A stretch of DNA of 64,000 nucleotides, from the NCBI GenBank assembly GCA_963664935.2, contig CAXXSE010000004.1:53651-117650 (forward strand), given 5' to 3'. This document shows, one piece after another, positions 1-64,000 of this stretch. Position 1 is the stretch's first letter; each line of letters begins with the position of its first letter. Made by a program: the position numbers and the translations under genes. Under the pieces are notes generated by a model. It was given only the letters and a program-made list of their open reading frames with translations. It had not been told where the DNA came from and ran no database searches. Origin of the DNA: Methylococcales bacterium. GTDB taxonomy: Bacteria; Pseudomonadota; Gammaproteobacteria; Methylococcales; G963664935.

Positions 1-1760
1 GGAAAAATAAACCACGTTTTTACTCAAGTGAGAAAGTACCAATGGCGCAATGATTTGTCAATCACGATCTAAAACCGGAATTTTTGGCTCTTCGTGGGGT
101 CTTTTTCCCTGATTAATGGCAAGATTTTGGCAAATTTAGTCGTTTTAGAAGGCGAAGACCATAGAGGATGCTCGGATCAAACTGAACCGAATTGAAGTGG
201 CTGTGGGTTTGAATTAGGCGGTTGCGGATAGACAGAATGCCTGGGCCGGTGAACGAGGCGGCGCCCTGGTGGGCAAACCAAGATGGGCAAGGATCTTAGC
301 GATCACCGTGGGTTCTTCGATGGCAGCGATGATTTTCAGTTCATCCCCACAATGAGGACAGTGTCGATGTCGATATCGAACACTCGCTTGAGCAAGCGGG
401 CCCAGCTGATGCGGGTGGCGGACGGTGGGCAAGATATTTCATTGAGTTGATCTGTCGCATTATCGACGTCGGCCGCTTCACCAGGGATGATTTCGGAACG
501 GTATTTGGCGTTAGGCGCTAATATGCCATGGAAGCGGATGAGATTGAGCCTTGGCCGCAGCACTAAAGCGGCCAAGCGTTGTATGAACTCGAGCGGTGAC
601 ATGACGATGTGGGTGGTCCCGTCTTGATACGGGCTCTTGAGCTTCAGCACGACATCGCCTGCGCGGTTACGTTTGAGTCGTTCATTGGCCATCGCCGGGC
701 GCGTGATGTAACGGCACAGGCGTTCGAGTTGTTTGCGCTGATGGGCGGCGCAGCGCACGTCGGCATGCAAGCTAAAGCCGTGTTCGCTGACACAACGCTT
801 GGCGGTCACCTTGGGTTCTTGCGTGGGGACGGTTTTCAGGCACAGGACTTTTTGGCCTGCCCGAGGGCCGAATGCAATTCGGTAGGTGCAAGCCGCTGAT
901 TGCAGAGGCGCCAAGGCGAGATCGGAATCGGTATCGTTATCCGCCAGGTAAGTGATCCCTTGCTCTTCAATGAGGTAGCCTCTACGAGTTAATAGTTGCA
1001 TGATCCGCTTGATGATCCGAGTGAGTAGGACCTGTAGCTGCTCAGCGGTCGGCGCACGCACGAGTTGGAATACCGGCACGTCTCCGTCGATTCGATAGAC
1101 GCCATCAAGAAACAAGCAATGCAGATGAATATTGAGGTTAGCCGCGGAACCAAACCGTTAGATAAGCGTAACAGCACCGGTTTGTGCCTCTGTGCGTTTC
1201 AAGCCGGATTGTTGGGTCAGAAACGTCGAAATGGCGCGGTTAATCACCTGTAATACTGGCGATAGCAGATCGGGATGGCTGGCGAAAAGGAAGCGCAGCG
1301 GGATCGGAAACGAAAGCACCCATTGGCGCACGGGGACCTTTGGGATGACGTGCTCCTCCAAAGGGGCGGCCGTCTCTGTCATGCGCCGGGCACCACAGGC
1401 GGGGCAAAATCCGCGCCGCTTACAGGAAAAAGCTACGAGCTTTTCATGGACACAGTCGTCACAACGCAGGCGCAAAAAACCGTGCGCTAAAACACCACAT
1501 TCCAAAAAGGCCTCGAACTCATCTTTGACAAAATCGGGCAATCTCGATCCGGTCTCCGTCTCAACTTGGGCAAAGAAAGTCTCGACGTGTTCTTGTACCA
1601 ACTGGTAGAGGATGGTTTCTTCAGGTCGCCGTCGTTCGTAGTGAACATGATGTCCAGCCGTCGCGGGCTGTGCCGCTTGACCCATGATCTGTTTGCATTG
1701 TTATTATGGGTATATAAACACCTATACAGCAGCATGGTTATACATGACCTGACAAGAGCA
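1..1760 (-). mobile_element. IS91-family (rolling-circle HUH/Y2 transposase) element, degenerate copy; the left end is at or beyond the window start
   Basis: Contains the disrupted transposase at 214-1685. Nt 1-~480 recur, closely similar, at 33643-~34165. The right boundary (~1760) is a guess, as no terminal repeat was identified. Confidence 0.6.
214..1685 (-). pseudogene. IS91-family transposase, disrupted (in-frame TAA plus a C-terminal frameshift)
   Basis: The N-terminal zinc-finger region (CDDCVHEKLVAFSCKRRGFCPACG) and the GAVTLI*RFGSAANLNIHLHCLFLDGVY block are joined in frame only through the TAA at 1158-1160. The C-terminal HCPHCGDELKIIAAIEEP sits in a different frame (214-432) from 336-1115. 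Confidence 0.85.
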
Positions 1761-2630
1761 TGTTTTCATCAATACGGATTAGAAGAGGACGGAATTCCAA
1801 GGAAACGAGACTTAATCATCTTGGTATTGAAATTTAAAAAACAAAAAGCAAGATATCAAGAGGTATCATATGGGAAAATACAGCTTGACACTCGCCATGC
1901 TTTTTATAACCAGTCGTTCAACCCGCGAGCGGGTTAACTCCACGTTAATCCAGTTCCGAAAGGCACCCTCTGAATGCCTCCTTTGAGTCGGTATTTGCTT
2001 TTCACATATAAGATCTGAGTGGCGGGTTTGAGTATAAAACAGACATACAACGTGATTTCCTGAATGACCGCTTCGAAGCATTTCCGGCCATTCAGTTATT
2101 TACCCCCGATAACCGGACTGGGTTGGGTCGATTTGAGCCTTTCGCAAAGTATCGAGTGCGCTGCTGGCGCTATGATGAAAATTATTTCAAGTCAACATGA
2201 TATTTGCCCAGTATCACCTAAAAATCGGCAACCTCGTCAAAATATACATCATCAAATAAGATCAACGTGGTTTGGAATGGGTGGCGTACGCCGAAGCCTG
2301 CCATACACCTTCGCACGTTGAATTCTTTAATCCGACATCTTGCGGCCTTGTGGATGCTACAGAAGTCTGAGTGAACGCAGTGAACTAGCATCACCGGTAT
2401 ACCAGACCATGAATCGAATTGCCTGTTAAACCCCCGCCATCGATCCCATCTTACAGAGTGACAGCCAAGGGTTGCCCGTTACCCAGTCTTGTTTAAAGTG
2501 GGACGTGGCTATCGAAGGAAATAGCCGCGCTAATTGATGGGAAAACCTTTGGAAATGATCGCGGCGGAAAACCGCAGCACTGGGACAGCGCGGAGTCTAC
2601 CGAAGTTGATTATGGCAAACCTTTCAAACA

Positions 2631-2688
2631 AAATGGCCTCAAAACCGCTTTCCCTCGCGACGACTCCTATTCTCGGACAGCCTCCTAG
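2631..2688 (+). repeat. REP-like ~55-bp repeat (family with copies at 27378, 32474 and 32655)
   Basis: The sequence aaaatggcCTCAAAACCGCTTTCCCTCGCGACGACTCCTATTCTCGGACAGCCTCCTAG ends on the fdsA stop codon (cta at 2685-2687 on the + strand). Confidence 0.7.
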
Positions 2689-5462
2689 TTAATCCGCTTC
2701 GCTAATTCACCTCCCAAAGTTGCACGGACGGCGCAAAACTTGAATTCAGGAATTTTGCCGTAGGGGTCTAGGGCTTCGTTGGTAATCAAATTGGCGGACG
2801 CTTCGTTATAACAGAATGCCATATTCAGACATCCCACCGGAATGCCGACATCAACCCGCGCGAAGGCCGTAATCTTTCCACGCCTGGATTCGATGGTAAT
2901 CAATTCGCCGGGTTGGCCGCCCAAATCATCGAGATCTTCCGGATGAATATCAATGGTGGGTTCGGGTTCGATGGCGTCAAGCATGGCAGCGTGGCGCGTC
3001 ATACTGCCAGTATGCCAGTGTTCCAGCTGGCGTCCTGTAACGAAGATAAGAGGATAATCCTCATCCGGTAACTCATCCGCCCTGGAAAAATCCGCCGGAA
3101 CAAAAAGGCCTTTGCCGGATCTGGTCGGGAAACCGTCGGTAAAGATGACGGGTTCCCCTGGGTCGCCTTCGTTTTCCAGGGGATAAGTCAATGAATCTTC
3201 TCGGTCGAGTCGTTCCCATGTCATACCCGCGATACTCGGCATGGCCTGACGCATTTCATCGAATACATCATGCGGTCCACCATAGTTCCAATTCAAGCCC
3301 AGCCGCTTTGCGATTTCTTGAATGATCCAAAGATCCTGGCGTGCATCGCCAGGTGGATCGACCACTTGCCGCCCCATTTGTACCCTTCTGTCGGTGTTGG
3401 AGAAGGTTCCGCTTTTTTCCGAAAACGCGGAGGATGGAAGGATGACGTCGGCAAAACCCGCGGTTTCCGTCAGGAAAATATCTTGGACCACCAAATGCTC
3501 CAGTTTGGCAAAGGCTTCCCGAACATGATTTTGATTGGGGTCCGACATAGCGGGATTCTCGCCTTCGATATACATCCCGAAAACATCGCCATCATGGATC
3601 GCATGGATCATCTCTACCGTGGTCAAACCGGGGTTGGGGTCCAGCTCTGTTTCCCACAACGCTTCAAACTTTTCCTGGGCCGCGGGATCGTTCACGGGGA
3701 TATAGTCGGGATAAACCATGGGGATCAAGCCCACATCCGAAGCGCCTTGCACATTATTTTGACCGCGTAGTGGGTGTAGACCGGTGCCTCGCCGACCTAT
3801 TTGCCCGGTCATTAACGCCAGGGATATCAAACAACGGGCATTATCGGTCCCGTGAATATGCTGGGAAATTCCCATACCCCATAAAATCATCGAACCTTTG
3901 GATGACGCGTATAGCCGCGCGACTTCTTTAATTCTCTCGGCTTCGATACCGCAGATTGGCGCCACTCTTTCCGGACTGTAGCCGACCAGATGGCTGCGCA
4001 TCCTATCGAAACCTTCGGTATGATTGGCAATATATTCGTCGTTTTGCAAGCCCTCTTCCAGAATCGTGTGCATAATCCCATTGAGTAAAGCCACGTCGGT
4101 ATCCGGCCTAAACTGCAGAACATGGGTGGCGTGTCGCGCAATTTCAGTCCGCCGCGGGTCCATTACAATCAATTTCGTGCCATTTTTGACCGCGTTCTTG
4201 ATGAACGTCGCCCCGACCGGGTGGTTAACCGTCGGGTTAGCGCCAATGACCACCACGACATCGGCCAAAGCGACATCCTCCACCGGGTTGGATACGGCTC
4301 CGGAACCCAGACATTCCAATAAAGCGACCACGGAGGACGCATGGCAAAGACGGGTGCAATGGTCGACGTTATTACTGCCGAAACCGGTCCGGATCAGTTT
4401 TTGGAAAAGATAGGCCTCTTCGTTACTGCCTTTAGCCGAGCCCAAGCCCGCGAGCGCATTTTTTCCTTTTCCATCGCGGATTTTTTTCAATCTCCCCGCC
4501 GCAAAATCCAGCGCCTCCTCCCAGGTCGATTCGCGAAACACTTTATCCAAATCGTTGGAATCAAGCAGTTCGACGGACTTTGGAACTCCATCCCTTCTGA
4601 TCAGGGGTTTGGTTAATCGCCGTCGATGACTGACATAGTCAAATCCATAACGCCCCTTCACACACAAGCGGCCGTGGTTGGCCGGGCCATCGCGCCCATC
4701 AACGTAGAGAATTTTATTATCCTTGACCTGATAGGTGATTAAACACCCCACACCACAATACGGACAGGTGGAATTGACTTTCTTATCGGGCTCAACCAAT
4801 CCAACTTGATTAGAGGGCATCAATGCCCCTGTGGGACACGCTTGTACACATTCGCCACACGCCACGCAGGTACTTTGGCCCATGGGATCGCCTTGATCGA
4901 AAACAATCTCTGAATGCGCTCCTCGAAAAGCGTATCCGATTACATCGTTCATTTGCTCTTCACGGCAAGCGCGGACACAACGGGTACATTGGATACACGC
5001 ATCTAAATTGACGGCGATTGACGGATGAGAAACATCGGCACTGGGCTGGTGGCGTCCTGGAAACCTTGGTGTTCCAATATCTAACTTCTCACACCACATA
5101 TCCAATTCAGATTCCAGCTTGTAGGGCGATTTGCCTTGATCAGGCATATCCGACAACAGCATTTCCAGTACCAGCTTTTGAGACTTTCGCGCTCTTTCGT
5201 TGGTGCTGCTGACCGTCATATCTTTCTGGACATTCCTGCAACAAGACGGCGCAAGTACGCGCTCACCGTCGATTTCAACCATACAGGCACGACAATTGCC
5301 ATCGGGCCGCATACCCTCCTGGTAACATAAATGGGGAATTTCTTTGCCATGACGCTTGGCCGCTTGCAGGATGGTTTCTCCTTCAAACGCCGAGAGTGGT
5401 TGCCCATCCAGACTAAAAGATATGGATTTTGGTGTTTCAATAGTATCGGGATTCGCTACCAT
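2685..5462 (-). CDS. fdsA: NAD-dependent formate dehydrogenase alpha subunit (N-terminal 2Fe-2S/4Fe-4S modules plus Mo-bisPGD catalytic domain), Cys type
   Basis: 925 aa. The N-terminus has a NuoG-like 2Fe-2S site (CYQEGMRPDGNCRACMVE) and ferredoxin motifs (CIQCTRCVRAC, CVACGECVQACP). The CPYCGVGC cluster and the active-site TRLCHASSV carry Cys rather than a TGA/Sec codon. mobA and fdhD lie nearby. Confidence 0.9.
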   Translation of the reverse strand: MVANPDTIETPKSISFSLDGQPLSAFEGETILQAAKRHGKEIPHLCYQEGMRPDGNCRACMVEIDGERVLAPSCCRNVQKDMTVSSTNERARKSQKLVLEMLLSDMPDQGKSPYKLESELDMWCEKLDIGTPRFPGRHQPSADVSHPSIAVNLDACIQCTRCVRACREEQMNDVIGYAFRGAHSEIVFDQGDPMGQSTCVACGECVQACPTGALMPSNQVGLVEPDKKVNSTCPYCGVGCLITYQVKDNKILYVDGRDGPANHGRLCVKGRYGFDYVSHRRRLTKPLIRRDGVPKSVELLDSNDLDKVFRESTWEEALDFAAGRLKKIRDGKGKNALAGLGSAKGSNEEAYLFQKLIRTGFGSNNVDHCTRLCHASSVVALLECLGSGAVSNPVEDVALADVVVVIGANPTVNHPVGATFIKNAVKNGTKLIVMDPRRTEIARHATHVLQFRPDTDVALLNGIMHTILEEGLQNDEYIANHTEGFDRMRSHLVGYSPERVAPICGIEAERIKEVARLYASSKGSMILWGMGISQHIHGTDNARCLISLALMTGQIGRRGTGLHPLRGQNNVQGASDVGLIPMVYPDYIPVNDPAAQEKFEALWETELDPNPGLTTVEMIHAIHDGDVFGMYIEGENPAMSDPNQNHVREAFAKLEHLVVQDIFLTETAGFADVILPSSAFSEKSGTFSNTDRRVQMGRQVVDPPGDARQDLWIIQEIAKRLGLNWNYGGPHDVFDEMRQAMPSIAGMTWERLDREDSLTYPLENEGDPGEPVIFTDGFPTRSGKGLFVPADFSRADELPDEDYPLIFVTGRQLEHWHTGSMTRHAAMLDAIEPEPTIDIHPEDLDDLGGQPGELITIESRRGKITAFARVDVGIPVGCLNMAFCYNEASANLITNEALDPYGKIPEFKFCAVRATLGGELAKRIN

Positions 5463-5511
5463 TTTAACTCGCTCCTCGTTGGGGTCGCATTACTTTGGGT
5501 AAGTTTGACAT

Positions 5512-7218
5512 CTATTTTAATTCCTGAGGAAAATATTTAATTACACACCGCAAAGGATTGGGCGCCGCTTGCCCCAACCCGCAAATCGAGGCATCGCACA
5601 TCACCGTGGACAGTTCCTCCAATAGACCGGCATCCCACTGGTCCCGTTCCATCAAATGAACGGCTTTTGTGGTTCCCACTCGGCATGGCGTGCATTGCCC
5701 ACAGGATTCATCTTCAAAGAATCGCATGGCATTCAGGGCGGCGGTTTTGGCGCTATCTTGATTGGACAGAACAACGATTGCCGCCGAGCCGATAAAACAG
5801 CCGTGCTCATTCAGAGTATCGAAATCCAGTGGTATATCACCCATGGAAGCGGGCAGAATACCTCCCGAGGCGCCACCGGGGAAATAACCATAAAACTCAT
5901 ATCCCTCTAACATTCCGTCGCAATATTCGTCGATCAATTCTTGCATAGTGATTCCCGCCGGCGCCAAATGAACACCGGGTTTTTGCACGCGACCACTGAC
6001 CGAAAACGAACGCAGACCTTTGCGGCCATGACGCCCCTTCGAGGCAAACCAATTGGCGCCTTTTTCGACAATATCACGGATCCAATACAGTGTTTCCATA
6101 TTGTGTTCGAGGGTCGGGCGTCCGAACAAACCCACTTCCGCCACATAAGGGGGACGTAATCTTGGCATACCCCGTTTGCCTTCGATGGATTCGATCATGG
6201 CGGATTCTTCACCACAAATGTAGGCTCCAGCTCCACGCCGCAAATGAATTTCGGGTAATCCGACCACCGGTGGATTGGCTTTCAGGGCATTTAGTTCGTC
6301 GGTCAAGATTTTTCTGCAGGCGGCGTATTCATCGCGCAGATAGACATAAATCTCAGCAATGCCGACGGCCCACGCGGCGAGCAGCATGCCTTCCAAAAAA
6401 CGATGTGGATCGGTTTCCAGATAAAATCGGTCTTTGAATGTGCCCGGCTCACCTTCGTCAATGTTGACCGCCATCAAACGGGGGGCGGGATAACCTTTGA
6501 CGATCTTCCATTTTGTTCCGGCCGGAAATCCAGCTCCACCCAAACCCCTCAGTCCGGAATCTTCCATGATGGCGATCACATCGTCCGGGCTACGGTCTCC
6601 CACCATACATGAATTCAACAGTTTATATCCGCCTTGCGCTTTATAGGCCTTATATTCGGTGTACCGGGGTACGGACGCTACGATGGCGTTTCTCCGGACC
6701 GCTTGTTCGACGCTTTCAACATTCGCTTGATCGATTGGGTTTTGGCCCACAACGGCAACGGGAGCTTGCTCGCACCGACCGACGCAGGGTACCGTCGACA
6801 CTCGTACATCGTTGCCCAAACCCTTTTGCAAGGCGCCTATTAAAGACTTAGCGCCGGCTAACTCGCAGGATATTGAATCGCAAACCCGGACGGTTAACGG
6901 CGGCGGCGGGGTTCCACCGTCTTTGACAACATCAAAGTGATGATAGAACGTGGCGACTTCGTAAATTTCAGCGCTCGCCAGTTTTAATTCATGGGCCAGC
7001 GCGACGATGTGTTTGGCGGAAATATGTTGGTAAGCATCTTGAATTTTATGTAAATGCTCGATTAACAGATCTTTTCGCCGGGGTTCATCGCCCAATAACT
7101 CGCGCACTTCCTCCAACACCGCAAGGTCTATCGGCTGCCCTTTTTTAGCCCTGCGTTTGTTTTTTATTTTTGTTATATCAACTACATTCAATTCCGCCAC
7201 TCGGTCGCCCTCCGACAA
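5512..7218 (-). CDS. fdsB: NAD-dependent formate dehydrogenase beta subunit, NuoE-like N-terminal domain fused to NuoF-like NAD/FMN/4Fe-4S domain
   Basis: 568 aa. It has the NuoF motifs GLRGLGGAGFPAGTKW, YICGEESAMIESIEGKRG and ESCGQCTPCR. The N-terminal ~150 aa carry NuoE-type cysteines (VCDSISCEL ... VPCVGRCEQAP). It lies 50 nt upstream of fdsA. The start is a TTG and uncertain. Confidence 0.85.
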   Translation of the reverse strand: MSEGDRVAELNVVDITKIKNKRRAKKGQPIDLAVLEEVRELLGDEPRRKDLLIEHLHKIQDAYQHISAKHIVALAHELKLASAEIYEVATFYHHFDVVKDGGTPPPPLTVRVCDSISCELAGAKSLIGALQKGLGNDVRVSTVPCVGRCEQAPVAVVGQNPIDQANVESVEQAVRRNAIVASVPRYTEYKAYKAQGGYKLLNSCMVGDRSPDDVIAIMEDSGLRGLGGAGFPAGTKWKIVKGYPAPRLMAVNIDEGEPGTFKDRFYLETDPHRFLEGMLLAAWAVGIAEIYVYLRDEYAACRKILTDELNALKANPPVVGLPEIHLRRGAGAYICGEESAMIESIEGKRGMPRLRPPYVAEVGLFGRPTLEHNMETLYWIRDIVEKGANWFASKGRHGRKGLRSFSVSGRVQKPGVHLAPAGITMQELIDEYCDGMLEGYEFYGYFPGGASGGILPASMGDIPLDFDTLNEHGCFIGSAAIVVLSNQDSAKTAALNAMRFFEDESCGQCTPCRVGTTKAVHLMERDQWDAGLLEELSTVMCDASICGLGQAAPNPLRCVIKYFPQELK

Positions 7219-7243
7219 ATTTCACTTCGGCCTGATTTACCAA

Positions 7244-7408
7244 AACCTGAATCCGTAACTTCACTACGGCACAAGGTACAAGCTCTTGATGCCACAGCGG
7301 TCAAAAAAATACCCACTTAACCTATGGGTGAAGCTAAGATTTTTTTGACCCCCTGTGAAACCAATATCTTGAACCCTGCTATCCGCATTGAAGTCACGGA
7401 TTCAGGTT
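7244..7408. repeat. ~165-bp palindromic (MITE/REP-like) element in the fdsB-lysR intergenic region
   Basis: The outer arms are AACCTGAATCCGTAACTTCA and TGAAGTCACGGATTCAGGTT. The inner arms are GGTCAAAAAAAT and ATTTTTTTGACC. A related copy lies at 55081-55215. Confidence 0.65.
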
Positions 7409-7544
7409 AAAATCAAAAAAATATATACCAATATAACGTAGTATTGCTCTATGATTCAAATCATCATTTTTGGTGATGGAGTGTTACTTGCCACATGAAA
7501 CCTACTCCTTCCAATTTTCCGCCAGAATCAATCCGGTCTAGCTT

Positions 7545-8433
7545 TTGAACCCCAACCATTTATTAACATTTTCCATCGTCGCACGGCTCAAAAGTATCAC
7601 CCGCGCCGCGCAACATCTGCATATTGGCCAACCCGCGGTATCCGGACAACTCAAACTGCTGCAGGACACGGTGGGGGAACCCTTGTATTACCGGGAAGGG
7701 CACCGGATTATTCTCAGTCCGGCGGGCGAAGGATTACTCGAATACGCCGACCGTCTTGCCGAAGATTTACAACAGGCCGGGGAGTACGTGAGCTGTCTTC
7801 AAACCCTTGATTCCGGTGTTCTTAGAATTGGTTCGACCATGACCATCGCCAGCTATTACCTTCCCCAGTATTTAGTTCAATTACAAACTCAGCATCCGGG
7901 AATCCAGGTTTTATGACTACCGGCAACACTCGGGAAATTATTCAAAAACAATCGGATTTGGATCTTGGGTTTATAGAAGGCCCATGGAAAATTATGATAT
8001 TCCAACCAATTATCGGGTGTTACCTTGGAAAAACGATGAAATAGTTCTTGTCGTCCACAAAGACCACAAGCTTGCCAAACAATATAGAAAAGCCGTCCCA
8101 CTCAAGGTCTTTGCCGAACATCAAGTCATTTGGCGGGAAGCCGAGTCCGGTGCGCGCCAAGTTGTGGAAACCGCATTGGCCGAAGCCGGTATCGTGGCCC
8201 CGGTCAACATAGAAGTAACCGGTGTTGCCGGAATCAAGGAATCCGTTAGGGCCGGACTTGGGATTAGTTTCGCCTCTTTTCAGGCCCTGAAAAATGAAAG
8301 CTCCGAACTCGTCGCACGCCGTATAAACCCGCCAGGAGGATTGATTTGGCACTTAAATATCATCGCACCTAAAGAAAGCATTCAGTCCCATATCGCCGGG
8401 TCGTTTATTAAAGTTTGTATGGGCGAAGTCTGA
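7545..8433 (+). pseudogene. LysR-family transcriptional regulator, two frameshifts
   Basis: The HTH is ITRAAQHLHIGQPAVSGQLKLLQ. The reading continues GIQV|MTTGNTREIIQKQSDLDLGFIEGP|ENYDIPTNYRVLPWKNDEIVLVVHKDH across three frames. The shifts are near the T-run at 7910-7913 and near 7980. It is divergent from the fds operon. Confidence 0.8.
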
Positions 8434-8520
8434 ACATCGAATATAATGTCCTGTCTCAATGGTAACTATTTGCGATTCTAGGATATCATGCAAAGATTGC
8501 CCTTTATTAGGAGGACCAAG

Positions 8521-9327
8521 ATGCATTTTTTGAAAAATATTATAAAGCTGGCTTTTCTTTCCGGTGCGTTTCTAACGACGGCGAACGCAGTCCAAGCGGC
8601 GGAATCCACAATCTGGTTGAACGACATTAAAAAAGAATTTTATGGTGGCCGCGAAATAAAGGAGTCCAGCGACATCATAGAACTTACAGCCCCTTACCGG
8701 GCGGAAGATTCAGCGTTGGTGCCCATCAAGATTACAGTTAAGATTCCCCAAACGAAAGCGCGATATATCAAAACCATCACCCTTTTTATCGACAAGAATC
8801 CCATCCCATTTTCGGGTAAATTTCACTTTACGCCGGAAAGTGGCCGCGCGGATCTGGCCATGCGGGTACGGGTTAACGCCTATTCAAACGTTCGCGCTGT
8901 CGCCGAACTGAACGACGGTAGCCTGTACATGCACAAAAAATTCGTAAAAGCCGCCGGTGGCTGTTCGGCACCGCTGGGCGCCGATCTGGAAGCTGCGATG
9001 AAGCGTATGGGTAAAATGAAATTTCGTATTGCTAACAATTTAAACCCAGGCGACCCTGCTTCAGCCCAATTGCTTATTAGTCATCCGAACATAAGTGGCC
9101 TGCAAATGAACCAGCTGACCCGTTTGTACACGCCAGCGCATTACGTCGAAGACATGAAAATTACTTTTAACAACCGGCTCGTTCTCAAAGCCAAGACGGA
9201 TATTGCAATCAGCCAGGACCCGAACTTTCGGTTTTATTTCGTGCCGAAAAAATCGGGTGTGTTAAAAGCAGAAATAAAAGACAACAAGGGCAACAGTTTT
9301 TCGCAAACTTACGAGGTTAAGATCTAA
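8521..9327 (+). CDS. Fused SoxY-SoxZ-like sulfur-carrier protein (quinoprotein-dehydrogenase-associated SoxYZ-like type), secreted
   Basis: It has a signal peptide (MHFLKNIIKLAFLSGAFLTTANAVQA), a carrier motif KAAGGCSAP and then a SoxZ-like beta domain. A GGAGGA Shine-Dalgarno sequence precedes the ATG at 8521, so this start is preferred over the ORF-track start at 8488. Confidence 0.65.
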   Translation: MHFLKNIIKLAFLSGAFLTTANAVQAAESTIWLNDIKKEFYGGREIKESSDIIELTAPYRAEDSALVPIKITVKIPQTKARYIKTITLFIDKNPIPFSGKFHFTPESGRADLAMRVRVNAYSNVRAVAELNDGSLYMHKKFVKAAGGCSAPLGADLEAAMKRMGKMKFRIANNLNPGDPASAQLLISHPNISGLQMNQLTRLYTPAHYVEDMKITFNNRLVLKAKTDIAISQDPNFRFYFVPKKSGVLKAEIKDNKGNSFSQTYEVKI

Positions 9328-9329
9328 TA

Positions 9330-9716
9330 CTATTTGAGATTGCACGCCTTTGCCGCCAAGCTTTTTGCTTCCGTCAATCGTTTGCGTAAATCTCGGGCTC
9401 TTGGAGGATCGCGGAACACCGACCCCCGTTCCCCGGGAAGGCTCCGAAATCGGGCATAGGTCTGGGCTTGGGTATATTCGGCTTCGGTCAACATTGTTGC
9501 AATCTTGTCTACGCTGCATACACAAGGGTAAAAATACTGATAACTTTGCCCGCCACGTTGGTTCATACACTCCAGAACATACTCGACACGAGTCTGGGTG
9601 GAAAAATCGTTCACGGGTTTTTGTTCAGGGGTTTCAGGGGTTGAAGCACAACCGGACAGAACGAACAGCCATGGAATAATCCAAAAATTAAATTTTCTGA
9701 GGTGTATTTTGCTCAT
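9330..9716 (-). CDS. Hypothetical lipoprotein
   Basis: It has a lipobox (LFVLSGC). The ORF-track start at 9743 is possible, but M10 at 9716 gives a canonical signal peptide. No family was recognised. Confidence 0.5.
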   Translation of the reverse strand: MSKIHLRKFNFWIIPWLFVLSGCASTPETPEQKPVNDFSTQTRVEYVLECMNQRGGQSYQYFYPCVCSVDKIATMLTEAEYTQAQTYARFRSLPGERGSVFRDPPRARDLRKRLTEAKSLAAKACNLK

Positions 9717-9788
9717 AAAACATCTTAAAAATTGTTGACTCATATCTCTTTTGATTAAAAAAATGGTTAGGGTAGTGCGAACCGAAAC

Positions 9789-10250
9789 TTACTCTTCAGC
9801 GGCAAAATCTACAATCTCTTTCAATTGTACATTCATTTCCTTCGAAAATTCATTCAATGCGTCATTGCTTGTATCGATGGGCAACAATCTCGTCTGTACA
9901 ATCACCTGTCCCTGATGTGAATACACGACGACATTACAAGGCATGTGGCGGACGGCCTCAGGCGATAACCGCAGCAGTATTTTGGCATGGGTTAAATTAC
10001 AAAATTGGATGGTATCATAATCGGGGAAATCGATTTCCCCCCGTTCACGAATGACTTTCCCAACTTTGCTGTGACCCGTGATTCTAAAATTATATTCACT
10101 AATAGCCACTCGCAATTCGGCTAATACGTCGTCGTAGGGTTTGGTGGTTTTCGCCTGATAATACTGAGTAACTTCAATGTATTGGGGAGTTACACAGCTC
10201 GATAAACCATGTGCTATGAAAATCATAAAAATATAGGGTAGTTTGGTCAT
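9789..10250 (-). CDS. DUF302-domain lipoprotein
   Basis: 153 aa with signal/lipobox AHGLSSC. The core is FRITGHSKVGKVI ... IQFCNLTHAKILL ... MPCNVVVY, typical of DUF302. Confidence 0.6.
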   Translation of the reverse strand: MTKLPYIFMIFIAHGLSSCVTPQYIEVTQYYQAKTTKPYDDVLAELRVAISEYNFRITGHSKVGKVIRERGEIDFPDYDTIQFCNLTHAKILLRLSPEAVRHMPCNVVVYSHQGQVIVQTRLLPIDTSNDALNEFSKEMNVQLKEIVDFAAEE

Positions 10251-10301
10251 TTGATTTTGAAATTATTCTCATCACACACTTAATGGTTGGGTAAGACTAT
10301 C

Positions 10302-10931
10302 ATGCAAGACAATCGAGCAAAAGTAACCGGGGTCGTGTTGGCGGGAGGACGGGCGCGTCGAATGGCTAATAAAGACAAAGGGCTGATTCAGTACAGGGGT
10401 CAACCCTTAGTCCGCCGTGCAATCGACGCATTAGCTCCCTCGGTTAGCCAAATAATTATCAACGCCAACCGAAACCAAGATATTTATTCACGTTTTGGGC
10501 ATCCGGTCGTTTCGGATTTGACCGATACTTACGATGGGCCTTTGGCTGGCATTTTGAGTTGCTTGAAAACTATCGATACACCCTATCTGCTATCGATACC
10601 GTGTGATTGCCCTCTAATCGAATCGAAACTTCTAACGCAAATGATCAATACCTTTTTGCATAAACAAGTCGATGCCGGTGTAGCGTTTGATGGCGAACGC
10701 ATTCATCCGGTTTTCCTCATCCTGAAAATTGGATTGGTGGACAGCCTCGAACTTTACTTAGCGGGTGGCCAACGAAAAATAGATACCTGGCTTTTCCAAC
10801 ATAAGTTGGAAAAAATTGATTTTAGCGAACATCCCGATATGTTTAAAAACATCAATACACCCGAGGATTTGCGTGAACTTGAATCGAAAAATAGAAATAC
10901 ACTGAACACTGATGGCGGCGAAGGTGAATAA
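10302..10931 (+). CDS. mobA: Molybdenum cofactor guanylyltransferase
   Basis: It carries the VTGVVLAGGRARRMANKDKGL motif and has the usual length of ~209 aa. It lies next to fdhD and the FDH genes. The ATG at 10302 is preferred over the TTG at 10287. Confidence 0.85.
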   Translation: MQDNRAKVTGVVLAGGRARRMANKDKGLIQYRGQPLVRRAIDALAPSVSQIIINANRNQDIYSRFGHPVVSDLTDTYDGPLAGILSCLKTIDTPYLLSIPCDCPLIESKLLTQMINTFLHKQVDAGVAFDGERIHPVFLILKIGLVDSLELYLAGGQRKIDTWLFQHKLEKIDFSEHPDMFKNINTPEDLRELESKNRNTLNTDGGEGE

Positions 10932-11742
10932 CCCTATTCTACGGATGACCGATGCGGGACTGAATTCGTGTTATGAAGTGACTGCATTTGACGAGCTGGG
11001 AAGGTCCCGGCAAATAGAATTAGCGGGAGAGCGGGCTTTAACGGTCTACGTCGATAAATATGAGATCGTCACGCTGATGACTATAGGCACTCATCCGGAA
11101 TTATTGACCTTAGGTTATCTCCGTAACCAGGGATTTATCGAAAGCATCGAAGATATCGAAGTGGTCCAAGTGGATTGGGAATCGGAAGCTGTAGCGGTGG
11201 TCACCCGTAATACCGCCATCGATTTCAAAGAAAAAATGTCACAACGCACGATAACTACCGGCTGTGGTCAAGGTACCGTATTCGGCCGGTTGTTGGACCA
11301 ACTACAAAAAATCCATATGCCCGATACAAAAATCAGGCAATCCACAATCTATGGCCTGTTTGCGACCTTGAAAGAGTACAACGAAGTCTACAAAAAGGCC
11401 GGTGCGGTCCACGGTTGCGCCCTTTGTTCCGGTAGCCAGATCGACTTTTTTGTCGAGGATGTGGGCCGGCATAATGCAGTTGATGCAATCGCCGGGCACA
11501 TGTGGCTTGAGAACATAGAAGGTTCGGATAAAATTTTTTATACCACCGGACGGTTGACTTCGGAAATGGTCATCAAAGTCACGCAAATGGGCATTCCGAT
11601 TTTGTTATCTAGATCAGGCGCCACACAGATGGGCTTAGAAATGGCGCAACAATCCGGCGTAACGCTGATTTCCAGAGCTAAAGGCAAACACTTTCTGGTG
11701 TTGAATGGAACCGAGAATATGGTGTATGACGTCAAGCAGTGA
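10912..11742 (+). CDS. fdhD: Formate dehydrogenase accessory sulfurtransferase FdhD
   Basis: 276 aa with TTGCGQG (the active Cys loop), GAVHGCAL and EDVGRHNAVDAI. It overlaps the mobA 3' end by 20 nt. Confidence 0.85.
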   Translation: MAAKVNNPILRMTDAGLNSCYEVTAFDELGRSRQIELAGERALTVYVDKYEIVTLMTIGTHPELLTLGYLRNQGFIESIEDIEVVQVDWESEAVAVVTRNTAIDFKEKMSQRTITTGCGQGTVFGRLLDQLQKIHMPDTKIRQSTIYGLFATLKEYNEVYKKAGAVHGCALCSGSQIDFFVEDVGRHNAVDAIAGHMWLENIEGSDKIFYTTGRLTSEMVIKVTQMGIPILLSRSGATQMGLEMAQQSGVTLISRAKGKHFLVLNGTENMVYDVKQ

Positions 11743-11809
11743 TGACCGAATAAAAGCTTGTCACGTCTTATGAAAAAATGGGTAGCCGCTGAAATCCAAA
11801 GGAGAAAAC

Positions 11810-12022
11810 GTGTGCGATAACGAAGACATAGTAGATTCACCTTGTGGACGGAACTGCTGTTTGGATACCAAGGATATTTGTTTGGGATGTTTTCGATCGC
11901 TACAAGAGATTTTGGACTGGCACGAAGCAGGCACCGATGACCGTCGGAAGATTATTGTCAATGCAAAGCAACGAGAAAAGGGATTACGAATGATGAGTGC
12001 ACATAGCACCACCGGTCTCTAA
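11810..12022 (+). CDS. DUF1289-family small Cys-rich protein
   Basis: SPCGRNCCLDTKDICLGCFRSLQEILDWHE matches the DUF1289 pattern. The start is a GTG. Confidence 0.55.
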   Translation: MCDNEDIVDSPCGRNCCLDTKDICLGCFRSLQEILDWHEAGTDDRRKIIVNAKQREKGLRMMSAHSTTGL

Positions 12023-12097
12023 CCCGTTAGACGATGCCGGTCCACGCCCGTCTCGAATGCCGCGACCAAAAAGGCGAGTATAACGAAAGGTAATTCC

Positions 12098-15004
12098 GTG
12101 AAGCGTTTTCAACACATCGGCCTGACACTCCTATTGTTCTTAGGGACGTTTTCGATTGGATTTATCGTTCTCCAATTGATTGAAACCCGATACGTGGCCA
12201 ATCTAAACTCAACAGCCCGGACATTGGGCGTCACCTTTGCCAAGCAAATTCAACAACACCTGGATCATTCATTTTCCGCGGTCTATACCTTGGCGTCGAT
12301 TGTAAAACAGTATAAACAAGTTGCCGATTTTCCAGCATTAGCGTCCGATGTCATCAAAAGCCACCAAAATATTGACAATTTGCAACTGGCTCCTAACGGA
12401 ATTGTTACGCAAATTTATCCTCAACAAGGAAATGAAGCTGCTATCGGCCACAACCTTTTGACCGACCCACTGCGACGCGCTGATGCTTTTAAAGCCATAA
12501 ATTCCAGAAAATTGACGTTGACAGGACCGGTCAATCTAATCCAGGGCGGCTACGCCATTATCGGTCGTTATCCAGTATTCGAAGACGAAGGTAGTTCCGA
12601 CGAGGTATTTTGGGGATTTACCATCGCGCTCGTTAATCTATCAACATTAATTAGATCGACCGGTGTGGATGAACTGCTTAAGTTAGGATACCAATTCGAA
12701 TTAACCCGAATCGATCCGGATTCGGGTAAAGAGATAAAATTTCATCAATCATCAAAAATTGAGATTATCGATAAAATATCCACCTTGATTGAGGTGCCGA
12801 ATGGTTACTGGCGGCTGAATCTTTCGAATCCTGACCAATCCAGGCAATGGTTTTTCGTTGCCGCAATTGTATTGCTCGTAATCGGCTCATCAACCGTGGC
12901 TCTTTTGGGCAGACATTATTTTATATCCCATGGGTTAGATATAGAATTACTCGACCCTCAACCTTGGCGCACCTTACTCGCCATCCTCGCTACCTGTTCA
13001 ATCTTCGGTACTGTTTGGCTGTTGGAAGTGATAGCGGTCGAAAAAAATCGATCTAACGAGCAATCAAATGTACTACGTGAACTCAGTACCGTTCGCACCA
13101 AGCTCGAACATGCATTGAATGAACGTTTATTTTTAACCAAGGGAATGACTTCCTACGTTAAGGTCAACCCCGAAATCAATTATCGTGAATTTGAGGCGCT
13201 CGCTAGCAACATGGTACACGGCATTTCGGGGATTCGTAGCCTTCAGCTGGCAAAAAACACTGTAGTCACCCATGTCTATCCATTGCGGGGTAACGAGCAG
13301 GCTCTCGGTCTGGAACTTTTGAAAATTCCTGAACAACGGGGTGCGGTAGAACGGGCGTTAGAAACCCAAAACACTGTGGTGGCGGGTCCAGTGTCACTGA
13401 TCCAAAGCGGGCTTGCTTTTATCAGCCGGACGCCGATTTATCTGAACCAATTAAGTGAAGAGACAACGGCTGATTCCTATTGGGGATTAGCAACCATAAT
13501 TATAAATCGCGATACCCTCTTTGAAGAAGCAGGATTGTTGGGTGCTCAACCTATAATCAAAATTGCCTTGCGCGGACAGGATGCCTCGGGTAATAAAGGA
13601 AAAATCTTTTTTGGCGACGAAAACATTTTCAATCATCAACCAGTAACCGTAGACGTCAGCTTACCCAATGGATCATGGCAATTAGCCGCAATACCAATAA
13701 AGGGATGGGGAGCTCAAGCATCACCCTATCTGTTACTACGAACAGGAGGTTTCATCATCGCTGCAATGATTGGGATACTTGTTTGGTTTCTGCTTTCTTT
13801 TCAAATAAAGCTGCGGGAAAGCGAACAGCGCTTTCGAACCATGGTCGAGCATCTTCCCGCCGGCACCGCCTATATCGAAAACGACCACATAATAATGAAC
13901 CGGGGCCTAGAAGACATTACCGGATATTTACGCGAAGAGATTAGTACTGTTCAGCAATGGTTCGATCGTTTATGCGGAAACCAATCGAACTATTTCAAAT
14001 CGAAATACGACAAGGGTGTTAAATCGCAAACTCCAGTAACCCAAGAAATTAAGATCATCACCCGGAATCAACAAACCCGGCATTTGGAATTTTCAGTTTA
14101 TCGGGACCCCCATTTCGAAATATGGCTATTGCAGGATATTACTGATCGAAAACACGAAGAGAGCGAAAACGAGAATCTGAAACACCAATTAATCCAGGCC
14201 CAAAAGATGGAAACCATCGGAACCCTCGCCGGCGGCATTGCCCATGATTTTAATAATATCCTTTCACCTATACTCGGTTATGCGGATATTTGCCAAAACA
14301 GTCATCTCGACGAAAGCAAAAAGCAAAATTACCTCCGCCAGATCACCAAAGCGGCATTAGTAGCAAGGGATCTGATAAAGCAGCTGCTAGCGTTCAGTCG
14401 TCCAGAAACCCTTGAAATAAGTCCAATTCATTTTGGCAAAACCGTCAAAGAATCGATGAAACTGGTCCGCATGAGTATTCCATCGACAATCGAAGTTATC
14501 GATCAAATCGAGGATGAATCCACAACGATTTTAGCTAACCCCTCCCAAATCGAACAAATCGTCATTAACATTACGACTAATGCCTTCCAGGCGATGCCCA
14601 AAGGCGGCAAGTTGATAGCGGCCATTAAAAAAACAAACCCTAGCTCCGAGTTTTTGCAAATACATCCAGATTTTGAGCCAACCGAAAATTTGAAACTTAG
14701 CATTATCGATAACGGAATCGGCATGGATCAGGATACCTTGGCTAGAATATACGAACCTTTTTTCAGTACCAAAGAAGTTGGCGATGGCAGCGGCTTGGGG
14801 CTGTCGGTTGTCCACGGAATTGTCAAAAGCCTTGGGGGCATCTTAGATGTAAATTCAAAAAAAGGTATCGGAACGACCTTTAATATTTACTTTCCAACGA
14901 CCGTTAAAACACCAGCAAAATCGTTGCACGGAAGCCTTCAGCCCAATAGGGGTACGAGCGAATTTTCCTTGTTGACGACGATCCGCAACTCATCAATTTG
15001 CTAA
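12098..15004 (+). CDS. Hybrid sensor histidine kinase with two periplasmic CHASE-like domains, PAS, HisKA and HATPase; the reading frame is lost before the receiver domain
   Basis: The motif block is duplicated (LQLAPNGIVTQIYPQQGNEAAIGHNLL ... and LQLAKNTVVTHVYPLRGNEQALGLELL ...), and each copy is followed by a TM segment. The H-box is GGIAHDFNNIL, and the N/G boxes are NAFQAM and DNGIGM ... GSGLGLSVV. Confidence 0.85.
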   Translation: MKRFQHIGLTLLLFLGTFSIGFIVLQLIETRYVANLNSTARTLGVTFAKQIQQHLDHSFSAVYTLASIVKQYKQVADFPALASDVIKSHQNIDNLQLAPNGIVTQIYPQQGNEAAIGHNLLTDPLRRADAFKAINSRKLTLTGPVNLIQGGYAIIGRYPVFEDEGSSDEVFWGFTIALVNLSTLIRSTGVDELLKLGYQFELTRIDPDSGKEIKFHQSSKIEIIDKISTLIEVPNGYWRLNLSNPDQSRQWFFVAAIVLLVIGSSTVALLGRHYFISHGLDIELLDPQPWRTLLAILATCSIFGTVWLLEVIAVEKNRSNEQSNVLRELSTVRTKLEHALNERLFLTKGMTSYVKVNPEINYREFEALASNMVHGISGIRSLQLAKNTVVTHVYPLRGNEQALGLELLKIPEQRGAVERALETQNTVVAGPVSLIQSGLAFISRTPIYLNQLSEETTADSYWGLATIIINRDTLFEEAGLLGAQPIIKIALRGQDASGNKGKIFFGDENIFNHQPVTVDVSLPNGSWQLAAIPIKGWGAQASPYLLLRTGGFIIAAMIGILVWFLLSFQIKLRESEQRFRTMVEHLPAGTAYIENDHIIMNRGLEDITGYLREEISTVQQWFDRLCGNQSNYFKSKYDKGVKSQTPVTQEIKIITRNQQTRHLEFSVYRDPHFEIWLLQDITDRKHEESENENLKHQLIQAQKMETIGTLAGGIAHDFNNILSPILGYADICQNSHLDESKKQNYLRQITKAALVARDLIKQLLAFSRPETLEISPIHFGKTVKESMKLVRMSIPSTIEVIDQIEDESTTILANPSQIEQIVINITTNAFQAMPKGGKLIAAIKKTNPSSEFLQIHPDFEPTENLKLSIIDNGIGMDQDTLARIYEPFFSTKEVGDGSGLGLSVVHGIVKSLGGILDVNSKKGIGTTFNIYFPTTVKTPAKSLHGSLQPNRGTSEFSLLTTIRNSSIC

Positions 15005-15321
15005 CGGAAATGCTAGAGCTAAGCGGTTATAAGGTTTCAAGTTGGACCGAATCAGAACAAGCACTTAATGCATTCTGCGAAAGCCCTCGGAATTACGACC
15101 TGGTGGTCACCGATCAAACAATGCCTAAAATAACCGGAATCGAACTCAGCAAAAAATTGTTGAAGATTCGCGAAGACATTCCGATTATATTGTTGAGTGG
15201 CTACAGTGAGTCCGCAAACCGGGAACAAGCGTTGAACATCGGCATACGAAATTTCTTGATGAAACCAATCCTTGTTGACGAATTCAACAACGCCATCCGC
15301 AATATAATTGATAATCCATAG
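14950..15321 (+). CDS. Receiver (REC) domain, out-of-frame continuation of the hybrid kinase
   Basis: The frame opening at 14950 reads GYERIFLVDDDPQLINLLTEMLE ... VVTDQTMPKITG ... ILLSGY ... MKP. The acidic pocket (DDD) lies upstream of any start codon. Adding one G to the G4 run at 14949-14952 fuses it to the kinase frame. Confidence 0.75.
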   Translation, partial: GYERIFLVDDDPQLINLLTEMLELSGYKVSSWTESEQALNAFCESPRNYDLVVTDQTMPKITGIELSKKLLKIREDIPIILLSGYSESANREQALNIGIRNFLMKPILVDEFNNAIRNIIDNP

Positions 15322-15344
15322 CCACTTTAAGGTATTTTTTTGAA

Positions 15345-15401
15345 ACTATTCAGGAGCAATCTGAACAGTTGCGATAATGTACTGAATAGTGACCTTTTTT
15401 T
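15345..15401 (+). terminator. Possible intrinsic terminator after the kinase/receiver gene
   Basis: The stem is ACTATTCAG / CTGAATAGT (9 bp), followed by the TGACCTTTTTTT tract. The loop is long (~28 nt), so the call is weak. Confidence 0.3.
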
Positions 15402-15431
15402 AACAGAATTTGGTTATTCTAAAGAGTGAAA

Positions 15432-15995
15432 ATGAAATTTAAGTATTTTCTTAAACGCGCCACCACCTCAAACCATCGTTATGAAGGCGATAATTTCTAT
15501 ATTTTGGCAATATTAGCTTCTCTAATTTTCACTTTTCCCGCACATTCGGACACACGCATTGCAATTCTAGATTTTGAAGTAAAAGACCTGACTTTGTATC
15601 CACGCATTAAGGAAGAGAAAGAACGCGCGGCTTCAATGAAACCGATGCTACAGAAAATCTTAAAAGCCAAAGGCGCTTATGAATTAATTAACATTAATTC
15701 GGATGCTCAATACGAGGCTAATAAAGGAACCGGGTACCTTTTTGACCATCACGATGTCGTTGCGGAATTGGGTCAACAATTTGGAGCGGATTTTGTATTA
15801 ATGGGTCGAGTGCATAAAGCGAGTCATTTGTTCGTCTACTTTATGGCCCATCTGGTGGACGTTAAAACACAACAACTTATTGGAAATTACGTTGTAGAAG
15901 TCAAAGGTCCTCAAAAGAAACTGACGATAAAAGGGCTGGAGAGTCTTGCTGAACAGATTGATAGGACTTTCAAACACCCTGCGCCATCGCCTTAG
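15432..15995 (+). CDS. Hypothetical secreted protein (DUF2380/DUF3280-like; family uncertain)
   Basis: It has an N-terminal hydrophobic signal and then IAILDFEVKDLTL ... FGADFVLMGRVHKASHLFVYFMAHLVDVKT. The GTG at 15426 is an alternative start. Confidence 0.5.
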   Translation: MKFKYFLKRATTSNHRYEGDNFYILAILASLIFTFPAHSDTRIAILDFEVKDLTLYPRIKEEKERAASMKPMLQKILKAKGAYELININSDAQYEANKGTGYLFDHHDVVAELGQQFGADFVLMGRVHKASHLFVYFMAHLVDVKTQQLIGNYVVEVKGPQKKLTIKGLESLAEQIDRTFKHPAPSP

Positions 15996-16082
15996 AGATT
16001 ACATATACGCCAATATGTCTGAGGATAGTGGGGGCCCGGGCGTGATGTAGGTCTGAAACAATTTTCTTGTAACTGATCAGAT

Positions 16083-16247
16083 TACCCCTGAAATTCGTCA
16101 GTTCAAGGCGAAAAATGTGAGTTTACACGTGTAAATGATCATTTATTACTCCACGCATCCATGCGTTTCGCCCCTCGGGCCAGACTTCGTCTGCTCAAAA
16201 ATGCTCCAGGCGTTTTTGTAACGCAGAAATGGCGGATTTCAGGGGCG
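16083..16247. repeat. Palindromic MITE/REP-like element between convergent genes
   Basis: The terminal inverted repeats are CCCCTGAAATTCGTC (16085-16099) and GGCGGATTTCAGGGG (16231-16245). Internal palindromes are TTTACACGTGTAAA (16122-16135) and ACGCATCCATGCGT. Confidence 0.55.
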
Positions 16248-16260
16248 ATATGAACAGTTG

Positions 16261-16998
16261 CTATTTCCTATCATCTTTAATATACATAACGGTCTTATCT
16301 CTCATTTCGACTTTAAATAAATCACTTGCCCTAATAATATCGCTGAGTTTTTTATATCCGTAATTCACCGGAGAAAATGAGGTATTATTGGAAATATATT
16401 GCCCTACTTGACCTAAATGCGACCACCCATCATCCTCAACGGTTTGCTCAACCGCCGTTCTTAGCGTTTTAACCAACCAAGTATTCTGCCTGAGTTCATT
16501 ACGAGTCAGCTTTCTATTGCCCGCACTACTTTTTTCCAACTTTTCTTCGTCCGAAGTTTCCGCTTCAATTAAGTTTTCGGTAAAAATAAACTGCGAGCAC
16601 GCTTTTATGAAAGGCAAAGGCGTTTTTTTCTCGCCAAATCCATAAACTTTAAGACCATGGGTCAAAATTCTCATGACCAACGGGGTAAAATCACTGTCAC
16701 TTGTCATCAACGCGAAGCCATCCAGTTCATGGCTATACAACAAATCCATAGTATCTATAATCATTGCCGCATCGGTAGCATTTTTCCCCGTGGTATACGC
16801 AAATTGTTGAATGGGTGTAATTGCAAATGGATGTAATTTTTCTTCCCAACCTTGGAGCAGAGGACTTTTCCAATTGCCATAGGCTTTGCGGATATTGACA
16901 ACACCATACTTTGCAAGCTCATTTAAAACCCCATCAACCGCTTTATGGCTAACGTTGTCACAGTCGATAAGTAATGCAATTTTCTTTTCTTTTTCCAT
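16261..16998 (-). CDS. NYN (LabA-like) ribonuclease domain protein with C-terminal OST-HTH/LOTUS domain
   Basis: The NYN core is KIALLIDCDNVS ... NIRKAYGNW ... NATDAAMIIDTMDL ... LMTSDSDFTPL. The C-terminus (DGWSHLGQVGQYI ... YGYKKLSDII) is OST-HTH-like. Confidence 0.75.
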   Translation of the reverse strand: MEKEKKIALLIDCDNVSHKAVDGVLNELAKYGVVNIRKAYGNWKSPLLQGWEEKLHPFAITPIQQFAYTTGKNATDAAMIIDTMDLLYSHELDGFALMTSDSDFTPLVMRILTHGLKVYGFGEKKTPLPFIKACSQFIFTENLIEAETSDEEKLEKSSAGNRKLTRNELRQNTWLVKTLRTAVEQTVEDDGWSHLGQVGQYISNNTSFSPVNYGYKKLSDIIRASDLFKVEMRDKTVMYIKDDRK

Positions 16999-17036
16999 AA
17001 CCTCTCACGGTCAAATATTTAATCGTAATAAACAAG

Positions 17037-18002
17037 TTATAAATCAAGAACCAATAACTTGCTTTTCGAGCGCGAGCAACAGGCCGTCATTTGATCGTTA
17101 GCGGTATGTTCCTCGTCGGACAAGATCGCGTCCCGGTGATCCGGAATCCCTTCAAGGACTCCTGTAATACAGGTGCCACAAATTCCCTGCTCGCAAGAAA
17201 CCGGAATTTTAATGCCATATTCGAACAAAGCATCGACAAGGCTCTTGTCCTCAGGAATATCATAGATCTCACCGGTACTCTGAATTTTGACCTGAAAACT
17301 TTCGTCATCGTCGTGACCGGCTTGTGGATCGGCGGAAAAATACTCCCGGTGGATAGTGTCAGCCGGCCACGCCCTTTCCGCATTGCCGATCACGGCCTCC
17401 ATAAAACCTTTAGGCCCGCAGACGTATAAATTGGCGCCTTCAGGCCGGGTTGCGAGGAGATTAACCAAATCCAGCTTTTGGTCCTCTGATCTGTCGTCAA
17501 AATGAAATGTAACCTGATCTTTATAGCCGGGCGTATTCAATTCGGTATAAAAGGCGCAGCTCTCGAATGAACGGGCGCAATAGTGCATCTTGAATGGTTT
17601 ACCCAGCTTGGCGAGATGCCGAGCCATCGACATAATAGGAGTTACCCCAATACCGCCAGCCAGAAGCAGCGAAAACTCGGAATTGTCATCCAGATGGAAA
17701 CTGTTTCGGGGTACACTGATTTGTAGAAGGTCCCCTTCTTTAACCTGATCATGCATTGCAGCCGACCCACCACTACCATTCGTTTCTTTCAAAACCCCCA
17801 GCAGATAACGGTGCCGCTCATGAGGTGCGTTGCACAACGAATACTGCCGAATATAGTCACCGGCGATGTGCACATCGATATGGGAGCCAGCGGTGAACGG
17901 CGGAAGATCGTCACCATTGGGCGATACCAATTCAAACGAGACGATACGCTCGGCTTCGATGGTCTTTTTAGTTACTTTAACGGTTAATAGATTATTATTC
18001 AT
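17037..18002 (-). CDS. PDR/VanB-family oxidoreductase (FMN/NAD-binding reductase with C-terminal 2Fe-2S ferredoxin)
   Basis: It has RQYSLCN, LLAGGIGVTPIMSM and the C-terminal CEQGICGTCITGV ... CCS. Confidence 0.8.
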   Translation of the reverse strand: MNNNLLTVKVTKKTIEAERIVSFELVSPNGDDLPPFTAGSHIDVHIAGDYIRQYSLCNAPHERHRYLLGVLKETNGSGGSAAMHDQVKEGDLLQISVPRNSFHLDDNSEFSLLLAGGIGVTPIMSMARHLAKLGKPFKMHYCARSFESCAFYTELNTPGYKDQVTFHFDDRSEDQKLDLVNLLATRPEGANLYVCGPKGFMEAVIGNAERAWPADTIHREYFSADPQAGHDDDESFQVKIQSTGEIYDIPEDKSLVDALFEYGIKIPVSCEQGICGTCITGVLEGIPDHRDAILSDEEHTANDQMTACCSRSKSKLLVLDL

Positions 18003-18226
18003 GGGTGTAGAAAAATATGGGGTTAGTGTCTATATAAAATATCATAGTCAACTGGCGTCACCTCGGTTATTATCCCCTAATAAGAAATTCGCTCAAGTAG
18101 GCTCCGAACCCGATAGGTTATCGGATGCCCCGTCTTTTCCGTGATTAATTCAAAAAAATGACCAGCGCTTCGTGGGCCTAATGTTGTATTTAGCCGAAAA
18201 ATGATTGTCATGGAGAGCTATAGGAG

Positions 18227-19837
18227 ATGATTGAAACCATGCTAAAAGCAGGGGCGACACGTCCCCCTGAAATCAAAGCAGCAGCACACCTCGCAACCGG
18301 CCAAGGTGTCTTGGATGAATCAACTTTCGATGCAATTGAAGTCGATAGATTGTTTGATGTCATCAACAGCGCTCAAACCTGCATCGGGCAAGCTAATCTG
18401 TTTGGTACTTTAACTCGTCCTCCGTCGACCCTCACCGATATAAAAATTCGTCAGGAAGCCCTATTGGAAATCGACGCCAACTCCGAACTTAAATCAAAAA
18501 TTGAAGACCTTGTTAATGAAGCAAAGACACGGGAACAGGGGTTTTACGATCTGCTCTATAACAATTTTCTTGGGTTGTTCGGTGATCCCAAGCACGATCT
18601 GGAATCTTCCGGTTTTGGCTATGAGTCCTACCAAACCGGAACCACTTTTTGCCGGAAGCTGGTTGATAGCGCCGCCGACATAAAGAAACCCGAATCGATA
18701 TACCTCAATCGACTCTTCGAGGGACTTAAAGACTTCGGACGGTCCCGGGTATTCGCGTTAATGCGGGGGCCGGTATACTGCTCTCCAGACTGTATTATTA
18801 CCCGTGAAGAAAAGCAGTGGTATTCCCCTGCCTTGCGGTTTCGGCCAACATTATTCAAGCCGTTTTTCTGGGTATTCACCGTCGTTACCCTAATGATGTT
18901 GGATTACTTCGGCAGTCTCTTCTTCGATCTCCCCACCATGATCGGCGGTCCTTTATCTTCAATTGGAATGACGATCATCGCACCAATCGTTGTAGTGGCC
19001 TACGTGGCGATGACTGGAACCTACGACCGCGATTATTGTATCTTTCCGTTAAGAAATATTTACCGCGATTCAGCCGATGTCCACAAAGCTCTCGATGTAC
19101 TGGGAAAGCTTGATGAACTACTGGCTTTGTCCCGGTACGCCGAATCCTTCGCCTCGTTCATGACCATGCCGGAAATAGTGGATGCTAAACATTACCAGTT
19201 GGCATTAAAGCAAGTAGTTAACCCGATTCTAGCGAAACAAGATCCACACTACGTGGCCAACAGCATCGATCTTGAGACCAGTCGGCTGTGTTTTGTCACA
19301 GGCCCTAATAGCGGTGGTAAAACAGCACTTTGCAAAACGCTGGCCCAAGTTCAACTGCTGGCGCAAATTGGCAGTTACATTCCAGCCAGTCGGGCTAAGC
19401 TCAGCGTTGTCGACCACATCCATTACCAGATTCCATCGTTCAGTTCTCTTAAAGATCACGAAGGCCGTTTCGGCTCGGAACTGCGCCGCACCAAAGCGAT
19501 TTTTTTGGCGACCACACCGAAAAGCCTGGTCATTCTCGATGAGCTTTCCGAAGGAACCACCTACGAGGAAAAGCTGGTCACGTCCCGTAATATCCTTGAG
19601 GGATTTTACCGCAAAGGTAACAACACAATGCTTATCACTCATAATCACGAATTAGTCGATCAGTTTATCGACAAAGGGATTGGTCAGGCAAAACAAGTAG
19701 AGTTCGATGGTGTTGAACCGAGTTATCGGCTAATCGATGGAATTTCCCGGGTCAGCCATGCCGATCATATCTCTCGAAAAATTGGTTTTTCCAAAGAAGA
19801 TATCGAACGATATTTGGCGGAACAGGATAAACCATAG
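18227..19837 (+). CDS. MutS-related ATPase (MutS domain V only) with central transmembrane segments
   Basis: Walker A is VTGPNSGGKTALCKT. The MutS signature is SELRRTK and Walker B is LVILDELSEGTTYEE, followed by LITHNHEL. Hydrophobic segments are FFWVFTVVTLMMLDYFGSLFF and IGMTIIAPIVVVAYVAM. There is no mismatch-binding domain. An AGGAG Shine-Dalgarno sequence precedes the ATG. Confidence 0.8.
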   Translation: MIETMLKAGATRPPEIKAAAHLATGQGVLDESTFDAIEVDRLFDVINSAQTCIGQANLFGTLTRPPSTLTDIKIRQEALLEIDANSELKSKIEDLVNEAKTREQGFYDLLYNNFLGLFGDPKHDLESSGFGYESYQTGTTFCRKLVDSAADIKKPESIYLNRLFEGLKDFGRSRVFALMRGPVYCSPDCIITREEKQWYSPALRFRPTLFKPFFWVFTVVTLMMLDYFGSLFFDLPTMIGGPLSSIGMTIIAPIVVVAYVAMTGTYDRDYCIFPLRNIYRDSADVHKALDVLGKLDELLALSRYAESFASFMTMPEIVDAKHYQLALKQVVNPILAKQDPHYVANSIDLETSRLCFVTGPNSGGKTALCKTLAQVQLLAQIGSYIPASRAKLSVVDHIHYQIPSFSSLKDHEGRFGSELRRTKAIFLATTPKSLVILDELSEGTTYEEKLVTSRNILEGFYRKGNNTMLITHNHELVDQFIDKGIGQAKQVEFDGVEPSYRLIDGISRVSHADHISRKIGFSKEDIERYLAEQDKP

Positions 19838-19903
19838 ACCGGTTGGATGGTAGGAAAATTTCCTTTTTTCGGCCATCAAAGTATAACCGGTAACCTTCTA
19901 TGA

Positions 19904-20712
19904 TTAAGCTTTTTCTTCCATGGAATGGTTGGTGAATCGGACGGTTTGATCCTGATCTATTTGAGCGGGCGGGTTTTCAGTGGAGTGAACGTTGACAACG
20001 ACCGCGCTAACGTTGTCCCTGCATGCCCGGGACAGCGCCAAATCCACCAAGATATCACACGCCCGGTCCTCATCGGAATGCGATAATATATCGGCAATCT
20101 CCGTTTCGCTCACGTCTTTGTATAAACCGTCGCTGCACAGCAGGAACGTATCGCGATCCCGCAAAGTAATCCGGCCAGAATCGAGTTCAAGGCGTTCAGA
20201 AGCCCCCACGGCTCGAGTGATCACGTTTGAAGCCGGGTGGTGTTCCGCGTCTTCCGGCAAGATCATTCCGGCGTCAACGAGTTCTTGAACATGGCTATGG
20301 TCTTTTGTCAATCGCTGTAGTTGCCCGGATCGTAAAAGATACAGCCGACTGTCTCCCGCCCAGAGAAAAGCGCAGCTGTCCTCATAAGTGAGTAACACCA
20401 CGACCGTGCTGCCTATAATTTTATTGTCACCCCGGTCAGCGGCTTTTCTGGAGAGTTGGGAATTCACCAATTGTAGATTTTTTTCAGTCTATACAATGAC
20501 ATCATCGAAATTGCAATGAAAATCGCTCCGAGCTAACAGCGAAATAATTGTTTGACTTGCAAAGTCACCGGCATGATGCCCCCCATGCCGTCAGCCACGG
20601 CCCATATTCCTTTGCGGGATTCCGCAAGACAGGCGTCTTCGTTGATTTTCCGGATATTGCCCACATCGGACCGGGAGGTCGATGACCATTGAAATGGTTG
20701 ATGATCGGTCAT
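19904..20712 (-). pseudogene. PP2C-family Ser/Thr phosphatase, disrupted (frameshift plus in-frame TAG)
   Basis: The N-terminus MTDHQPFQWSSTSRSDVGNIRKINEDA ... WAVADGMGG loses frame in the C6 run at 20579-20584. There is a TAG at 20489-20491, in frame with the C-terminal ORF (WAGDSRLYL ... LLCSDGLY ... DNVSAVVV). Confidence 0.8.
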
Positions 20713-20855
20713 AATACGCTTGCTGGTTATCGCTAGAAATAAAGTTAAGCGGTTTGCTTTGTTTTGTTGATACGTCCAGTATAGTATTTTGTCTATATGG
20801 ATATATTTAGACCGGTTCTTGATGTTAGCAGTTATTCGTTTGAAAGGTAACTGAC

Positions 20856-21082
20856 AGTCTTGTCCAATATGAAATGGCCCTGAAGAGGGGGGTAATTTCT
20901 AACGTGAAATGGCCCTGAAACCGAGAACAGATCATAAATTGAGGTTAACTTACGCTTCAGAAGTGTCAAGGAGATTCCTCCGCTACGCTACAAACTCCTC
21001 CTTGACACCTCTTCCGCTCCAGTTAAAAGGTTATTCATGATCTGTTCCCAATTTCAGGGCCATTTATAGATTGGAATAGACT
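20856..21082 (+). mobile_element. 227-bp MITE related by its ends to the rve-type IS at 44672-46317
   Basis: It is identical to 46090-46317 except for one A in a homopolymer. The ends are AGTCTTGTCCAATATGAAATGGCCCTGAA and TTCAGGGCCATTTATAGATTGGAATAGACT (imperfect TIRs). Internal inverted repeats are GTGTCAAGGAG/CTCCTTGACAC and GAACAGATCAT/ATGATCTGTTC. Confidence 0.85.
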
Positions 21083-21180
21083 TTCTGATTATAGATTTAG
21101 CTTACACTTGTTTTATTCAGGTCAAAAGATTCCGCGAACTATATAATTGTGTTGAGATACATTGGTAATGAGGTGAAAAT

Positions 21181-23126
21181 ATGACAACGATTCACTACAT
21201 GCGGATAAGCTTAGGTGCACCGATATTTCTGTTGGTGAGCGCTTGCATGCACACCCCAATGGAAAAATCAGCCGAGTCAGCCATTTAGGGCAAAAATCCG
21301 AAAAATGCTGAAAGTCTTTTTATCGTCGATTGTTTGTTGCCTGGACAAATCAGTAAACTGGGTCAGTCGTTAAATTATTTAAGCGCTAGAAGACCGATTA
21401 AAACAACCGCGGGCGATTGCGAAATTCGAGGGGGTGAATATGTTTCATACGATCGGGCAAACTATGCGACCGCGCTAAAGACTTGGTTGCCTAAAGCTAA
21501 AAATGGCGAACCCGAGGCTCAAACTTACGTCGGCGAAATTTACGAAAAAGGCCTTGGTGTTGTGCCGGATTACCGTCTCGCATCGAAGTGGTATCGTAAA
21601 GTAGCCGATCAAGGCTATTCTCGTGCCCAAATTAATCTCGTATATCTGTACGAGGCGGGACTTAATGGAGAGAGAGATTTAGTCACCGCGATGAATTGGT
21701 ATAGAAAAGCGTCAGGCTTGGAAGATGATGAAATTGGTTTTGCGTCGACGATTGAGACATCGGTAAGGGCTGAATTCGAAGAACAAATCGCGGTATTGAA
21801 TAGTGAACTGGCTCGCAGTAAAAACGAGTTGAAAGCCCAAAAGGAAAATCTTAAGCGATCTCAAAAAGCCCTGGACCAAAGGCGAAAGAAATTGAATCGC
21901 GTGAGACGGGAACTGAAAGAAACGCGTAAACAACTGGAGGTGGAAAAAAGCACCTCGGATGGTGGGGCGGAATCATTGGAATTGGAGAAAAATACGGAAG
22001 ACAACAGGCTTCGCGAAGCCCGCCTGTCCGCAACCCGTCAACAAGTAGCGAAGTTGGAAAGTGCGCTTAAAACGCAAAGTCTCAACTTCAACGCAAAACT
22101 CAAAAAGGCTGAACAACGGACGTCTCTTTTGAATCAAGAAATCGCGTGTTACCAAAAAGAAAATTCACAATTCCAAGACCAATTGGAACAAACACGGTCG
22201 CAACCGTCTTCTTTCGAAGAACCTAAACAACAGAAAGTCCCCGCATCCCGGTCAAAGGGTATTCCGGAAATCGATTTTGGTACGGATCACGCCTTGATCA
22301 TTGGAAACCAAGACTATAAATATATACAGCCACTGAATACACCGGTCAGCGATGCTAACGCTGTTGCTAAGATATTGCGGGACAACTATGGGTTTAAAAC
22401 CAATGTACTGATTAACGGAGATCGTTACGCGATACTTTCGGCGCTCAATGAACTTAGGGGAAGACTGACCGAAAAAGATAATCTTTTGATTTATTATGCT
22501 GGGCACGGTGAGTATGACAAAGTCAATCTACGGGGGCACTGGTTGCCGGTCGACGCCGAACAAACAAGCTCGGCTAATTGGATATCAACGGTTGCCATTA
22601 CCGATGGATTGAATGCGATGAGCGCCATGCATGTTTTGGTTATCGCGGACTCGTGTTATTCCGGGGCATTGACACGTGCATCCGTCGCGCGTATTCAAGC
22701 AGGGATGTCCCAAGAAAAAAAATACGGTGGTTGAAGGTGATGGCGAAAACGCGGTCCAGGACTGTTTTAACTTCGGGCAGTCTGGAACCGGTACTTGATG
22801 ATGGCGCCAATGGACATTCGATTTTCGCGAATGCTTTGATTGCTGCTTTGTCGGAAAATGATGGCGTCCTGTATGGTTCAAAACTTTATTCAAAAGTTAA
22901 CGAAAAAGTACAACAAGCCACACGAAATATGGATTTTAAACAGGCGCCGCAATATGCGCCCATTAAATTTAGTGGCCACGAAGCGGGAGACTTTTTCCTG
23001 GTTCGTAACCAGCAAATTTCAAGTAAGGAACAGACGTACATTGTTGGCCATGAAAACTTTTCCTCCAATGTTGTTGTTAAGCGGTTACGGTTTTTAGCGT
23101 CTCTAAATCGTAGTGTAACCCTGTAG
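21181..23126 (+). pseudogene. Lipoprotein with Sel1 repeats, long coiled coil and C-terminal caspase-like (peptidase C14) domain; disrupted
   Basis: The lipobox is LLVSAC, followed by a TAG at 21286-21288 in frame with the ORF at 21334. Sel1 repeats are present (AQTYVGEIYEKGLGV ... AQINLVYLYEAGLNG). The caspase dyad motifs YYAGHG and VIADSCYSG are intact. There is a frameshift in the A8 run at 22715-22722, and the C-terminus continues in the ORF at 22578-23126. Confidence 0.8.
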
Positions 23127-23261
23127 TAATTAGGGTCGCGGCTTATTTTCGTAGGCACAAGGATTAAGTGAGAAAGGGCCTCGACCAACAGGGATAGTAT
23201 TAGATCTTGATTTGTATACAAATCAGTCCCTGTATTTTCCTCGTTTTTCCTAGGATTGTGA

Positions 23262-24461
23262 ATGCGATTTGGTATAGATTGTTTACTTGGAGATCGGGCT
23301 CTTAAGGGCCAATTGATTAACCGTCGTGTTGCTTTACTCGGTCATCCGGCCTCTATGACCGGACAATTTGCGCCGACTTTGGATGCTTTGATGCGGAGTG
23401 GAATCAAGTTGTCCGCCGCCTTCGGTCCACAGCATGGTATGCGTGGCGATAAGCAGGACAATATGATGGAAACCGCCGACAATACCGATCCGGTATACGG
23501 TATCCCGGTATTCAGCCTGTATGGTGAAACCCGTCGGCCCACGCCCGATATGCTGGATTCCTTTGACGTGCTGTTGGTGGATATACAGGATGTCGGTTGC
23601 CGCATCTATACCTTCCTTACAACTCTGTTTTACCTGCTGGACGACTGTGCCGCCGTCAGAAAGAGTCTGTGGGTATTGGACCGGCCTAATCCAGCGGGCC
23701 GGGTGATAGAAGGCTCAGTTTTACAAGCGGGAAATGAGAGCTTCGTCGGCATCGCGCCATTACCCATGCGGCATGGGCTCACCCTTGGCGAAGCGGCTAA
23801 GTGGTACGTTGTTCATAAAAACCTGGATATAGAACTGAAGGTACTGGAAATGCAAAGCTACGATCCGAACCAAAGTCCGGGTTTCGGATGGCCACAAGCG
23901 GAGCACTGTTGGGTTAACCCAAGCCCGAATATCGCTACCCTCAATGCCGCGAGAACCTATGCCGGAACCGTGCTGCTGGAAGGCGCCACGCTTTCAGAAG
24001 GGCGGGGCACCACGCGTCCTCTCGAAATGGTCGGCGCACCGGATATCGATATTAGAAAAATCTTGAAAGATATGGAAGATTTAGCACCGCAATGGTTACG
24101 AGGGTGCCGAATACGACCCTGTTGGTTTGAACCTACGTTTCACAAGCATACCGGTAAGTTATGCGAAGGTTTTCAGATTCACACCGACTACCGGGATTAC
24201 GATCCCCAGGCATTCAAACCGTATCGGATTGTTGCCTTGTTTTTTAAAACGCTACGCGGGCTCTATCCCGATTATCCAATTTGGCGGAATTTCCCCTATG
24301 AATATGTCACCGATCGTTTGGCGATTGATGTTATTGACGGAGGTACTGGTTTGCGTGAATGGGTGGAGGATTCGAATGCTGATATTGGGGATTTAGAAAG
24401 TCGGCTCATTGCTGATGAGCGAAATTGGGAGGAACAGTCGAGAAAATATTATTTGTATTGA
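23262..24461 (+). CDS. DUF1343-family protein (NamZ-like exo-beta-N-acetylmuramidase family)
   Basis: 399 aa with GHPASMT ... GPQHG ... IQDVGCRIYTF ... DRPNP ... MRHGLTLGE, typical of DUF1343. Confidence 0.75.
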   Translation: MRFGIDCLLGDRALKGQLINRRVALLGHPASMTGQFAPTLDALMRSGIKLSAAFGPQHGMRGDKQDNMMETADNTDPVYGIPVFSLYGETRRPTPDMLDSFDVLLVDIQDVGCRIYTFLTTLFYLLDDCAAVRKSLWVLDRPNPAGRVIEGSVLQAGNESFVGIAPLPMRHGLTLGEAAKWYVVHKNLDIELKVLEMQSYDPNQSPGFGWPQAEHCWVNPSPNIATLNAARTYAGTVLLEGATLSEGRGTTRPLEMVGAPDIDIRKILKDMEDLAPQWLRGCRIRPCWFEPTFHKHTGKLCEGFQIHTDYRDYDPQAFKPYRIVALFFKTLRGLYPDYPIWRNFPYEYVTDRLAIDVIDGGTGLREWVEDSNADIGDLESRLIADERNWEEQSRKYYLY

Positions 24462-24562
24462 AAACGGGTTATCCAAAAATAATCCGATCTACCGCGGGCA
24501 CGCCTGATCGCTAAAGATTACTAATCAGGCTTGCTTGCGGTACAGCTCTTTTAAATTCATGA

Positions 24563-24688
24563 TCAGCCTATGCTACCATTGGTAGCCATGGTTATGGCGA
24601 GTGCTAAAAGAAAGCCGACTACTAACACATGTGCACTGAAAAATACCCCTGCGGTTTTGAATTGCTTCATGGAGATTTTCGTTTTCAT
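24563..24688 (-). CDS. Possible 41-aa single-TM peptide
   Basis: The ORF reads MKTKISMKQFKTAGVFFSAHVLVVGFLLALAITMATNGSIG. Nothing supports it beyond the ORF and a hydrophobic helix. Confidence 0.25.
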   Translation of the reverse strand: MKTKISMKQFKTAGVFFSAHVLVVGFLLALAITMATNGSIG

Positions 24689-25373
24689 GATGACATTCCT
24701 CTTTGGTAAACGTTTGCGCGGTGATTAAAAATAGTACGCCTTCAAGTTTATATTGAAGGGGTACGAGTTATAAGTTAAAAACTAGTGGACGAGGGATTAC
24801 ACGCCGTGACGTTTGTCACACAAGATGGATGGCCCGTTGTGATGCTGGCCACAAAAAACGAATTACAGAAATTGCTAAACGAAATGAGTCATTCTAAACA
24901 TAAAGTGGACCCATGGGTCCACTTTACAAGTCATTATTCCAAGCACTTGTGCTGCGTTAATGGTCGTTATTTTCAGCGGCTATATTACTTACCTTTTTCG
25001 ATCCGAAACTAATTGGCAACAATGGACCTACTTGACGCATCTACTGGCCGGAGTGCTGCTTAGCTTTACCTTGAGCATTTATATTTTCTATCACTTTCGT
25101 AGAAGCATCGGGCGACGTTTACCAGGCATATCCGCGCTTGGCATTTTAACTACATTAGCGTTTATTGTTGTCGCCGCAACTTCTATTCCTGTCCGCCTAA
25201 AACGTGAGGCCGAATAGAAACGATGCCCAGGGAATTTTTGCTGATTGTTTTCAGAAATGGGCGCTCCCGATTGGACAATCCAACCGGAAGGTACGACTTC
25301 ACTAACAGTGGGTGGATTATTTGCCGACAATTCCCTAAGATGATGCAACGAAGTTAAGCCAATTGGTCACTAA

Positions 25374-26081
25374 ATGACAACCCAAGAGAATGTAGACCCT
25401 GCTGAAATCGACAAATTTGGAGACAAGGCCGAACGTTGGTGGGATACCGAAGGCGATCTGAAAACCTTGCATTGGGTTAACCCTTTGAGAATCCGTTTTA
25501 TCGCGCGGCACACCGAAATAAATAACAAGCGTGGAGTAGACGTAGGATGTGGCGGAGGTATCCTCAGCGAAGGTTTAGCCAAACAGGGTGCGAATGTGCT
25601 TGGTATTGACCTCAGCGAACAGCTCATCGAAATTGCTGATTTACACGGTCTGGAATCCGGAATCAAGGTGCAATATAAAATCCTTAGTGTTGAGGCCCTG
25701 GCCGACCGGGAAGCCGAAAGTTTTGATTTTGTCACATGCATGGAAATGCTGGAGCATGTTCCCGATCCTGAATCGGTGGTCAGAGCTTGCGGCCGCTTGG
25801 TTAAACCGGGGGGTAAGGTGTTTTTCTCTACACTGAACCGAAAACCGAAATCTTATCTATTGGCGATTGTCGCGGCCGAACACCTGTTGAGAATGATACC
25901 CAAAGGAACCCACGATTTTAAAACGTTTATTAAGCCATCCGAATTGTGCGCCTGGGCACGAAAAGCCGATTTGGACGTTGAGAATATCATCGGTATTTCC
26001 TACAACCCACTGACCCAACAATTCAACCTCGGCCATGATATCGACGTGAACTATATCGCCGCATTTCAACGCTCCGGCTAA
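25374..26081 (+). CDS. ubiG: Bifunctional 3-demethylubiquinol / 2-polyprenyl-6-hydroxyphenol O-methyltransferase
   Basis: It has NVDPAEIDKFGDKAERWWD, the SAM motif VDVGCGGGILSE and CMEMLEHVPDP. Confidence 0.9.
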   Translation: MTTQENVDPAEIDKFGDKAERWWDTEGDLKTLHWVNPLRIRFIARHTEINNKRGVDVGCGGGILSEGLAKQGANVLGIDLSEQLIEIADLHGLESGIKVQYKILSVEALADREAESFDFVTCMEMLEHVPDPESVVRACGRLVKPGGKVFFSTLNRKPKSYLLAIVAAEHLLRMIPKGTHDFKTFIKPSELCAWARKADLDVENIIGISYNPLTQQFNLGHDIDVNYIAAFQRSG

Positions 26082-26092
26082 AACCGTGATTA

Positions 26093-26830
26093 ATGTTTAA
26101 TAGCAAACAACTTGAGAGCCGAACCGTTTTAATCACTGGCGCGGCCGGAAAACTTGGTAGTATAGCCGCCAGAGCCTGCGCCAACCAAGGCGCCACCGTG
26201 ATCTTGCTGGATAAGAACGTTGCCGAAATGGAAAATGTTTACGACAGTATTGTGTCGATGCAGGCGCCCCAACCGGGAATTTATCCTTTTGACCTTGCGG
26301 GGGCCACGGAACAGCATTACCATAAGCTTTCGGATATTATTCACCAAAAATACTCCGTGCTCGACGGACTACTCCATAACGCCGCGGTACTCGATACGCT
26401 TAGTCCGGTGGAAGCGCTTGAGACCCTGAGCTGGAGCAACACTTTGAATATCAATCTTAATGCTCCGTATATGTTAACCCGGGTTTTACTCCCGTTACTC
26501 ACAAAGGCCGACGATGCTTCGATTGTATTCACATCCGACACGTCAGCCCGTGCTGCTCGCGCCTACTGGGGAGCCTATGGTGTATCCAAAATCGCGCTTG
26601 AGGGTTTTGCGAAGATATTAGCCGATGAGTTCGAGGGCTCGGGAAATTTACGAGTCAATACTTTGCTTCCCGGCCCGGTGAAATCGCCGTTACGTTTTAA
26701 AGCTTTTCCGGGAGAAGATAGCGCCGATCTTAACGATCCGGAATCTCTAGCCGATATCTATGTCTATTTGTTAGGACCGGTAAGCAGGGGAACGACCGGG
26801 CAAACCATTCAATCAAATCACCTCAATTAA
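26093..26830 (+). CDS. yciK: YciK-family SDR oxidoreductase
   Basis: It has ITGAAGKLGS, LDGLLHNAA and WGAYGVSKIALEG. It appears colinear with E. coli YciK over its whole length, judged from memory of that sequence. Confidence 0.75.
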   Translation: MFNSKQLESRTVLITGAAGKLGSIAARACANQGATVILLDKNVAEMENVYDSIVSMQAPQPGIYPFDLAGATEQHYHKLSDIIHQKYSVLDGLLHNAAVLDTLSPVEALETLSWSNTLNINLNAPYMLTRVLLPLLTKADDASIVFTSDTSARAARAYWGAYGVSKIALEGFAKILADEFEGSGNLRVNTLLPGPVKSPLRFKAFPGEDSADLNDPESLADIYVYLLGPVSRGTTGQTIQSNHLN

Positions 26831-26831
26831 C

Positions 26832-27380
26832 ATGCACAACCAAGAAAGCATAGCGCTGACCCGCGACGTCAATGTTGTCACCATCCCCGATGGAACGCCG
26901 GATACTCTTCACAAAGGCGATATCGTGACACTCCATCAATCTCAAGGGGAAAATTTTACCGTTGCCACGGATATAGGCTATCTGGTGCGAATTGCAGGTA
27001 GTGACGCGGACGCGATCGGCAAGGATCCGGTTGATACCCAAAGCGTGAGCTCCGGTACCGATCGCGATTCGGTGGAAAACAACGTATGGGCGGTTCTGCG
27101 AACAATTTTCGATCCGGAAATTCCAGTCAATATTGTAGAGCTGGGGTTGGTATACGATTGCGACGTCAAAATGATCGCCGAAAGAAAATATAATGTCGAT
27201 GTGACCATGACCTTGACCGCACCTGGCTGTGGAATGGGGCCGGTTCTCCAGGGTGATGTCGAAATTGGAGTCCGGAAATTACCGGGCGTTGAAAACGTCA
27301 ACGTCGAAGTGGTATTCGATCCGCCCTGGTCTTACGACATGATGTCCGAGGTTGCGAAGGTAGAACTCGGGATGATATAG
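26832..27380 (+). CDS. sufT: SufT-like Fe-S cluster assembly protein (N-terminal domain plus DUF59)
   Basis: It has VWAVLRTIFDPEIPVNIVELGLVY ... TLTAPGCGMGP ... VVFDPPW. Confidence 0.75.
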   Translation: MHNQESIALTRDVNVVTIPDGTPDTLHKGDIVTLHQSQGENFTVATDIGYLVRIAGSDADAIGKDPVDTQSVSSGTDRDSVENNVWAVLRTIFDPEIPVNIVELGLVYDCDVKMIAERKYNVDVTMTLTAPGCGMGPVLQGDVEIGVRKLPGVENVNVEVVFDPPWSYDMMSEVAKVELGMI

Positions 27381-27430
27381 GGAGACTGTCCGGGAATAGG
27401 AGCCTCCCCGCTATGATTTTGAGGCAATCG
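27378..27430 (-). repeat. REP-like repeat copy (same family as 2631, 32474 and 32655)
   Basis: The sequence TAGGGAGACTGTCCGGGAATAGGAGCCTCCCCGCTATGATTTTGAGGC begins on the sufT stop codon. Confidence 0.6.
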
Positions 27431-27499
27431 ATAAAATTAGACCTCGTACTATTGATTAAGCGATAATTCGCTGTAACCCTAAATAACCGGACTAAGCCC

Positions 27500-27985
27500 A
27501 TGCCTTTTTGTACCGCGGACCTTTGCGATAGTTATTCGGACAACTCGGATTTTCACATCGCCGAACCTATCTTCCGGCGCTACGGAGGAAAAACCAAGTT
27601 TTATGGACAAATTACCACACTCAAATTGTTCGAAAACAATTCTTGGGTGCGTAAAACATTGGAAGAAAAAGTCGAAAATCGGGTTTTGGTGGTCGATGGC
27701 GGTGGTTCCCACCGTTGTGCGTTGCTCGGCGATCAGTTGGCCAAATTGGCCTGCGATAACGGCTGGCAAGGTGTCATTGTTTACGGTTGCATCAGGGATT
27801 CCGCGGAAATCGACCAAATGCCGGTCGGAGTCAGGGCGCTGCATACCCACCCTCTAAAAAGCCGTAAAAAGGGTGTCGGCGATAGAGACTTGCTAATCAC
27901 CTTTGCCGGCGTGAATTTTCGAAGAGACCAGCATATATATGTTGATCAGGATGGAATCATAGTATCGGGAACTGCTTTGATTTAG
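27500..27985 (+). CDS. rraA: Ribonuclease E activity regulator RraA
   Basis: 161 aa with TADLCD ... VLVVDGGGS ... ALLGDQLA ... GWQGVIVYGCIRD. Confidence 0.9.
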   Translation: MPFCTADLCDSYSDNSDFHIAEPIFRRYGGKTKFYGQITTLKLFENNSWVRKTLEEKVENRVLVVDGGGSHRCALLGDQLAKLACDNGWQGVIVYGCIRDSAEIDQMPVGVRALHTHPLKSRKKGVGDRDLLITFAGVNFRRDQHIYVDQDGIIVSGTALI

Positions 27986-27998
27986 TACGGAAAACGGC

Positions 27999-28706
27999 AT
28001 GAATCAGCTTCCCATATTAGCTTGTTTGTTTGTACCGCTCATTCTATTATCCGGGTGTAATGACTCGAAAAAAGGAGAGCCGGAATGCAATGAGTTTCTC
28101 TTCCAAGAACTTAAAAGCGCAGCCGAAGCCGGGGTAATCGAAGCCCAAAACAAGTTGGGATATCACTACGAATATGGTGAATGCGTATCCCGCGATTTCA
28201 AAGAAGCGGCAAAATGGTATCGTCTCGCGGCCGATCAGGACAATACCAATGCCCAGAAGGTTTTGGGCTTTATGTATGCCGGTGGCATGGGGGTGCCGCA
28301 AGATACCGCCCAAGCGCTTAAATGGTTTCGGCTTGCCGCGGAAAAAGGTCATCCGGAAGCACAATTCGGTCTGGCGATCGCCTACTTTCGGGGCAATGGT
28401 ATAGAACGGGATCAAGAAACCGCGGTGGAATGGTTTCAAAAATCCGCCGAGCAAAATTTTGCCCGCTCGCAGTTTAATCTTGGTAATCTCTACAAAACCG
28501 GTCAAGGCGTCCCGCAAAATTTCATAAAAGCATACCAATGGTTTGGTTTAGCGGCGCGCAATGGTTATCCAAAAGCCGCCAAGGCCCTCGAAGAGTTGGA
28601 AAACAACATGTCGTCGGAAGCGATTGAAACAGCCGATCGGCTAATTTCCGGTTGGCAACCGCTGAAAGATAGCCCCTCGTGGCAAAACAATTCGAACCTG
28701 AACTGA
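27999..28706 (+). CDS. Sel1-repeat (TPR-like) lipoprotein
   Basis: The lipobox is LLSGC. There are five Sel1 repeats of the form AxxWYRLAAxQGxxxAQxxLGxMY. Confidence 0.8.
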   Translation: MNQLPILACLFVPLILLSGCNDSKKGEPECNEFLFQELKSAAEAGVIEAQNKLGYHYEYGECVSRDFKEAAKWYRLAADQDNTNAQKVLGFMYAGGMGVPQDTAQALKWFRLAAEKGHPEAQFGLAIAYFRGNGIERDQETAVEWFQKSAEQNFARSQFNLGNLYKTGQGVPQNFIKAYQWFGLAARNGYPKAAKALEELENNMSSEAIETADRLISGWQPLKDSPSWQNNSNLN

Positions 28707-28715
28707 TCGAAAACA

Positions 28716-31598
28716 TTGCAGGATTTTTTGCCCGGTCAGCGCTGGATTAATCATCTTGAATCTCAAATGGGATTGGGGACGGTTGTGTCCACAGAACATC
28801 GTACCGTCACCCTCCTTTTTCCCGCCACCGACGAGACCCGAACCTTTGCCAAACAAAGCGCGCCATTGACACGGGTTGTTTTTGCTCCTGGAGATTCCAT
28901 CCGCGATCAGGATGGTACGGAGCTTGAAGTACAATCGGTTTTGGAAAACCAAGGTCTGCTCATTTATGTCGGTACGGCAATAGACGGTAAACCGACCGAA
29001 ATCCACGAAAGCCAACTGGACTCGTCGGTGCAATTGAACCGTCCCACGGAGCGGCTATTCAACGGCCAAATCGATTCCGGTAAATGGCTTGAAATCCGCT
29101 ACCAGACCTTGCTTCACCTTAACCGGCTCGCGCACTCGGACCTTCGCGGCCTAAGCGGTTGCCGAACCAGCTTGATACCCCACCAACTCTATATCGCCCA
29201 CGAAGTCGCCAACCGTTTTGCTCCAAGGGTGCTTTTGGCCGATGAGGTCGGATTGGGGAAAACCATTGAAGCGGGTTTAATTCTACATCAACAGTTATTG
29301 ACGGGACGTGCAACACGAGTATTGATCGTGGCGCCCGCAAGCTTGATTCATCAGTGGTTGGTAGAAATGCTCCGGAAGTTTAATTTGCACTTCAGCATCT
29401 TCGATGAAACGCGTTGCCAGGCCATCGAACAAAGCACTGGCCAGCAAAATCCCTTTCACGGTGAGCAACTGATTCTCTGTAGTCTGGAATTTTTGATTCA
29501 ATATTCGCATCGTACTCAGCAAGCCATCGCGGGTGACTGGGACCTCCTAGTCATCGACGAAGCGCACCACCTGCAATGGACACCGGAAAACACTAGCCCT
29601 GAATATGAAATTGTCGAAAGGCTCGCGGCCGAAACCAAAGGCCTGTTGCTTCTGACCGCGACCCCTGAACAGCTCGGGAAAACCGGCCATTTTGCCCGTC
29701 TTCGTTTGCTCGATCCCAATCGCTTCCATGATTTGGGGGCCTTTACTAAAGAGGAAAATTCTTATGAATCCATCGCCCATGTCATTTCAACGCTTTGCGG
29801 TCATCAGCCGCTTAACGAACAAGATCGCCAAACATTAGCCGAAACCATAAAAGAAGGCGATAACCAAGCCTTACTCGACACCCTGCGAACAACCACCACC
29901 GACTTGGAACAGCAGGCTTCCGCGCGCGAAGAACTGATTGAACACCTCTTAGATCGCCATGGCACCGGGCGTGTTTTATTCCGTAATACGCGCGCTACGG
30001 TGAAGGGGTTTCCCCAAAGAAAATTATCCGCTTACCCTTTGCCTCTACCCGAGCTCTATGAAAAATGTTTAGCGAAAGCTGAAACCGCTGAAATCCAGAG
30101 GTTACTTTCTCCGGAACGACTCTATCAATCAACGCGCTCACCGGATCAACCCCAATGGACTCAATTTGATCCAAGAGTCAACTGGCTTTACGAACACCTG
30201 ACGGATCTGAAACCCAATAAAGTATTAATCATCACCGCCAGTGCCGACACCGCCATGGATCTCGCGCAAGCACTCAAAATTCAGAAAGGTATTCATGCGG
30301 CAATTTTCCATGAAGGCCTCAGTATCGTGGAAAGAGACCGCGCGGCGGCTTTTTTCGCCGATCGGGAAAGCGGTGCGCAAGTGCTTTTGTGCTCGGAAAT
30401 TGGAAGCGAAGGCCGCAATTTCCAATTCGCCCATCACCTTATCCTATTTGATTTACCAATCAATCCAGATTTACTGGAACAACGCATCGGGCGGCTCGAT
30501 CGTATCGGCCAAACGGATACCATAAACATTCATGCGCCTTATCTTAGAAATAGTGCTCAGTCCACGCTATTTCATTGGTATCAGGAAGGACTGGATGCTT
30601 TTCGCCATACTTGTCCGGCGGGGCATACGGTTTTTGTCCAGGTAGAACATGAACTGCTTGAGGTCTTAGGGAAACCCAATGCCGATATTCGAAATCTTAT
30701 TCAAATCACACAGGATGCCCATCGGGAACTTAACGAAGTCTTGCACCGTGGAAGGGATCGTTTACTGGAATACAATTCTTGCCGACCCACTATTGCCAAC
30801 GAAATCACCGAACGGGCATCGATGGAAGACAAGACCTCAACCTTGCCGGACTACATGGAATCCGTTTTCGACTGCCTTGGGGTAGAAACCGATATCCATA
30901 GCCAAGATTGTTATATTGCCCGCCCCGGCAACCACATGATTGACAAGTTTCCACATCTGCCGGACGATGGTTTGACTTTCACCTACTCAAGGAATATAGC
31001 CCTTGCTAAAGAAGACATCCATTTCTTAAGCTGGGACCATCCCATGGTCATCGCGGCGATGGATCTGATACAGAATAACGAATTGGGAAATACCGCCGTG
31101 ACCGCCGTCAAATATTCGGACGTCAAACCCGGCACGTTGCTTATGGAATGCCTGTACATTCTTGAGCCCACATCCATCAAAACACTTGAAACCCAACACT
31201 ACCTCCCCCCCACCGTCGTGCGTGTGGTCATCGATGAAATCGGCAATGACCACGAAACCAAGCTGAGTCATGCTTTAATCAAAAAAAATCAGACGCTGGT
31301 CGATTCGGAAACAGCCAATCAAATTGTTCGATCTAAAGCCACGGAACTGAGACAACTGATTTCCAACAGCGAAATCCAGGCCGAATTAAAAGCCAAGGGA
31401 ATTCGTAATGCCGCGAAAAAGCAATCAACTAAAACCCTGGTCAAGGAAATCAATCGACTAAGAGCACTAAGCCAAGTGAATCCCAATGTACGCACCGATG
31501 AAATCGAATTCTTTGAACAACGATTGGTTACGCTGATCAATATACTCGATTCCGCGATTCTTCGCCTTGATGCTCTTAGAGTGATCATATCGATCTAA
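28716..31598 (+). CDS. rapA: RNA polymerase-associated SNF2-family ATPase RapA (HepA)
   Basis: 960 aa. The N-terminus is PGQRWINHLESQMGLGTVV. Helicase motifs are LLADEVGLGKTIEAG, DLLVIDEAHHL, LLLTATPEQLG and SEIGSEGRNFQF. The start is a TTG. Confidence 0.9.
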   Translation: MQDFLPGQRWINHLESQMGLGTVVSTEHRTVTLLFPATDETRTFAKQSAPLTRVVFAPGDSIRDQDGTELEVQSVLENQGLLIYVGTAIDGKPTEIHESQLDSSVQLNRPTERLFNGQIDSGKWLEIRYQTLLHLNRLAHSDLRGLSGCRTSLIPHQLYIAHEVANRFAPRVLLADEVGLGKTIEAGLILHQQLLTGRATRVLIVAPASLIHQWLVEMLRKFNLHFSIFDETRCQAIEQSTGQQNPFHGEQLILCSLEFLIQYSHRTQQAIAGDWDLLVIDEAHHLQWTPENTSPEYEIVERLAAETKGLLLLTATPEQLGKTGHFARLRLLDPNRFHDLGAFTKEENSYESIAHVISTLCGHQPLNEQDRQTLAETIKEGDNQALLDTLRTTTTDLEQQASAREELIEHLLDRHGTGRVLFRNTRATVKGFPQRKLSAYPLPLPELYEKCLAKAETAEIQRLLSPERLYQSTRSPDQPQWTQFDPRVNWLYEHLTDLKPNKVLIITASADTAMDLAQALKIQKGIHAAIFHEGLSIVERDRAAAFFADRESGAQVLLCSEIGSEGRNFQFAHHLILFDLPINPDLLEQRIGRLDRIGQTDTINIHAPYLRNSAQSTLFHWYQEGLDAFRHTCPAGHTVFVQVEHELLEVLGKPNADIRNLIQITQDAHRELNEVLHRGRDRLLEYNSCRPTIANEITERASMEDKTSTLPDYMESVFDCLGVETDIHSQDCYIARPGNHMIDKFPHLPDDGLTFTYSRNIALAKEDIHFLSWDHPMVIAAMDLIQNNELGNTAVTAVKYSDVKPGTLLMECLYILEPTSIKTLETQHYLPPTVVRVVIDEIGNDHETKLSHALIKKNQTLVDSETANQIVRSKATELRQLISNSEIQAELKAKGIRNAAKKQSTKTLVKEINRLRALSQVNPNVRTDEIEFFEQRLVTLINILDSAILRLDALRVIISI

Positions 31599-31678
31599 AT
31601 AGTAGGGGGGACTCGTTAGGTTGCCTCTGGCAATAAGACAAAAAAATCTTTTCAAGCAAGTTGTCGTTTCTATATGTG

Positions 31679-32017
31679 TTATATTCCAATTATTTGGTTT
31701 AACCCATCTACGATTTCCGCCAACTGCTCAGGTTCAACAGTCCCTAGCTTCCTGCCGATTCTTTCTACGGATAATGTGCGTATTTGGCTTATCTTTACCC
31801 AGGATGGTTTCTGTAATTGGTTGGATTCGAGGGGATAGGTAAGAGGAAAACTAGCTTTTTGAGGCCGGCTCGTTAAAGCCAAGGCAATAACAGTACCAGA
31901 GCGTTTGTTGAAAATATCATGGCTTAGAATAAGCACCGGCCTATGCCCTGCCTGCTCATGGGCACGAGTTGGACTGAGCCCCGCCCAGCGAATATCTCCC
32001 CTTAATATTCGGGCCAT
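31679..32017 (-). CDS. mazF: MazF/PemK-family type II toxin (endoribonuclease)
   Basis: It has GDIRWAGLSPTRAHEQAGHRPVLILS ... SWVKISQIRTLS. It overlaps the upstream antitoxin gene. Confidence 0.85.
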   Translation of the reverse strand: MARILRGDIRWAGLSPTRAHEQAGHRPVLILSHDIFNKRSGTVIALALTSRPQKASFPLTYPLESNQLQKPSWVKISQIRTLSVERIGRKLGTVEPEQLAEIVDGLNQIIGI

Positions 32018-32244
32018 TCAGATAAATCCTCCGTTAAGCCTTTCTCCGCTAAAGCCTTTTCATACTCCGGATCCAATTTTGCGCATTCCTGAGCCAGGAG
32101 ACTTTGATTCAACCGACTCAGTTTTTCTTTTACCGCCTCCTGAATTGCACGGCTTCGATTAGGGAACATGCGCTTTTTCACCAATGCGTCAACCTCGGCT
32201 AACATGCTGGATTCTAATGTGATTGCTATTTTGCTACTGCTCAT
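32002..32244 (-). CDS. Ribbon-helix-helix (CopG-like) antitoxin partner of MazF
   Basis: The N-terminal KIAITLESSMLAEVDALVKKRMFPNRSRAIQEAV is RHH-like. It overlaps mazF by 16 nt. Confidence 0.75.
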   Translation of the reverse strand: MSSSKIAITLESSMLAEVDALVKKRMFPNRSRAIQEAVKEKLSRLNQSLLAQECAKLDPEYEKALAEKGLTEDLSEWPEY

Positions 32245-32473
32245 GGGACACCTCCATTAGTATGATTGTTAATCATACTTTTAGATTCGTCAAGAAATAA
32301 TTGGGGTTACCCATCAGAAATAAGCGGACGCTACTGTTTTTTACAAGATTGGGTATATTTCACCGATGCTGAGAATGGCTTGAACCGTTTTTGCAGGACT
32401 TTCGCACCACATTACACAGCGAGGTAATCGTCGTGAAGATGTGTTTTTTCTTGACGAAGATCGAGAGGTTTAT

Positions 32474-32713
32474 CTAGGAGGCTGTCCGAGAATAGAGAGC
32501 CTACTGCGGAAAAGCGGGTTTTGGCCAGACTTTCCCATAATTTTGATGAAATACATCCCTATATTTCACACCTATGGGCCGCTTTTAGCGGTCCAAACCC
32601 GCTCCAGGCGGGCTTGTCGTTAAAGACAGTAAGTATTCGCCTCATTTAATCGAAAAAATGGACTCAAAACCGCATTCCCTCGCGACGGCTCCTATTCCCG
32701 GACAGCCTCATAG
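32474..32713. repeat. MITE-like unit: two REP-like repeats in inverted orientation flanking ~130 bp
   Basis: The left arm is CTAGGAGGCTGTCCGAGAATAGAGAGCCTACTGCGGAAAAGCGGGTTTTGG (32474-). The right arm is CTCAAAACCGCATTCCCTCGCGACGGCTCCTATTCCCGGACAGCCTCATAG (-32713). The internal segment holds short GC hairpins. Confidence 0.6.
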
Positions 32714-32746
32714 AAATACCTACCCCCATATCGCGGAGTAACCTCA

Positions 32747-33030
32747 ATGACCACCAATATTCTAATTGTTGACGATCATCCGGTTTTTCGACGTGGCTTA
32801 TACGAAATCATCAATGATAGTGTTGATTTTAAGGTAGTCGCCGAAACCGGAGATGGTCAATAAACGCAACATGCGTTGCGCGACATCCCGCCGGACATTG
32901 CCATACTCGATATCGCCATGCCGGGACTAAGCGGCTTGGATGTTCTCGCCAAAACCAATCACTGGGCGCAACGACCAATCTTCGTCATGTTGATGATGTC
33001 CGATGACCAAGCTTATTTGCGCAGAGCCAA
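32747..33030 (+). pseudogene. NarL/LuxR-type response-regulator receiver domain, in-frame TAA and 3' truncation
   Basis: It reads MTTNILIVDDHPVFRRGLYEIINDSVDFKVVAETGDGQ*TQHALRDIPPDIAILDIAMPGLSGLDVL. The TAA is at 32861-32863. No output domain follows. Confidence 0.75.
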
Positions 33031-33501
33031 GGTAATATTCTGCTCAATCGCTTGATGTTTAGCGGAGGTTAATAGCTGATCATCGATGTTGATTGTTGTT
33101 CGCATGATTGATTTTGGAATTACATGGGTTGATATATTTATAGTCTAACAGGTTAGTAATAAGTATGATAAATAAATATATGGTCTGATCATTTTTGTTT
33201 TAGAAATAACCACCAGTGTTTTTGCGATGTGCAATCGGTCATGTTCCCCGGAATGACGGGCCATTTTCAGTGGAATAGGCACAAGCCACTGAAACTTGGT
33301 TAATTTTACGCACCTCAGCTCACAAATTCCGAATATTGTTGGAATGTTAAAACTAACTCTGGCATCCCCGCCACGAAGTAATTCTGGATAAAACAAAGGA
33401 TGGCTGATTGCTGCGTTTTAGCAAGACCTGACCCCTCTGGTTTTCCTTATCCAGAGCATTCGAGTCACTGACCCAATCGGTTTCATTAAAGAGGTACTGG
33501 C

Positions 33502-33642
33502 ATGATTACCGACACAGAGATAAAAACTAAAGGCTTTCAGGTACTTGCCCAGCATCTAGGCGATATCGAAGCCGAACGATTTGTCGCACTAATTCAAAGG
33601 GAAGCTTTCGATTACACGCAGTGGTGGCAGAGTCGAGTATAG
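33502..33642 (+). CDS. 46-aa small protein of the FDYTQW type (antitoxin-like; function unknown)
   Basis: It reads MITDTEIKTKGFQVLAQHLGDIEAERFVALIQREAFDYTQWWQSRV. The stop abuts the IS91-like repeat that starts at 33643, so the 3' end may be altered. Confidence 0.4.
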   Translation: MITDTEIKTKGFQVLAQHLGDIEAERFVALIQREAFDYTQWWQSRV

Positions 33643-34200
33643 GAAGAATAAACCACCTTTTTTTTCAAATGAGAAAGTATCAATGGCGCAATGAATTGTC
33701 AATCACGATCTAAAATCGGAATTTCTAGCTCTTTGTGAAGGCTTTTTCCCTGGTCAATGCAAAGATTTTGGCAAATTGAGTCGTTTTAGAAGGCAAAGGC
33801 CATAGAGGATGGTCGGATCAAGACTGAACCGGATTGAAGTGGTTGTGGATTTGGAATTAGGCGATTCCAGATAGACGGAATGCCTGGGGCGGTGAACGAG
33901 GCGGCGCCCTGGTGGATAAACCAAGATGGGCAAGGATCTTAGCGATCACCGTGGGTTCTTCGATGGCAGCGATGATTTTTAGTTCACCCCCACAGTGAGG
34001 ACAGTGTTCGATGTCGGTATCGAACACCCGTTTAAGCAAACGAGCCCAGCTAATGCGGGTAGCAGGCGGTAGCTGAGGCACCTCGCCATGTTTATCTGTC
34101 GTGTTATTGGCGTTGACTGCTTCGCCTGGAATGATTTCGGAACGGTGTTTGGCGTTGGGCGCAAGTATGCCGCGTGGGATACGGAAGAACAAAGACAGAC
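33643..34200 (-). mobile_element. Truncated second copy of the IS91-family element (3' flank plus C-terminal ~110 codons of the transposase)
   Basis: It is colinear with nt 1-~560 of the window. It encodes GILAPNAKHRSEIIPGE ... RISWARLLKRVFDTDIEHCPHCGGELKIIAAIEEPTVIAKILAHLGL. The homology ends near 34165-34205, where G+C-rich DNA begins. Confidence 0.8.
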
Positions 34201-34357
34201 GGGGCTGCTCGCTTGGTGTCATTGTGACGTCTCCTGTGCCTTGGCGGGTCATCCGCGCAAGGTCGCGCAGTCTAGCATCGGGCCGAATTCGGAGTCGAGG
34301 GAAACTCCGCGACGACTGCGAGCCAGCCCGGTGGCGGGGCCTGCACACGGCTGTTGA

Positions 34358-35602
34358 TCAGGTGCGATCGGCTTCGCTCGTTGGAACCCGCTTCGTCGCT
34401 CGATACGCGCGGTATGCGTGCGCAAAGGACTGGCTTTCGCCGTCGAGTTCGGAGTTCACGAGCTTGAACGCGGTCCGAATCGCCTTCGCCACCCGCAGGA
34501 TTCCCGCGTCTTCGATCCTCTCGATGCGGCCCGTGCTCGGCAGGTAGAACATCGCGTGTCCCGCCCACTCCGGAACGTCGATGCCCAGGCCTCTCAGTGT
34601 CGAGGCTACGTGCGGCCAGTTCTCGTCGAGGTCACTACGGTTGGACACCGAACCGATCAGGTACCCGCTCTTGAGTTCGGGAGGTACGAAGATCACCGTC
34701 TTCTTCCACAGCGCTGGGCTGCCGTGCAGGGCTGCGAGTTCCTCGACGAGTCCATCGGTGTCCGAGGGGATGACGACGATGCCCTTGGCGTGTTTGGCGA
34801 ATCGATCGAATATCGCGCGCCAGTTCTCGTCGGAGGTCTTGATCTGGATCGCGTTGGTGGCGTCGGCGGCGTGGTTGAAATCGAATCGTCCGATGGCGAC
34901 GACGGAGCCCAGCTTCGTCAGGGCGGTGGTGAGCCGCGGGATGATGGGCAATCCGGGGACCGACACCATTCCACCGTCCTTATCGAACGTCATTCCCTCG
35001 GGGGCATCGAGATTGAATCGGTTTCCGAACGAGCGGAGTAGCAGGAAGTAGGGGCGGTGGCGAAGTCGGGCGTAGGATCGAGCCACGAACTCCTTGAGCG
35101 GTCGACGCGCGAAGAGCAGCCCGCGGAAGAGGGCCATGAACGTGGCGAAGAGCGCGAGGATCGGCAGGATTCCGGCCAGCCAAACAGGGAGCCATTCGGG
35201 TGGCCAGAAGCTGTCGTCCAGGCCTCTGAAGAAGGTGATGATCTGTCCCATCACGAGGCAGGTGAGCGCGAGCGTGAACAACAAGGGTACGTTGGCGATG
35301 AACTCGCGGACGTTGTCACCGAAGTAGGCGAACAGTCCGTAGAAGAGCATGCTCGAGCAGAGCGCTGTGCCGCCGAAGAAGGTGAACACGAGCCACCAGT
35401 CCAGCGTGTACCGGTCTCCGAGGTCGGCGCCCCAGACGGCGAAGACGGCCATCAGGCTGAGGCCGAGAGAGGTGAGCGCGAGTAGGTCCTTTGGAAGGGT
35501 TCGCTCTTCTTCGTTGAAGTAGCTCCAGATTCCGTAGGCGAACCCGCCGACTGAGGAGGCACCGAGGAACACGATGGCGAGTATGCTCTCCCACGAACTC
35601 AT
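34358..35602 (-). CDS. Membrane protein: ~5 N-terminal TM helices plus ~230-aa cytoplasmic Rossmann-like domain (LOG/SLOG/nucleoside-deoxyribosyltransferase-like signature; unassigned)
   Basis: 414 aa. It is the only long ORF in the block with a coherent architecture. The TM helices include ILAIVFLGASSVGGFAYGIW, LLALTSLGLSLMAVFAVWGA, WWLVFTFFGGTALCSSMLFYGLFAYF, VPLLFTLALTCLVMGQIITFF and WLAGILPILALFATFMALF. The C-terminal domain has YFLLLRSFGN, GSVVAIG, WRAIFDRFAKHAKGIVVIPSDTDGLVEELAAL. Confidence 0.6.
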   Translation of the reverse strand: MSSWESILAIVFLGASSVGGFAYGIWSYFNEEERTLPKDLLALTSLGLSLMAVFAVWGADLGDRYTLDWWLVFTFFGGTALCSSMLFYGLFAYFGDNVREFIANVPLLFTLALTCLVMGQIITFFRGLDDSFWPPEWLPVWLAGILPILALFATFMALFRGLLFARRPLKEFVARSYARLRHRPYFLLLRSFGNRFNLDAPEGMTFDKDGGMVSVPGLPIIPRLTTALTKLGSVVAIGRFDFNHAADATNAIQIKTSDENWRAIFDRFAKHAKGIVVIPSDTDGLVEELAALHGSPALWKKTVIFVPPELKSGYLIGSVSNRSDLDENWPHVASTLRGLGIDVPEWAGHAMFYLPSTGRIERIEDAGILRVAKAIRTAFKLVNSELDGESQSFAHAYRAYRATKRVPTSEADRT

Positions 35603-35767
35603 CGCTGAGGTGATGCGGGTCTTGCGGGCGGGAATCCCGTCGGCCTGGACGAGATGGGCATGGAGAGCGAGGGGCTCGTTGCGTGCAATCTGGGCATCTC
35701 GTCAGTTGATGGCGGGGCAGGGCGAAACCATGGATCGCCGTCGGGCCGCCGGAGTCGACGATGGAGC

Positions 35768-36135
35768 TCAGTTGGCATCGCGGCGCCCGGGCGGCCGCTT
35801 GGGTCGCCGGAAGAATTGGGTTTCTGGCGAGAGATCGCTCGCGCCATCGCGTGCGGCGAGGATCTCGAGCACGAGCTCCTCGATGCCTTCCGAGACGATG
35901 CGCCACGCGCTATCGCGATTCGGCCACGTGTCAACGGATCTAGCATCCTTTGGCAACGCTTGCAGTTCCCCGAACTGCGCGCGACTCCAGTTCGTGTCGC
36001 GGATGATCACAGGTACCACGCGCGCGGATCTGGCGGTCGTGCCACTGGGAGATCAGACCGCTGCGCTCGAGGATCTTGAGGTGCGTCTCCAGGTCGTTGT
36101 CAGTCATGAATCCTCCAAAAAGAACCCGCTCCGTC
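35768..36135 (-). pseudogene. TIR-domain gene remnant (internal deletion/frameshift)
   Basis: The N-part is RVLFGGFMTDNDLETHLKILERSGLISQWHDRQIRA. It is joined out of frame, at a CGCGCGCG tract near 36020, to the C-part VVPVIIRDTNWSRAQFGELQALPKDARSVDTWPNRDSAWRIVSEGI. Both parts match the bacterial TIR_2 pattern, but the central ~60 aa are missing. Confidence 0.5.
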
Positions 36136-36814
36136 GAGACGGGTCGTGTATCGATCTTATTGGCCTTGGCCGCGATGACAATGTGCGTGCCGTTCAATCA
36201 ACAGCGCAGGACCAAAGGAATCGCCACCGCTCGACCTGGAGCATCGGTGGCTCGATTGCTAGAAAATTTGATTCCGGGGGCGGGTTCATGAGGTGGGCGG
36301 AGCCGGGGATGGAGGGGGTTTATTGGTTAAGTCACCAACTGTTATGGTTCGAAGGTTTTTTACCGATTCTTGTGAAAAACGTTGTATTCGATCAATTGTT
36401 GGTTCTGGTGTTTCAAGTTTATTAAGAAAAATCAATGCAGCCATAAAAACACCTATGGCAAGCAATGCGTCTATTTCGAATAACTGACTTTTACGATTAC
36501 GTCTCAAACTACTTACCTCTTTTTAGATAATTTACAGCATATTCGTATTTAAAACTGTTGGTATAGAAATGAGAAAAAGATTATCGTTATTCTGTTGTTT
36601 TTTGCACTGTTTGAAATACTACGTACTGAGATGCGTTTCCGCCATTAGAAACATATACAGTTCCTGGACTCCGTACACTTGTCACCTTTTTCCCGTTGGA
36701 GTCCATAAGATCAACTGGATTGTAATTTATTAGATCGGTTGGGGCAAATAAACCTAGGGGTCTACCATAGAATTTTAGAATCAAATCCAACATCAAAATG
36801 TTTTTTATTTGATG

Positions 36815-37150
36815 GTGCGGGATGACTGTGGTGTGACTGGCATGGTAGTCAGCTAGCTGGTGAAAGTCCAGCCTTCACCCTGTGAGAAGGGAAGAAGTAG
36901 GCGAAAGCAAGGGTGCCCAAAGAAACTCTCAGTCTCTACCCAACAGGGAATCACGGTGATTGAGAGCCAATGCGGGATCCGAAGGAAGCTCTAGCCAAAT
37001 CGGTCACCTAAACGTAAGTGAACCTTCGTAAGGCGGCAACACAGGGGTACGGTGCCCGCGACCACCGAAGCCCAATATTCTCATCGTAATGTGTTGTTGT
37101 ATTGAAGGTAGGTAGATCGATAAACGGGTGACTATCTTACCCAGTGAAGG
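36815..37150 (+). mobile_element. Probable group II intron 5' fragment (domain I only, no RT ORF)
   Basis: It starts GTGCGGGATGAC. It is rich in GNRA/GAAA-capped helices (GGTGAAAGTCC, GGCGAAAGCAAGG, CCGAAGG). It has an ACCTAAA receptor-like motif like that in Ll.LtrB domain I. There is no coding potential. The 3' limit is approximate. Confidence 0.45.
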
Positions 37151-37189
37151 GCCGTCAGAAAAAAGGGGTCAGATCCTTTTTCAGTTCAG

Positions 37190-37332
37190 CCCACCAACAT
37201 TTTGGGGCTTTGCCGGGTCCGGCAAATCTCCATGGCGGCGAGTGCCTTGCGATGAGAGGGCAGAAGCTGCCCTGCATATTGCGCCAGAAACTCGGCGCCA
37301 AAAGTCTTAATGATCGATGATAACAGTATCAT
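37190..37332 (-). pseudogene. N-terminal fragment of an IS91-family transposase (integrase-associated subgroup)
   Basis: It reads MILLSSIIKTFGAEFLAQYAGQLLPSHRKALAAMEICRTRQSPKML and then homology stops. The ATG overlaps the integrase stop (ATGA). Confidence 0.55.
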
Positions 37333-38237
37333 TTGACCTTCCCCCATTGGATGGAGAAGCCATTCATCAATTCATTGATCCGGGTCTTTGTGTGAAGGTC
37401 TGTACTGGCTGTCAGGTGGGTATATTTGGCGGTGGTTAAGAGGCTCCTATGGCCGAGGATTTTTTTGCACCTCAAGTAAGTCAACACCCGATTCAATCAG
37501 ATGGGTGGCGTAACTGTGGCGTAGGCTGTGTGGGGTAATCTTTTTTTTATCCCACAGGCGTCCACAAGCTTTTTCAGGGTCGTCTGGACGCCGCCACGAT
37601 CCAGCGGTGTGGTCGCCGTATGACTGCCTTTCAGACCGCCTTTGCGATTCGGGAAGAGCAATACCGGATTGCGATGCACCGACCAGAAGCGACGGAGTAT
37701 ATCCACCGTGGCGTCGGGCAGCGGCACCAAGCGATCCTGATTGCCCTTGGCATCGCGGATATGCACCCGCTGACGCTCAGCATCGATATCACCGACCTCG
37801 AGGCGAAGTCCTTCACCGAGACGCAAGCCGAGACTGTAGACGGTAAAAAAGAACACCCGGTAGCTCAACTTGTGGGCCGCCATAAAGAGACGCGACGCTT
37901 CCTTAATGGTAACGATATCCGGTAAACGTGTGGTCCGCGGTGGCTTAATCAAATCAACGTTCACCCAGGGCTTATGGAGGACATGCTGATAGAAGAATTT
38001 GAGGCCATACAGGTCGAGCTTAACCGCGCTCCAGGAATGCGTACTGAGAAGATTCGAGAAATAATCCGTCAACTGCTGCTCTGAAAGATCATAAACTTGA
38101 TGCTCAAAGTACAAGCCAATGCGACGAATGCCGCGCGAATAGGCCTCTATCGTCTTAGGTTGAAGACCTTTAAGCCTAAGGTGTTGCAGTAACGTTTGAT
38201 AATCGTACTTGAAATTTCTATTGAAGGGTGTTGTCAT
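37329..38237 (-). pseudogene. Tyrosine recombinase (phage-integrase family) of the IS91-type element, two homopolymer frameshifts
   Basis: ORF 37497-38237 plus shifted frames give [42 protein letters not shown]. The shifts are in the T8 run at 37541-37548 and the T7 run at 37460-37466 (+ strand). Confidence 0.8.
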
Positions 38238-38242
38238 GACAC

Positions 38243-38296
38243 TGTAACCTCATATTCGTGGTTGAATACCCCTCGGTGCGAGGGGTTGAGGTTACA
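38243..38296. repeat. Nested hairpin immediately upstream of the integrase gene (possible IS91-type terminus or regulatory structure)
   Basis: TGTAACCTCA ... CCCCTCG gtg CGAGGGG ... TGAGGTTACA: a 10-bp outer stem and a 7-bp inner stem. Confidence 0.5.
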
Positions 38297-38529
38297 TTTT
38301 ATATTTAATCAGAGCCCGAGGTCTTTTCTCCGCGATAGCGGCTTCGTCCAACCAGCGGGTCAACCCGGGCGGCGAACACGGTGGCGGTTTTAGATTCGGT
38401 GTTTTTTCGATACCACTCATTTCTCCAAACCCCGTAGTTTAATTCGCCGCCAGGTTACCCTTAACGTTAGACCTTTTCCCTTGAACGATGAGATAATCTC
38501 CAGCGCTAACCCCATAGTGGTGCTATACG

Positions 38530-38748
38530 ATGACAAATTTGCTTGAAAAAGCTATGACTGAAGTGAAAAATCTTTCTGATTCCGAGCAGGACGCTATAGC
38601 GGCACTTATCCTCGAAGAAATAAAAGATGAAGCGCTTTGGGATAAAGCGTTTGAAGAATCTCAAGATGCTTTATCTAAGCTTGCCGCAGAGGCGATAGCC
38701 GAGGATAGAGCAGGAAAGACCAAAGACCTTGATCCTGAAAAACTGTGA
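38530..38748 (+). CDS. Type II antitoxin (partner of the RelE/ParE-like toxin)
   Basis: 72 aa, acidic. It overlaps the downstream toxin gene by 4 nt (ATGA-type coupling). Confidence 0.6.
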   Translation: MTNLLEKAMTEVKNLSDSEQDAIAALILEEIKDEALWDKAFEESQDALSKLAAEAIAEDRAGKTKDLDPEKL

Positions 38749-39005
38749 AGTCGCGAACAACGGGACAATTTCGGAAAGCATCCGCCAATTTACCCAAAGA
38801 AGTTCAAGACCAAGCGCGCGAAGCATATCGGAAATTTAATCAAAATCCTTGGCACCCCAGCTTACGCTTCAAACAAGTTCATACGAAATCACCAGTTTAC
38901 TCGGCTCGTATAAGTCAAGGTTATCGAGCGGTGGGCCAACGAAATGAAGATAGCATAGTCTGGTTCTGGATTGGCTCGCACGGCGATTATGACAAACTAT
39001 TATAG
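38745..39005 (+). CDS. RelE/ParE-superfamily type II toxin
   Basis: 86 aa with PWHPSLRFKQV ... YSARISQGYRAVGQRNEDSIVWFWIGSHGDYDKLL, typical of this toxin family. Confidence 0.65.
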   Translation: MKSRTTGQFRKASANLPKEVQDQAREAYRKFNQNPWHPSLRFKQVHTKSPVYSARISQGYRAVGQRNEDSIVWFWIGSHGDYDKLL

Positions 39006-39350
39006 CAGCTATAGTGAGAGGTCTAACGAATAAGGTTAGATTGTGTGAGTGAAGCGAACCACAATCTGAACCGTTTGTTGGACAAGCCCGTCGGTTATGA
39101 TCCAGTTTCTCTATGAAAATATCTTTTTGAGTCTCGCTGCCTCTCAAGGCTTACGGTGACCCGCAAACCTCAAAATTCAGCGAATACGGTTGCTATTGCA
39201 GCAACGCGTGGCAAGAATGCCTTCTAGTGAGGCCAGTTCCGCCTATTTTACCCCTTTTTTAGACAAGCGGGTTCCTCAGCGCTATACACTGAATTTAAAT
39301 CCATCCGCAGGGGTGATAGCGTTTACATGATCAATGGCTCCAGCGTATGA

Positions 39351-39894
39351 TCATGTCGGTACCGCCACCTTCCATGGGAACAGCGGAGGAACCCGTGTTT
39401 TGATAATCTTCATCGGACCACCGCAACACCGACAGGTCAGTGTGGGTCGTTTTCTAAGCCATGCCAATGCTCGGCCTAGATCCAGTTTGAGTAAATACTG
39501 AAGCAACTGTATCGAGTGTTTGCTATTGGGGTGCAAAAAACCGAAATTCCTAGCCCGTCTAAACCTTTTGGGTAGGGCATGCTGGAGGATCAACCACAAA
39601 AATTGCGGGCCGGAAACGGTCTTAAGCTCAATCTGCTGGGTCTTGCTATTTGGGTAGCGAAAAGTCACTCGACCCGCCTCACAAGCGACAATATCCTTTT
39701 CCTGGATCACGCCGCGATAGAGGTAACGACCCAGATAGATCAACGCCTTCTCACCGGAGCCGACCGATTTGCAATCCACGACCCACTCTTCAGGGTGTCT
39801 AGTCGGTAGCGCAAGTCCCGCCTGGGTCATTTCCTCAAGCATCTAAGCGCGAAATACTTTGGCTAGTGCCTGATGGTTGAACAGGTAACCGCTT
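39351..39894 (-). pseudogene. C-terminal part of an IS91-family transposase (integrase-associated subgroup), separated from its middle part by IS21; in-frame TAG
   Basis: It reads YLFNHQALAKVFRA*MLEEMTQAGL ... RYLYRGVI ... FGFLHPNSK ... CRCCGGPMKII. The TAG is at 39843-39845. Confidence 0.8.
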
Positions 39895-40070
39895 ATCTAA
39901 TGTCAATTACTCTGGCCGGTCGGCGTAAATTATCTTGGCCGGTTTTTAAGTGTTGTTATTTATCTCATGTTTTTTCCCTCTGGTAGGTTTTGTTGCCGGG
40001 GTTGGCGTAACGGAAGGAGCCCGTAGGGCGACTGGAGTTACGCCAACCCCGGCGGGCGCCGTTGAAGGTG

Positions 40071-40823
40071 CTATTTTTTGGCCATGGCGGCTTTTTTTCG
40101 GTAACTTTGTCCGTGTAGTTCGATAATTGTCGCGTGATGGACCAGGCGGTCAATTGCAGCCACAGGCATCATGCTGTCCGCGAAAATCTGATCCCAGTCA
40201 CTAAACGTTTGGTTGGCCGTGATGATAAGACTTCCCGTTTCATAGCGGTGGGCAATAAACTCAAACAATACCTGGGTCTCTCCATCACTGCGTTTAACGT
40301 AACCCAGATCATCCAGAATGATGAGTCTATACTTATCGAGTTTGTGTAGGTGACTTTCCAGGCAATACCCGTCTCTGGCGCGTTGCAGCTCTTGCACCAA
40401 TGCGGTTGCTGGGTAATGCCGTACACGCACGCCTTGTTCTATCAGTCGTGCTCCGATAGCACAGGCCGGGTGCGTTTTGCCCAGGCCACTCGCGCCAAAC
40501 AACAAAAGGTTCCATGCCTGTGATATCCAGTCAACGTTGTTAGACAGTGCCTCGATTTGTGCACGGTTTATGCCTTTATCCTGGTCAAAGTCGAAGCTGG
40601 GCAGCGTTTTCCCAGCGGGCAGTTTTGATTCTTTGTGGTAGCCGGCCAATCGCCGGGAATGACGATGGGTGATTTCCAGTTCACACAATGCACTGAGAAA
40701 TTGCTCATGGCTCCATTTCCGTGCTTTGTCACTGCTGGCAAGCTCCGCCCAGTGGCGGCCAATGGTTGCAAGCCTCAGCTCTTTGAGCATGACCGGTAAG
40801 CTTGTACAGGTAGACATTAGCAT
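40071..40823 (-). CDS. istB: IS21 helper ATPase IstB
   Basis: Walker A is LFGASGLGKTH and Walker B is LIILDDLGY. It overlaps the istA 3' end. Confidence 0.9.
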   Translation of the reverse strand: MLMSTCTSLPVMLKELRLATIGRHWAELASSDKARKWSHEQFLSALCELEITHRHSRRLAGYHKESKLPAGKTLPSFDFDQDKGINRAQIEALSNNVDWISQAWNLLLFGASGLGKTHPACAIGARLIEQGVRVRHYPATALVQELQRARDGYCLESHLHKLDKYRLIILDDLGYVKRSDGETQVLFEFIAHRYETGSLIITANQTFSDWDQIFADSMMPVAAIDRLVHHATIIELHGQSYRKKAAMAKK

Positions 40824-42331
40824 GCTCCCGAAGAGCTGAGCAGCGCCTCATAGTCGTCCAGGGCGTGTTGTTCGACGTCAACGCTGGGGTGTGGCTGCGC
40901 TTTTCCCTCAAATCGTTTTTCTAGCGTGCACACGCCTGGCAAGTCGTCCGGCTCCGCTCGTTTCATCAGGTATTCACCGAGTGTCTTCTCGCAATCAGCT
41001 CGTGCGGCCAATGCCAGTATACCCACCATCCATTTACAGGCCGCTCGTGGTTCCATGCGTTCATCGGCGATTCGCCACAGTTTCCGGTAATTGTCGTTTG
41101 GCAGAAGGTCATCGCGCAACATGGAGCACCGAAAGGCTTGTGGCTTTTTCGCCAAGTTGCCGATCAGATGACGATAGTCGATCTGACGGGCTCGCTCACG
41201 GCCTTTGGGATGATGATTGCGCGGCAACTCCAGTACCGCACTGGACCCTAAATAACCTTTGAGATGATCATCATAAAGATGAATGCGCAACCTTGAACCG
41301 ACCAGTCGGGAGGGCACCGTATAAAGCACTCTCTTGACCTCGATAGTGCCGGTGCTGCTGACAGCGGCAATGCACTCGGTGTAATCGGCACTGCGATGAC
41401 AGGGCAGTGCGCCAAGAGATGCCCGTTCCACCTTGATCCGGTCCTGGTGGCGTCGGTTGATGCCATCCGTTACCGTGTTCAGAAACGTCTGATAGTCGCT
41501 GAGGGTATCAAAATCACGTGACCCACGAAGCAATAAGGCTTGTTCGATACGCCACTTGAGATGCCCGTGTGGTGACTCGACGGAGTCATTCTCGTGGCCA
41601 CGTCCTCGGTTATTTCGCGTCGCTTTCATGCCATAGTTCTGGCACAGATCGGCGTACCGTGATGTGATGTCCTTTTTCTCGTCTTGATCCAGGTTCTTGA
41701 AGGCCGCGGATAGGCTGTCCGTTCGGTGTTCCTTCGGGCTGCCACCCAGGCGCCACAGCGCTTCTTGTAATCCCGTCGCCAGGGCCGTGAAGCTTTCTCC
41801 GCCCAGTACCGCCATCGCGTAACACCATCCGGAAAAGGCCAACCTGAAATGGTAAATCAAGTGTTTGAGTGGCTTGTTGCCTAGAGTGATCGCCTCACTC
41901 TTTAGCTGAGTGAAATCAGACAAGCCCTGCAGACCCGGTGGGTGTTCTTGCAGAAAAACAACGTCCTGTTCCTTGCCGTATTTGGCCTTCCACAGCTGCA
42001 CACGCCTTTGCAACGTGCGTTTCTTGGAGTCAGGATAGCGCTCTGGATCACGTTCTTGCAGCATCTCAAGCAACGTTGTGGCCGATAGATTGGGTGCGTT
42101 CTTGAGTTTGCCGACGAGTTCGCTGTCCCAAACCTCGGTAAAAGGGTCATCGCGCGTACGCCAATGTCGCATTGGCCGCTTGCCTACCTGCAGCTGTCGT
42201 TTATCGATCCGCCGACCGCTACGCACAGATATCCCTGCAACCGCACTCGATGTCTCCTGTGTCTTGTTTTCGTTTCTCGTTTTCATGTACAAATTAACCT
42301 GTTGTTCGTTGATTCTTTTTCCCGGCATCAC
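40817..42331 (-). CDS. istA: IS21 transposase IstA
   Basis: 504 aa with an N-terminal HTH and a DDE core (SDFTQL ... HRTDSLSAA ... HENDSVESPHG). Confidence 0.9.
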   Translation of the reverse strand: MMPGKRINEQQVNLYMKTRNENKTQETSSAVAGISVRSGRRIDKRQLQVGKRPMRHWRTRDDPFTEVWDSELVGKLKNAPNLSATTLLEMLQERDPERYPDSKKRTLQRRVQLWKAKYGKEQDVVFLQEHPPGLQGLSDFTQLKSEAITLGNKPLKHLIYHFRLAFSGWCYAMAVLGGESFTALATGLQEALWRLGGSPKEHRTDSLSAAFKNLDQDEKKDITSRYADLCQNYGMKATRNNRGRGHENDSVESPHGHLKWRIEQALLLRGSRDFDTLSDYQTFLNTVTDGINRRHQDRIKVERASLGALPCHRSADYTECIAAVSSTGTIEVKRVLYTVPSRLVGSRLRIHLYDDHLKGYLGSSAVLELPRNHHPKGRERARQIDYRHLIGNLAKKPQAFRCSMLRDDLLPNDNYRKLWRIADERMEPRAACKWMVGILALAARADCEKTLGEYLMKRAEPDDLPGVCTLEKRFEGKAQPHPSVDVEQHALDDYEALLSSSGAC

Positions 42332-42426
42332 GCACTCTCTAAATCAGAAAAGTAATGCCAGGAACCCTATCAGAATACCGGCCAGGATAATTGTCGCCGA
42401 CCGGCCAGGATAATTGTCACTCAATA

Positions 42427-42680
42427 AACCGCTTTTGGTTTTGATCTTGTTTTTGACTTTAGGCTTGTTTTTCTTGGTTCGCCAAAGTTTATTCAACGCA
42501 TCAATCGCCGCCGCGGGCATGATCATATGCACATGGGGATGAAAATCCAGACAGCGAGAATGGGTGTGTAAAACAGCAATAGCGCCCGGAATCCCCTGAA
42601 GCTGTTTGTCGTTTTGACTAAAGGTTCGCAGTGTATCCCAACAGCATTGGATCATCGTCGAATACATCTGGCGTTGACCC
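42427..42680 (-). pseudogene. Middle part of the IS91-family transposase interrupted by IS21
   Basis: It reads IQCCWDTLRTFSQ ... GAIAVLHTHSRCLDFHPHVHMIMPAAAID ... IKTKSG. Joining it to 39894 across the IS21 target duplication restores IKTKSGYLFNHQAL. Confidence 0.8.
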
Positions 42681-43043
42681 TATATGTAGTTTATTCACCA
42701 CGTCCCTGTGGTTCCCCCTTCGGGCCAGCTAAAGCTGTTCAAATTCGTTCCTGACGAATTTGTCTGTCCGTTGGCTCGCAGGTTTGCACTTAGGCTTCTT
42801 TCAGCGGGTCGGTCGCCCTTCCGCACCTTGCCCTCGGCTAGTACTTTTAAAGTTGTAAAGTATAACTCCTTTCTGGATAATGTACAGGGGACTTGCACCC
42901 CATAAAATCATGCCCATGCCGGGCACACACAAGGCAATAGTTCGGAATTTTAAAAGCTTCGGCCAAAAAACGGCCTCCACTTTTAAAATCCGCACATTGC
43001 GTCGTTATGCGCAATAGGTGAATCAAGGCAAGATACGCTAGAG

Positions 43044-43259
43044 GTGAATATGAGTATCCCAAAGAAAATAGTTGATAGTATAAAGATGTTACCGAAGTCA
43101 AAACAAATAGAGATATTTGATTTCGTGGAGTATCTAAAACAAAAAACAGAAAAAGAAGCAGATAAGGATTGGTCTGGTTTGTCCATTGCATCAGCAATGA
43201 GAGGAATGGAAGCAGAGGAATCTCCTTACTCACAAAATGATCTTAAGGAGATTTATTGA
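43044..43259 (+). CDS. DUF2281-like antitoxin
   Basis: It has IVDSIKMLPKSKQIEIFDFVEYLKQK. Its stop overlaps the ATG of the MazF-like gene (TGATG). Confidence 0.65.
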   Translation: MNMSIPKKIVDSIKMLPKSKQIEIFDFVEYLKQKTEKEADKDWSGLSIASAMRGMEAEESPYSQNDLKEIY

Positions 43260-43605
43260 TGATTTCAGAGGGGCAAATCGTGCTTTTCAAATTTCCACAA
43301 ACCAACCAGGACAAAGGGAAACTACGCCCGCACTTGTTCTTAGAAGGGTGCTCGGAAAATACAATGATTGGCTCATTTGCATGATTTCTTCCCAGATACA
43401 TCAATACGTTCCAGATATTGACGAAGAAATTACCTCAAGTGAGCCAGACTTTCAGGAATCTGGCCTGAAACAGCCGAGTATTATCAGAGTTAGCAGGCTT
43501 GCGGTTGTGGAAGAAGGTATTCTGATTGGCAAGTTGGGACAAATAGAGAGTGCACGACTTATTAGGTTGAAAATAAATCTTTGCAATTGGATCAAGAGCG
43601 CTTAA
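43259..43605 (+). pseudogene. MazF/PemK-like toxin, frameshifted near 43330
   Basis: The frame from the ATG at 43259 gives MISEGQIVLFKFPQTNQDKGKLRP and then terminates. The ORF-track frame (43237) continues ALVLRRVLGKYNDWLICMISSQ ... PSIIRVSRLAVVEE. Together they form a canonical MazF N-terminus if one nucleotide is restored at CGCCCG|CAC. Confidence 0.7.
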
Positions 43606-43937
43606 CAAGCCAAATGTTGTGTCAAGTTAAATTCAGGACTTTGGGATTAGAAAGGAAGCCATGAAATTAGTCATTGTTACCCAATGGGTGAGAGCTGGAA
43701 ACAGCTCAAGTCCCATCAGAGGAGGCTAGCCTACCAAGTCTGAAATGAACCTGCGTGTAGATCCAACAGGGTCTGCATGAAGCCAGGTGTAGTGAGAGCG
43801 GAATAATTAGGGTCAGATACAAATTAATTGCCAATCTACACAACAACCGTATGTACGCTCATTCTTCGCATTTAATTTGTATCTAACCACAATTTTCTAA
43901 AGCGTCAAAATGATTAATTTAATCTTTTCCTGGCGTC

Positions 43938-44357
43938 TTATCGGGCAGGTAAAATACGAAATTTACGTCGCCCTTCAATGCGGTAGGTTTCGAAGTCGTT
44001 GTGATTGATGGTAAATATGCTTGTCAATGATTCCCTCCGAGCCAGGTATACCAAGGTAGCATCGGCAAAATCCATGGGGCGATCATGATATTTCTTCATC
44101 AATGTTTCGAGCGCGTTTTTATCGCCGTCGTCAATCGAAAGCATGGAGACAACGTCCGCATTCAGCAACGACCAGGCAGCACTCATTTCGTGGTGGCTAT
44201 CGCCAATCAGATGAAACAGTTCGGTGAGTACTGCGGCTGAAGTAAATAAAGGTAAACGAAAGCTGGAAAATATATCCACGCAGGGGTGATGCCAGCGGTC
44301 ATCCCGGTCAAGCAGAGCAAGAATGGCGCCTGTATCGATAAGCGCTTTAGCGCGCAC
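43938..44357 (-). CDS. vapC: PIN-domain toxin VapC
   Basis: It has the acidic PIN residues in ALIDTGAILALLDRDD ... VLTELFHL ... DFADATLV ... INHNDF. Confidence 0.85.
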   Translation of the reverse strand: MRAKALIDTGAILALLDRDDRWHHPCVDIFSSFRLPLFTSAAVLTELFHLIGDSHHEMSAAWSLLNADVVSMLSIDDGDKNALETLMKKYHDRPMDFADATLVYLARRESLTSIFTINHNDFETYRIEGRRKFRILPAR

Positions 44358-44637
44358 AACGTTTGGTAAGTCGCGCTCTTAGCGTATGACGTACGTTTTC
44401 CGAGCGTTTTGGATCCCCACCCGCGAACGCACCGAAGCATATTGCCGCGGCTTTATGCCGACGTGCTTGTTCTTCATTATCGTGGCTATTATCGGTTTTA
44501 TAGAATTCCGAAAGCCATTCGTCAACTACCGACTCGAGCAGTTTCGCAATACTCATGCGTTGTTTTTTTGCAGCTTCTTCTAATGCCACCTTCATTGGCA
44601 GCGAAAGCCGCCAACTGTAGACTTCGGTTTTATTCAT
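44347..44637 (-). CDS. vapB: RHH/CopG-type antitoxin VapB
   Basis: It has WRLSLPMKVALEEAAKKQRMSIAKLLESVV. It overlaps vapC by 11 nt. Confidence 0.7.
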   Translation of the reverse strand: MNKTEVYSWRLSLPMKVALEEAAKKQRMSIAKLLESVVDEWLSEFYKTDNSHDNEEQARRHKAAAICFGAFAGGDPKRSENVRHTLRARLTKRCAR

Positions 44638-44781
44638 GCACTACAGAGTAGTACAATTTAAGCGTATTAGTAGTCTTGTCCAATATGAAATGGCCCTGAA
44701 CGGGAGCCGTGATTCCAACGTGAAACGGCCCTGTACCTGAGGAGTAATTTCTGCTCATGATGGTCACCTATGGTGATCTAT

Positions 44782-45225
44782 ATGAGTGACAAAAAGATAA
44801 AAACATTGGATGACGTCCGCATCTTTCTCTAAGGAACTGTGGAGGTTGAGTTTTCAATTACCAACAAGGAAGAGCGCTACCAGTGGATTCGGCGTACATT
44901 GGTCAAATTCAGTTATATCTCTTGCAGCAAGAACGGTAAGGGATTGATCATCCGCTATCTGGAGCAGGTGAGTGGCTATTCTCCACGGCAAGTGAAACGG
45001 CTGGTACAGCAATACAAAAAAACCGGATACATCAAGCGCCAACAGCGTACAGCATCGGGATTTGAACGCTTCTACCGCCCTGAGGACGCAGTGCTGTTAG
45101 CTGAGACCGACAAGCTCCATGGGACACTCTGCGGTGCAGCCACCAAGAAGATCTGTGAGCGGATGCTTTTGATCTATGAGGATTATCGCTATGAGCGCTT
45201 AGCAAAGATTTCGGTTGCCCATCTC
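44782..45225 (+). pseudogene. N-terminal half of the rve-type transposase (HTH region), with in-frame TAA
   Basis: It reads MSDKKIKTLDDVRIFL*GTVEVEFSI ... RYLEQVSGYSPRQVKRLVQQYKKTG ... AKISVAHL. The TAA is at 44830-44832. The segment ends exactly at the inverted IS end. Confidence 0.75.
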
Positions 45226-45289
45226 AGTCTATTCCAATCTATAAATGGCCCTGAAACAGAGGGGTAGAGAATCTACCTGAAGAGGCAAA

Positions 45290-46089
45290 TCAGGCAATAC
45301 TCCGCTCCTGCTCAAAGATGGTTTTGAAAAGTTTACGTTTGGCCTCATTCATCTGTTTGACTGCGTCATTGTCGCTGATTGAGAAGGCAATTGCATCCAG
45401 CTTTTTAAAGGTGGTTCCCAGTTTGAGATATTGGTTTGCATCAGGTAATGATTTGAGCTTCTCGTAGGGTGTCATCATTAACTTGTAGGGATAGCTCTTT
45501 TTCACCTTTCCTTTGTTGTCTTCTTTTGGGACAGGAAAAAAGCAAGGACGATGGAAGTTGATATAGGGGTTGAAATACTCTCTGTGAAATTCATTAAGTT
45601 GAGGCGCCCAGTACCCCGGGATATGGTCGTACCCCAGATGTTTGCGGATGATGGTTCCGTTCTTGGACTCGGCGAGTGCATTGTCGTTGGAATGGCGTGG
45701 GCGTGATTTGGTCAGGTCAATATGGAGCTTTCCGAGCAGTTTTGCCACGGTATGATTGATGTATTCCGAACCGTTATCCGCGTGAAATGCCAGGATGACA
45801 AAAGGGAAGATTTCGATCAGCATCTCCAGGACCGGAATCATGAAACGCTCAGTAATCCGTTCTACGGAGAATATACATTCAAATTGCGTGACTTCATCAA
45901 CCGCATTGATATGGTAAACCCCTTTGATCCCATCCAGGTCGCCCTGATGGACTGTGTCGATCCGTAGAAAGCCTGGTTTACCTTCTGAATTGGGTTTTCG
46001 TCGCTCGCCTATCTGAGAGCGTTTTGAAGCGGTTTTATCAAACTGGCGGCGCTGTCGTTGATAACACGTAGAATGACGAAGATTATAGA
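45290..46089 (-). pseudogene. C-terminal half of the rve-type transposase (DDE integrase core), inverted relative to its N-terminal half
   Basis: It reads VYNLRHSTCYQRQ ... LRIDTVHQGD ... FHADNGSEYINH ... RPRHSNDNALAESKNG. Joining AHL (45225) to VYNL (46089) is in frame. Confidence 0.8.
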
Positions 46090-46317
46090 CAGTCTTGTCC
46101 AATATGAAATGGCCCTGAAGAGGGGGGTAATTTCTAACGTGAAATGGCCCTGAAACCGAGAACAGATCATAAATTGAGGTTAACTTACGCTTCAGAAGTG
46201 TCAAGGAGATTCCTCCGCTACGCTACAAACTCCTCCTTGACACCTCTTCCGCTCCAGTTAAAAGGTTATTCATGATCTGTTCCCAATTTCAGGGCCATTT
46301 ATAGATTGGAATAGACT
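46090..46317 (+). mobile_element. Second copy of the 227/228-bp MITE
   Basis: It is identical to 20856-21082 except A5 versus A4 in AGTTAAAA(A)GG. Confidence 0.85.
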
Positions 46318-46619
46318 TGATACCGGCCGTGTCGATGTGCGAAAACGGCGGGAATCATTTGATATCAGTCCGCGATGGTCGGTCACGCTCGGGGAAAAAA
46401 CATCTTTGCAAATGGGATATTCCCACGCAGAAACAAATTTTCCGGACGCCGAAGATACCGGTTTATTCGGTTTTACTTCGGATAGCGCCGATGTCACACT
46501 CAGCTATCAATTCAATCCAAAAATTCAATTTCTCACCGTTTTAAACGCATCGTACTTTGATAACCCCGATTTAGGCTTGAAAACGGACAATTACGGTTTT
46601 ACCCTGGGTATCAGTCACC
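46318..46619 (+). pseudogene. Outer-membrane beta-barrel protein of an exopolysaccharide locus (EpsL-like), 5'-truncated, part 1
   Basis: It has an alternating amphipathic beta-strand pattern (WSVTLGEKTSLQMGYSH ... ADVTLSYQFN ... YGFTLGISH). It is cut by the IS/MITE at 46317 and by IS4 at 46620. Confidence 0.45.
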
Positions 46620-48128
46620 ATCCCTTTCAAGGTGAAATAAAACACGATATATCAATAGGATAGAAAATAGTTGTAGACAAGCACCTTAATCATCTGGAAA
46701 ATATCAAGGGAACTTATATTCGATGATGAGGGGTAGACATGAAATTCGACGACATTTTTCAGCGTTTTACAGAGAAAAGCCCGGTCGCCGTGAGCGTTCA
46801 CATTCTGCTCGAACGGATATTCAGTCCGGACAAGCTCAATCAATGGTTTGAGAAAACAGCGGTTAACCAATATACGCGGGAGTTGTCGTTTTCGAGCCTT
46901 TTTGAATTGATGAATGGCGTGGTATTCAAAATGTTCCCTTGTGTCTTCAATGCCTATCAAAGTGCGGACGAGACGATTGGCGTTTCGGTCACGTCAGTCT
47001 ATAACAAGCTGAACGGACTGGAAGCCTCTACGTCAGCTACCCTGGTTCACGATACCGCGCAAGAGATGACGGAGATTATCGAAGCCTTAGGCGGCCCGTG
47101 TAAACCGTGGTTACCGGGCTATCGTGTCAAAGTGCTGGATGGCAACTGTATCGAGGCGACAGAACATCGTTTGCAGGTGCTCCAAAACACTAAGGCTGGA
47201 CCCTTGCCAGGAAAATCACTGAATGTGTACGATCCCGCGTTAGAGATGGTCATCGATGTGTTCCCCTGCGAGGATGGGCATACGCAAGAGTGGGCCTTGC
47301 TGGGGACGGTATTATCGACGGTCCAGGCACGGGATATCTGGATTATGGATCGTAATTTTTGTGTCAGGGACTTTCTCTCGGGAATTGTTGATCGTGGTGG
47401 CTTTTTGATCTGCCGCCAACATGCGTCGATGCCTTGGACGGCTCTCGGCGATGAACGTTATGTGGGCAACACCGAGACGGGAAAGATTTATGAGCAATGG
47501 ATCGAGGTCACCGATACGGCAGGGAGGGTTCGGAAATATCGTCGGATACGGGTTTGCCTGAATACCGCGACACGCGACGGTGAGCATGAGATTTGCGTGT
47601 TGACGAATCTACCGAAATCAGTCGCCGATGGCAGACTGATCGCCGAGATGTATCGTAAGCGCTGGACGATTGAAACCGCGTTTCAAGAATTGGAAGCTCA
47701 TCTCCATTCGGAAATCAACACCTTGGGTTATCCGAAAGCCGCCTTGTTCGGATTTTGCATTGCCCTGGTGGCCTACAATCTATTGGCTGTTGTTAAAGCA
47801 GCGCTCCGGGCTGTCCACGGCGAAGAAACCATCGAGAATGATGTTTCCAGCTATTATTTAGCCGGTCATATTGGCAGAACCCATGAAGGCATGATGATCG
47901 CCTTGCCATCGGAGTACTGGGTTGGATTTCAAAGTCTTCCGCTGACTGAATTGGTTGAGGTGCTCCTACAACTCGCTCATCACGTCAAATTATCCCAATT
48001 TAAAAAGCACCGTCGTGGGCCGAAAAAGCCACCGCCAAAACGTGACCAATTTCCCAAGCAGCCACATGTCTCAACTGCTAGACTCCTTGCGGCAAAGAAA
48101 AAGAAAAAAATGGCACCTTGAAAGGGAT
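46620..48128 (+). mobile_element. IS4-family insertion sequence, apparently intact
   Basis: It has perfect 15-bp terminal IRs, ATCCCTTTCAAGGTG and CACCTTGAAAGGGAT. A 13-bp target duplication GGTATCAGTCACC flanks it (46607-46619 and 48129-48141). Confidence 0.9.
46739..48121 (+). CDS. IS4-family DDE transposase
   Basis: 460 aa. The YRKRWTIETAFQELE block carries the Y-R-E-K signature of IS4-type DDE_Tnp_1 transposases. Confidence 0.85.
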   Translation: MKFDDIFQRFTEKSPVAVSVHILLERIFSPDKLNQWFEKTAVNQYTRELSFSSLFELMNGVVFKMFPCVFNAYQSADETIGVSVTSVYNKLNGLEASTSATLVHDTAQEMTEIIEALGGPCKPWLPGYRVKVLDGNCIEATEHRLQVLQNTKAGPLPGKSLNVYDPALEMVIDVFPCEDGHTQEWALLGTVLSTVQARDIWIMDRNFCVRDFLSGIVDRGGFLICRQHASMPWTALGDERYVGNTETGKIYEQWIEVTDTAGRVRKYRRIRVCLNTATRDGEHEICVLTNLPKSVADGRLIAEMYRKRWTIETAFQELEAHLHSEINTLGYPKAALFGFCIALVAYNLLAVVKAALRAVHGEETIENDVSSYYLAGHIGRTHEGMMIALPSEYWVGFQSLPLTELVEVLLQLAHHVKLSQFKKHRRGPKKPPPKRDQFPKQPHVSTARLLAAKKKKKMAP

Positions 48129-48634
48129 GGTATCAGTCACCTACTTTCCGAAACATTGACGGGGTCCTTGAACCTGGGAGGACGTCAGACCAAAACCCGG
48201 TTTTCAGACGGCATTGATGAGGTTGATTCCACCGGTTTCACGGGTTCGATGAATTTAAACTATCAGTATGATTCCGGAAGCATTCAAGCTGATTTTTCAA
48301 GCGATATTCAACCCTCTGGATCGGGTAATTCCAACCAGACGGACGAGCTGTCTTATTAGCTGGTCGCGGCAATTATCCGAAAAACTGGATTTTTCTTTGT
48401 CGACTTCCATTAGACGCAGTACCGAGGTTAATACACAGACGGATAGCGGTGATGATGATCGAATTTTTTTTAACGCATTCCCCCCAACTGACTTGGCAAT
48501 ACAATCAAAGAATGTCTTTTGTATGCGGGTACCGGTATAGTCGTCAAGAACTTGAGAATAGCCCATCGGCTGATTCCAATTCCGTTTTCGCTACCATTAA
48601 TTATCGATGGCAACCGTTATCAATATCCAGATAG
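48129..48634 (+). pseudogene. EpsL-like outer-membrane beta-barrel gene, part 2 (two further frameshifts)
   Basis: It continues GISHLLSETLTGSLNLGG ... MNLNYQYD. The frame changes near 48355 and in the T8 run at 48464-48471. The C-terminus is ATINYRWQPLSISR. Confidence 0.45.
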
Positions 48635-48654
48635 ACAGCCTTTAAATCACAATT

Positions 48655-49150
48655 AGTAAGAAATGGAAGAAGAAGACTTTTAAGGGCCTTGGCGATTATT
48701 TAGCGGCCCTAAAACGGCATAAGGTCAAAATGATTGTAACCCTATTGGCCATCTTGATATGCAGCACCTCGGTGGCTTTTTTACTCCCTTCGATCTATCA
48801 ATCAACCGCGATAATTTTGATTGAACAGTAGGAGATTCCACAGGACTTGGTAAGAACAACCGTCACCAGTTATGCCGATCAACGTATACATATACTAGTC
48901 ATCAGTCAGCGGGTGATGACCCGTGGTAATTTATCTAAAATCATTGAAAAATTTGAGCTTTTTAAAATAAAACTCAAGAAAGAAGGTCTTGTATCGGTAC
49001 TCGAATCAATGCGCGAAAACATAAACCTCAAGATGATAAGCGCGGAAATTGTTGATCTCGTCAAGCTTGATCCTTATCGGGGCGATTATTATTTTTCATT
49101 TCTTTATCAAACCGCTGGATGTTGCCTGGTTCATTTTCCAGCGTCGATTA
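48655..49150 (+). pseudogene. PEP-CTERM-locus polysaccharide chain-length determinant (EpsF/Wzz-like), N-terminal remnant with in-frame TAG
   Basis: It reads YLAALKRHKVKMIVTLLAILICSTSVAFLLPSIYQSTAIILIEQ*EIPQDLVRTTVTSYADQRIHI ... SQRVMTRGNL. The TAG is at 48829-48831. The rest of the ~500-aa protein is absent. Confidence 0.6.
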
Positions 49151-49167
49151 AACCTGATATAAGGCTA

Positions 49168-49980
49168 ATGGAACGACTTCAAAAAGCACTCGAGAAAGCC
49201 CGAAGGGAACGCACTTCGGCTGCTCCGAAGCAGGAAAGAGCAATAAATCCTGGTGTGCCGGGACCATCTCTAAGCATTGGGATTGAATATACCCAAACGC
49301 AAATTATCCCAATATCGCCCCTGAATATACAAAATAACCGCGTCTTATTCCGCCAGCAAGACGCACCCGTCATTGACGCTTATAAGGTTCTACGAACCAA
49401 GCTGCTGCAAAAATTGAAAGATAAGAATTGGAATACGGTTGCGGTGACCAGCCCGACACAGGGCGCTGGGAAGACACTGACCACCGTCAATCTAGCCATC
49501 AGCTTGGCAATGGAAATGAATTACACGGTTTTGCTGGTCGATCTCAACCTAAAACAACCGTCCATCCACAAATATTTCGGTATCGAAGTTTATTCGGGGA
49601 TTTCGGACTATCTTCTGTCGAATACGCCGATCGGAAATCTGCTGATAAATCCAGGTATCGATGGCTTGGTATTTCTGCCTGTCGGCGATCCTATTCATCA
49701 TTCCTCGGAAATGCTCTCAGCGCCGAGAATGCTTCATTTGATTAACGAGTTAAAAGACCGTTACACCAACCGGATTATAATATTTGACATGCCTTCCATA
49801 TTACCTTTCGATGATGTGTTAGTCCTGCTTCCCTATGTCGATTCGAGTATATTAGTGGTCGAAGAAAGTGTGAATACCCCGGACCAGATACGGCATTGCC
49901 TTGAAACCCTGGAGGGTGAGAAATTTTTAGGTACGGTGCTCAATAAATCCACTCTTCCCCGCCAGAATTACTATTACTAA
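49168..49980 (+). CDS. BY-kinase-type tyrosine autokinase (EpsG / exosortase-locus type)
   Basis: Walker A is VTSPTQGAGKT, A' is VLLVDLNL and B is IIIFDMPS. The C-terminal Tyr cluster is NYYY. The start is taken at the ATG at 49168 (MERLQKAL), not the ORF-track start, which lies in the upstream pseudogene. Confidence 0.7.
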   Translation: MERLQKALEKARRERTSAAPKQERAINPGVPGPSLSIGIEYTQTQIIPISPLNIQNNRVLFRQQDAPVIDAYKVLRTKLLQKLKDKNWNTVAVTSPTQGAGKTLTTVNLAISLAMEMNYTVLLVDLNLKQPSIHKYFGIEVYSGISDYLLSNTPIGNLLINPGIDGLVFLPVGDPIHHSSEMLSAPRMLHLINELKDRYTNRIIIFDMPSILPFDDVLVLLPYVDSSILVVEESVNTPDQIRHCLETLEGEKFLGTVLNKSTLPRQNYYY

Positions 49981-50418
49981 AACAGAGAACAGGATGCTAT
50001 TCGTATTTGTAAACAAATTAAAGACAACACCAATATTGATATTTCATTGACAGCGGGTTAGGGGTGATTCGTGTTCAGATCGGACTGAAAAAAATTCCAT
50101 CATTCCAGAATATTGGACCGATTATTCTGGGTAGTACTCGGCGCGACCTGCTTAGAAACCGCTGAATCGGTTGAAAATTCTATCACCTCGGTTTCACGCA
50201 TTTAATAGCCGAGGGTGAAATCAGGTTGTCAGAAATTGCCTTCACTTGCCCAGCTGATTCGTGAAAAAAGTTCAGGTTGTGAGGTAGTGGATGAGGCCAT
50301 GCACTAGGATTTATAGGGGATACGGTCAAATGTACAGGTAAAAACAAGCCCTTGCTCCCCTATATCATCCCCTCCCTTGCAAGCCGGGCAAATAATCGCA
50401 CGAATGTGAGTTTAAGAA

Positions 50419-50452
50419 CATTACCCGAATGTACTAGTACATTCGGGTAATG
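50419..50452. repeat. Perfect 34-bp palindrome
   Basis: The sequence is CATTACCCGAATGTACT|AGTACATTCGGGTAATG. It lies in a ~780-bp stretch with no convincing ORF. Confidence 0.9.
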
Positions 50453-50764
50453 AGGATTTGGATAGGAGCCAGCGCTAACACACGAATCGCCATTTAAACC
50501 TTAAACGCCATGATCGACCCCAATTTCTATCATCATGGGGCAAACCAATCTTCCCGCATCATTAAAGTCGGCAATAGTAAATGACATTTTGCTTTTCACT
50601 TAATTTTTACGCACATCGAGCCCAATTCTTTCGACGATGGCTTAAATTAGCCAATTTATAGAGGTTGTCTTGGATTGCGGTTTTGATTCGTGCTTGCATT
50701 ATTTCGGTAACATGGTAAATTTCCTCTGTTCAGGAAAAAATCAAGCCATGAGAGAGGAGGACAA

Positions 50765-51193
50765 ATGAGCGAAATAAAAATTGGAGATATTATTTCCAAC
50801 GTAAAAGATGCTATCGGTAATATTATGGATTTTCGTGAGGAGAATCCTAAGGTTTTTTATGGGGGCATCGGTACGGTAGTAGTTGTGGTGTTATTGTTTA
50901 TGGTGTTGACTCCCGCGGGAACGGACATTGAAGGTCCCAAAATTACCATAGGTAACGTATATACGATTGCCGCTCCCAATGGTGGTCCAGCTAATTTAAC
51001 GGCTTCTCCGGTATTTAGCTCGGCCGATTACGCCGGTGAAGATTCCGTAAATGTCTGCCAAGTTAAGCCCGGTACCAAAGGCAAAGTTTTGGAATCACGC
51101 TTCGTGACGTACATTGATTATGTCAGATTAGAGATTTTAGACGGCGATTGCATGGGCAAAAAAGGCTGGACTTCGTCGGTCAGTTTAAGGTAG
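50765..51193 (+). CDS. Hypothetical single-TM protein
   Basis: 142 aa with a GGAGGA Shine-Dalgarno sequence upstream and the TM segment FYGGIGTVVVVVLLFMVL. No family was recognised. Confidence 0.5.
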   Translation: MSEIKIGDIISNVKDAIGNIMDFREENPKVFYGGIGTVVVVVLLFMVLTPAGTDIEGPKITIGNVYTIAAPNGGPANLTASPVFSSADYAGEDSVNVCQVKPGTKGKVLESRFVTYIDYVRLEILDGDCMGKKGWTSSVSLR

Positions 51194-51257
51194 CTCAGCG
51201 GATCAAAGAGATTGGTTCGGGGGTTTGATTACCCCCCAACCACCCCCTTTTAATCGC

Positions 51258-53744
51258 TCAAAGTTCTCTGAGCACGTTCATGGGGCTTTCATTCAATACG
51301 ATCCGGGTGCCGAGGTACCCAGCCAAACCGATACTTACGGCGCCGACCATTGGCGTAATCGTCCAAACCAGCCAATTCACGTGGTATTCCAATTGAAAGG
51401 TATAGCTATAAAGCGCCCAGGTAATGAGTTCAGCGGTAATTGCCGCAAGTAATCCGGACAAAAATCCCAATCCACAAAATTCAACGATCCGGCTGGTGCG
51501 AAGCAATCGTCGGCTGGCGCCCAAAGCCCTTAACAGCGAGCCTTCAAATATTCGGTTATCGATGCTGGAGCGAACCGCGGCGAATAATACCGTGAATCCG
51601 GCAAGAACAGCGAACACTAATATAAATTCCACCGAAGTAGAGACTTGTTTAATAATCATTCGGAATCGCTCAAGGATAAAATCCACTTCTAAAACCGTGA
51701 CCGTGGGAAATCGCTTTATCATCCGATTGAGGGCGAGCTTGTCTTCCGAAGGCAGAAAAAAACTGGTCAAATAGGTACCCGGGTAACCTTCCAAACTACC
51801 GGGGGAAAACATCATATAGAAAGTTGGTTTCATCGCGTCCCATTGGACGCTACGAATACTGCTGACCGAAGCAATAAACCATTCGCTCCCAACGCCAAAG
51901 GTTAAGCGATCGCCGATATCGACACCCAAACTCTTGGCCAGTTTCTGTTCCACTGAAACTTGGATCGGTCGGTCGATTCCGTTCCAACTTCCTTTTACGA
52001 TTTTATTGTGTGTTGGAAGCCGGTCCGCCGAAGTCATACTAAAATCACGGTTGGTTACCCGTTCACTATAGGACCCTGGTTCCACGATCTTGGTGAGATC
52101 GATATCGTTGATCTTAAGCAGTCGGCCCCGCACAATAGCGTAAAACGCACTCGAATCGATATTTTCATCCTTCAAATAAGCTTTAAATCCATCGACGCTA
52201 TCGGGAAAAATGTTCAAGGCAAAATGATTTTGCGCTTTTTCTGGCAATTGGATCTTCCAGGCTTCGATTAAATCCGTACGCACCAGAATGATGATCAGCA
52301 TCGCTGTCAGGGTAATGCAAAAAGCCAGAATTTGACTGATAGTCGTTTGCGGTTGCCGACTGAGATTTTGTAAGCCAAACCGCCAACCCAACCCGACATG
52401 GTTCATCAAATATGGGCAAAGCCGCAATAGCATCAAAGTAAACACACTCAATACAATCAGCGAGCCGAACCCAATGCCGGTCACATACAAGGTCATTTTC
52501 AGATCCTCGGTATAACGCCACATGAGGATTAACAGCGTTGAAAAGGCAAGTCCATAGACCAACCAAATACTGGGGGGCAAGGGCATCAAGTCCCGCCGGA
52601 ACACCTTCAGCGCGGAAACACGGCGCAGACGCAAAATCGGCGGTAACGCGAAACCGGTAAGCGTGATGAGTCCAGTCGATATTCCCAAAATGAGTGCATA
52701 CCAACTTGGACTGGATAACTGTTTGGGAAGAAAGTCTCGCAATAAATACACAAGAATCTCTTGGCCAACCCAGCCGATCCCATAGCCGATACAACCGCAG
52801 ATTACCCCAACCATGGCTAATTGCATCACGTATAAAACAATGATGTCATTTTGTTTGAGTCCCAGGCAACGCATCATCGCGGTGACGTTGAAATGCCGTT
52901 CGCTATATCGCCGGGTAGCCATGGCAATCGCGACACCGGCGATCAAAACCACGACGATGCTCACCAAGCCTAAGTATTGTTCGGCGCGGGATAGGGCTGT
53001 TCCCAGTTCCGGGCGCTCCTCGTGGATATCCATGATTCGCTGATTTGGATTCATTTCCGGAAACACCCACTGCTTATAGGCTGAAACCTGTTTTTCCGCA
53101 CCCGCGAACAAATAAAAATAGTGAACGTGACTCCCTGGCTGAATAACCCGAGTCGCGGGCAGATCTTGATAATTCATCATAATCCGCGGCGATAAACTTA
53201 AAAAGTTTCCTTTTCGATCGGGTTCGTAAGTGATTATTCGGGTAATCTCCAAAGGTTTTTCGCCTACTTCGAGTTGATCGCCAATGGAGAATCCCAACCG
53301 CTCCAACACCCTTCGTTCGACCCAAGCCATACCTGGCGAAGGAATTTCATGGGTTATCACTTCATCAGATATTTCCTTGGTTGTGGTCTTCAAGTGACCC
53401 CGCAAGGGATACCCGGGCGTACACGCTTTGATCCCAGCCAGTAACAATGCGTCACCGTTTAATACCACGCTGTTAAACTCGGCGGTTCGCGCAACGTCCA
53501 AGCCATATTGCTTGGCTGTTCGCGTCCAAATATCGGGCATATCTCCATGGCTTGTTATCACCAGGTCGGCGGCAAGAAATTCGGCGGCTTGATTTTCCAT
53601 GGTCCGATGGAGCCGATCGCCAAAAAGACTGACGGTTGTAGTGCAGGCGACCGCGATAATCAACGCCACAGCCAGAATATTGAGTTCCCCGGACCGCCAA
53701 TCCCGATGGAGAAATTTAAAGGCTAGTTGCGGACGATTTCGCAT
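51258..53744 (-). CDS. ybbP: FtsX-like ABC transporter permease, YbbP family (duplicated 4-TM module)
   Basis: 828 aa with two FtsX-type permease halves. The synteny tesA / ybbA-ybbP is as in E. coli. Confidence 0.8.
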   Translation of the reverse strand: MRNRPQLAFKFLHRDWRSGELNILAVALIIAVACTTTVSLFGDRLHRTMENQAAEFLAADLVITSHGDMPDIWTRTAKQYGLDVARTAEFNSVVLNGDALLLAGIKACTPGYPLRGHLKTTTKEISDEVITHEIPSPGMAWVERRVLERLGFSIGDQLEVGEKPLEITRIITYEPDRKGNFLSLSPRIMMNYQDLPATRVIQPGSHVHYFYLFAGAEKQVSAYKQWVFPEMNPNQRIMDIHEERPELGTALSRAEQYLGLVSIVVVLIAGVAIAMATRRYSERHFNVTAMMRCLGLKQNDIIVLYVMQLAMVGVICGCIGYGIGWVGQEILVYLLRDFLPKQLSSPSWYALILGISTGLITLTGFALPPILRLRRVSALKVFRRDLMPLPPSIWLVYGLAFSTLLILMWRYTEDLKMTLYVTGIGFGSLIVLSVFTLMLLRLCPYLMNHVGLGWRFGLQNLSRQPQTTISQILAFCITLTAMLIIILVRTDLIEAWKIQLPEKAQNHFALNIFPDSVDGFKAYLKDENIDSSAFYAIVRGRLLKINDIDLTKIVEPGSYSERVTNRDFSMTSADRLPTHNKIVKGSWNGIDRPIQVSVEQKLAKSLGVDIGDRLTFGVGSEWFIASVSSIRSVQWDAMKPTFYMMFSPGSLEGYPGTYLTSFFLPSEDKLALNRMIKRFPTVTVLEVDFILERFRMIIKQVSTSVEFILVFAVLAGFTVLFAAVRSSIDNRIFEGSLLRALGASRRLLRTSRIVEFCGLGFLSGLLAAITAELITWALYSYTFQLEYHVNWLVWTITPMVGAVSIGLAGYLGTRIVLNESPMNVLREL

Positions 53745-53746
53745 AG

Positions 53747-54459
53747 TTAGTGATTAATAATTTTCCCGGTATCTAAGTGTATTCTGCGATTGCATCGTGT
53801 AGCCAAGGCTTCGTCATGGGAGACTAAAACCAAGGTGGTATTATTTTCCCGGTTTAAATCAAAAAGCAAATTGATGACCTGCTCCCCGGTTTTACTGTCC
53901 AGGTTCCCGGTGGGCTCATCGGCGAAGAGTATTTTCGGACGGGTGACGAATGCCCTTGCGATGGCAACCCGCTGCTGTTCTCCACCGGACAATTGCATCG
54001 GATAATGATTGAGCCGACGTCCCAAGCCAACCCTGTTCATCAACGCCCGGCTGTATCTTTCGGCTTTTCCTCGGCGGTTAACTCCAAGGGAAGCATGACA
54101 TTTTCCAACGCCGTCAAACTCGGCAGCAATTGAAAAGATTGGAATACAAAACCGACATTTTCACCACGAATCCGAGCTTTGCCATCCTCATCCAAATCGG
54201 TCAAACAAACCCCCGCCAATTCGACTCGACCGCTCGAGGGTAAATCCAATCCGGCAAGAAGACATAACAATGTTGATTTTCCGGAACCCGATGCGCCGAG
54301 GATAGCCACCGACTCTCCCGATTTGATAGTTAAACCAACCGATGTCAGTATATCTAACCGGCCTTCAGAAGTTTCAACGTTTTTGCACAAGTTTTCCGCA
54401 TGAATAATCACTTCACCCGGTCCATCTATTACGTTATTTTGATTGAGTAGCTCCGTCAT
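53747..54459 (-). pseudogene. ybbA: ABC transporter ATP-binding protein YbbA-like, frameshift near 54045-54055
   Basis: The N-part has Walker A GASGSGKST. The C-part has LSGGEQQRVAIARA and Walker B ILFADEPTGNLD in another frame (53747-54043). Confidence 0.8.
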
Positions 54460-55078
54460 GGAAAAAATCGTATTCTCATTTTGCCTATTTCTGTTACCGG
54501 GATTGATTTTCGCAACCGATATCCTCATCATTGGAGACAGCATCAGTACAGCGTACGGCATAAAACGCCACCAAGGCTGGGTCACATTGTTGCAGCAAAA
54601 GCTACGTAATGAAACCCGCGACGTAAAAATCATCAATGCCAGTATTTCGGGAGAAACCACGGCGGGGGGCTTAGCCAGAATCGACCAGGAGTTGAATCGG
54701 TATCAACCAGATATTGCCATCATCGAACTTGGCGGCAACGACGGTTTAAGGGGGTTCTCTCCAAAAATCATGAAATCCAACCTGGCGAAGATGATCAAAC
54801 GGTCCGAAAACAGTGGTGCGAAGGTACTTTTACTGGGGATGCGCATACCGCCAAACTACGGGAAACGTTACACCGAACTATTTGCCGAAGTCTATTCTCA
54901 ATTGGCAAGCGAATACCCTATTTCCTTAGTACCTTTCTTGCTGGAGGGTTTCGGAACCCGCTCCGATTTAATGCAACACGATGGTATTCACCCCAATGCC
55001 CGGGCTCAGCCCCTGATCATGGAAATTGTATTGACCCAATTGAAACCCCTGCTCGAAAGCCAAATTGTGCCGGACTGA
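54458..55078 (+). CDS. tesA: SGNH/GDSL arylesterase / acyl-CoA thioesterase I
   Basis: It has a signal peptide, then ILIIGDSIS (GDS block), ELGGNDGLRG and DGIHPN. Its ATG at 54458 overlaps the divergent ybbA ATG at 54459 by 2 nt. Confidence 0.85.
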   Translation: MEKIVFSFCLFLLPGLIFATDILIIGDSISTAYGIKRHQGWVTLLQQKLRNETRDVKIINASISGETTAGGLARIDQELNRYQPDIAIIELGGNDGLRGFSPKIMKSNLAKMIKRSENSGAKVLLLGMRIPPNYGKRYTELFAEVYSQLASEYPISLVPFLLEGFGTRSDLMQHDGIHPNARAQPLIMEIVLTQLKPLLESQIVPD

Positions 55079-55080
55079 TA

Positions 55081-55215
55081 AGCTGAATCAGTGAATTCAA
55101 TGCGGATAGTAGGGAGCAAGATATTGGTTTCTCGGGGGATCGATTAATTGCATCAGTTGAAACTGGCAAAAGGTAAGATAGTCGGATCAAGATAATAGTT
55201 CCGTATCACTGGTTC
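55081..55215. repeat. Second member of the palindromic element family seen at 7244-7408
   Basis: 55096-55131 (TTCAATGCGGATAGTAGGGAGCAAGATATTGGTTTC) matches the reverse complement of 7357-7392 at 33 of 36 positions. The outer arms are related. Confidence 0.55.
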
Positions 55216-55253
55216 TTTAAGTGTTCGATTACCGACTAACCAATTGATTTAAT

Positions 55254-55330
55254 TGGTCGGGGTGAGAGGATTTGAACCTCCGGCCCCTGCCTCCCGAAGG
55301 CAGTGCTCTACCAAGCTGAGCTACACCCCG
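55254..55330 (-). tRNA. tRNA-Pro (anticodon CGG), CCA encoded
   Basis: The reverse complement is CGGGGTGTAGCTCAGCTTGGTAGAGCACTGCCTTCGGGAGGCAGGGGCCGGAGGTTCAAATCCTCTCACCCCGACCA. It folds as a cloverleaf with acceptor CGGGGTG/CACCCCG, anticodon stem CTGCC/GGCAG, loop TTCGGGA and T-loop TTCAAAT. Confidence 0.9.
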
Positions 55331-55447
55331 ATGGTACGGTTAGGCAACGTGTGATATTTCTCCAGTGCCTTAAGATGGTCCGGTCAGAAACAAACATCCC
55401 GTGCAATATGGGATATTATTTATTGAGGCATCGCTTAAGGATCTACC

Positions 55448-56470
55448 CTAATAGTTACGTTGAACCGAAAACCTGGCTAATTCGACCATGGCCTGCTTAT
55501 ATTCGGATTCGGGCAGGAGTTTTAATGCGTCGATAGCTTTTTGCGCTTCTTCCCGCGCGCGGTGTTGAGTGTACGTGATGGCATCCGTTAATTCAACAAT
55601 GGCGAAGATCTCGCTAAACGAACTGGTATCGCTGTTTTCTAGTGCGTTTTTGATAACCGTCGCTTGTGCTTTCGAACTGTTGCGTAAAGCGTAAATGAGA
55701 GGCAGGGTTGGTTTCCCTTCTGAAAGGTCGCCTCCAAGGTTTTTCCCTGTTTGTTCAGGGTCAGCGCTATAGTCCAAAACATCATCTATGAGTTGAAACG
55801 CAATACCTAAGTGTAAACCGTAGTCACCTAATGCGGCTACGACCGGTTCTGAAGCACCCGCCAAAACGGCGCCAAGCCGCGAAGCCGCGCTGAACAGAAT
55901 AGCTGTTTTGCGGGAAATGACCTTTAGATAATCTTCTTCACTGGTTGCTGGATTATTAATATTGAGAAGCTGGAGCACTTCGCCTTCGGCAATGGCCGTT
56001 GTCGTTTGCGCCAATAAAGCCATCACCCGCATGCTATCAACACGAATCATCATTTCGAAGGAACGGGATAAAAGGAAATCGCCAACCAATACGCTAGCCG
56101 CATTGCCCCACAACGTGTTGACGGTTTCATGCCCGCGCCTAAGATCTGATTTATCAACGACATCATCGTGTAATAACGTTGCCGTGTGAATAAACTCAAT
56201 CACCGCCGCAAGAATAAAGTGGTGGTCATCAGGGTAATCCAGAGCTTTTGAGGCGAGCAACAGGAGCATGGGGCGGAGCCGTTTCCCACCGCTGTTTACG
56301 ATATATTTTCCGATTTGGTTAATCAGTAAGACGTCGGAGCTAAGTTCGTCAATAATGATTTGATCGACAATTTTTGCTTCCGCTTCGGTTAGCTTACGAA
56401 TTTTATCAAAATCAATCGGCTTGTCGTTTTCAATAATTGTTTTTGCCTGGCAAGTCTTCAAAGAAGTCAT
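55448..56470 (-). CDS. ispB: Octaprenyl-diphosphate synthase
   Basis: The polyprenyl synthase motifs are LLHDDVVD and FQLIDDVLD. It is divergent from rplU, as in E. coli and Pseudomonas. Confidence 0.9.
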   Translation of the reverse strand: MTSLKTCQAKTIIENDKPIDFDKIRKLTEAEAKIVDQIIIDELSSDVLLINQIGKYIVNSGGKRLRPMLLLLASKALDYPDDHHFILAAVIEFIHTATLLHDDVVDKSDLRRGHETVNTLWGNAASVLVGDFLLSRSFEMMIRVDSMRVMALLAQTTTAIAEGEVLQLLNINNPATSEEDYLKVISRKTAILFSAASRLGAVLAGASEPVVAALGDYGLHLGIAFQLIDDVLDYSADPEQTGKNLGGDLSEGKPTLPLIYALRNSSKAQATVIKNALENSDTSSFSEIFAIVELTDAITYTQHRAREEAQKAIDALKLLPESEYKQAMVELARFSVQRNY

Positions 56471-56685
56471 GAACTAAGGTTTGGTTTTCCTTTCGGGATA
56501 TCCGAATCCTATGGGTACCCGAAGTTGCTGTCAAGAAAAACGGGCTATTCTATGCCATTATTGCAATATTACCACTATTTTTTTATTGCGAGGTTAGAAT
56601 TCACGAGAAATGGAATTGACCAATCAAATTAAAACCGCTAAAATCCACTGCTTTGGTCGGTTTTATTATTCGGAGCGTAACGCAG

Positions 56686-57000
56686 ATGTATGCGGTCTTT
56701 CAAACAGGTGGGAAACAATACCGGGTTGGTACCGGGCAAACTATAAAAGTCGAAAAACTCGGCGTCGAATCTGGTGATACCATTGAATTCGATAAGGTGC
56801 TTATGGTCCAATCGGATCAAGGCGCCAAGGTAGGTACACCCTTTATTGAGGGTGGCAAAGTCAGCGCCACGGTCAAAGCAAACGGCCGCCACAAAAAAAT
56901 TAATATTCTCAAATTTAAAAGACGTAAGCAATATATGCGACATATGGGCCATCGTCAATATTATACAGAAGTCGAAATTACTGAAATCGTTGGCGGTTAA
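56686..57000 (+). CDS. rplU: 50S ribosomal protein L21
   Basis: It starts [14 protein letters not shown]. The start is at the internal ATG of ORF 56653-57000. Confidence 0.95.
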
Positions 57001-57022
57001 AATTTGAACGGAGGGGATAGAA

Positions 57023-57280
57023 ATGGCGCATAAAAAAGCAGGTGGCAGTTCGAAAAATGGTCGCGATTCACAATCGAAGCGCCTTGGTGTTAAACGGTAT
57101 GGTGGGCAGTCGGTGAAGGCTGGTAATATTCTCGTTCGACAACGGGGCACTCGTTTTCATCCCGGGACCAATGTAGGTTGTGGTAAAGATCATACCCTGT
57201 TCGCCACCTCAGATGGGCATGTTCAATTTGAAGTGAAAGGGCCCAAAAACCGGAAGTTTATAAGTGTGGTACAGGGTTAA
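57023..57280 (+). CDS. rpmA: 50S ribosomal protein L27
   Basis: It reads [24 protein letters not shown] ... RQRGT. Confidence 0.95.
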
Positions 57281-57409
57281 AGTTTTAGTCCTAAGCTAAA
57301 AGGCTAAAAACGGCTCCGTACGAAAGAGAGAGCCGAGAAAAGGATTCCTAATTTCTTTTTTCATTCCGACGATTCCTTTATTTCTTCGCTTAAGCCCACT
57401 GCCAAGTAG

Positions 57410-58453
<1,044 letters not shown>

Positions 58454-58497
58454 CTCACAATTATTACTCTCGACCTAAAGCGAAAAACTGTTTAAAA

Positions 58498-59622
58498 ATG
58501 CGGGCCAGATCAGACTTTGTTAACGCCCGGCGTATCGTTGTTAAGATTGGCAGCTCCCTTCTGACCGAAAGTGACAAAGGGCTCGATACCTTGTCGATTG
58601 CCTGTTGGGTGGAGCAAATGGCCATCCTACGCCAAAAGGGCGCTGAAATCTTATTGGTTTCTTCCGGGTCCGTTGCGGAAGGGATGTGCCGTTTAGGATG
58701 GAGCGTTCGCCCCCAAACCCTTCATCGGCTTCAAGCGGCCGCATCGGTTGGGCAAATGGGATTGATTCAAACCTATGAATCGCATTTCAAAACCCACGGT
58801 CTTCTCACCGCGCAGGTTTTGCTCACCCATGAAGATCTGTCCAATCGTCAACGCTATCTTAATGCCAGAAGCACATTGCTGACCTTATTGACGCTTGGCG
58901 TCATTCCGGTCATCAATGAAAACGATGTTGTCGCCACCGATGAAATCCGTTTAGGCGATAACGATACTTTGGCGGCTCTGGTATCGAACTTGGTGGAATC
59001 AGATTTACTGATTATTTTAACCGATCAACTGGGCCTTTTTGAACGAGATCCATCCCTTGATCCCAGCGCGTCCATGATTCCCGAAATTGGCATCAATGAT
59101 TCTCGTCTCGAGAGTATGGCCGGAGGAAGCCGTACAGGATTTGGGCGCGGTGGAATGAATACAAAAATTCGCGCTGCTAGATTGGCTTCCCGTTCCGGGA
59201 CGCCCACTGTAATCGCCTCAGGCCGTGAACCTAGGATAATTTCCCAGATTACCCAAGCGAAATCCGTGGGTACTTTTCTGATTCCTGACATCGAACCGTT
59301 GGTGGCCCGAAAACGTTGGTTGGCCGGGCAGCTTCAAGTGAAAGGCGTGTTAACGCTGGACCCAGGTGCGGTACGCGTATTAAAGCTTGCGGGAAAAAGT
59401 TTGCTGTGTGTTGGCGTTATCCGAGTAGAAGGCCAATTTAAGCGCGGCGAATTGGTTTCTTGCGTAGACGCGGCGGGCCGTGAAATCGCCCGGGGATTGG
59501 TGAATTACTCCGCCGAAGAATCACAAAAACTGAAGCAGCAGCCGAGTTCGCGGATCAAGGATTTACTCGGGTACGAGGATGGACCGGAACTCATTCATAG
59601 GGATAATTTGGTTCTGGTGTAA
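58498..59622 (+). CDS. proB: Glutamate 5-kinase
   Basis: It has [31 protein letters not shown] and a C-terminal PUA domain. Confidence 0.9.
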
Positions 59623-59657
59623 TTGTAACCGTTCACGGCCACCTTTTTTCAAGTCTC

Positions 59658-59927
59658 TTAAGAGGCTTTCAATGCCAGGATTTTAGTATTCAAGCGGCTT
59701 TTGCTACGGGCGGCTTTGTTTTTATGGACTAAGCCTTTGTTTACCGCGGAGTCGAGTACAGGTACAGCCTTTAGAAATGCTTCTTGGGCCTTGTCGGCAT
59801 CGCCGTTCTTGATTCCCGTAATGACGTTTTTGAGAGAGGTACGCATTCTGCTGCGCAATGATACGTTATGCACACGCCGTTTTTCGGCCTGCCGAGCGCG
59901 TTTTCTTGCCGATGAAGTATTAGCCAT
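59658..59927 (-). CDS. rpsT: 30S ribosomal protein S20
   Basis: It starts [21 protein letters not shown]. The start is at M33 of the ORF-track ORF. Confidence 0.9.
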
Positions 59928-60192
59928 TCTGTTCCCTAAAGTACATGAAATAAAAAACAGCCCATTATCTTTTTGTTTTGAATCGCTGTCAATGATTAGA
60001 TCATCTGTTTTTAGATTCAACAAATTATTATACTACGCGGCGTCTGGAAATTGTTTGCCACTTTTGTTGTTTTGAAATGAAGTGGACGACCAGATCTCCA
60101 TAGGCCTATAGTGAAAAAAATCTTAAATCTCAGCGCAATGTTAATTTAGATGGGTAATTCTATTATGAAGTTTATACCAAACGATTCATAAC

Positions 60193-61728
60193 ATGCAGCT
60201 GTTCAAATCCACCGCGATAGTCGGAAGTATGACGTTCATTTCCCGCATTATGGGTTTCATCCGCGATATGTTATTTGCCAGAATATTCGGTGTGGATGCG
60301 GGTACCGACGCGTTTTTTGTGGCTTTTAAAATTCCTAATTTTTTGCGTCGATTGTTTGCTGAAGGGGCATTCTCTCAAGCTTTTGTCCCAGTTCTTTCAG
60401 AATTTAAGGAGACCAAAGACAAACAAGCGATACGCGATTTTATTAACCGTACGGGAGGCACTCTGGCATTAATCTTGATGGGTGTTACCATCGTCGGAGT
60501 TGCGGGCGCCCCCCTACTGATTATGGCTTTTGCTCCCGGGTTTTTATGGGAAGGGAGGCAATTCGATTTGGCGGTGGAAATGCTGAGAATAACCTTTCCG
60601 TATCTGTTCTTTATTTCATCGGTCGCCTTTGCCGGTGGAATTCTCAACACCTATGGTCGTTTCGCGGTTCCTGCGTTTACCCCCGTATTTTTAAATATTT
60701 GTCTGATTTTCGCCGCGGTTTGGGTTTCTCCAATGATGGCGGAGCCGATCACTGCCTTAGCCTGGGGGGTATTCGCCGCAGGTATCGTACAATTATTGTT
60801 TCAGTTTCCGGCGCTCTGGAAATTGGGCTTGGTTCCACGATTGCGATTTGGTTTTTACGATACGGGTGTTAAAAAAATAATCTATTTAATGCTGCCCGCT
60901 ATTTTTGGTGTATCCATTACCCAGATCAATTTACTATTCGATACTCTAATTGCTTCATTTTTAGCCTCCGGCAGCGTTTCCTGGCTTTACTTCTCGGATC
61001 GTCTGGTTGAGTTCCCGCTGGGTGTTTTCGGGATAGCCTTGGCCACGGTCATATTACCCACGCTGTCAAAAAGCCATGCGGCAAACGACAAAACTTCCTT
61101 CTCTCACTCGCTGGACTGGGGGTTGCGCTGGGTATTTTTGATTGGAACCCCTTCCGCAATCGGATTGGTCATCCTTGCCAAACCCGTGTTGTCAACTTTA
61201 TTCCAATACAATGAGTTTAACCAATTCGACGTTGAAATGGCCGGACAAAGTTTAATGGCCTATTCCGTTGGATTACTAGGATTCATTTTGGTGAAGGTTT
61301 TAGTGCCTGGTTTTACCGCGCGGCAAGACATGAGAACACCGGTTCGAATCGGTATACTCGCAATGTTGACAAATATGGTATTGAATGTCGCTTTAGTATT
61401 CCATTTTAAACATGCCGGTCTGGCTTTGGCGACCTCGCTATCCGCTTTTATCAATGCGGGCTTTTTGTTATCAAGTCTATTACGCGATGCTGTTTATAGG
61501 CCCGAGCCCGGCTGGATTTTGTTTTCAATCAGAATAGTTTTTGCTTGTGGAATGATGGCGTTCCTACTTATTTATGGAGTGGATACGGAAGTTTGGTACG
61601 CCTGGGGTATGTTGGAACGCTCCTGGAATCTGTTTCTGTGGATCACGTCCGGAATCGTAATATACTTTGTTAGTTTATGGGTGTTCGGCATGCGGTGGAT
61701 CCATTTGACGATTCAAACCGATGTTTGA
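60193..61728 (+). CDS. murJ: Lipid II flippase MurJ (MviN)
   Basis: 511 aa and polytopic, with the N-terminus SMTFISRIMGFIRDMLFARIFG ... DAFFVAFKIPNFLRRLFAEGAFSQAFVP. Confidence 0.9.
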   Translation: MQLFKSTAIVGSMTFISRIMGFIRDMLFARIFGVDAGTDAFFVAFKIPNFLRRLFAEGAFSQAFVPVLSEFKETKDKQAIRDFINRTGGTLALILMGVTIVGVAGAPLLIMAFAPGFLWEGRQFDLAVEMLRITFPYLFFISSVAFAGGILNTYGRFAVPAFTPVFLNICLIFAAVWVSPMMAEPITALAWGVFAAGIVQLLFQFPALWKLGLVPRLRFGFYDTGVKKIIYLMLPAIFGVSITQINLLFDTLIASFLASGSVSWLYFSDRLVEFPLGVFGIALATVILPTLSKSHAANDKTSFSHSLDWGLRWVFLIGTPSAIGLVILAKPVLSTLFQYNEFNQFDVEMAGQSLMAYSVGLLGFILVKVLVPGFTARQDMRTPVRIGILAMLTNMVLNVALVFHFKHAGLALATSLSAFINAGFLLSSLLRDAVYRPEPGWILFSIRIVFACGMMAFLLIYGVDTEVWYAWGMLERSWNLFLWITSGIVIYFVSLWVFGMRWIHLTIQTDV

Positions 61729-61763
61729 GAAAACTGGATTTATGTCTCAATGGGCAAAACGCT

Positions 61764-62696
61764 ATGAATATTCTCCGTGGTCTAGATAACCTAAAATCGC
61801 CTGGTCACGGCTGTGCCGTAACGATTGGGAACTTCGATGGCGTCCACCAAGGTCACCGGTTTGTTATTGAAACATTAGTTCAATACGCTAAACAACGGGG
61901 CTTACCCGTGGCTATCGTTTTATTCGAACCACAACCTTTGGAATATTTCTTAAAGGATCAGGCGCCTGCCCGTCTGACACGGCTAAAGGAAAAATTGATC
62001 CATTTGGCCGTGTTCCCGGTAGATCTTGTAGTACTATTACGCTTCGATAAAAAATTGGCGGAGCTCGAACCGGAAACTTTTATTCGGAGACTATTGATTG
62101 ATGGTTTAAATACCCAATATTTGGCGGTAGGTGATGATTTCCGTTTTGGCAAGAATCGCAAAGGCGATATTTCGCTACTCAAAGAGGTGGGGCGAAAACA
62201 AGGGTTTGCGGTCGAAAACCTTCCATCCTTTCGCTTCGACAATGATAGGGTGAGCAGTACATCGATTCGGCATGCTCTGGAAGCGGGCCGCTTAGATCGT
62301 GCGCGGGATTTTCTGGGTCGCCGATACTCAGTGTGGGGTAGGGTGATCGAAGGGGCGAAACGTGGTCGCCTAATTGGATTTCCAACGGCCAATATTCGGA
62401 TGTATCGAGAAAATACTCCTGTTAAAGGGGTGTTTGCCGTTACAATGACAGGTATTGATAACCGTGAGATAAGCGGTGTGGCCAATGTCGGAACCCGTCC
62501 GACCGTGGATGGTTCTCAATTATTATTGGAAGTGCATTTATTCGATTTTCAAGCCGACATTTATGGCCGGTTTGTGGAAATTCACTTCTGGCAAAAAATC
62601 CGAGATGAAAAACGTTTCGATTCATTTGAAGAATTAAAAAAACAAATAGAAAATGATGCACTAATTGCAAGAAAACTGTTTCAAAAACTGGATTAA
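61764..62696 (+). CDS. ribF: Bifunctional riboflavin kinase / FMN adenylyltransferase
   Basis: It has TIGNFDGVHQGH, GDDFRFG and GFPTAN. The ATG at 61764 is preferred because the ORF-track start overlaps murJ. Confidence 0.9.
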   Translation: MNILRGLDNLKSPGHGCAVTIGNFDGVHQGHRFVIETLVQYAKQRGLPVAIVLFEPQPLEYFLKDQAPARLTRLKEKLIHLAVFPVDLVVLLRFDKKLAELEPETFIRRLLIDGLNTQYLAVGDDFRFGKNRKGDISLLKEVGRKQGFAVENLPSFRFDNDRVSSTSIRHALEAGRLDRARDFLGRRYSVWGRVIEGAKRGRLIGFPTANIRMYRENTPVKGVFAVTMTGIDNREISGVANVGTRPTVDGSQLLLEVHLFDFQADIYGRFVEIHFWQKIRDEKRFDSFEELKKQIENDALIARKLFQKLD

Positions 62697-62745
62697 GGAG
62701 TCTGTTCCAGATTCCTAACTCAATCAGCCACTCCGAAAACCGCAA

Positions 62746-64000
62746 ATGGATTACAAACAAACCCTTAATTTACCGAAAACATCATTTCCCATGAAGGGAA
62801 ACCTTTCCCAGCGGGAACCTGTCCGTCTGAAGAAATGGCAGGAAATAGGGCTGTACCAAAAAATTCGAGAAAAATTCAGTGGTCGTTCCACATTCATTCT
62901 CCACGACGGTCCACCGTATGCCAATGGGGCGATCCATATCGGTCACGCGGTTAATAAAATACTTAAAGATATCATCATCAAGAGTAAATCATTCGGTGGC
63001 TTTGATGCTCCGTATATTCCTGGTTGGGACTGCCATGGCTTACCCATCGAATTGATGGTGGAAAAGAAGATCGGAAAGGCTGACGTGAAGGTGACTGCCG
63101 GGGAATTTCGCAAAGCCTGTCGCCAATACGCTTCAAAACAGATTGATTTACAGCGGGAGGAATTTGTCCGTTTGGGTGTTTTCGGCGAGTGGGCAACGCC
63201 TTATTTGAGTATGGATTTCCGGTTTGAAGCCAACACTATTCGTGCTCTGGGTAAAATTATTGCTAAAGGTCATTTAAAGAAGGGGGCGAAACCGGTCCAT
63301 TGGTGTACCGATTGTGGTTCAGCATTAGCGGAAGCCGAAGTCGACTACGAAAACAAGCATTCATCGGCGATCGATGTGCGCTTCAATGTGATAGATCCTA
63401 AAGATTTACTTGAGCGATGCCATCATTCTCCAGGAAGTGAAGGCGCCTCCCCTATCTCCGTTGTAATTTGGACCACCACGCCGTGGACCTTGCCCGCCAA
63501 CGAAGCCGTCGCTCTTAATCCTGATTTGGAATATGCCGTTGTCGAGTGCGAAAGAAAAGGTCGCTTGGAATGTTTCGTTCTCGCTGAGGAGTTGCTGAAG
63601 GATACAATGCTGCGTTATGGAATCGACGATTACAGGGTCGTTGCCTATTGCAAAGGTTCGGCCTTAGAACATACAGAACTACAGCATCCTTTCTATCCGC
63701 GTAAAGTCCCCGTTATTCTCGGAAATCACGTTACCCTTGAAGCGGGAACCGGCGCGGTTCATACCGCCCCCGGGCACGGTCAGGATGACTTTATCGTGGG
63801 TTTAAAATATGGGTTACCCGTTAACAACCCGGTTGCGGATAATGGAACCTTTCTACCGAGTACGGAAATTTTCGGGGGAGAACACGTTTTTAACGCTAAC
63901 GATCATGTAGTGGAGATATTACAACAACGCGGCGCGTTGGTGCACATGGAGACCATCGAACACAGCTATCCCCACTGCTGGCGGCATAAAATCCCAATTA
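62746..64000 (+). CDS. ileS: Isoleucine-tRNA ligase, 5' partial (runs off the window)
   Basis: It starts [20 protein letters not shown] and has [19 protein letters not shown] (the HIGH motif). The frame stays open to the window end. It is absent from the ORF track because no stop is reached. Confidence 0.9.

Follow-up and report, generated by a model that had tools for sequence, protein, structure and literature searches.

The locus described here raises the question of whether a broken TIR gene and the intact membrane-protein gene next to it are the remains of a signalling pair, in which the one protein made a signal and the other responded to it. Both genes lie on the minus strand of a short G+C-rich block in the window, by which we mean the whole 64-kb stretch of DNA that was analysed. 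The features on which the argument depends are the following.

33857..36325 (-): the whole imported G+C-rich block, comprising transposase stump, membrane-protein gene and TIR pseudogene, delimited from G+C profiles
33857..34174 (-), inside open reading frame 33857-34348: 3' stump of an ISCR/IS91-family (Y2) rolling-circle transposase, from NCBIfam NF052416
34358..35602 (-): intact gene encoding the 414-aa membrane protein, whose family is unannotated, from the open reading frame and homologues
35123..35602 (-): its N-terminal membrane module, residues 1-160, with five TM helices, from hydropathy and AlphaFold
34361..35062 (-): its cytoplasmic alpha/beta (Rossmann-like) domain, residues 181-414, from alignments and a domain-only AlphaFold model
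35603..35767 (-): spacer of 165 nt between TIR pseudogene and 414-aa gene, from the sequence
35768..36022 (-): C-terminal fragment of the TIR pseudogene (RVVPVIIRDTNWSRAQFGELQALPKDARSVDTWPNRDSAWRIVSEGIEEL... through the stop codon), from the PADLOC ThsB1 model, phmmer and alignment
36019..36026 (-): CGCGCGCG tract, where the TIR pseudogene has its deletion and frameshift, from the sequence and three-frame translation
36022..36131 (-): N-terminal fragment of the TIR pseudogene (ERVLFGGFMTDNDLETHLKILERSGLISQWHDRQIR), from the PADLOC ThsB1 model, phmmer and alignment

The block is recently imported high-G+C DNA of ~2.45 kb, set among the debris of mobile elements in a genome that RapA marks as gammaproteobacterial. 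It has ~62% G+C versus ~47% in the host, and the stretch 34200-36300 has 62.6% versus 47.0% for the window minus the block. In 300-nt windows, values of 0.59-0.66 run from ~34050 to 36300, with 0.35-0.50 on either flank, and the two 1-kb windows that fall in the block reach 0.613 and 0.632 when all others of the 64 kb lie at 0.40-0.55. Third-codon-position G+C is 0.81 in the 414-aa gene versus 0.43-0.51 in two host genes. We set the left edge at 33857, where the transposase stump has its stop codon; G+C in 50-nt windows climbs from ~0.40 to at least 0.50 near 33800, and at the right edge it drops to 0.34 past ~36350. The order on the minus strand is TIR pseudogene, 165-nt gap, intact 414-aa gene and transposase stump, and a sequence scan found no sigma-70-like promoter in the spacer and no terminator-like sites anywhere in 33600-36800. 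A preliminary description of this DNA had reported a foreign block with two co-oriented minus-strand genes 165 nt apart; the former is borne out by the G+C profiles and third-position values, and the open reading frames agree with the latter in spacing and strand.

Judged by its profile and homologue matches, the first gene is a genuine TIR gene that has been broken. Its two pieces, in open reading frames 35940-36197 (-) and 35768-36019 (-), match the PADLOC ThsB1 TIR-like model with E = 4.9e-6 over profile positions 16-48 (N) and E = 1.3e-9 over positions 94-142 (C). In phmmer comparisons they match the intact TIR_2 protein P0151, our reference for the remnant, which carries Pfam TIR and TIR_2, with E = 1e-6 (N) and 2.8e-22 (C); in a direct Pfam search neither short fragment reaches threshold. 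In the N fragment the first strand is a degenerate form of the usual xFISYSHxD. Residues 24-73 of P0151 (50 aa) have no counterpart in the alignment, and ADIILLLVSADFIASEYCYEKEM, which lies within them, is absent from the pseudogene; the deleted stretch includes SADFIASEYCYEKE, the site of the catalytic Glu. The two fragments occupy different reading frames, and no single open frame encodes the central helices and strands along with the catalytic Glu. Loss of ~50 codons including the catalytic-Glu region at a CG repeat, together with the frameshift, marks the gene at the level of its sequence as dead. The preliminary description was therefore right that both pieces are TIR-like and that they join out of frame at the CGCGCGCG tract, as three-frame translation confirms, and right about a central deletion, but the alignment to P0151 puts the loss at 50 aa and not at the ~60 aa that it had proposed.

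The second gene is intact, but its intactness may merely reflect recent import. Its product is matched end to end, from start to stop, by the homologue P0001 at 48% identity, and its third-position G+C exceeds that of positions 1 and 2, as in a coding frame. A hydropathy scan gives four TM segments (7-25, 40-58, 107-125 and 140-158), and AlphaFold gives five long N-terminal helices (4-29, 38-58, 66-93, 105-128 and 137-180), the last of which extends into the cytoplasm. Because the segment that follows TM5, RGLLFARRPLKEFVARSYARLRHR, is strongly basic, it is likely to be cytoplasmic by the positive-inside rule, and the protein would have its N-terminus outside and its C-terminus inside. The cytoplasmic domain of ~230 aa is confidently predicted (pLDDT 90.5, pTM 0.88 for the domain-only model). 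All of this supports the earlier view of an intact 414-aa frame that encodes ~5 TM helices followed by a soluble domain, and the motifs then singled out (YFLLLRSF, GSVVAIG and W-x12-GIVVIPSDTDGLVEEL) are all present.

Relatives of the protein form at least 210 representative clusters (50% identity, E <= 1e-3) from many phyla, in genomes that include those of Planctomycetota, Acidobacteriota, Actinomycetota and Nitrospira, and their layout is constant, with 1-6 TM helices followed by the cytoplasmic domain. W261 and E288 are invariant in a 70-sequence family alignment, and L189 and R190 are nearly so, becoming fully invariant in a 34-sequence domain alignment. The family motifs are RPxxLLLRSF, GxxVAIG, DxxWxxxFxxxAxxAxxIxxIPxxTxGxxxE, KTxxxMPP and LPxYxxxGM, and the conserved, pocket-like ones of the cytoplasmic domain point to a ligand or substrate.

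The identity of this domain bears directly on what such a ligand might be. Pfam gave no match for the 414-aa protein or for 34 or 71 family members, and nothing consistent for the 34 domain sequences at E <= 10. Neither NCBIfam nor PADLOC models matched the protein or its family, and sequence and profile searches of the PDB with the family returned no significant match. Foldseek on a structure model, the check that the preliminary description had called for, yielded only generic Rossmann-like folds: with full-length and domain models, nothing in the PDB fell below E = 1e-3, and the best 50 matches were CoaB, PfkB-type kinases, HAD-type phosphatases and the like, with no LOG, SLOG, DprA, NDT or TIR structure among them. 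Matches to CoaB (phosphopantothenoylcysteine synthetase) and PfkB ribokinase-like folds stood at the top and covered ~225-240 columns, most of the domain, with probability up to 0.94, but at E ~1e-2, TM-score 0.39-0.46, rmsd ~10 A and identity ~10% they reflect generic Rossmann-like similarity only.

The domain had also been likened to LOG (the cytokinin riboside 5'-monophosphate phosphoribohydrolase 'Lonely Guy'), SLOG and NDT in its layout, and this likeness survives in part, at the level of one motif. In hhalign, the family's IxxIPxxTxGxxxE falls in the same register on PGGxGTxxE of two distant LOG proteins, E. coli PpnN (score 26.0, P = 0.0055) and Arabidopsis LOG3 (score 18.0, P = 0.043), and the PpnN score tops those of all 329 background ORFs (maximum 22.3). 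The matches are just 25-31 residues long with hhalign probability <=7%, and the family consensus is IPxxTxGxxxE, not PGGxGT; we regard the alignment as suggestive of kinship, not as proof. Compared by eye, the order of elements is like that of LOG, PpnN and the ThsA SLOG: strand 1 and a helix lead to strands 2 and 3, which are followed by a helix, strand 4, a loop and helix with the Glu, and strand 5. The invariant E288 lies within the aligned motif, but the family does not have the Gly-rich loops after strands 1 and 2, where LRSF and VAIG stand instead. With no Pfam, PDB or Foldseek match, assignment to LOG or SLOG at the fold or profile level is unsupported. An NDT identity is likewise unsupported, as hhalign of the family domain alignment with the L. 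leichmannii enzyme (PDB 1f8x) was negative (probability 0.2%) and the Foldseek best 50 included no NDT; the only other hint of NDT came from a PDB profile search, which matched the NDT-like retron Ec86 effector at E = 0.88.

A TIR-linked membrane-effector role for the 414-aa protein is plausible, although we hold to it tentatively. In the scheme that we propose, which taken whole seems to us possible but somewhat short of probable, the two genes would have formed a Thoeris-like two-gene conflict cassette in the donor. The TIR enzyme would make an NAD+-derived nucleotide signal, the cytoplasmic domain would bind it in a pocket around R190, W261 and E288, the last of these sitting in the motif that resembles PGGxGTxxE of LOG/SLOG, and binding would switch the five-TM module so that the membrane is damaged. 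In the present genome no TIR signal can be made, and the membrane gene is an orphan. The locus itself is a decayed imported cassette, and this copy is a wreck without function. The preliminary description had suggested as much, a wrecked pair of a TIR and a TM sensor/effector, and the broken TIR gene and intact membrane gene agree with it; a specific assignment of the sensor to SLOG is unconfirmed.

Pairing of TIR genes with diverse TM or unknown-domain effectors has been described for 29 putative Thoeris types (bioRxiv 10.64898/2025.12.03.692087). This set of Yirmiya et al. includes TIR+SLATT, which is type VII, and 'SLOG and 4TM', and its membrane effectors include TM-Macro in type II and the three-TM ThsF/DUF2270 in type V, with type VI consisting of DUF6650 with or without TM (bioRxiv 10.64898/2025.12.03.692087). 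The present locus resembles Thoeris systems with membrane effectors in that a multi-TM protein with a cytoplasmic alpha/beta domain is encoded directly downstream of a TIR gene on the same strand (165-nt gap), in that unrelated TIR subtypes accompany homologous membrane proteins at three loci, and perhaps in the LOG/SLOG-like motif. It differs in that neither the 414-aa protein nor its relatives contain SLOG, Macro, DUF2270, DUF6650 or SLATT, the recognised signal-binding domains (Pfam, PADLOC), and in that most family members have no TIR neighbour and the TIR of this block is, by its sequence, dead. The 'SLOG and 4TM' class, which was untested or negative (bioRxiv 10.64898/2025.12.03.692087), is compared here by description only. 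One possibility, on balance unlikely, is that the family comprises previously unrecognised TIR-signal-gated membrane effectors of Thoeris type, which would sense the signal through a very divergent Rossmannoid of LOG/SLOG type with Arg, Trp and Glu replacing the Gly-rich loops, and which may also serve other nucleotide-signal generators such as class III cyclases.

How far TIR genes accompany the family can be gauged from its gene neighbourhoods. Co-oriented upstream TIR genes occur at 3 of 25 sampled loci, the window included, and at 3 of the 11 whose member has at least four TM helices, both counts being among the matches listed. For loci L013-L026, detection was by phmmer with few queries and by the best 25 matches of a Pfam scan run in batch, and weak TIRs may have escaped it. 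The expectation that homologues would be routinely preceded by a TIR gene thus holds at the loci of P0001 (L001) and P0009 (L012) but not as a rule, since at the other 22 no TIR was seen. Neighbours there vary widely and many of them are metabolic (sulfatases, enoyl-CoA hydratase, PhoD, ADH and others), with no conserved partner, and no family member adjoins the intact genes most closely related to the TIR remnant. TIR coupling would be facultative across the family, most members of which stand alone. At L012, a CHAT gene on the opposite strand is followed by a TIR gene, a pYEATS-TIR gene and P0009; at L025, CHAT-TPR-S and DUF4071-TPR-S genes flank the family gene, and a class III cyclase-STAND gene adjoins the family member P0002. 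Ankyrin is also seen among the conflict-type neighbours.

The TIR-free loci favour a different reading, namely that the 414-aa protein acts by itself as a membrane-anchored enzyme or binding protein, has no role in conflict, and that the TIR remnant came to lie beside it by accident on the captured fragment. We consider this a serious contender, if still a doubtful one. The spread of the family over many phyla as a single gene, with no match to a defence model (PADLOC), also speaks for it, as does L001, where P0001, the closest homologue, lies 2.6 kb downstream of the TIR_2 gene in a low-G+C island between amidohydrolase and enolase genes. The order there is TIR_2 gene, IS3 insertion, DUF4231/SLATT gene, 138-aa TM gene and P0001; the TIR pairs more economically with the SLATT gene, in the layout of the published type VII Thoeris, and P0001 may just share the island. 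Genomes that contain the family, among them those of Planctomycetota, Acidobacteriota, Actinomycetota and Nitrospira, are rich in TIR, CHAT and TPR genes, which raises the rate of chance adjacency. Against an accident stand the three independent co-oriented adjacencies among 25 loci, versus roughly 0.2-1.2 expected by chance on our own estimate, and the CHAT/TPR-S and cyclase-STAND genes beside the family at other loci.

Alternatively, the family may be a self-contained membrane effector or toxin of defence islands that needs no TIR signal, its adjacency to TIR genes being co-residence in an island. The variety of conflict-type neighbours (TIR, SLATT, CHAT, TPR-S, pYEATS, cyclase-STAND, ankyrin), none of them a fixed partner, and the many solitary members would fit such a role. 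However, most solitary members sit among housekeeping genes outside recognisable islands, a search for members on plasmids or phages found none, and the pocket-like motifs suggest a ligand or substrate, all of which makes this explanation distinctly improbable. That the 414-aa frame is spurious can practically be dismissed: long frames arise easily in G+C-rich DNA, and the block has others of 283 aa (35574-36425, +) and 207 aa (34418-35041, +), but the end-to-end homologue and the many related clusters already refute it, and the third-position G+C and confident structure prediction tell against it too.

The locus itself offers no function for study, and its value is that of a pointer to a widespread membrane-protein family. 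The cytoplasmic domain of the family, predicted with confidence, fits no Pfam, NCBIfam or PADLOC model, and the PDB contains no close structural neighbour of it. If the TIR link is functional, the catalogue of TIR-signalling systems gains a new effector/sensor module, and if these proteins are indeed Thoeris effectors, it gains a new Thoeris type with a new ligand-sensor architecture, mainly in the four groups named above. The L012 operon of TIR, pYEATS-TIR and P0009 is intact and would in that event lend itself to a test. Should the link prove not to be functional, what remains is an uncharacterised membrane-anchored Rossmann-like protein that merits a family definition.

The transposase stump suggests how the block reached this genome. 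ISCR/IS91 elements co-mobilise DNA upstream of the transposase gene when replication passes terIS. Because the TIR and membrane-protein genes are located on that side, we read them as captured cargo, which would have come from a high-G+C donor by one-ended rolling-circle transposition; a later deletion would have taken most of the transposase gene, and another would have gutted the TIR gene. As in known ISCR/IS91 gene capture, an ISCR clade Ia-like stump lies immediately downstream of the foreign cargo on the same strand, but no oriIS or terIS ends were identified when looked for, and the stump has 54% G+C (0.53 at third positions), unlike the cargo at 63%. The truncated IS91 copy noted earlier beside the block is confirmed in type by NCBIfam NF052416 (ISCR_clade_Ia), which matches with E = 3.6e-16 between protein residues 59-142 and positions 397-487 of 509. 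At 58.8 bits versus a full-length cut-off of 925 it is a fragment, which keeps the last ~110 of ~509 transposase residues with their CxxC...C zinc-ribbon region.

The TIR pseudogene and the 414-aa membrane protein gene belong to a decayed import linked to an ISCR element, a locus that does not function as a TIR system. The preliminary description had proposed a foreign G+C-rich block here, and the composition of the DNA bears this out. In 300-nt windows the G+C fraction is 0.59-0.66 over ~34050-36300 and 0.35-0.50 in the flanks, while 1-kb windows give 0.613 and 0.632 for the block and values no higher than 0.55 everywhere else in the 64 kb. Overall, 34200-36300 has a G+C content of 62.6% versus 47.0% for the remainder of the window. 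Third-position G+C is 0.81 in the 414-aa gene versus 0.43-0.51 in two host genes, so the block is foreign DNA whose composition has yet to move towards that of the host. The host is a gammaproteobacterium, whose RapA shares no more than 64% identity with the RapA proteins of Thiogranum and of uncultured Gammaproteobacteria and Thiotrichaceae. All of the ORFs reported earlier were recovered on the minus strand by an ORF scan:

34358-35602, minus strand: ORF of 414 aa
35940-36197 and 35768-36019, minus strand: ORFs containing two TIR-like pieces in differing frames
33857-34348, minus strand: 163-aa ORF with a transposase-like C-terminal part

The descriptive part of the earlier finding (G+C content, ORFs and TIR alignment) is therefore confirmed. 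Long antisense ORFs of 283, 207, 156 and 141 aa are also present on the plus strand (34418-36425), and most likely they are spurious frames that stay open because high-G+C DNA has few stop codons. Promoter/terminator and repeat scans of the block returned nothing informative.

Judged from its sequence, the TIR assignment is genuine and the gene is now dead. Each short piece falls below threshold in Pfam searches. With the PADLOC ThsB TIR-like model, profile positions 16-48 are matched by the N piece (E = 4.9e-6) and positions 94-142 by the C piece (E = 1.3e-9). The nearest intact proteins found, P0151 and P0152, both carry Pfam TIR and TIR_2 matches, and when compared with P0151 by phmmer the N piece gave E = 1e-6 and the C piece E = 2.8e-22. 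Residues 24-73 of P0151 have no counterpart in the window, so that 50 aa are missing in the alignment, among them ADIILLLVSADFIASEYCYEKEM, which covers a core strand and the catalytic-Glu helix. The two pieces join at the CGCGCGCG tract (36019-36026), where the frame is shifted. PADLOC, phmmer and the P0151 alignment thus agree on the broken gene that had been claimed, with its centre missing and its join out of frame; the size of the gap is ~50 aa rather than the ~60 aa first given.

How the two genes arrived is suggested by the transposase remnant next to them. The 163-aa ORF matches the NCBIfam ISCR clade Ia profile through its residues 59-142, which cover profile positions 397-487 of 509, and only the final ~110 codons of the transposase gene survive (~33857-34174). 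This stump lies on the same strand as the cargo and downstream of it, thus placing the two cargo genes upstream of the transposase gene. IS91/ISCR elements co-mobilise the upstream side of their transposase gene when rolling-circle replication passes terIS. Because the cargo sits on that side, we suspect that both genes were captured by an ISCR/IS91 element, and that the deletion came later. The G+C content of the stump is 54%, unlike that of the cargo, and no element ends were identified in a repeat scan of the block. Neither close relatives nor a donor were found in GTDB genomes with a single-protein query; a 3-sequence alignment query of the same genomes returned a single distant locus, L007. 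Two scans of JGI metagenomes for a donor or close relatives likewise found nothing, and zero matches came from a search for the donor with an exact 38-nt DNA pattern, from blastn of the block against plasmids, from tblastn of the 414-aa protein against plasmids and phages, and from tblastn of a typical 2-TM family member against plasmids.

The second cargo gene had been claimed to be intact, and its closest homologue, P0001 (406 aa), upholds the claim: the two proteins align from first to last residues at 48% identity, and the 414-aa ORF is therefore, on this comparison, a real gene. Its product had no significant match in Pfam, NCBIfam, PADLOC or PDB sequence searches. Word-indexed protein searches gave only 1-2 relatives per run, and the family was revealed by an exhaustive HMMER search, which recovered at least 210 representative clusters at the 50% identity level (E <= 1e-3). 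Its hosts include Bacteroidota, Acidobacteriota, Planctomycetota, Actinomycetota, Alphaproteobacteria and Nitrospira, among others. Nearly all members share a layout of 1-6 N-terminal TM helices, typically two, with the same ~220-aa domain beginning within ~30 residues after them. The family motifs are RPxxLLLRSF, GxxVAIG, DxxWxxxFxxxAxxAxxIxxIPxxTxGxxxE, KTxxxMPP and LPxYxxxGM. W261 and E288 are invariant in a 70-sequence alignment, in which L189, R190, P279, P307, W329, P344 and G350 are near-invariant; L189, R190, W261 and E288 are invariant in a 34-sequence domain alignment. For this domain, none of the 71 full-length or 34 domain relatives matches a Pfam family. In one branch (P0077, P0079, P0086, P0124 and P0126) two TM helices and the domain are followed by 4-9 more C-terminal TM helices without a Pfam match, and P0064, of the 2-TM branch, carries a fused signal peptidase S26 domain in their place; beyond this fusion, the fusion partners of longer members were uninformative. 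Three imperfect CGAGGCAGGTGAGCGCGAG-like 19-nt direct repeats (35254-35482), spaced by 120 and 90 nt, lie where the 414-aa gene encodes its TM helices.

The AlphaFold model (pLDDT 81.8 for the whole protein; 90.5 and pTM 0.88 for the domain alone) predicts five long N-terminal helices followed by a beta-alpha domain, which the basic segment after TM5 would place on the cytoplasmic side. A LOG/SLOG/NDT-like character had been suggested for this domain, and comparisons of fold and profile do not confirm it. Foldseek searches of PDB and BFVD with full-length and domain-only models found nothing at E < 1e-3. The top PDB matches were CoaB, PfkB-type kinases and HAD-type phosphatases with TM-scores of at most 0.46, and LOG, SLOG, DprA, NDT and TIR entries were absent from the top 50. 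The possibility that the domain is itself TIR-like, raised by LLLRSF versus FISY and IPxxxxGxxxE versus SxxxxxWCxxE, was dropped because no TIR structure appeared among these model-based hits. Alignment of the family profile by hhalign was negative for a verified NDT (PDB 1f8x) and for a DUF4071/TIR-like protein. With hhalign, a possible match to the LOG motif was seen in E. coli PpnN at residues 240-270, the LOG signature (score 26.0, P = 0.0055), and in Arabidopsis LOG3, its sequence verified as PDB 2a33, at residues 98-122 (SDAFIALPGGYGTLEELLE; score 18.0, P = 0.043). Both best local alignments fall on the LOG signature in identical register, and the two proteins are too far apart for mutual detection by phmmer. 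Given a top background score of 22.3 among 329 unrelated ORFs, with ordinary Rossmann proteins at ~20-22, the resemblance appears reproducible but weak.

Linkage to TIR genes was assessed in 25 distinct family loci, the window included. Support for the proposed pairing is partial: a same-strand TIR gene lies upstream in three of them (the window, L001 and L012), or in 3/11 when members with at least four TM helices are considered, and the TIR subtypes of the three are mutually unrelated. With seven TIR queries, phmmer found no clear TIR in the remaining loci, where L019 gave a marginal match (E = 0.002) and L025 one 75-aa fragment. No family member adjoins the genes for P0151 and P0152. The best intact test case for a link between TIR genes and the family is the compact conflict locus L012 (1701-7314), where a CHAT gene on the opposite strand and a 242-aa unannotated gene are followed by forward TIR, pYEATS-TIR and P0009 genes. 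In L001, a low-G+C island flanked by amidohydrolase and enolase genes, the co-oriented order is TIR_2 (279 aa), an IS3 insertion, DUF4231/SLATT, a 138-aa TM protein and P0001. The IS3 (HTH_Tnp_1 and rve, 7558-8711) sits between the TIR_2 and SLATT genes (6563-9396), which have the appearance of a defence pair that a transposon has broken apart.

Conflict-type neighbours also occur in other loci. In L025 (3744-10082), from a Nitrospira MAG, CHAT-TPR-S lies just upstream of the family gene and DUF4071/MAP3K_TRAF_bd-TPR-S downstream; the protein encoded by this family gene has, in addition, a zinc-ribbon-like segment and a TM helix at its C terminus. P0002 in L004 adjoins a gene on the opposite strand (393-3794, minus strand) for an 1133-aa class III nucleotide cyclase-AAA_16-TPR, a possible alternative signal generator, and an ankyrin-repeat gene is next downstream of P0005.

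A catalogue of 29 putative Thoeris types (bioRxiv 10.64898/2025.12.03.692087, a 2025 preprint) offers the closest comparison. The window's TIR and membrane-protein pair shares their general architecture, but its cytoplasmic domain matches no named sensor domain in Pfam or PADLOC; some Thoeris TM effectors in the same catalogue come from the unknown-function families DUF2270 and DUF6650. Its type VII is TIR+SLATT, the layout of L001 apart from the intervening IS3. For its 'SLOG and 4TM' class, defence was not seen in E. coli. We consider it possible, though less likely than not, that the window's TIR and membrane-protein genes were once a Thoeris-like cassette in which the membrane protein was the nucleotide-sensing effector.

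Chance adjacency is a nearly equally probable explanation. It is favoured by the heterogeneous, often metabolic neighbours of most family loci, by the lack of a recurrent partner among the matches listed when 95 neighbouring ORFs of 15 genome loci were scanned together against Pfam and PADLOC, and by the SLATT partner that the L001 TIR already has. Against it, a rough estimate for TIR-rich genomes predicts 0.2-1.2 adjacencies per 25 loci, so that the three observed suggest an association that is probably real at the level of a 'conflict neighbourhood', albeit far looser than the almost obligatory pairing seen with established Thoeris effectors. That the 414-aa protein is an autonomous island gene seems unlikely. 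If the TIR link of the cassette reading is real, the family would be a new effector family for a known kind of system; the interest rests on this unannotated family, not on the dead copy in the window.

The surroundings (31.6-42.3 kb) are a mobile-element junkyard:

31679-32244, minus strand: intact-looking type II toxin-antitoxin pair (PemK/MazF toxin, 112 aa, Pfam E = 2.7e-30)
32876-33055, plus strand: response-regulator receiver-domain remnant beside the block, 59 aa (profile 42-88 of 111)
37497-42331, minus strand: second, unrelated mobile-element pile-up (domain and repeat scans), including the next four features
38530-39005, plus strand: ParE-like toxin pair
39351-39842: IS91 Y2_Tnp fragment, unrelated to the block's stump
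39995-40053: 28-nt inverted repeat (repeat scan)
40071-40823 (IstB) and 40817-42331 (IstA-like): IS21 element

The PemK/MazF toxin gene overlaps that of its upstream 80-aa ribbon-helix-helix (RHH) antitoxin. The second pile-up also holds a 246-aa integrase (tyrosine-recombinase) gene, whose Pfam match spans only positions 6-130 of the 172-position catalytic-domain profile.
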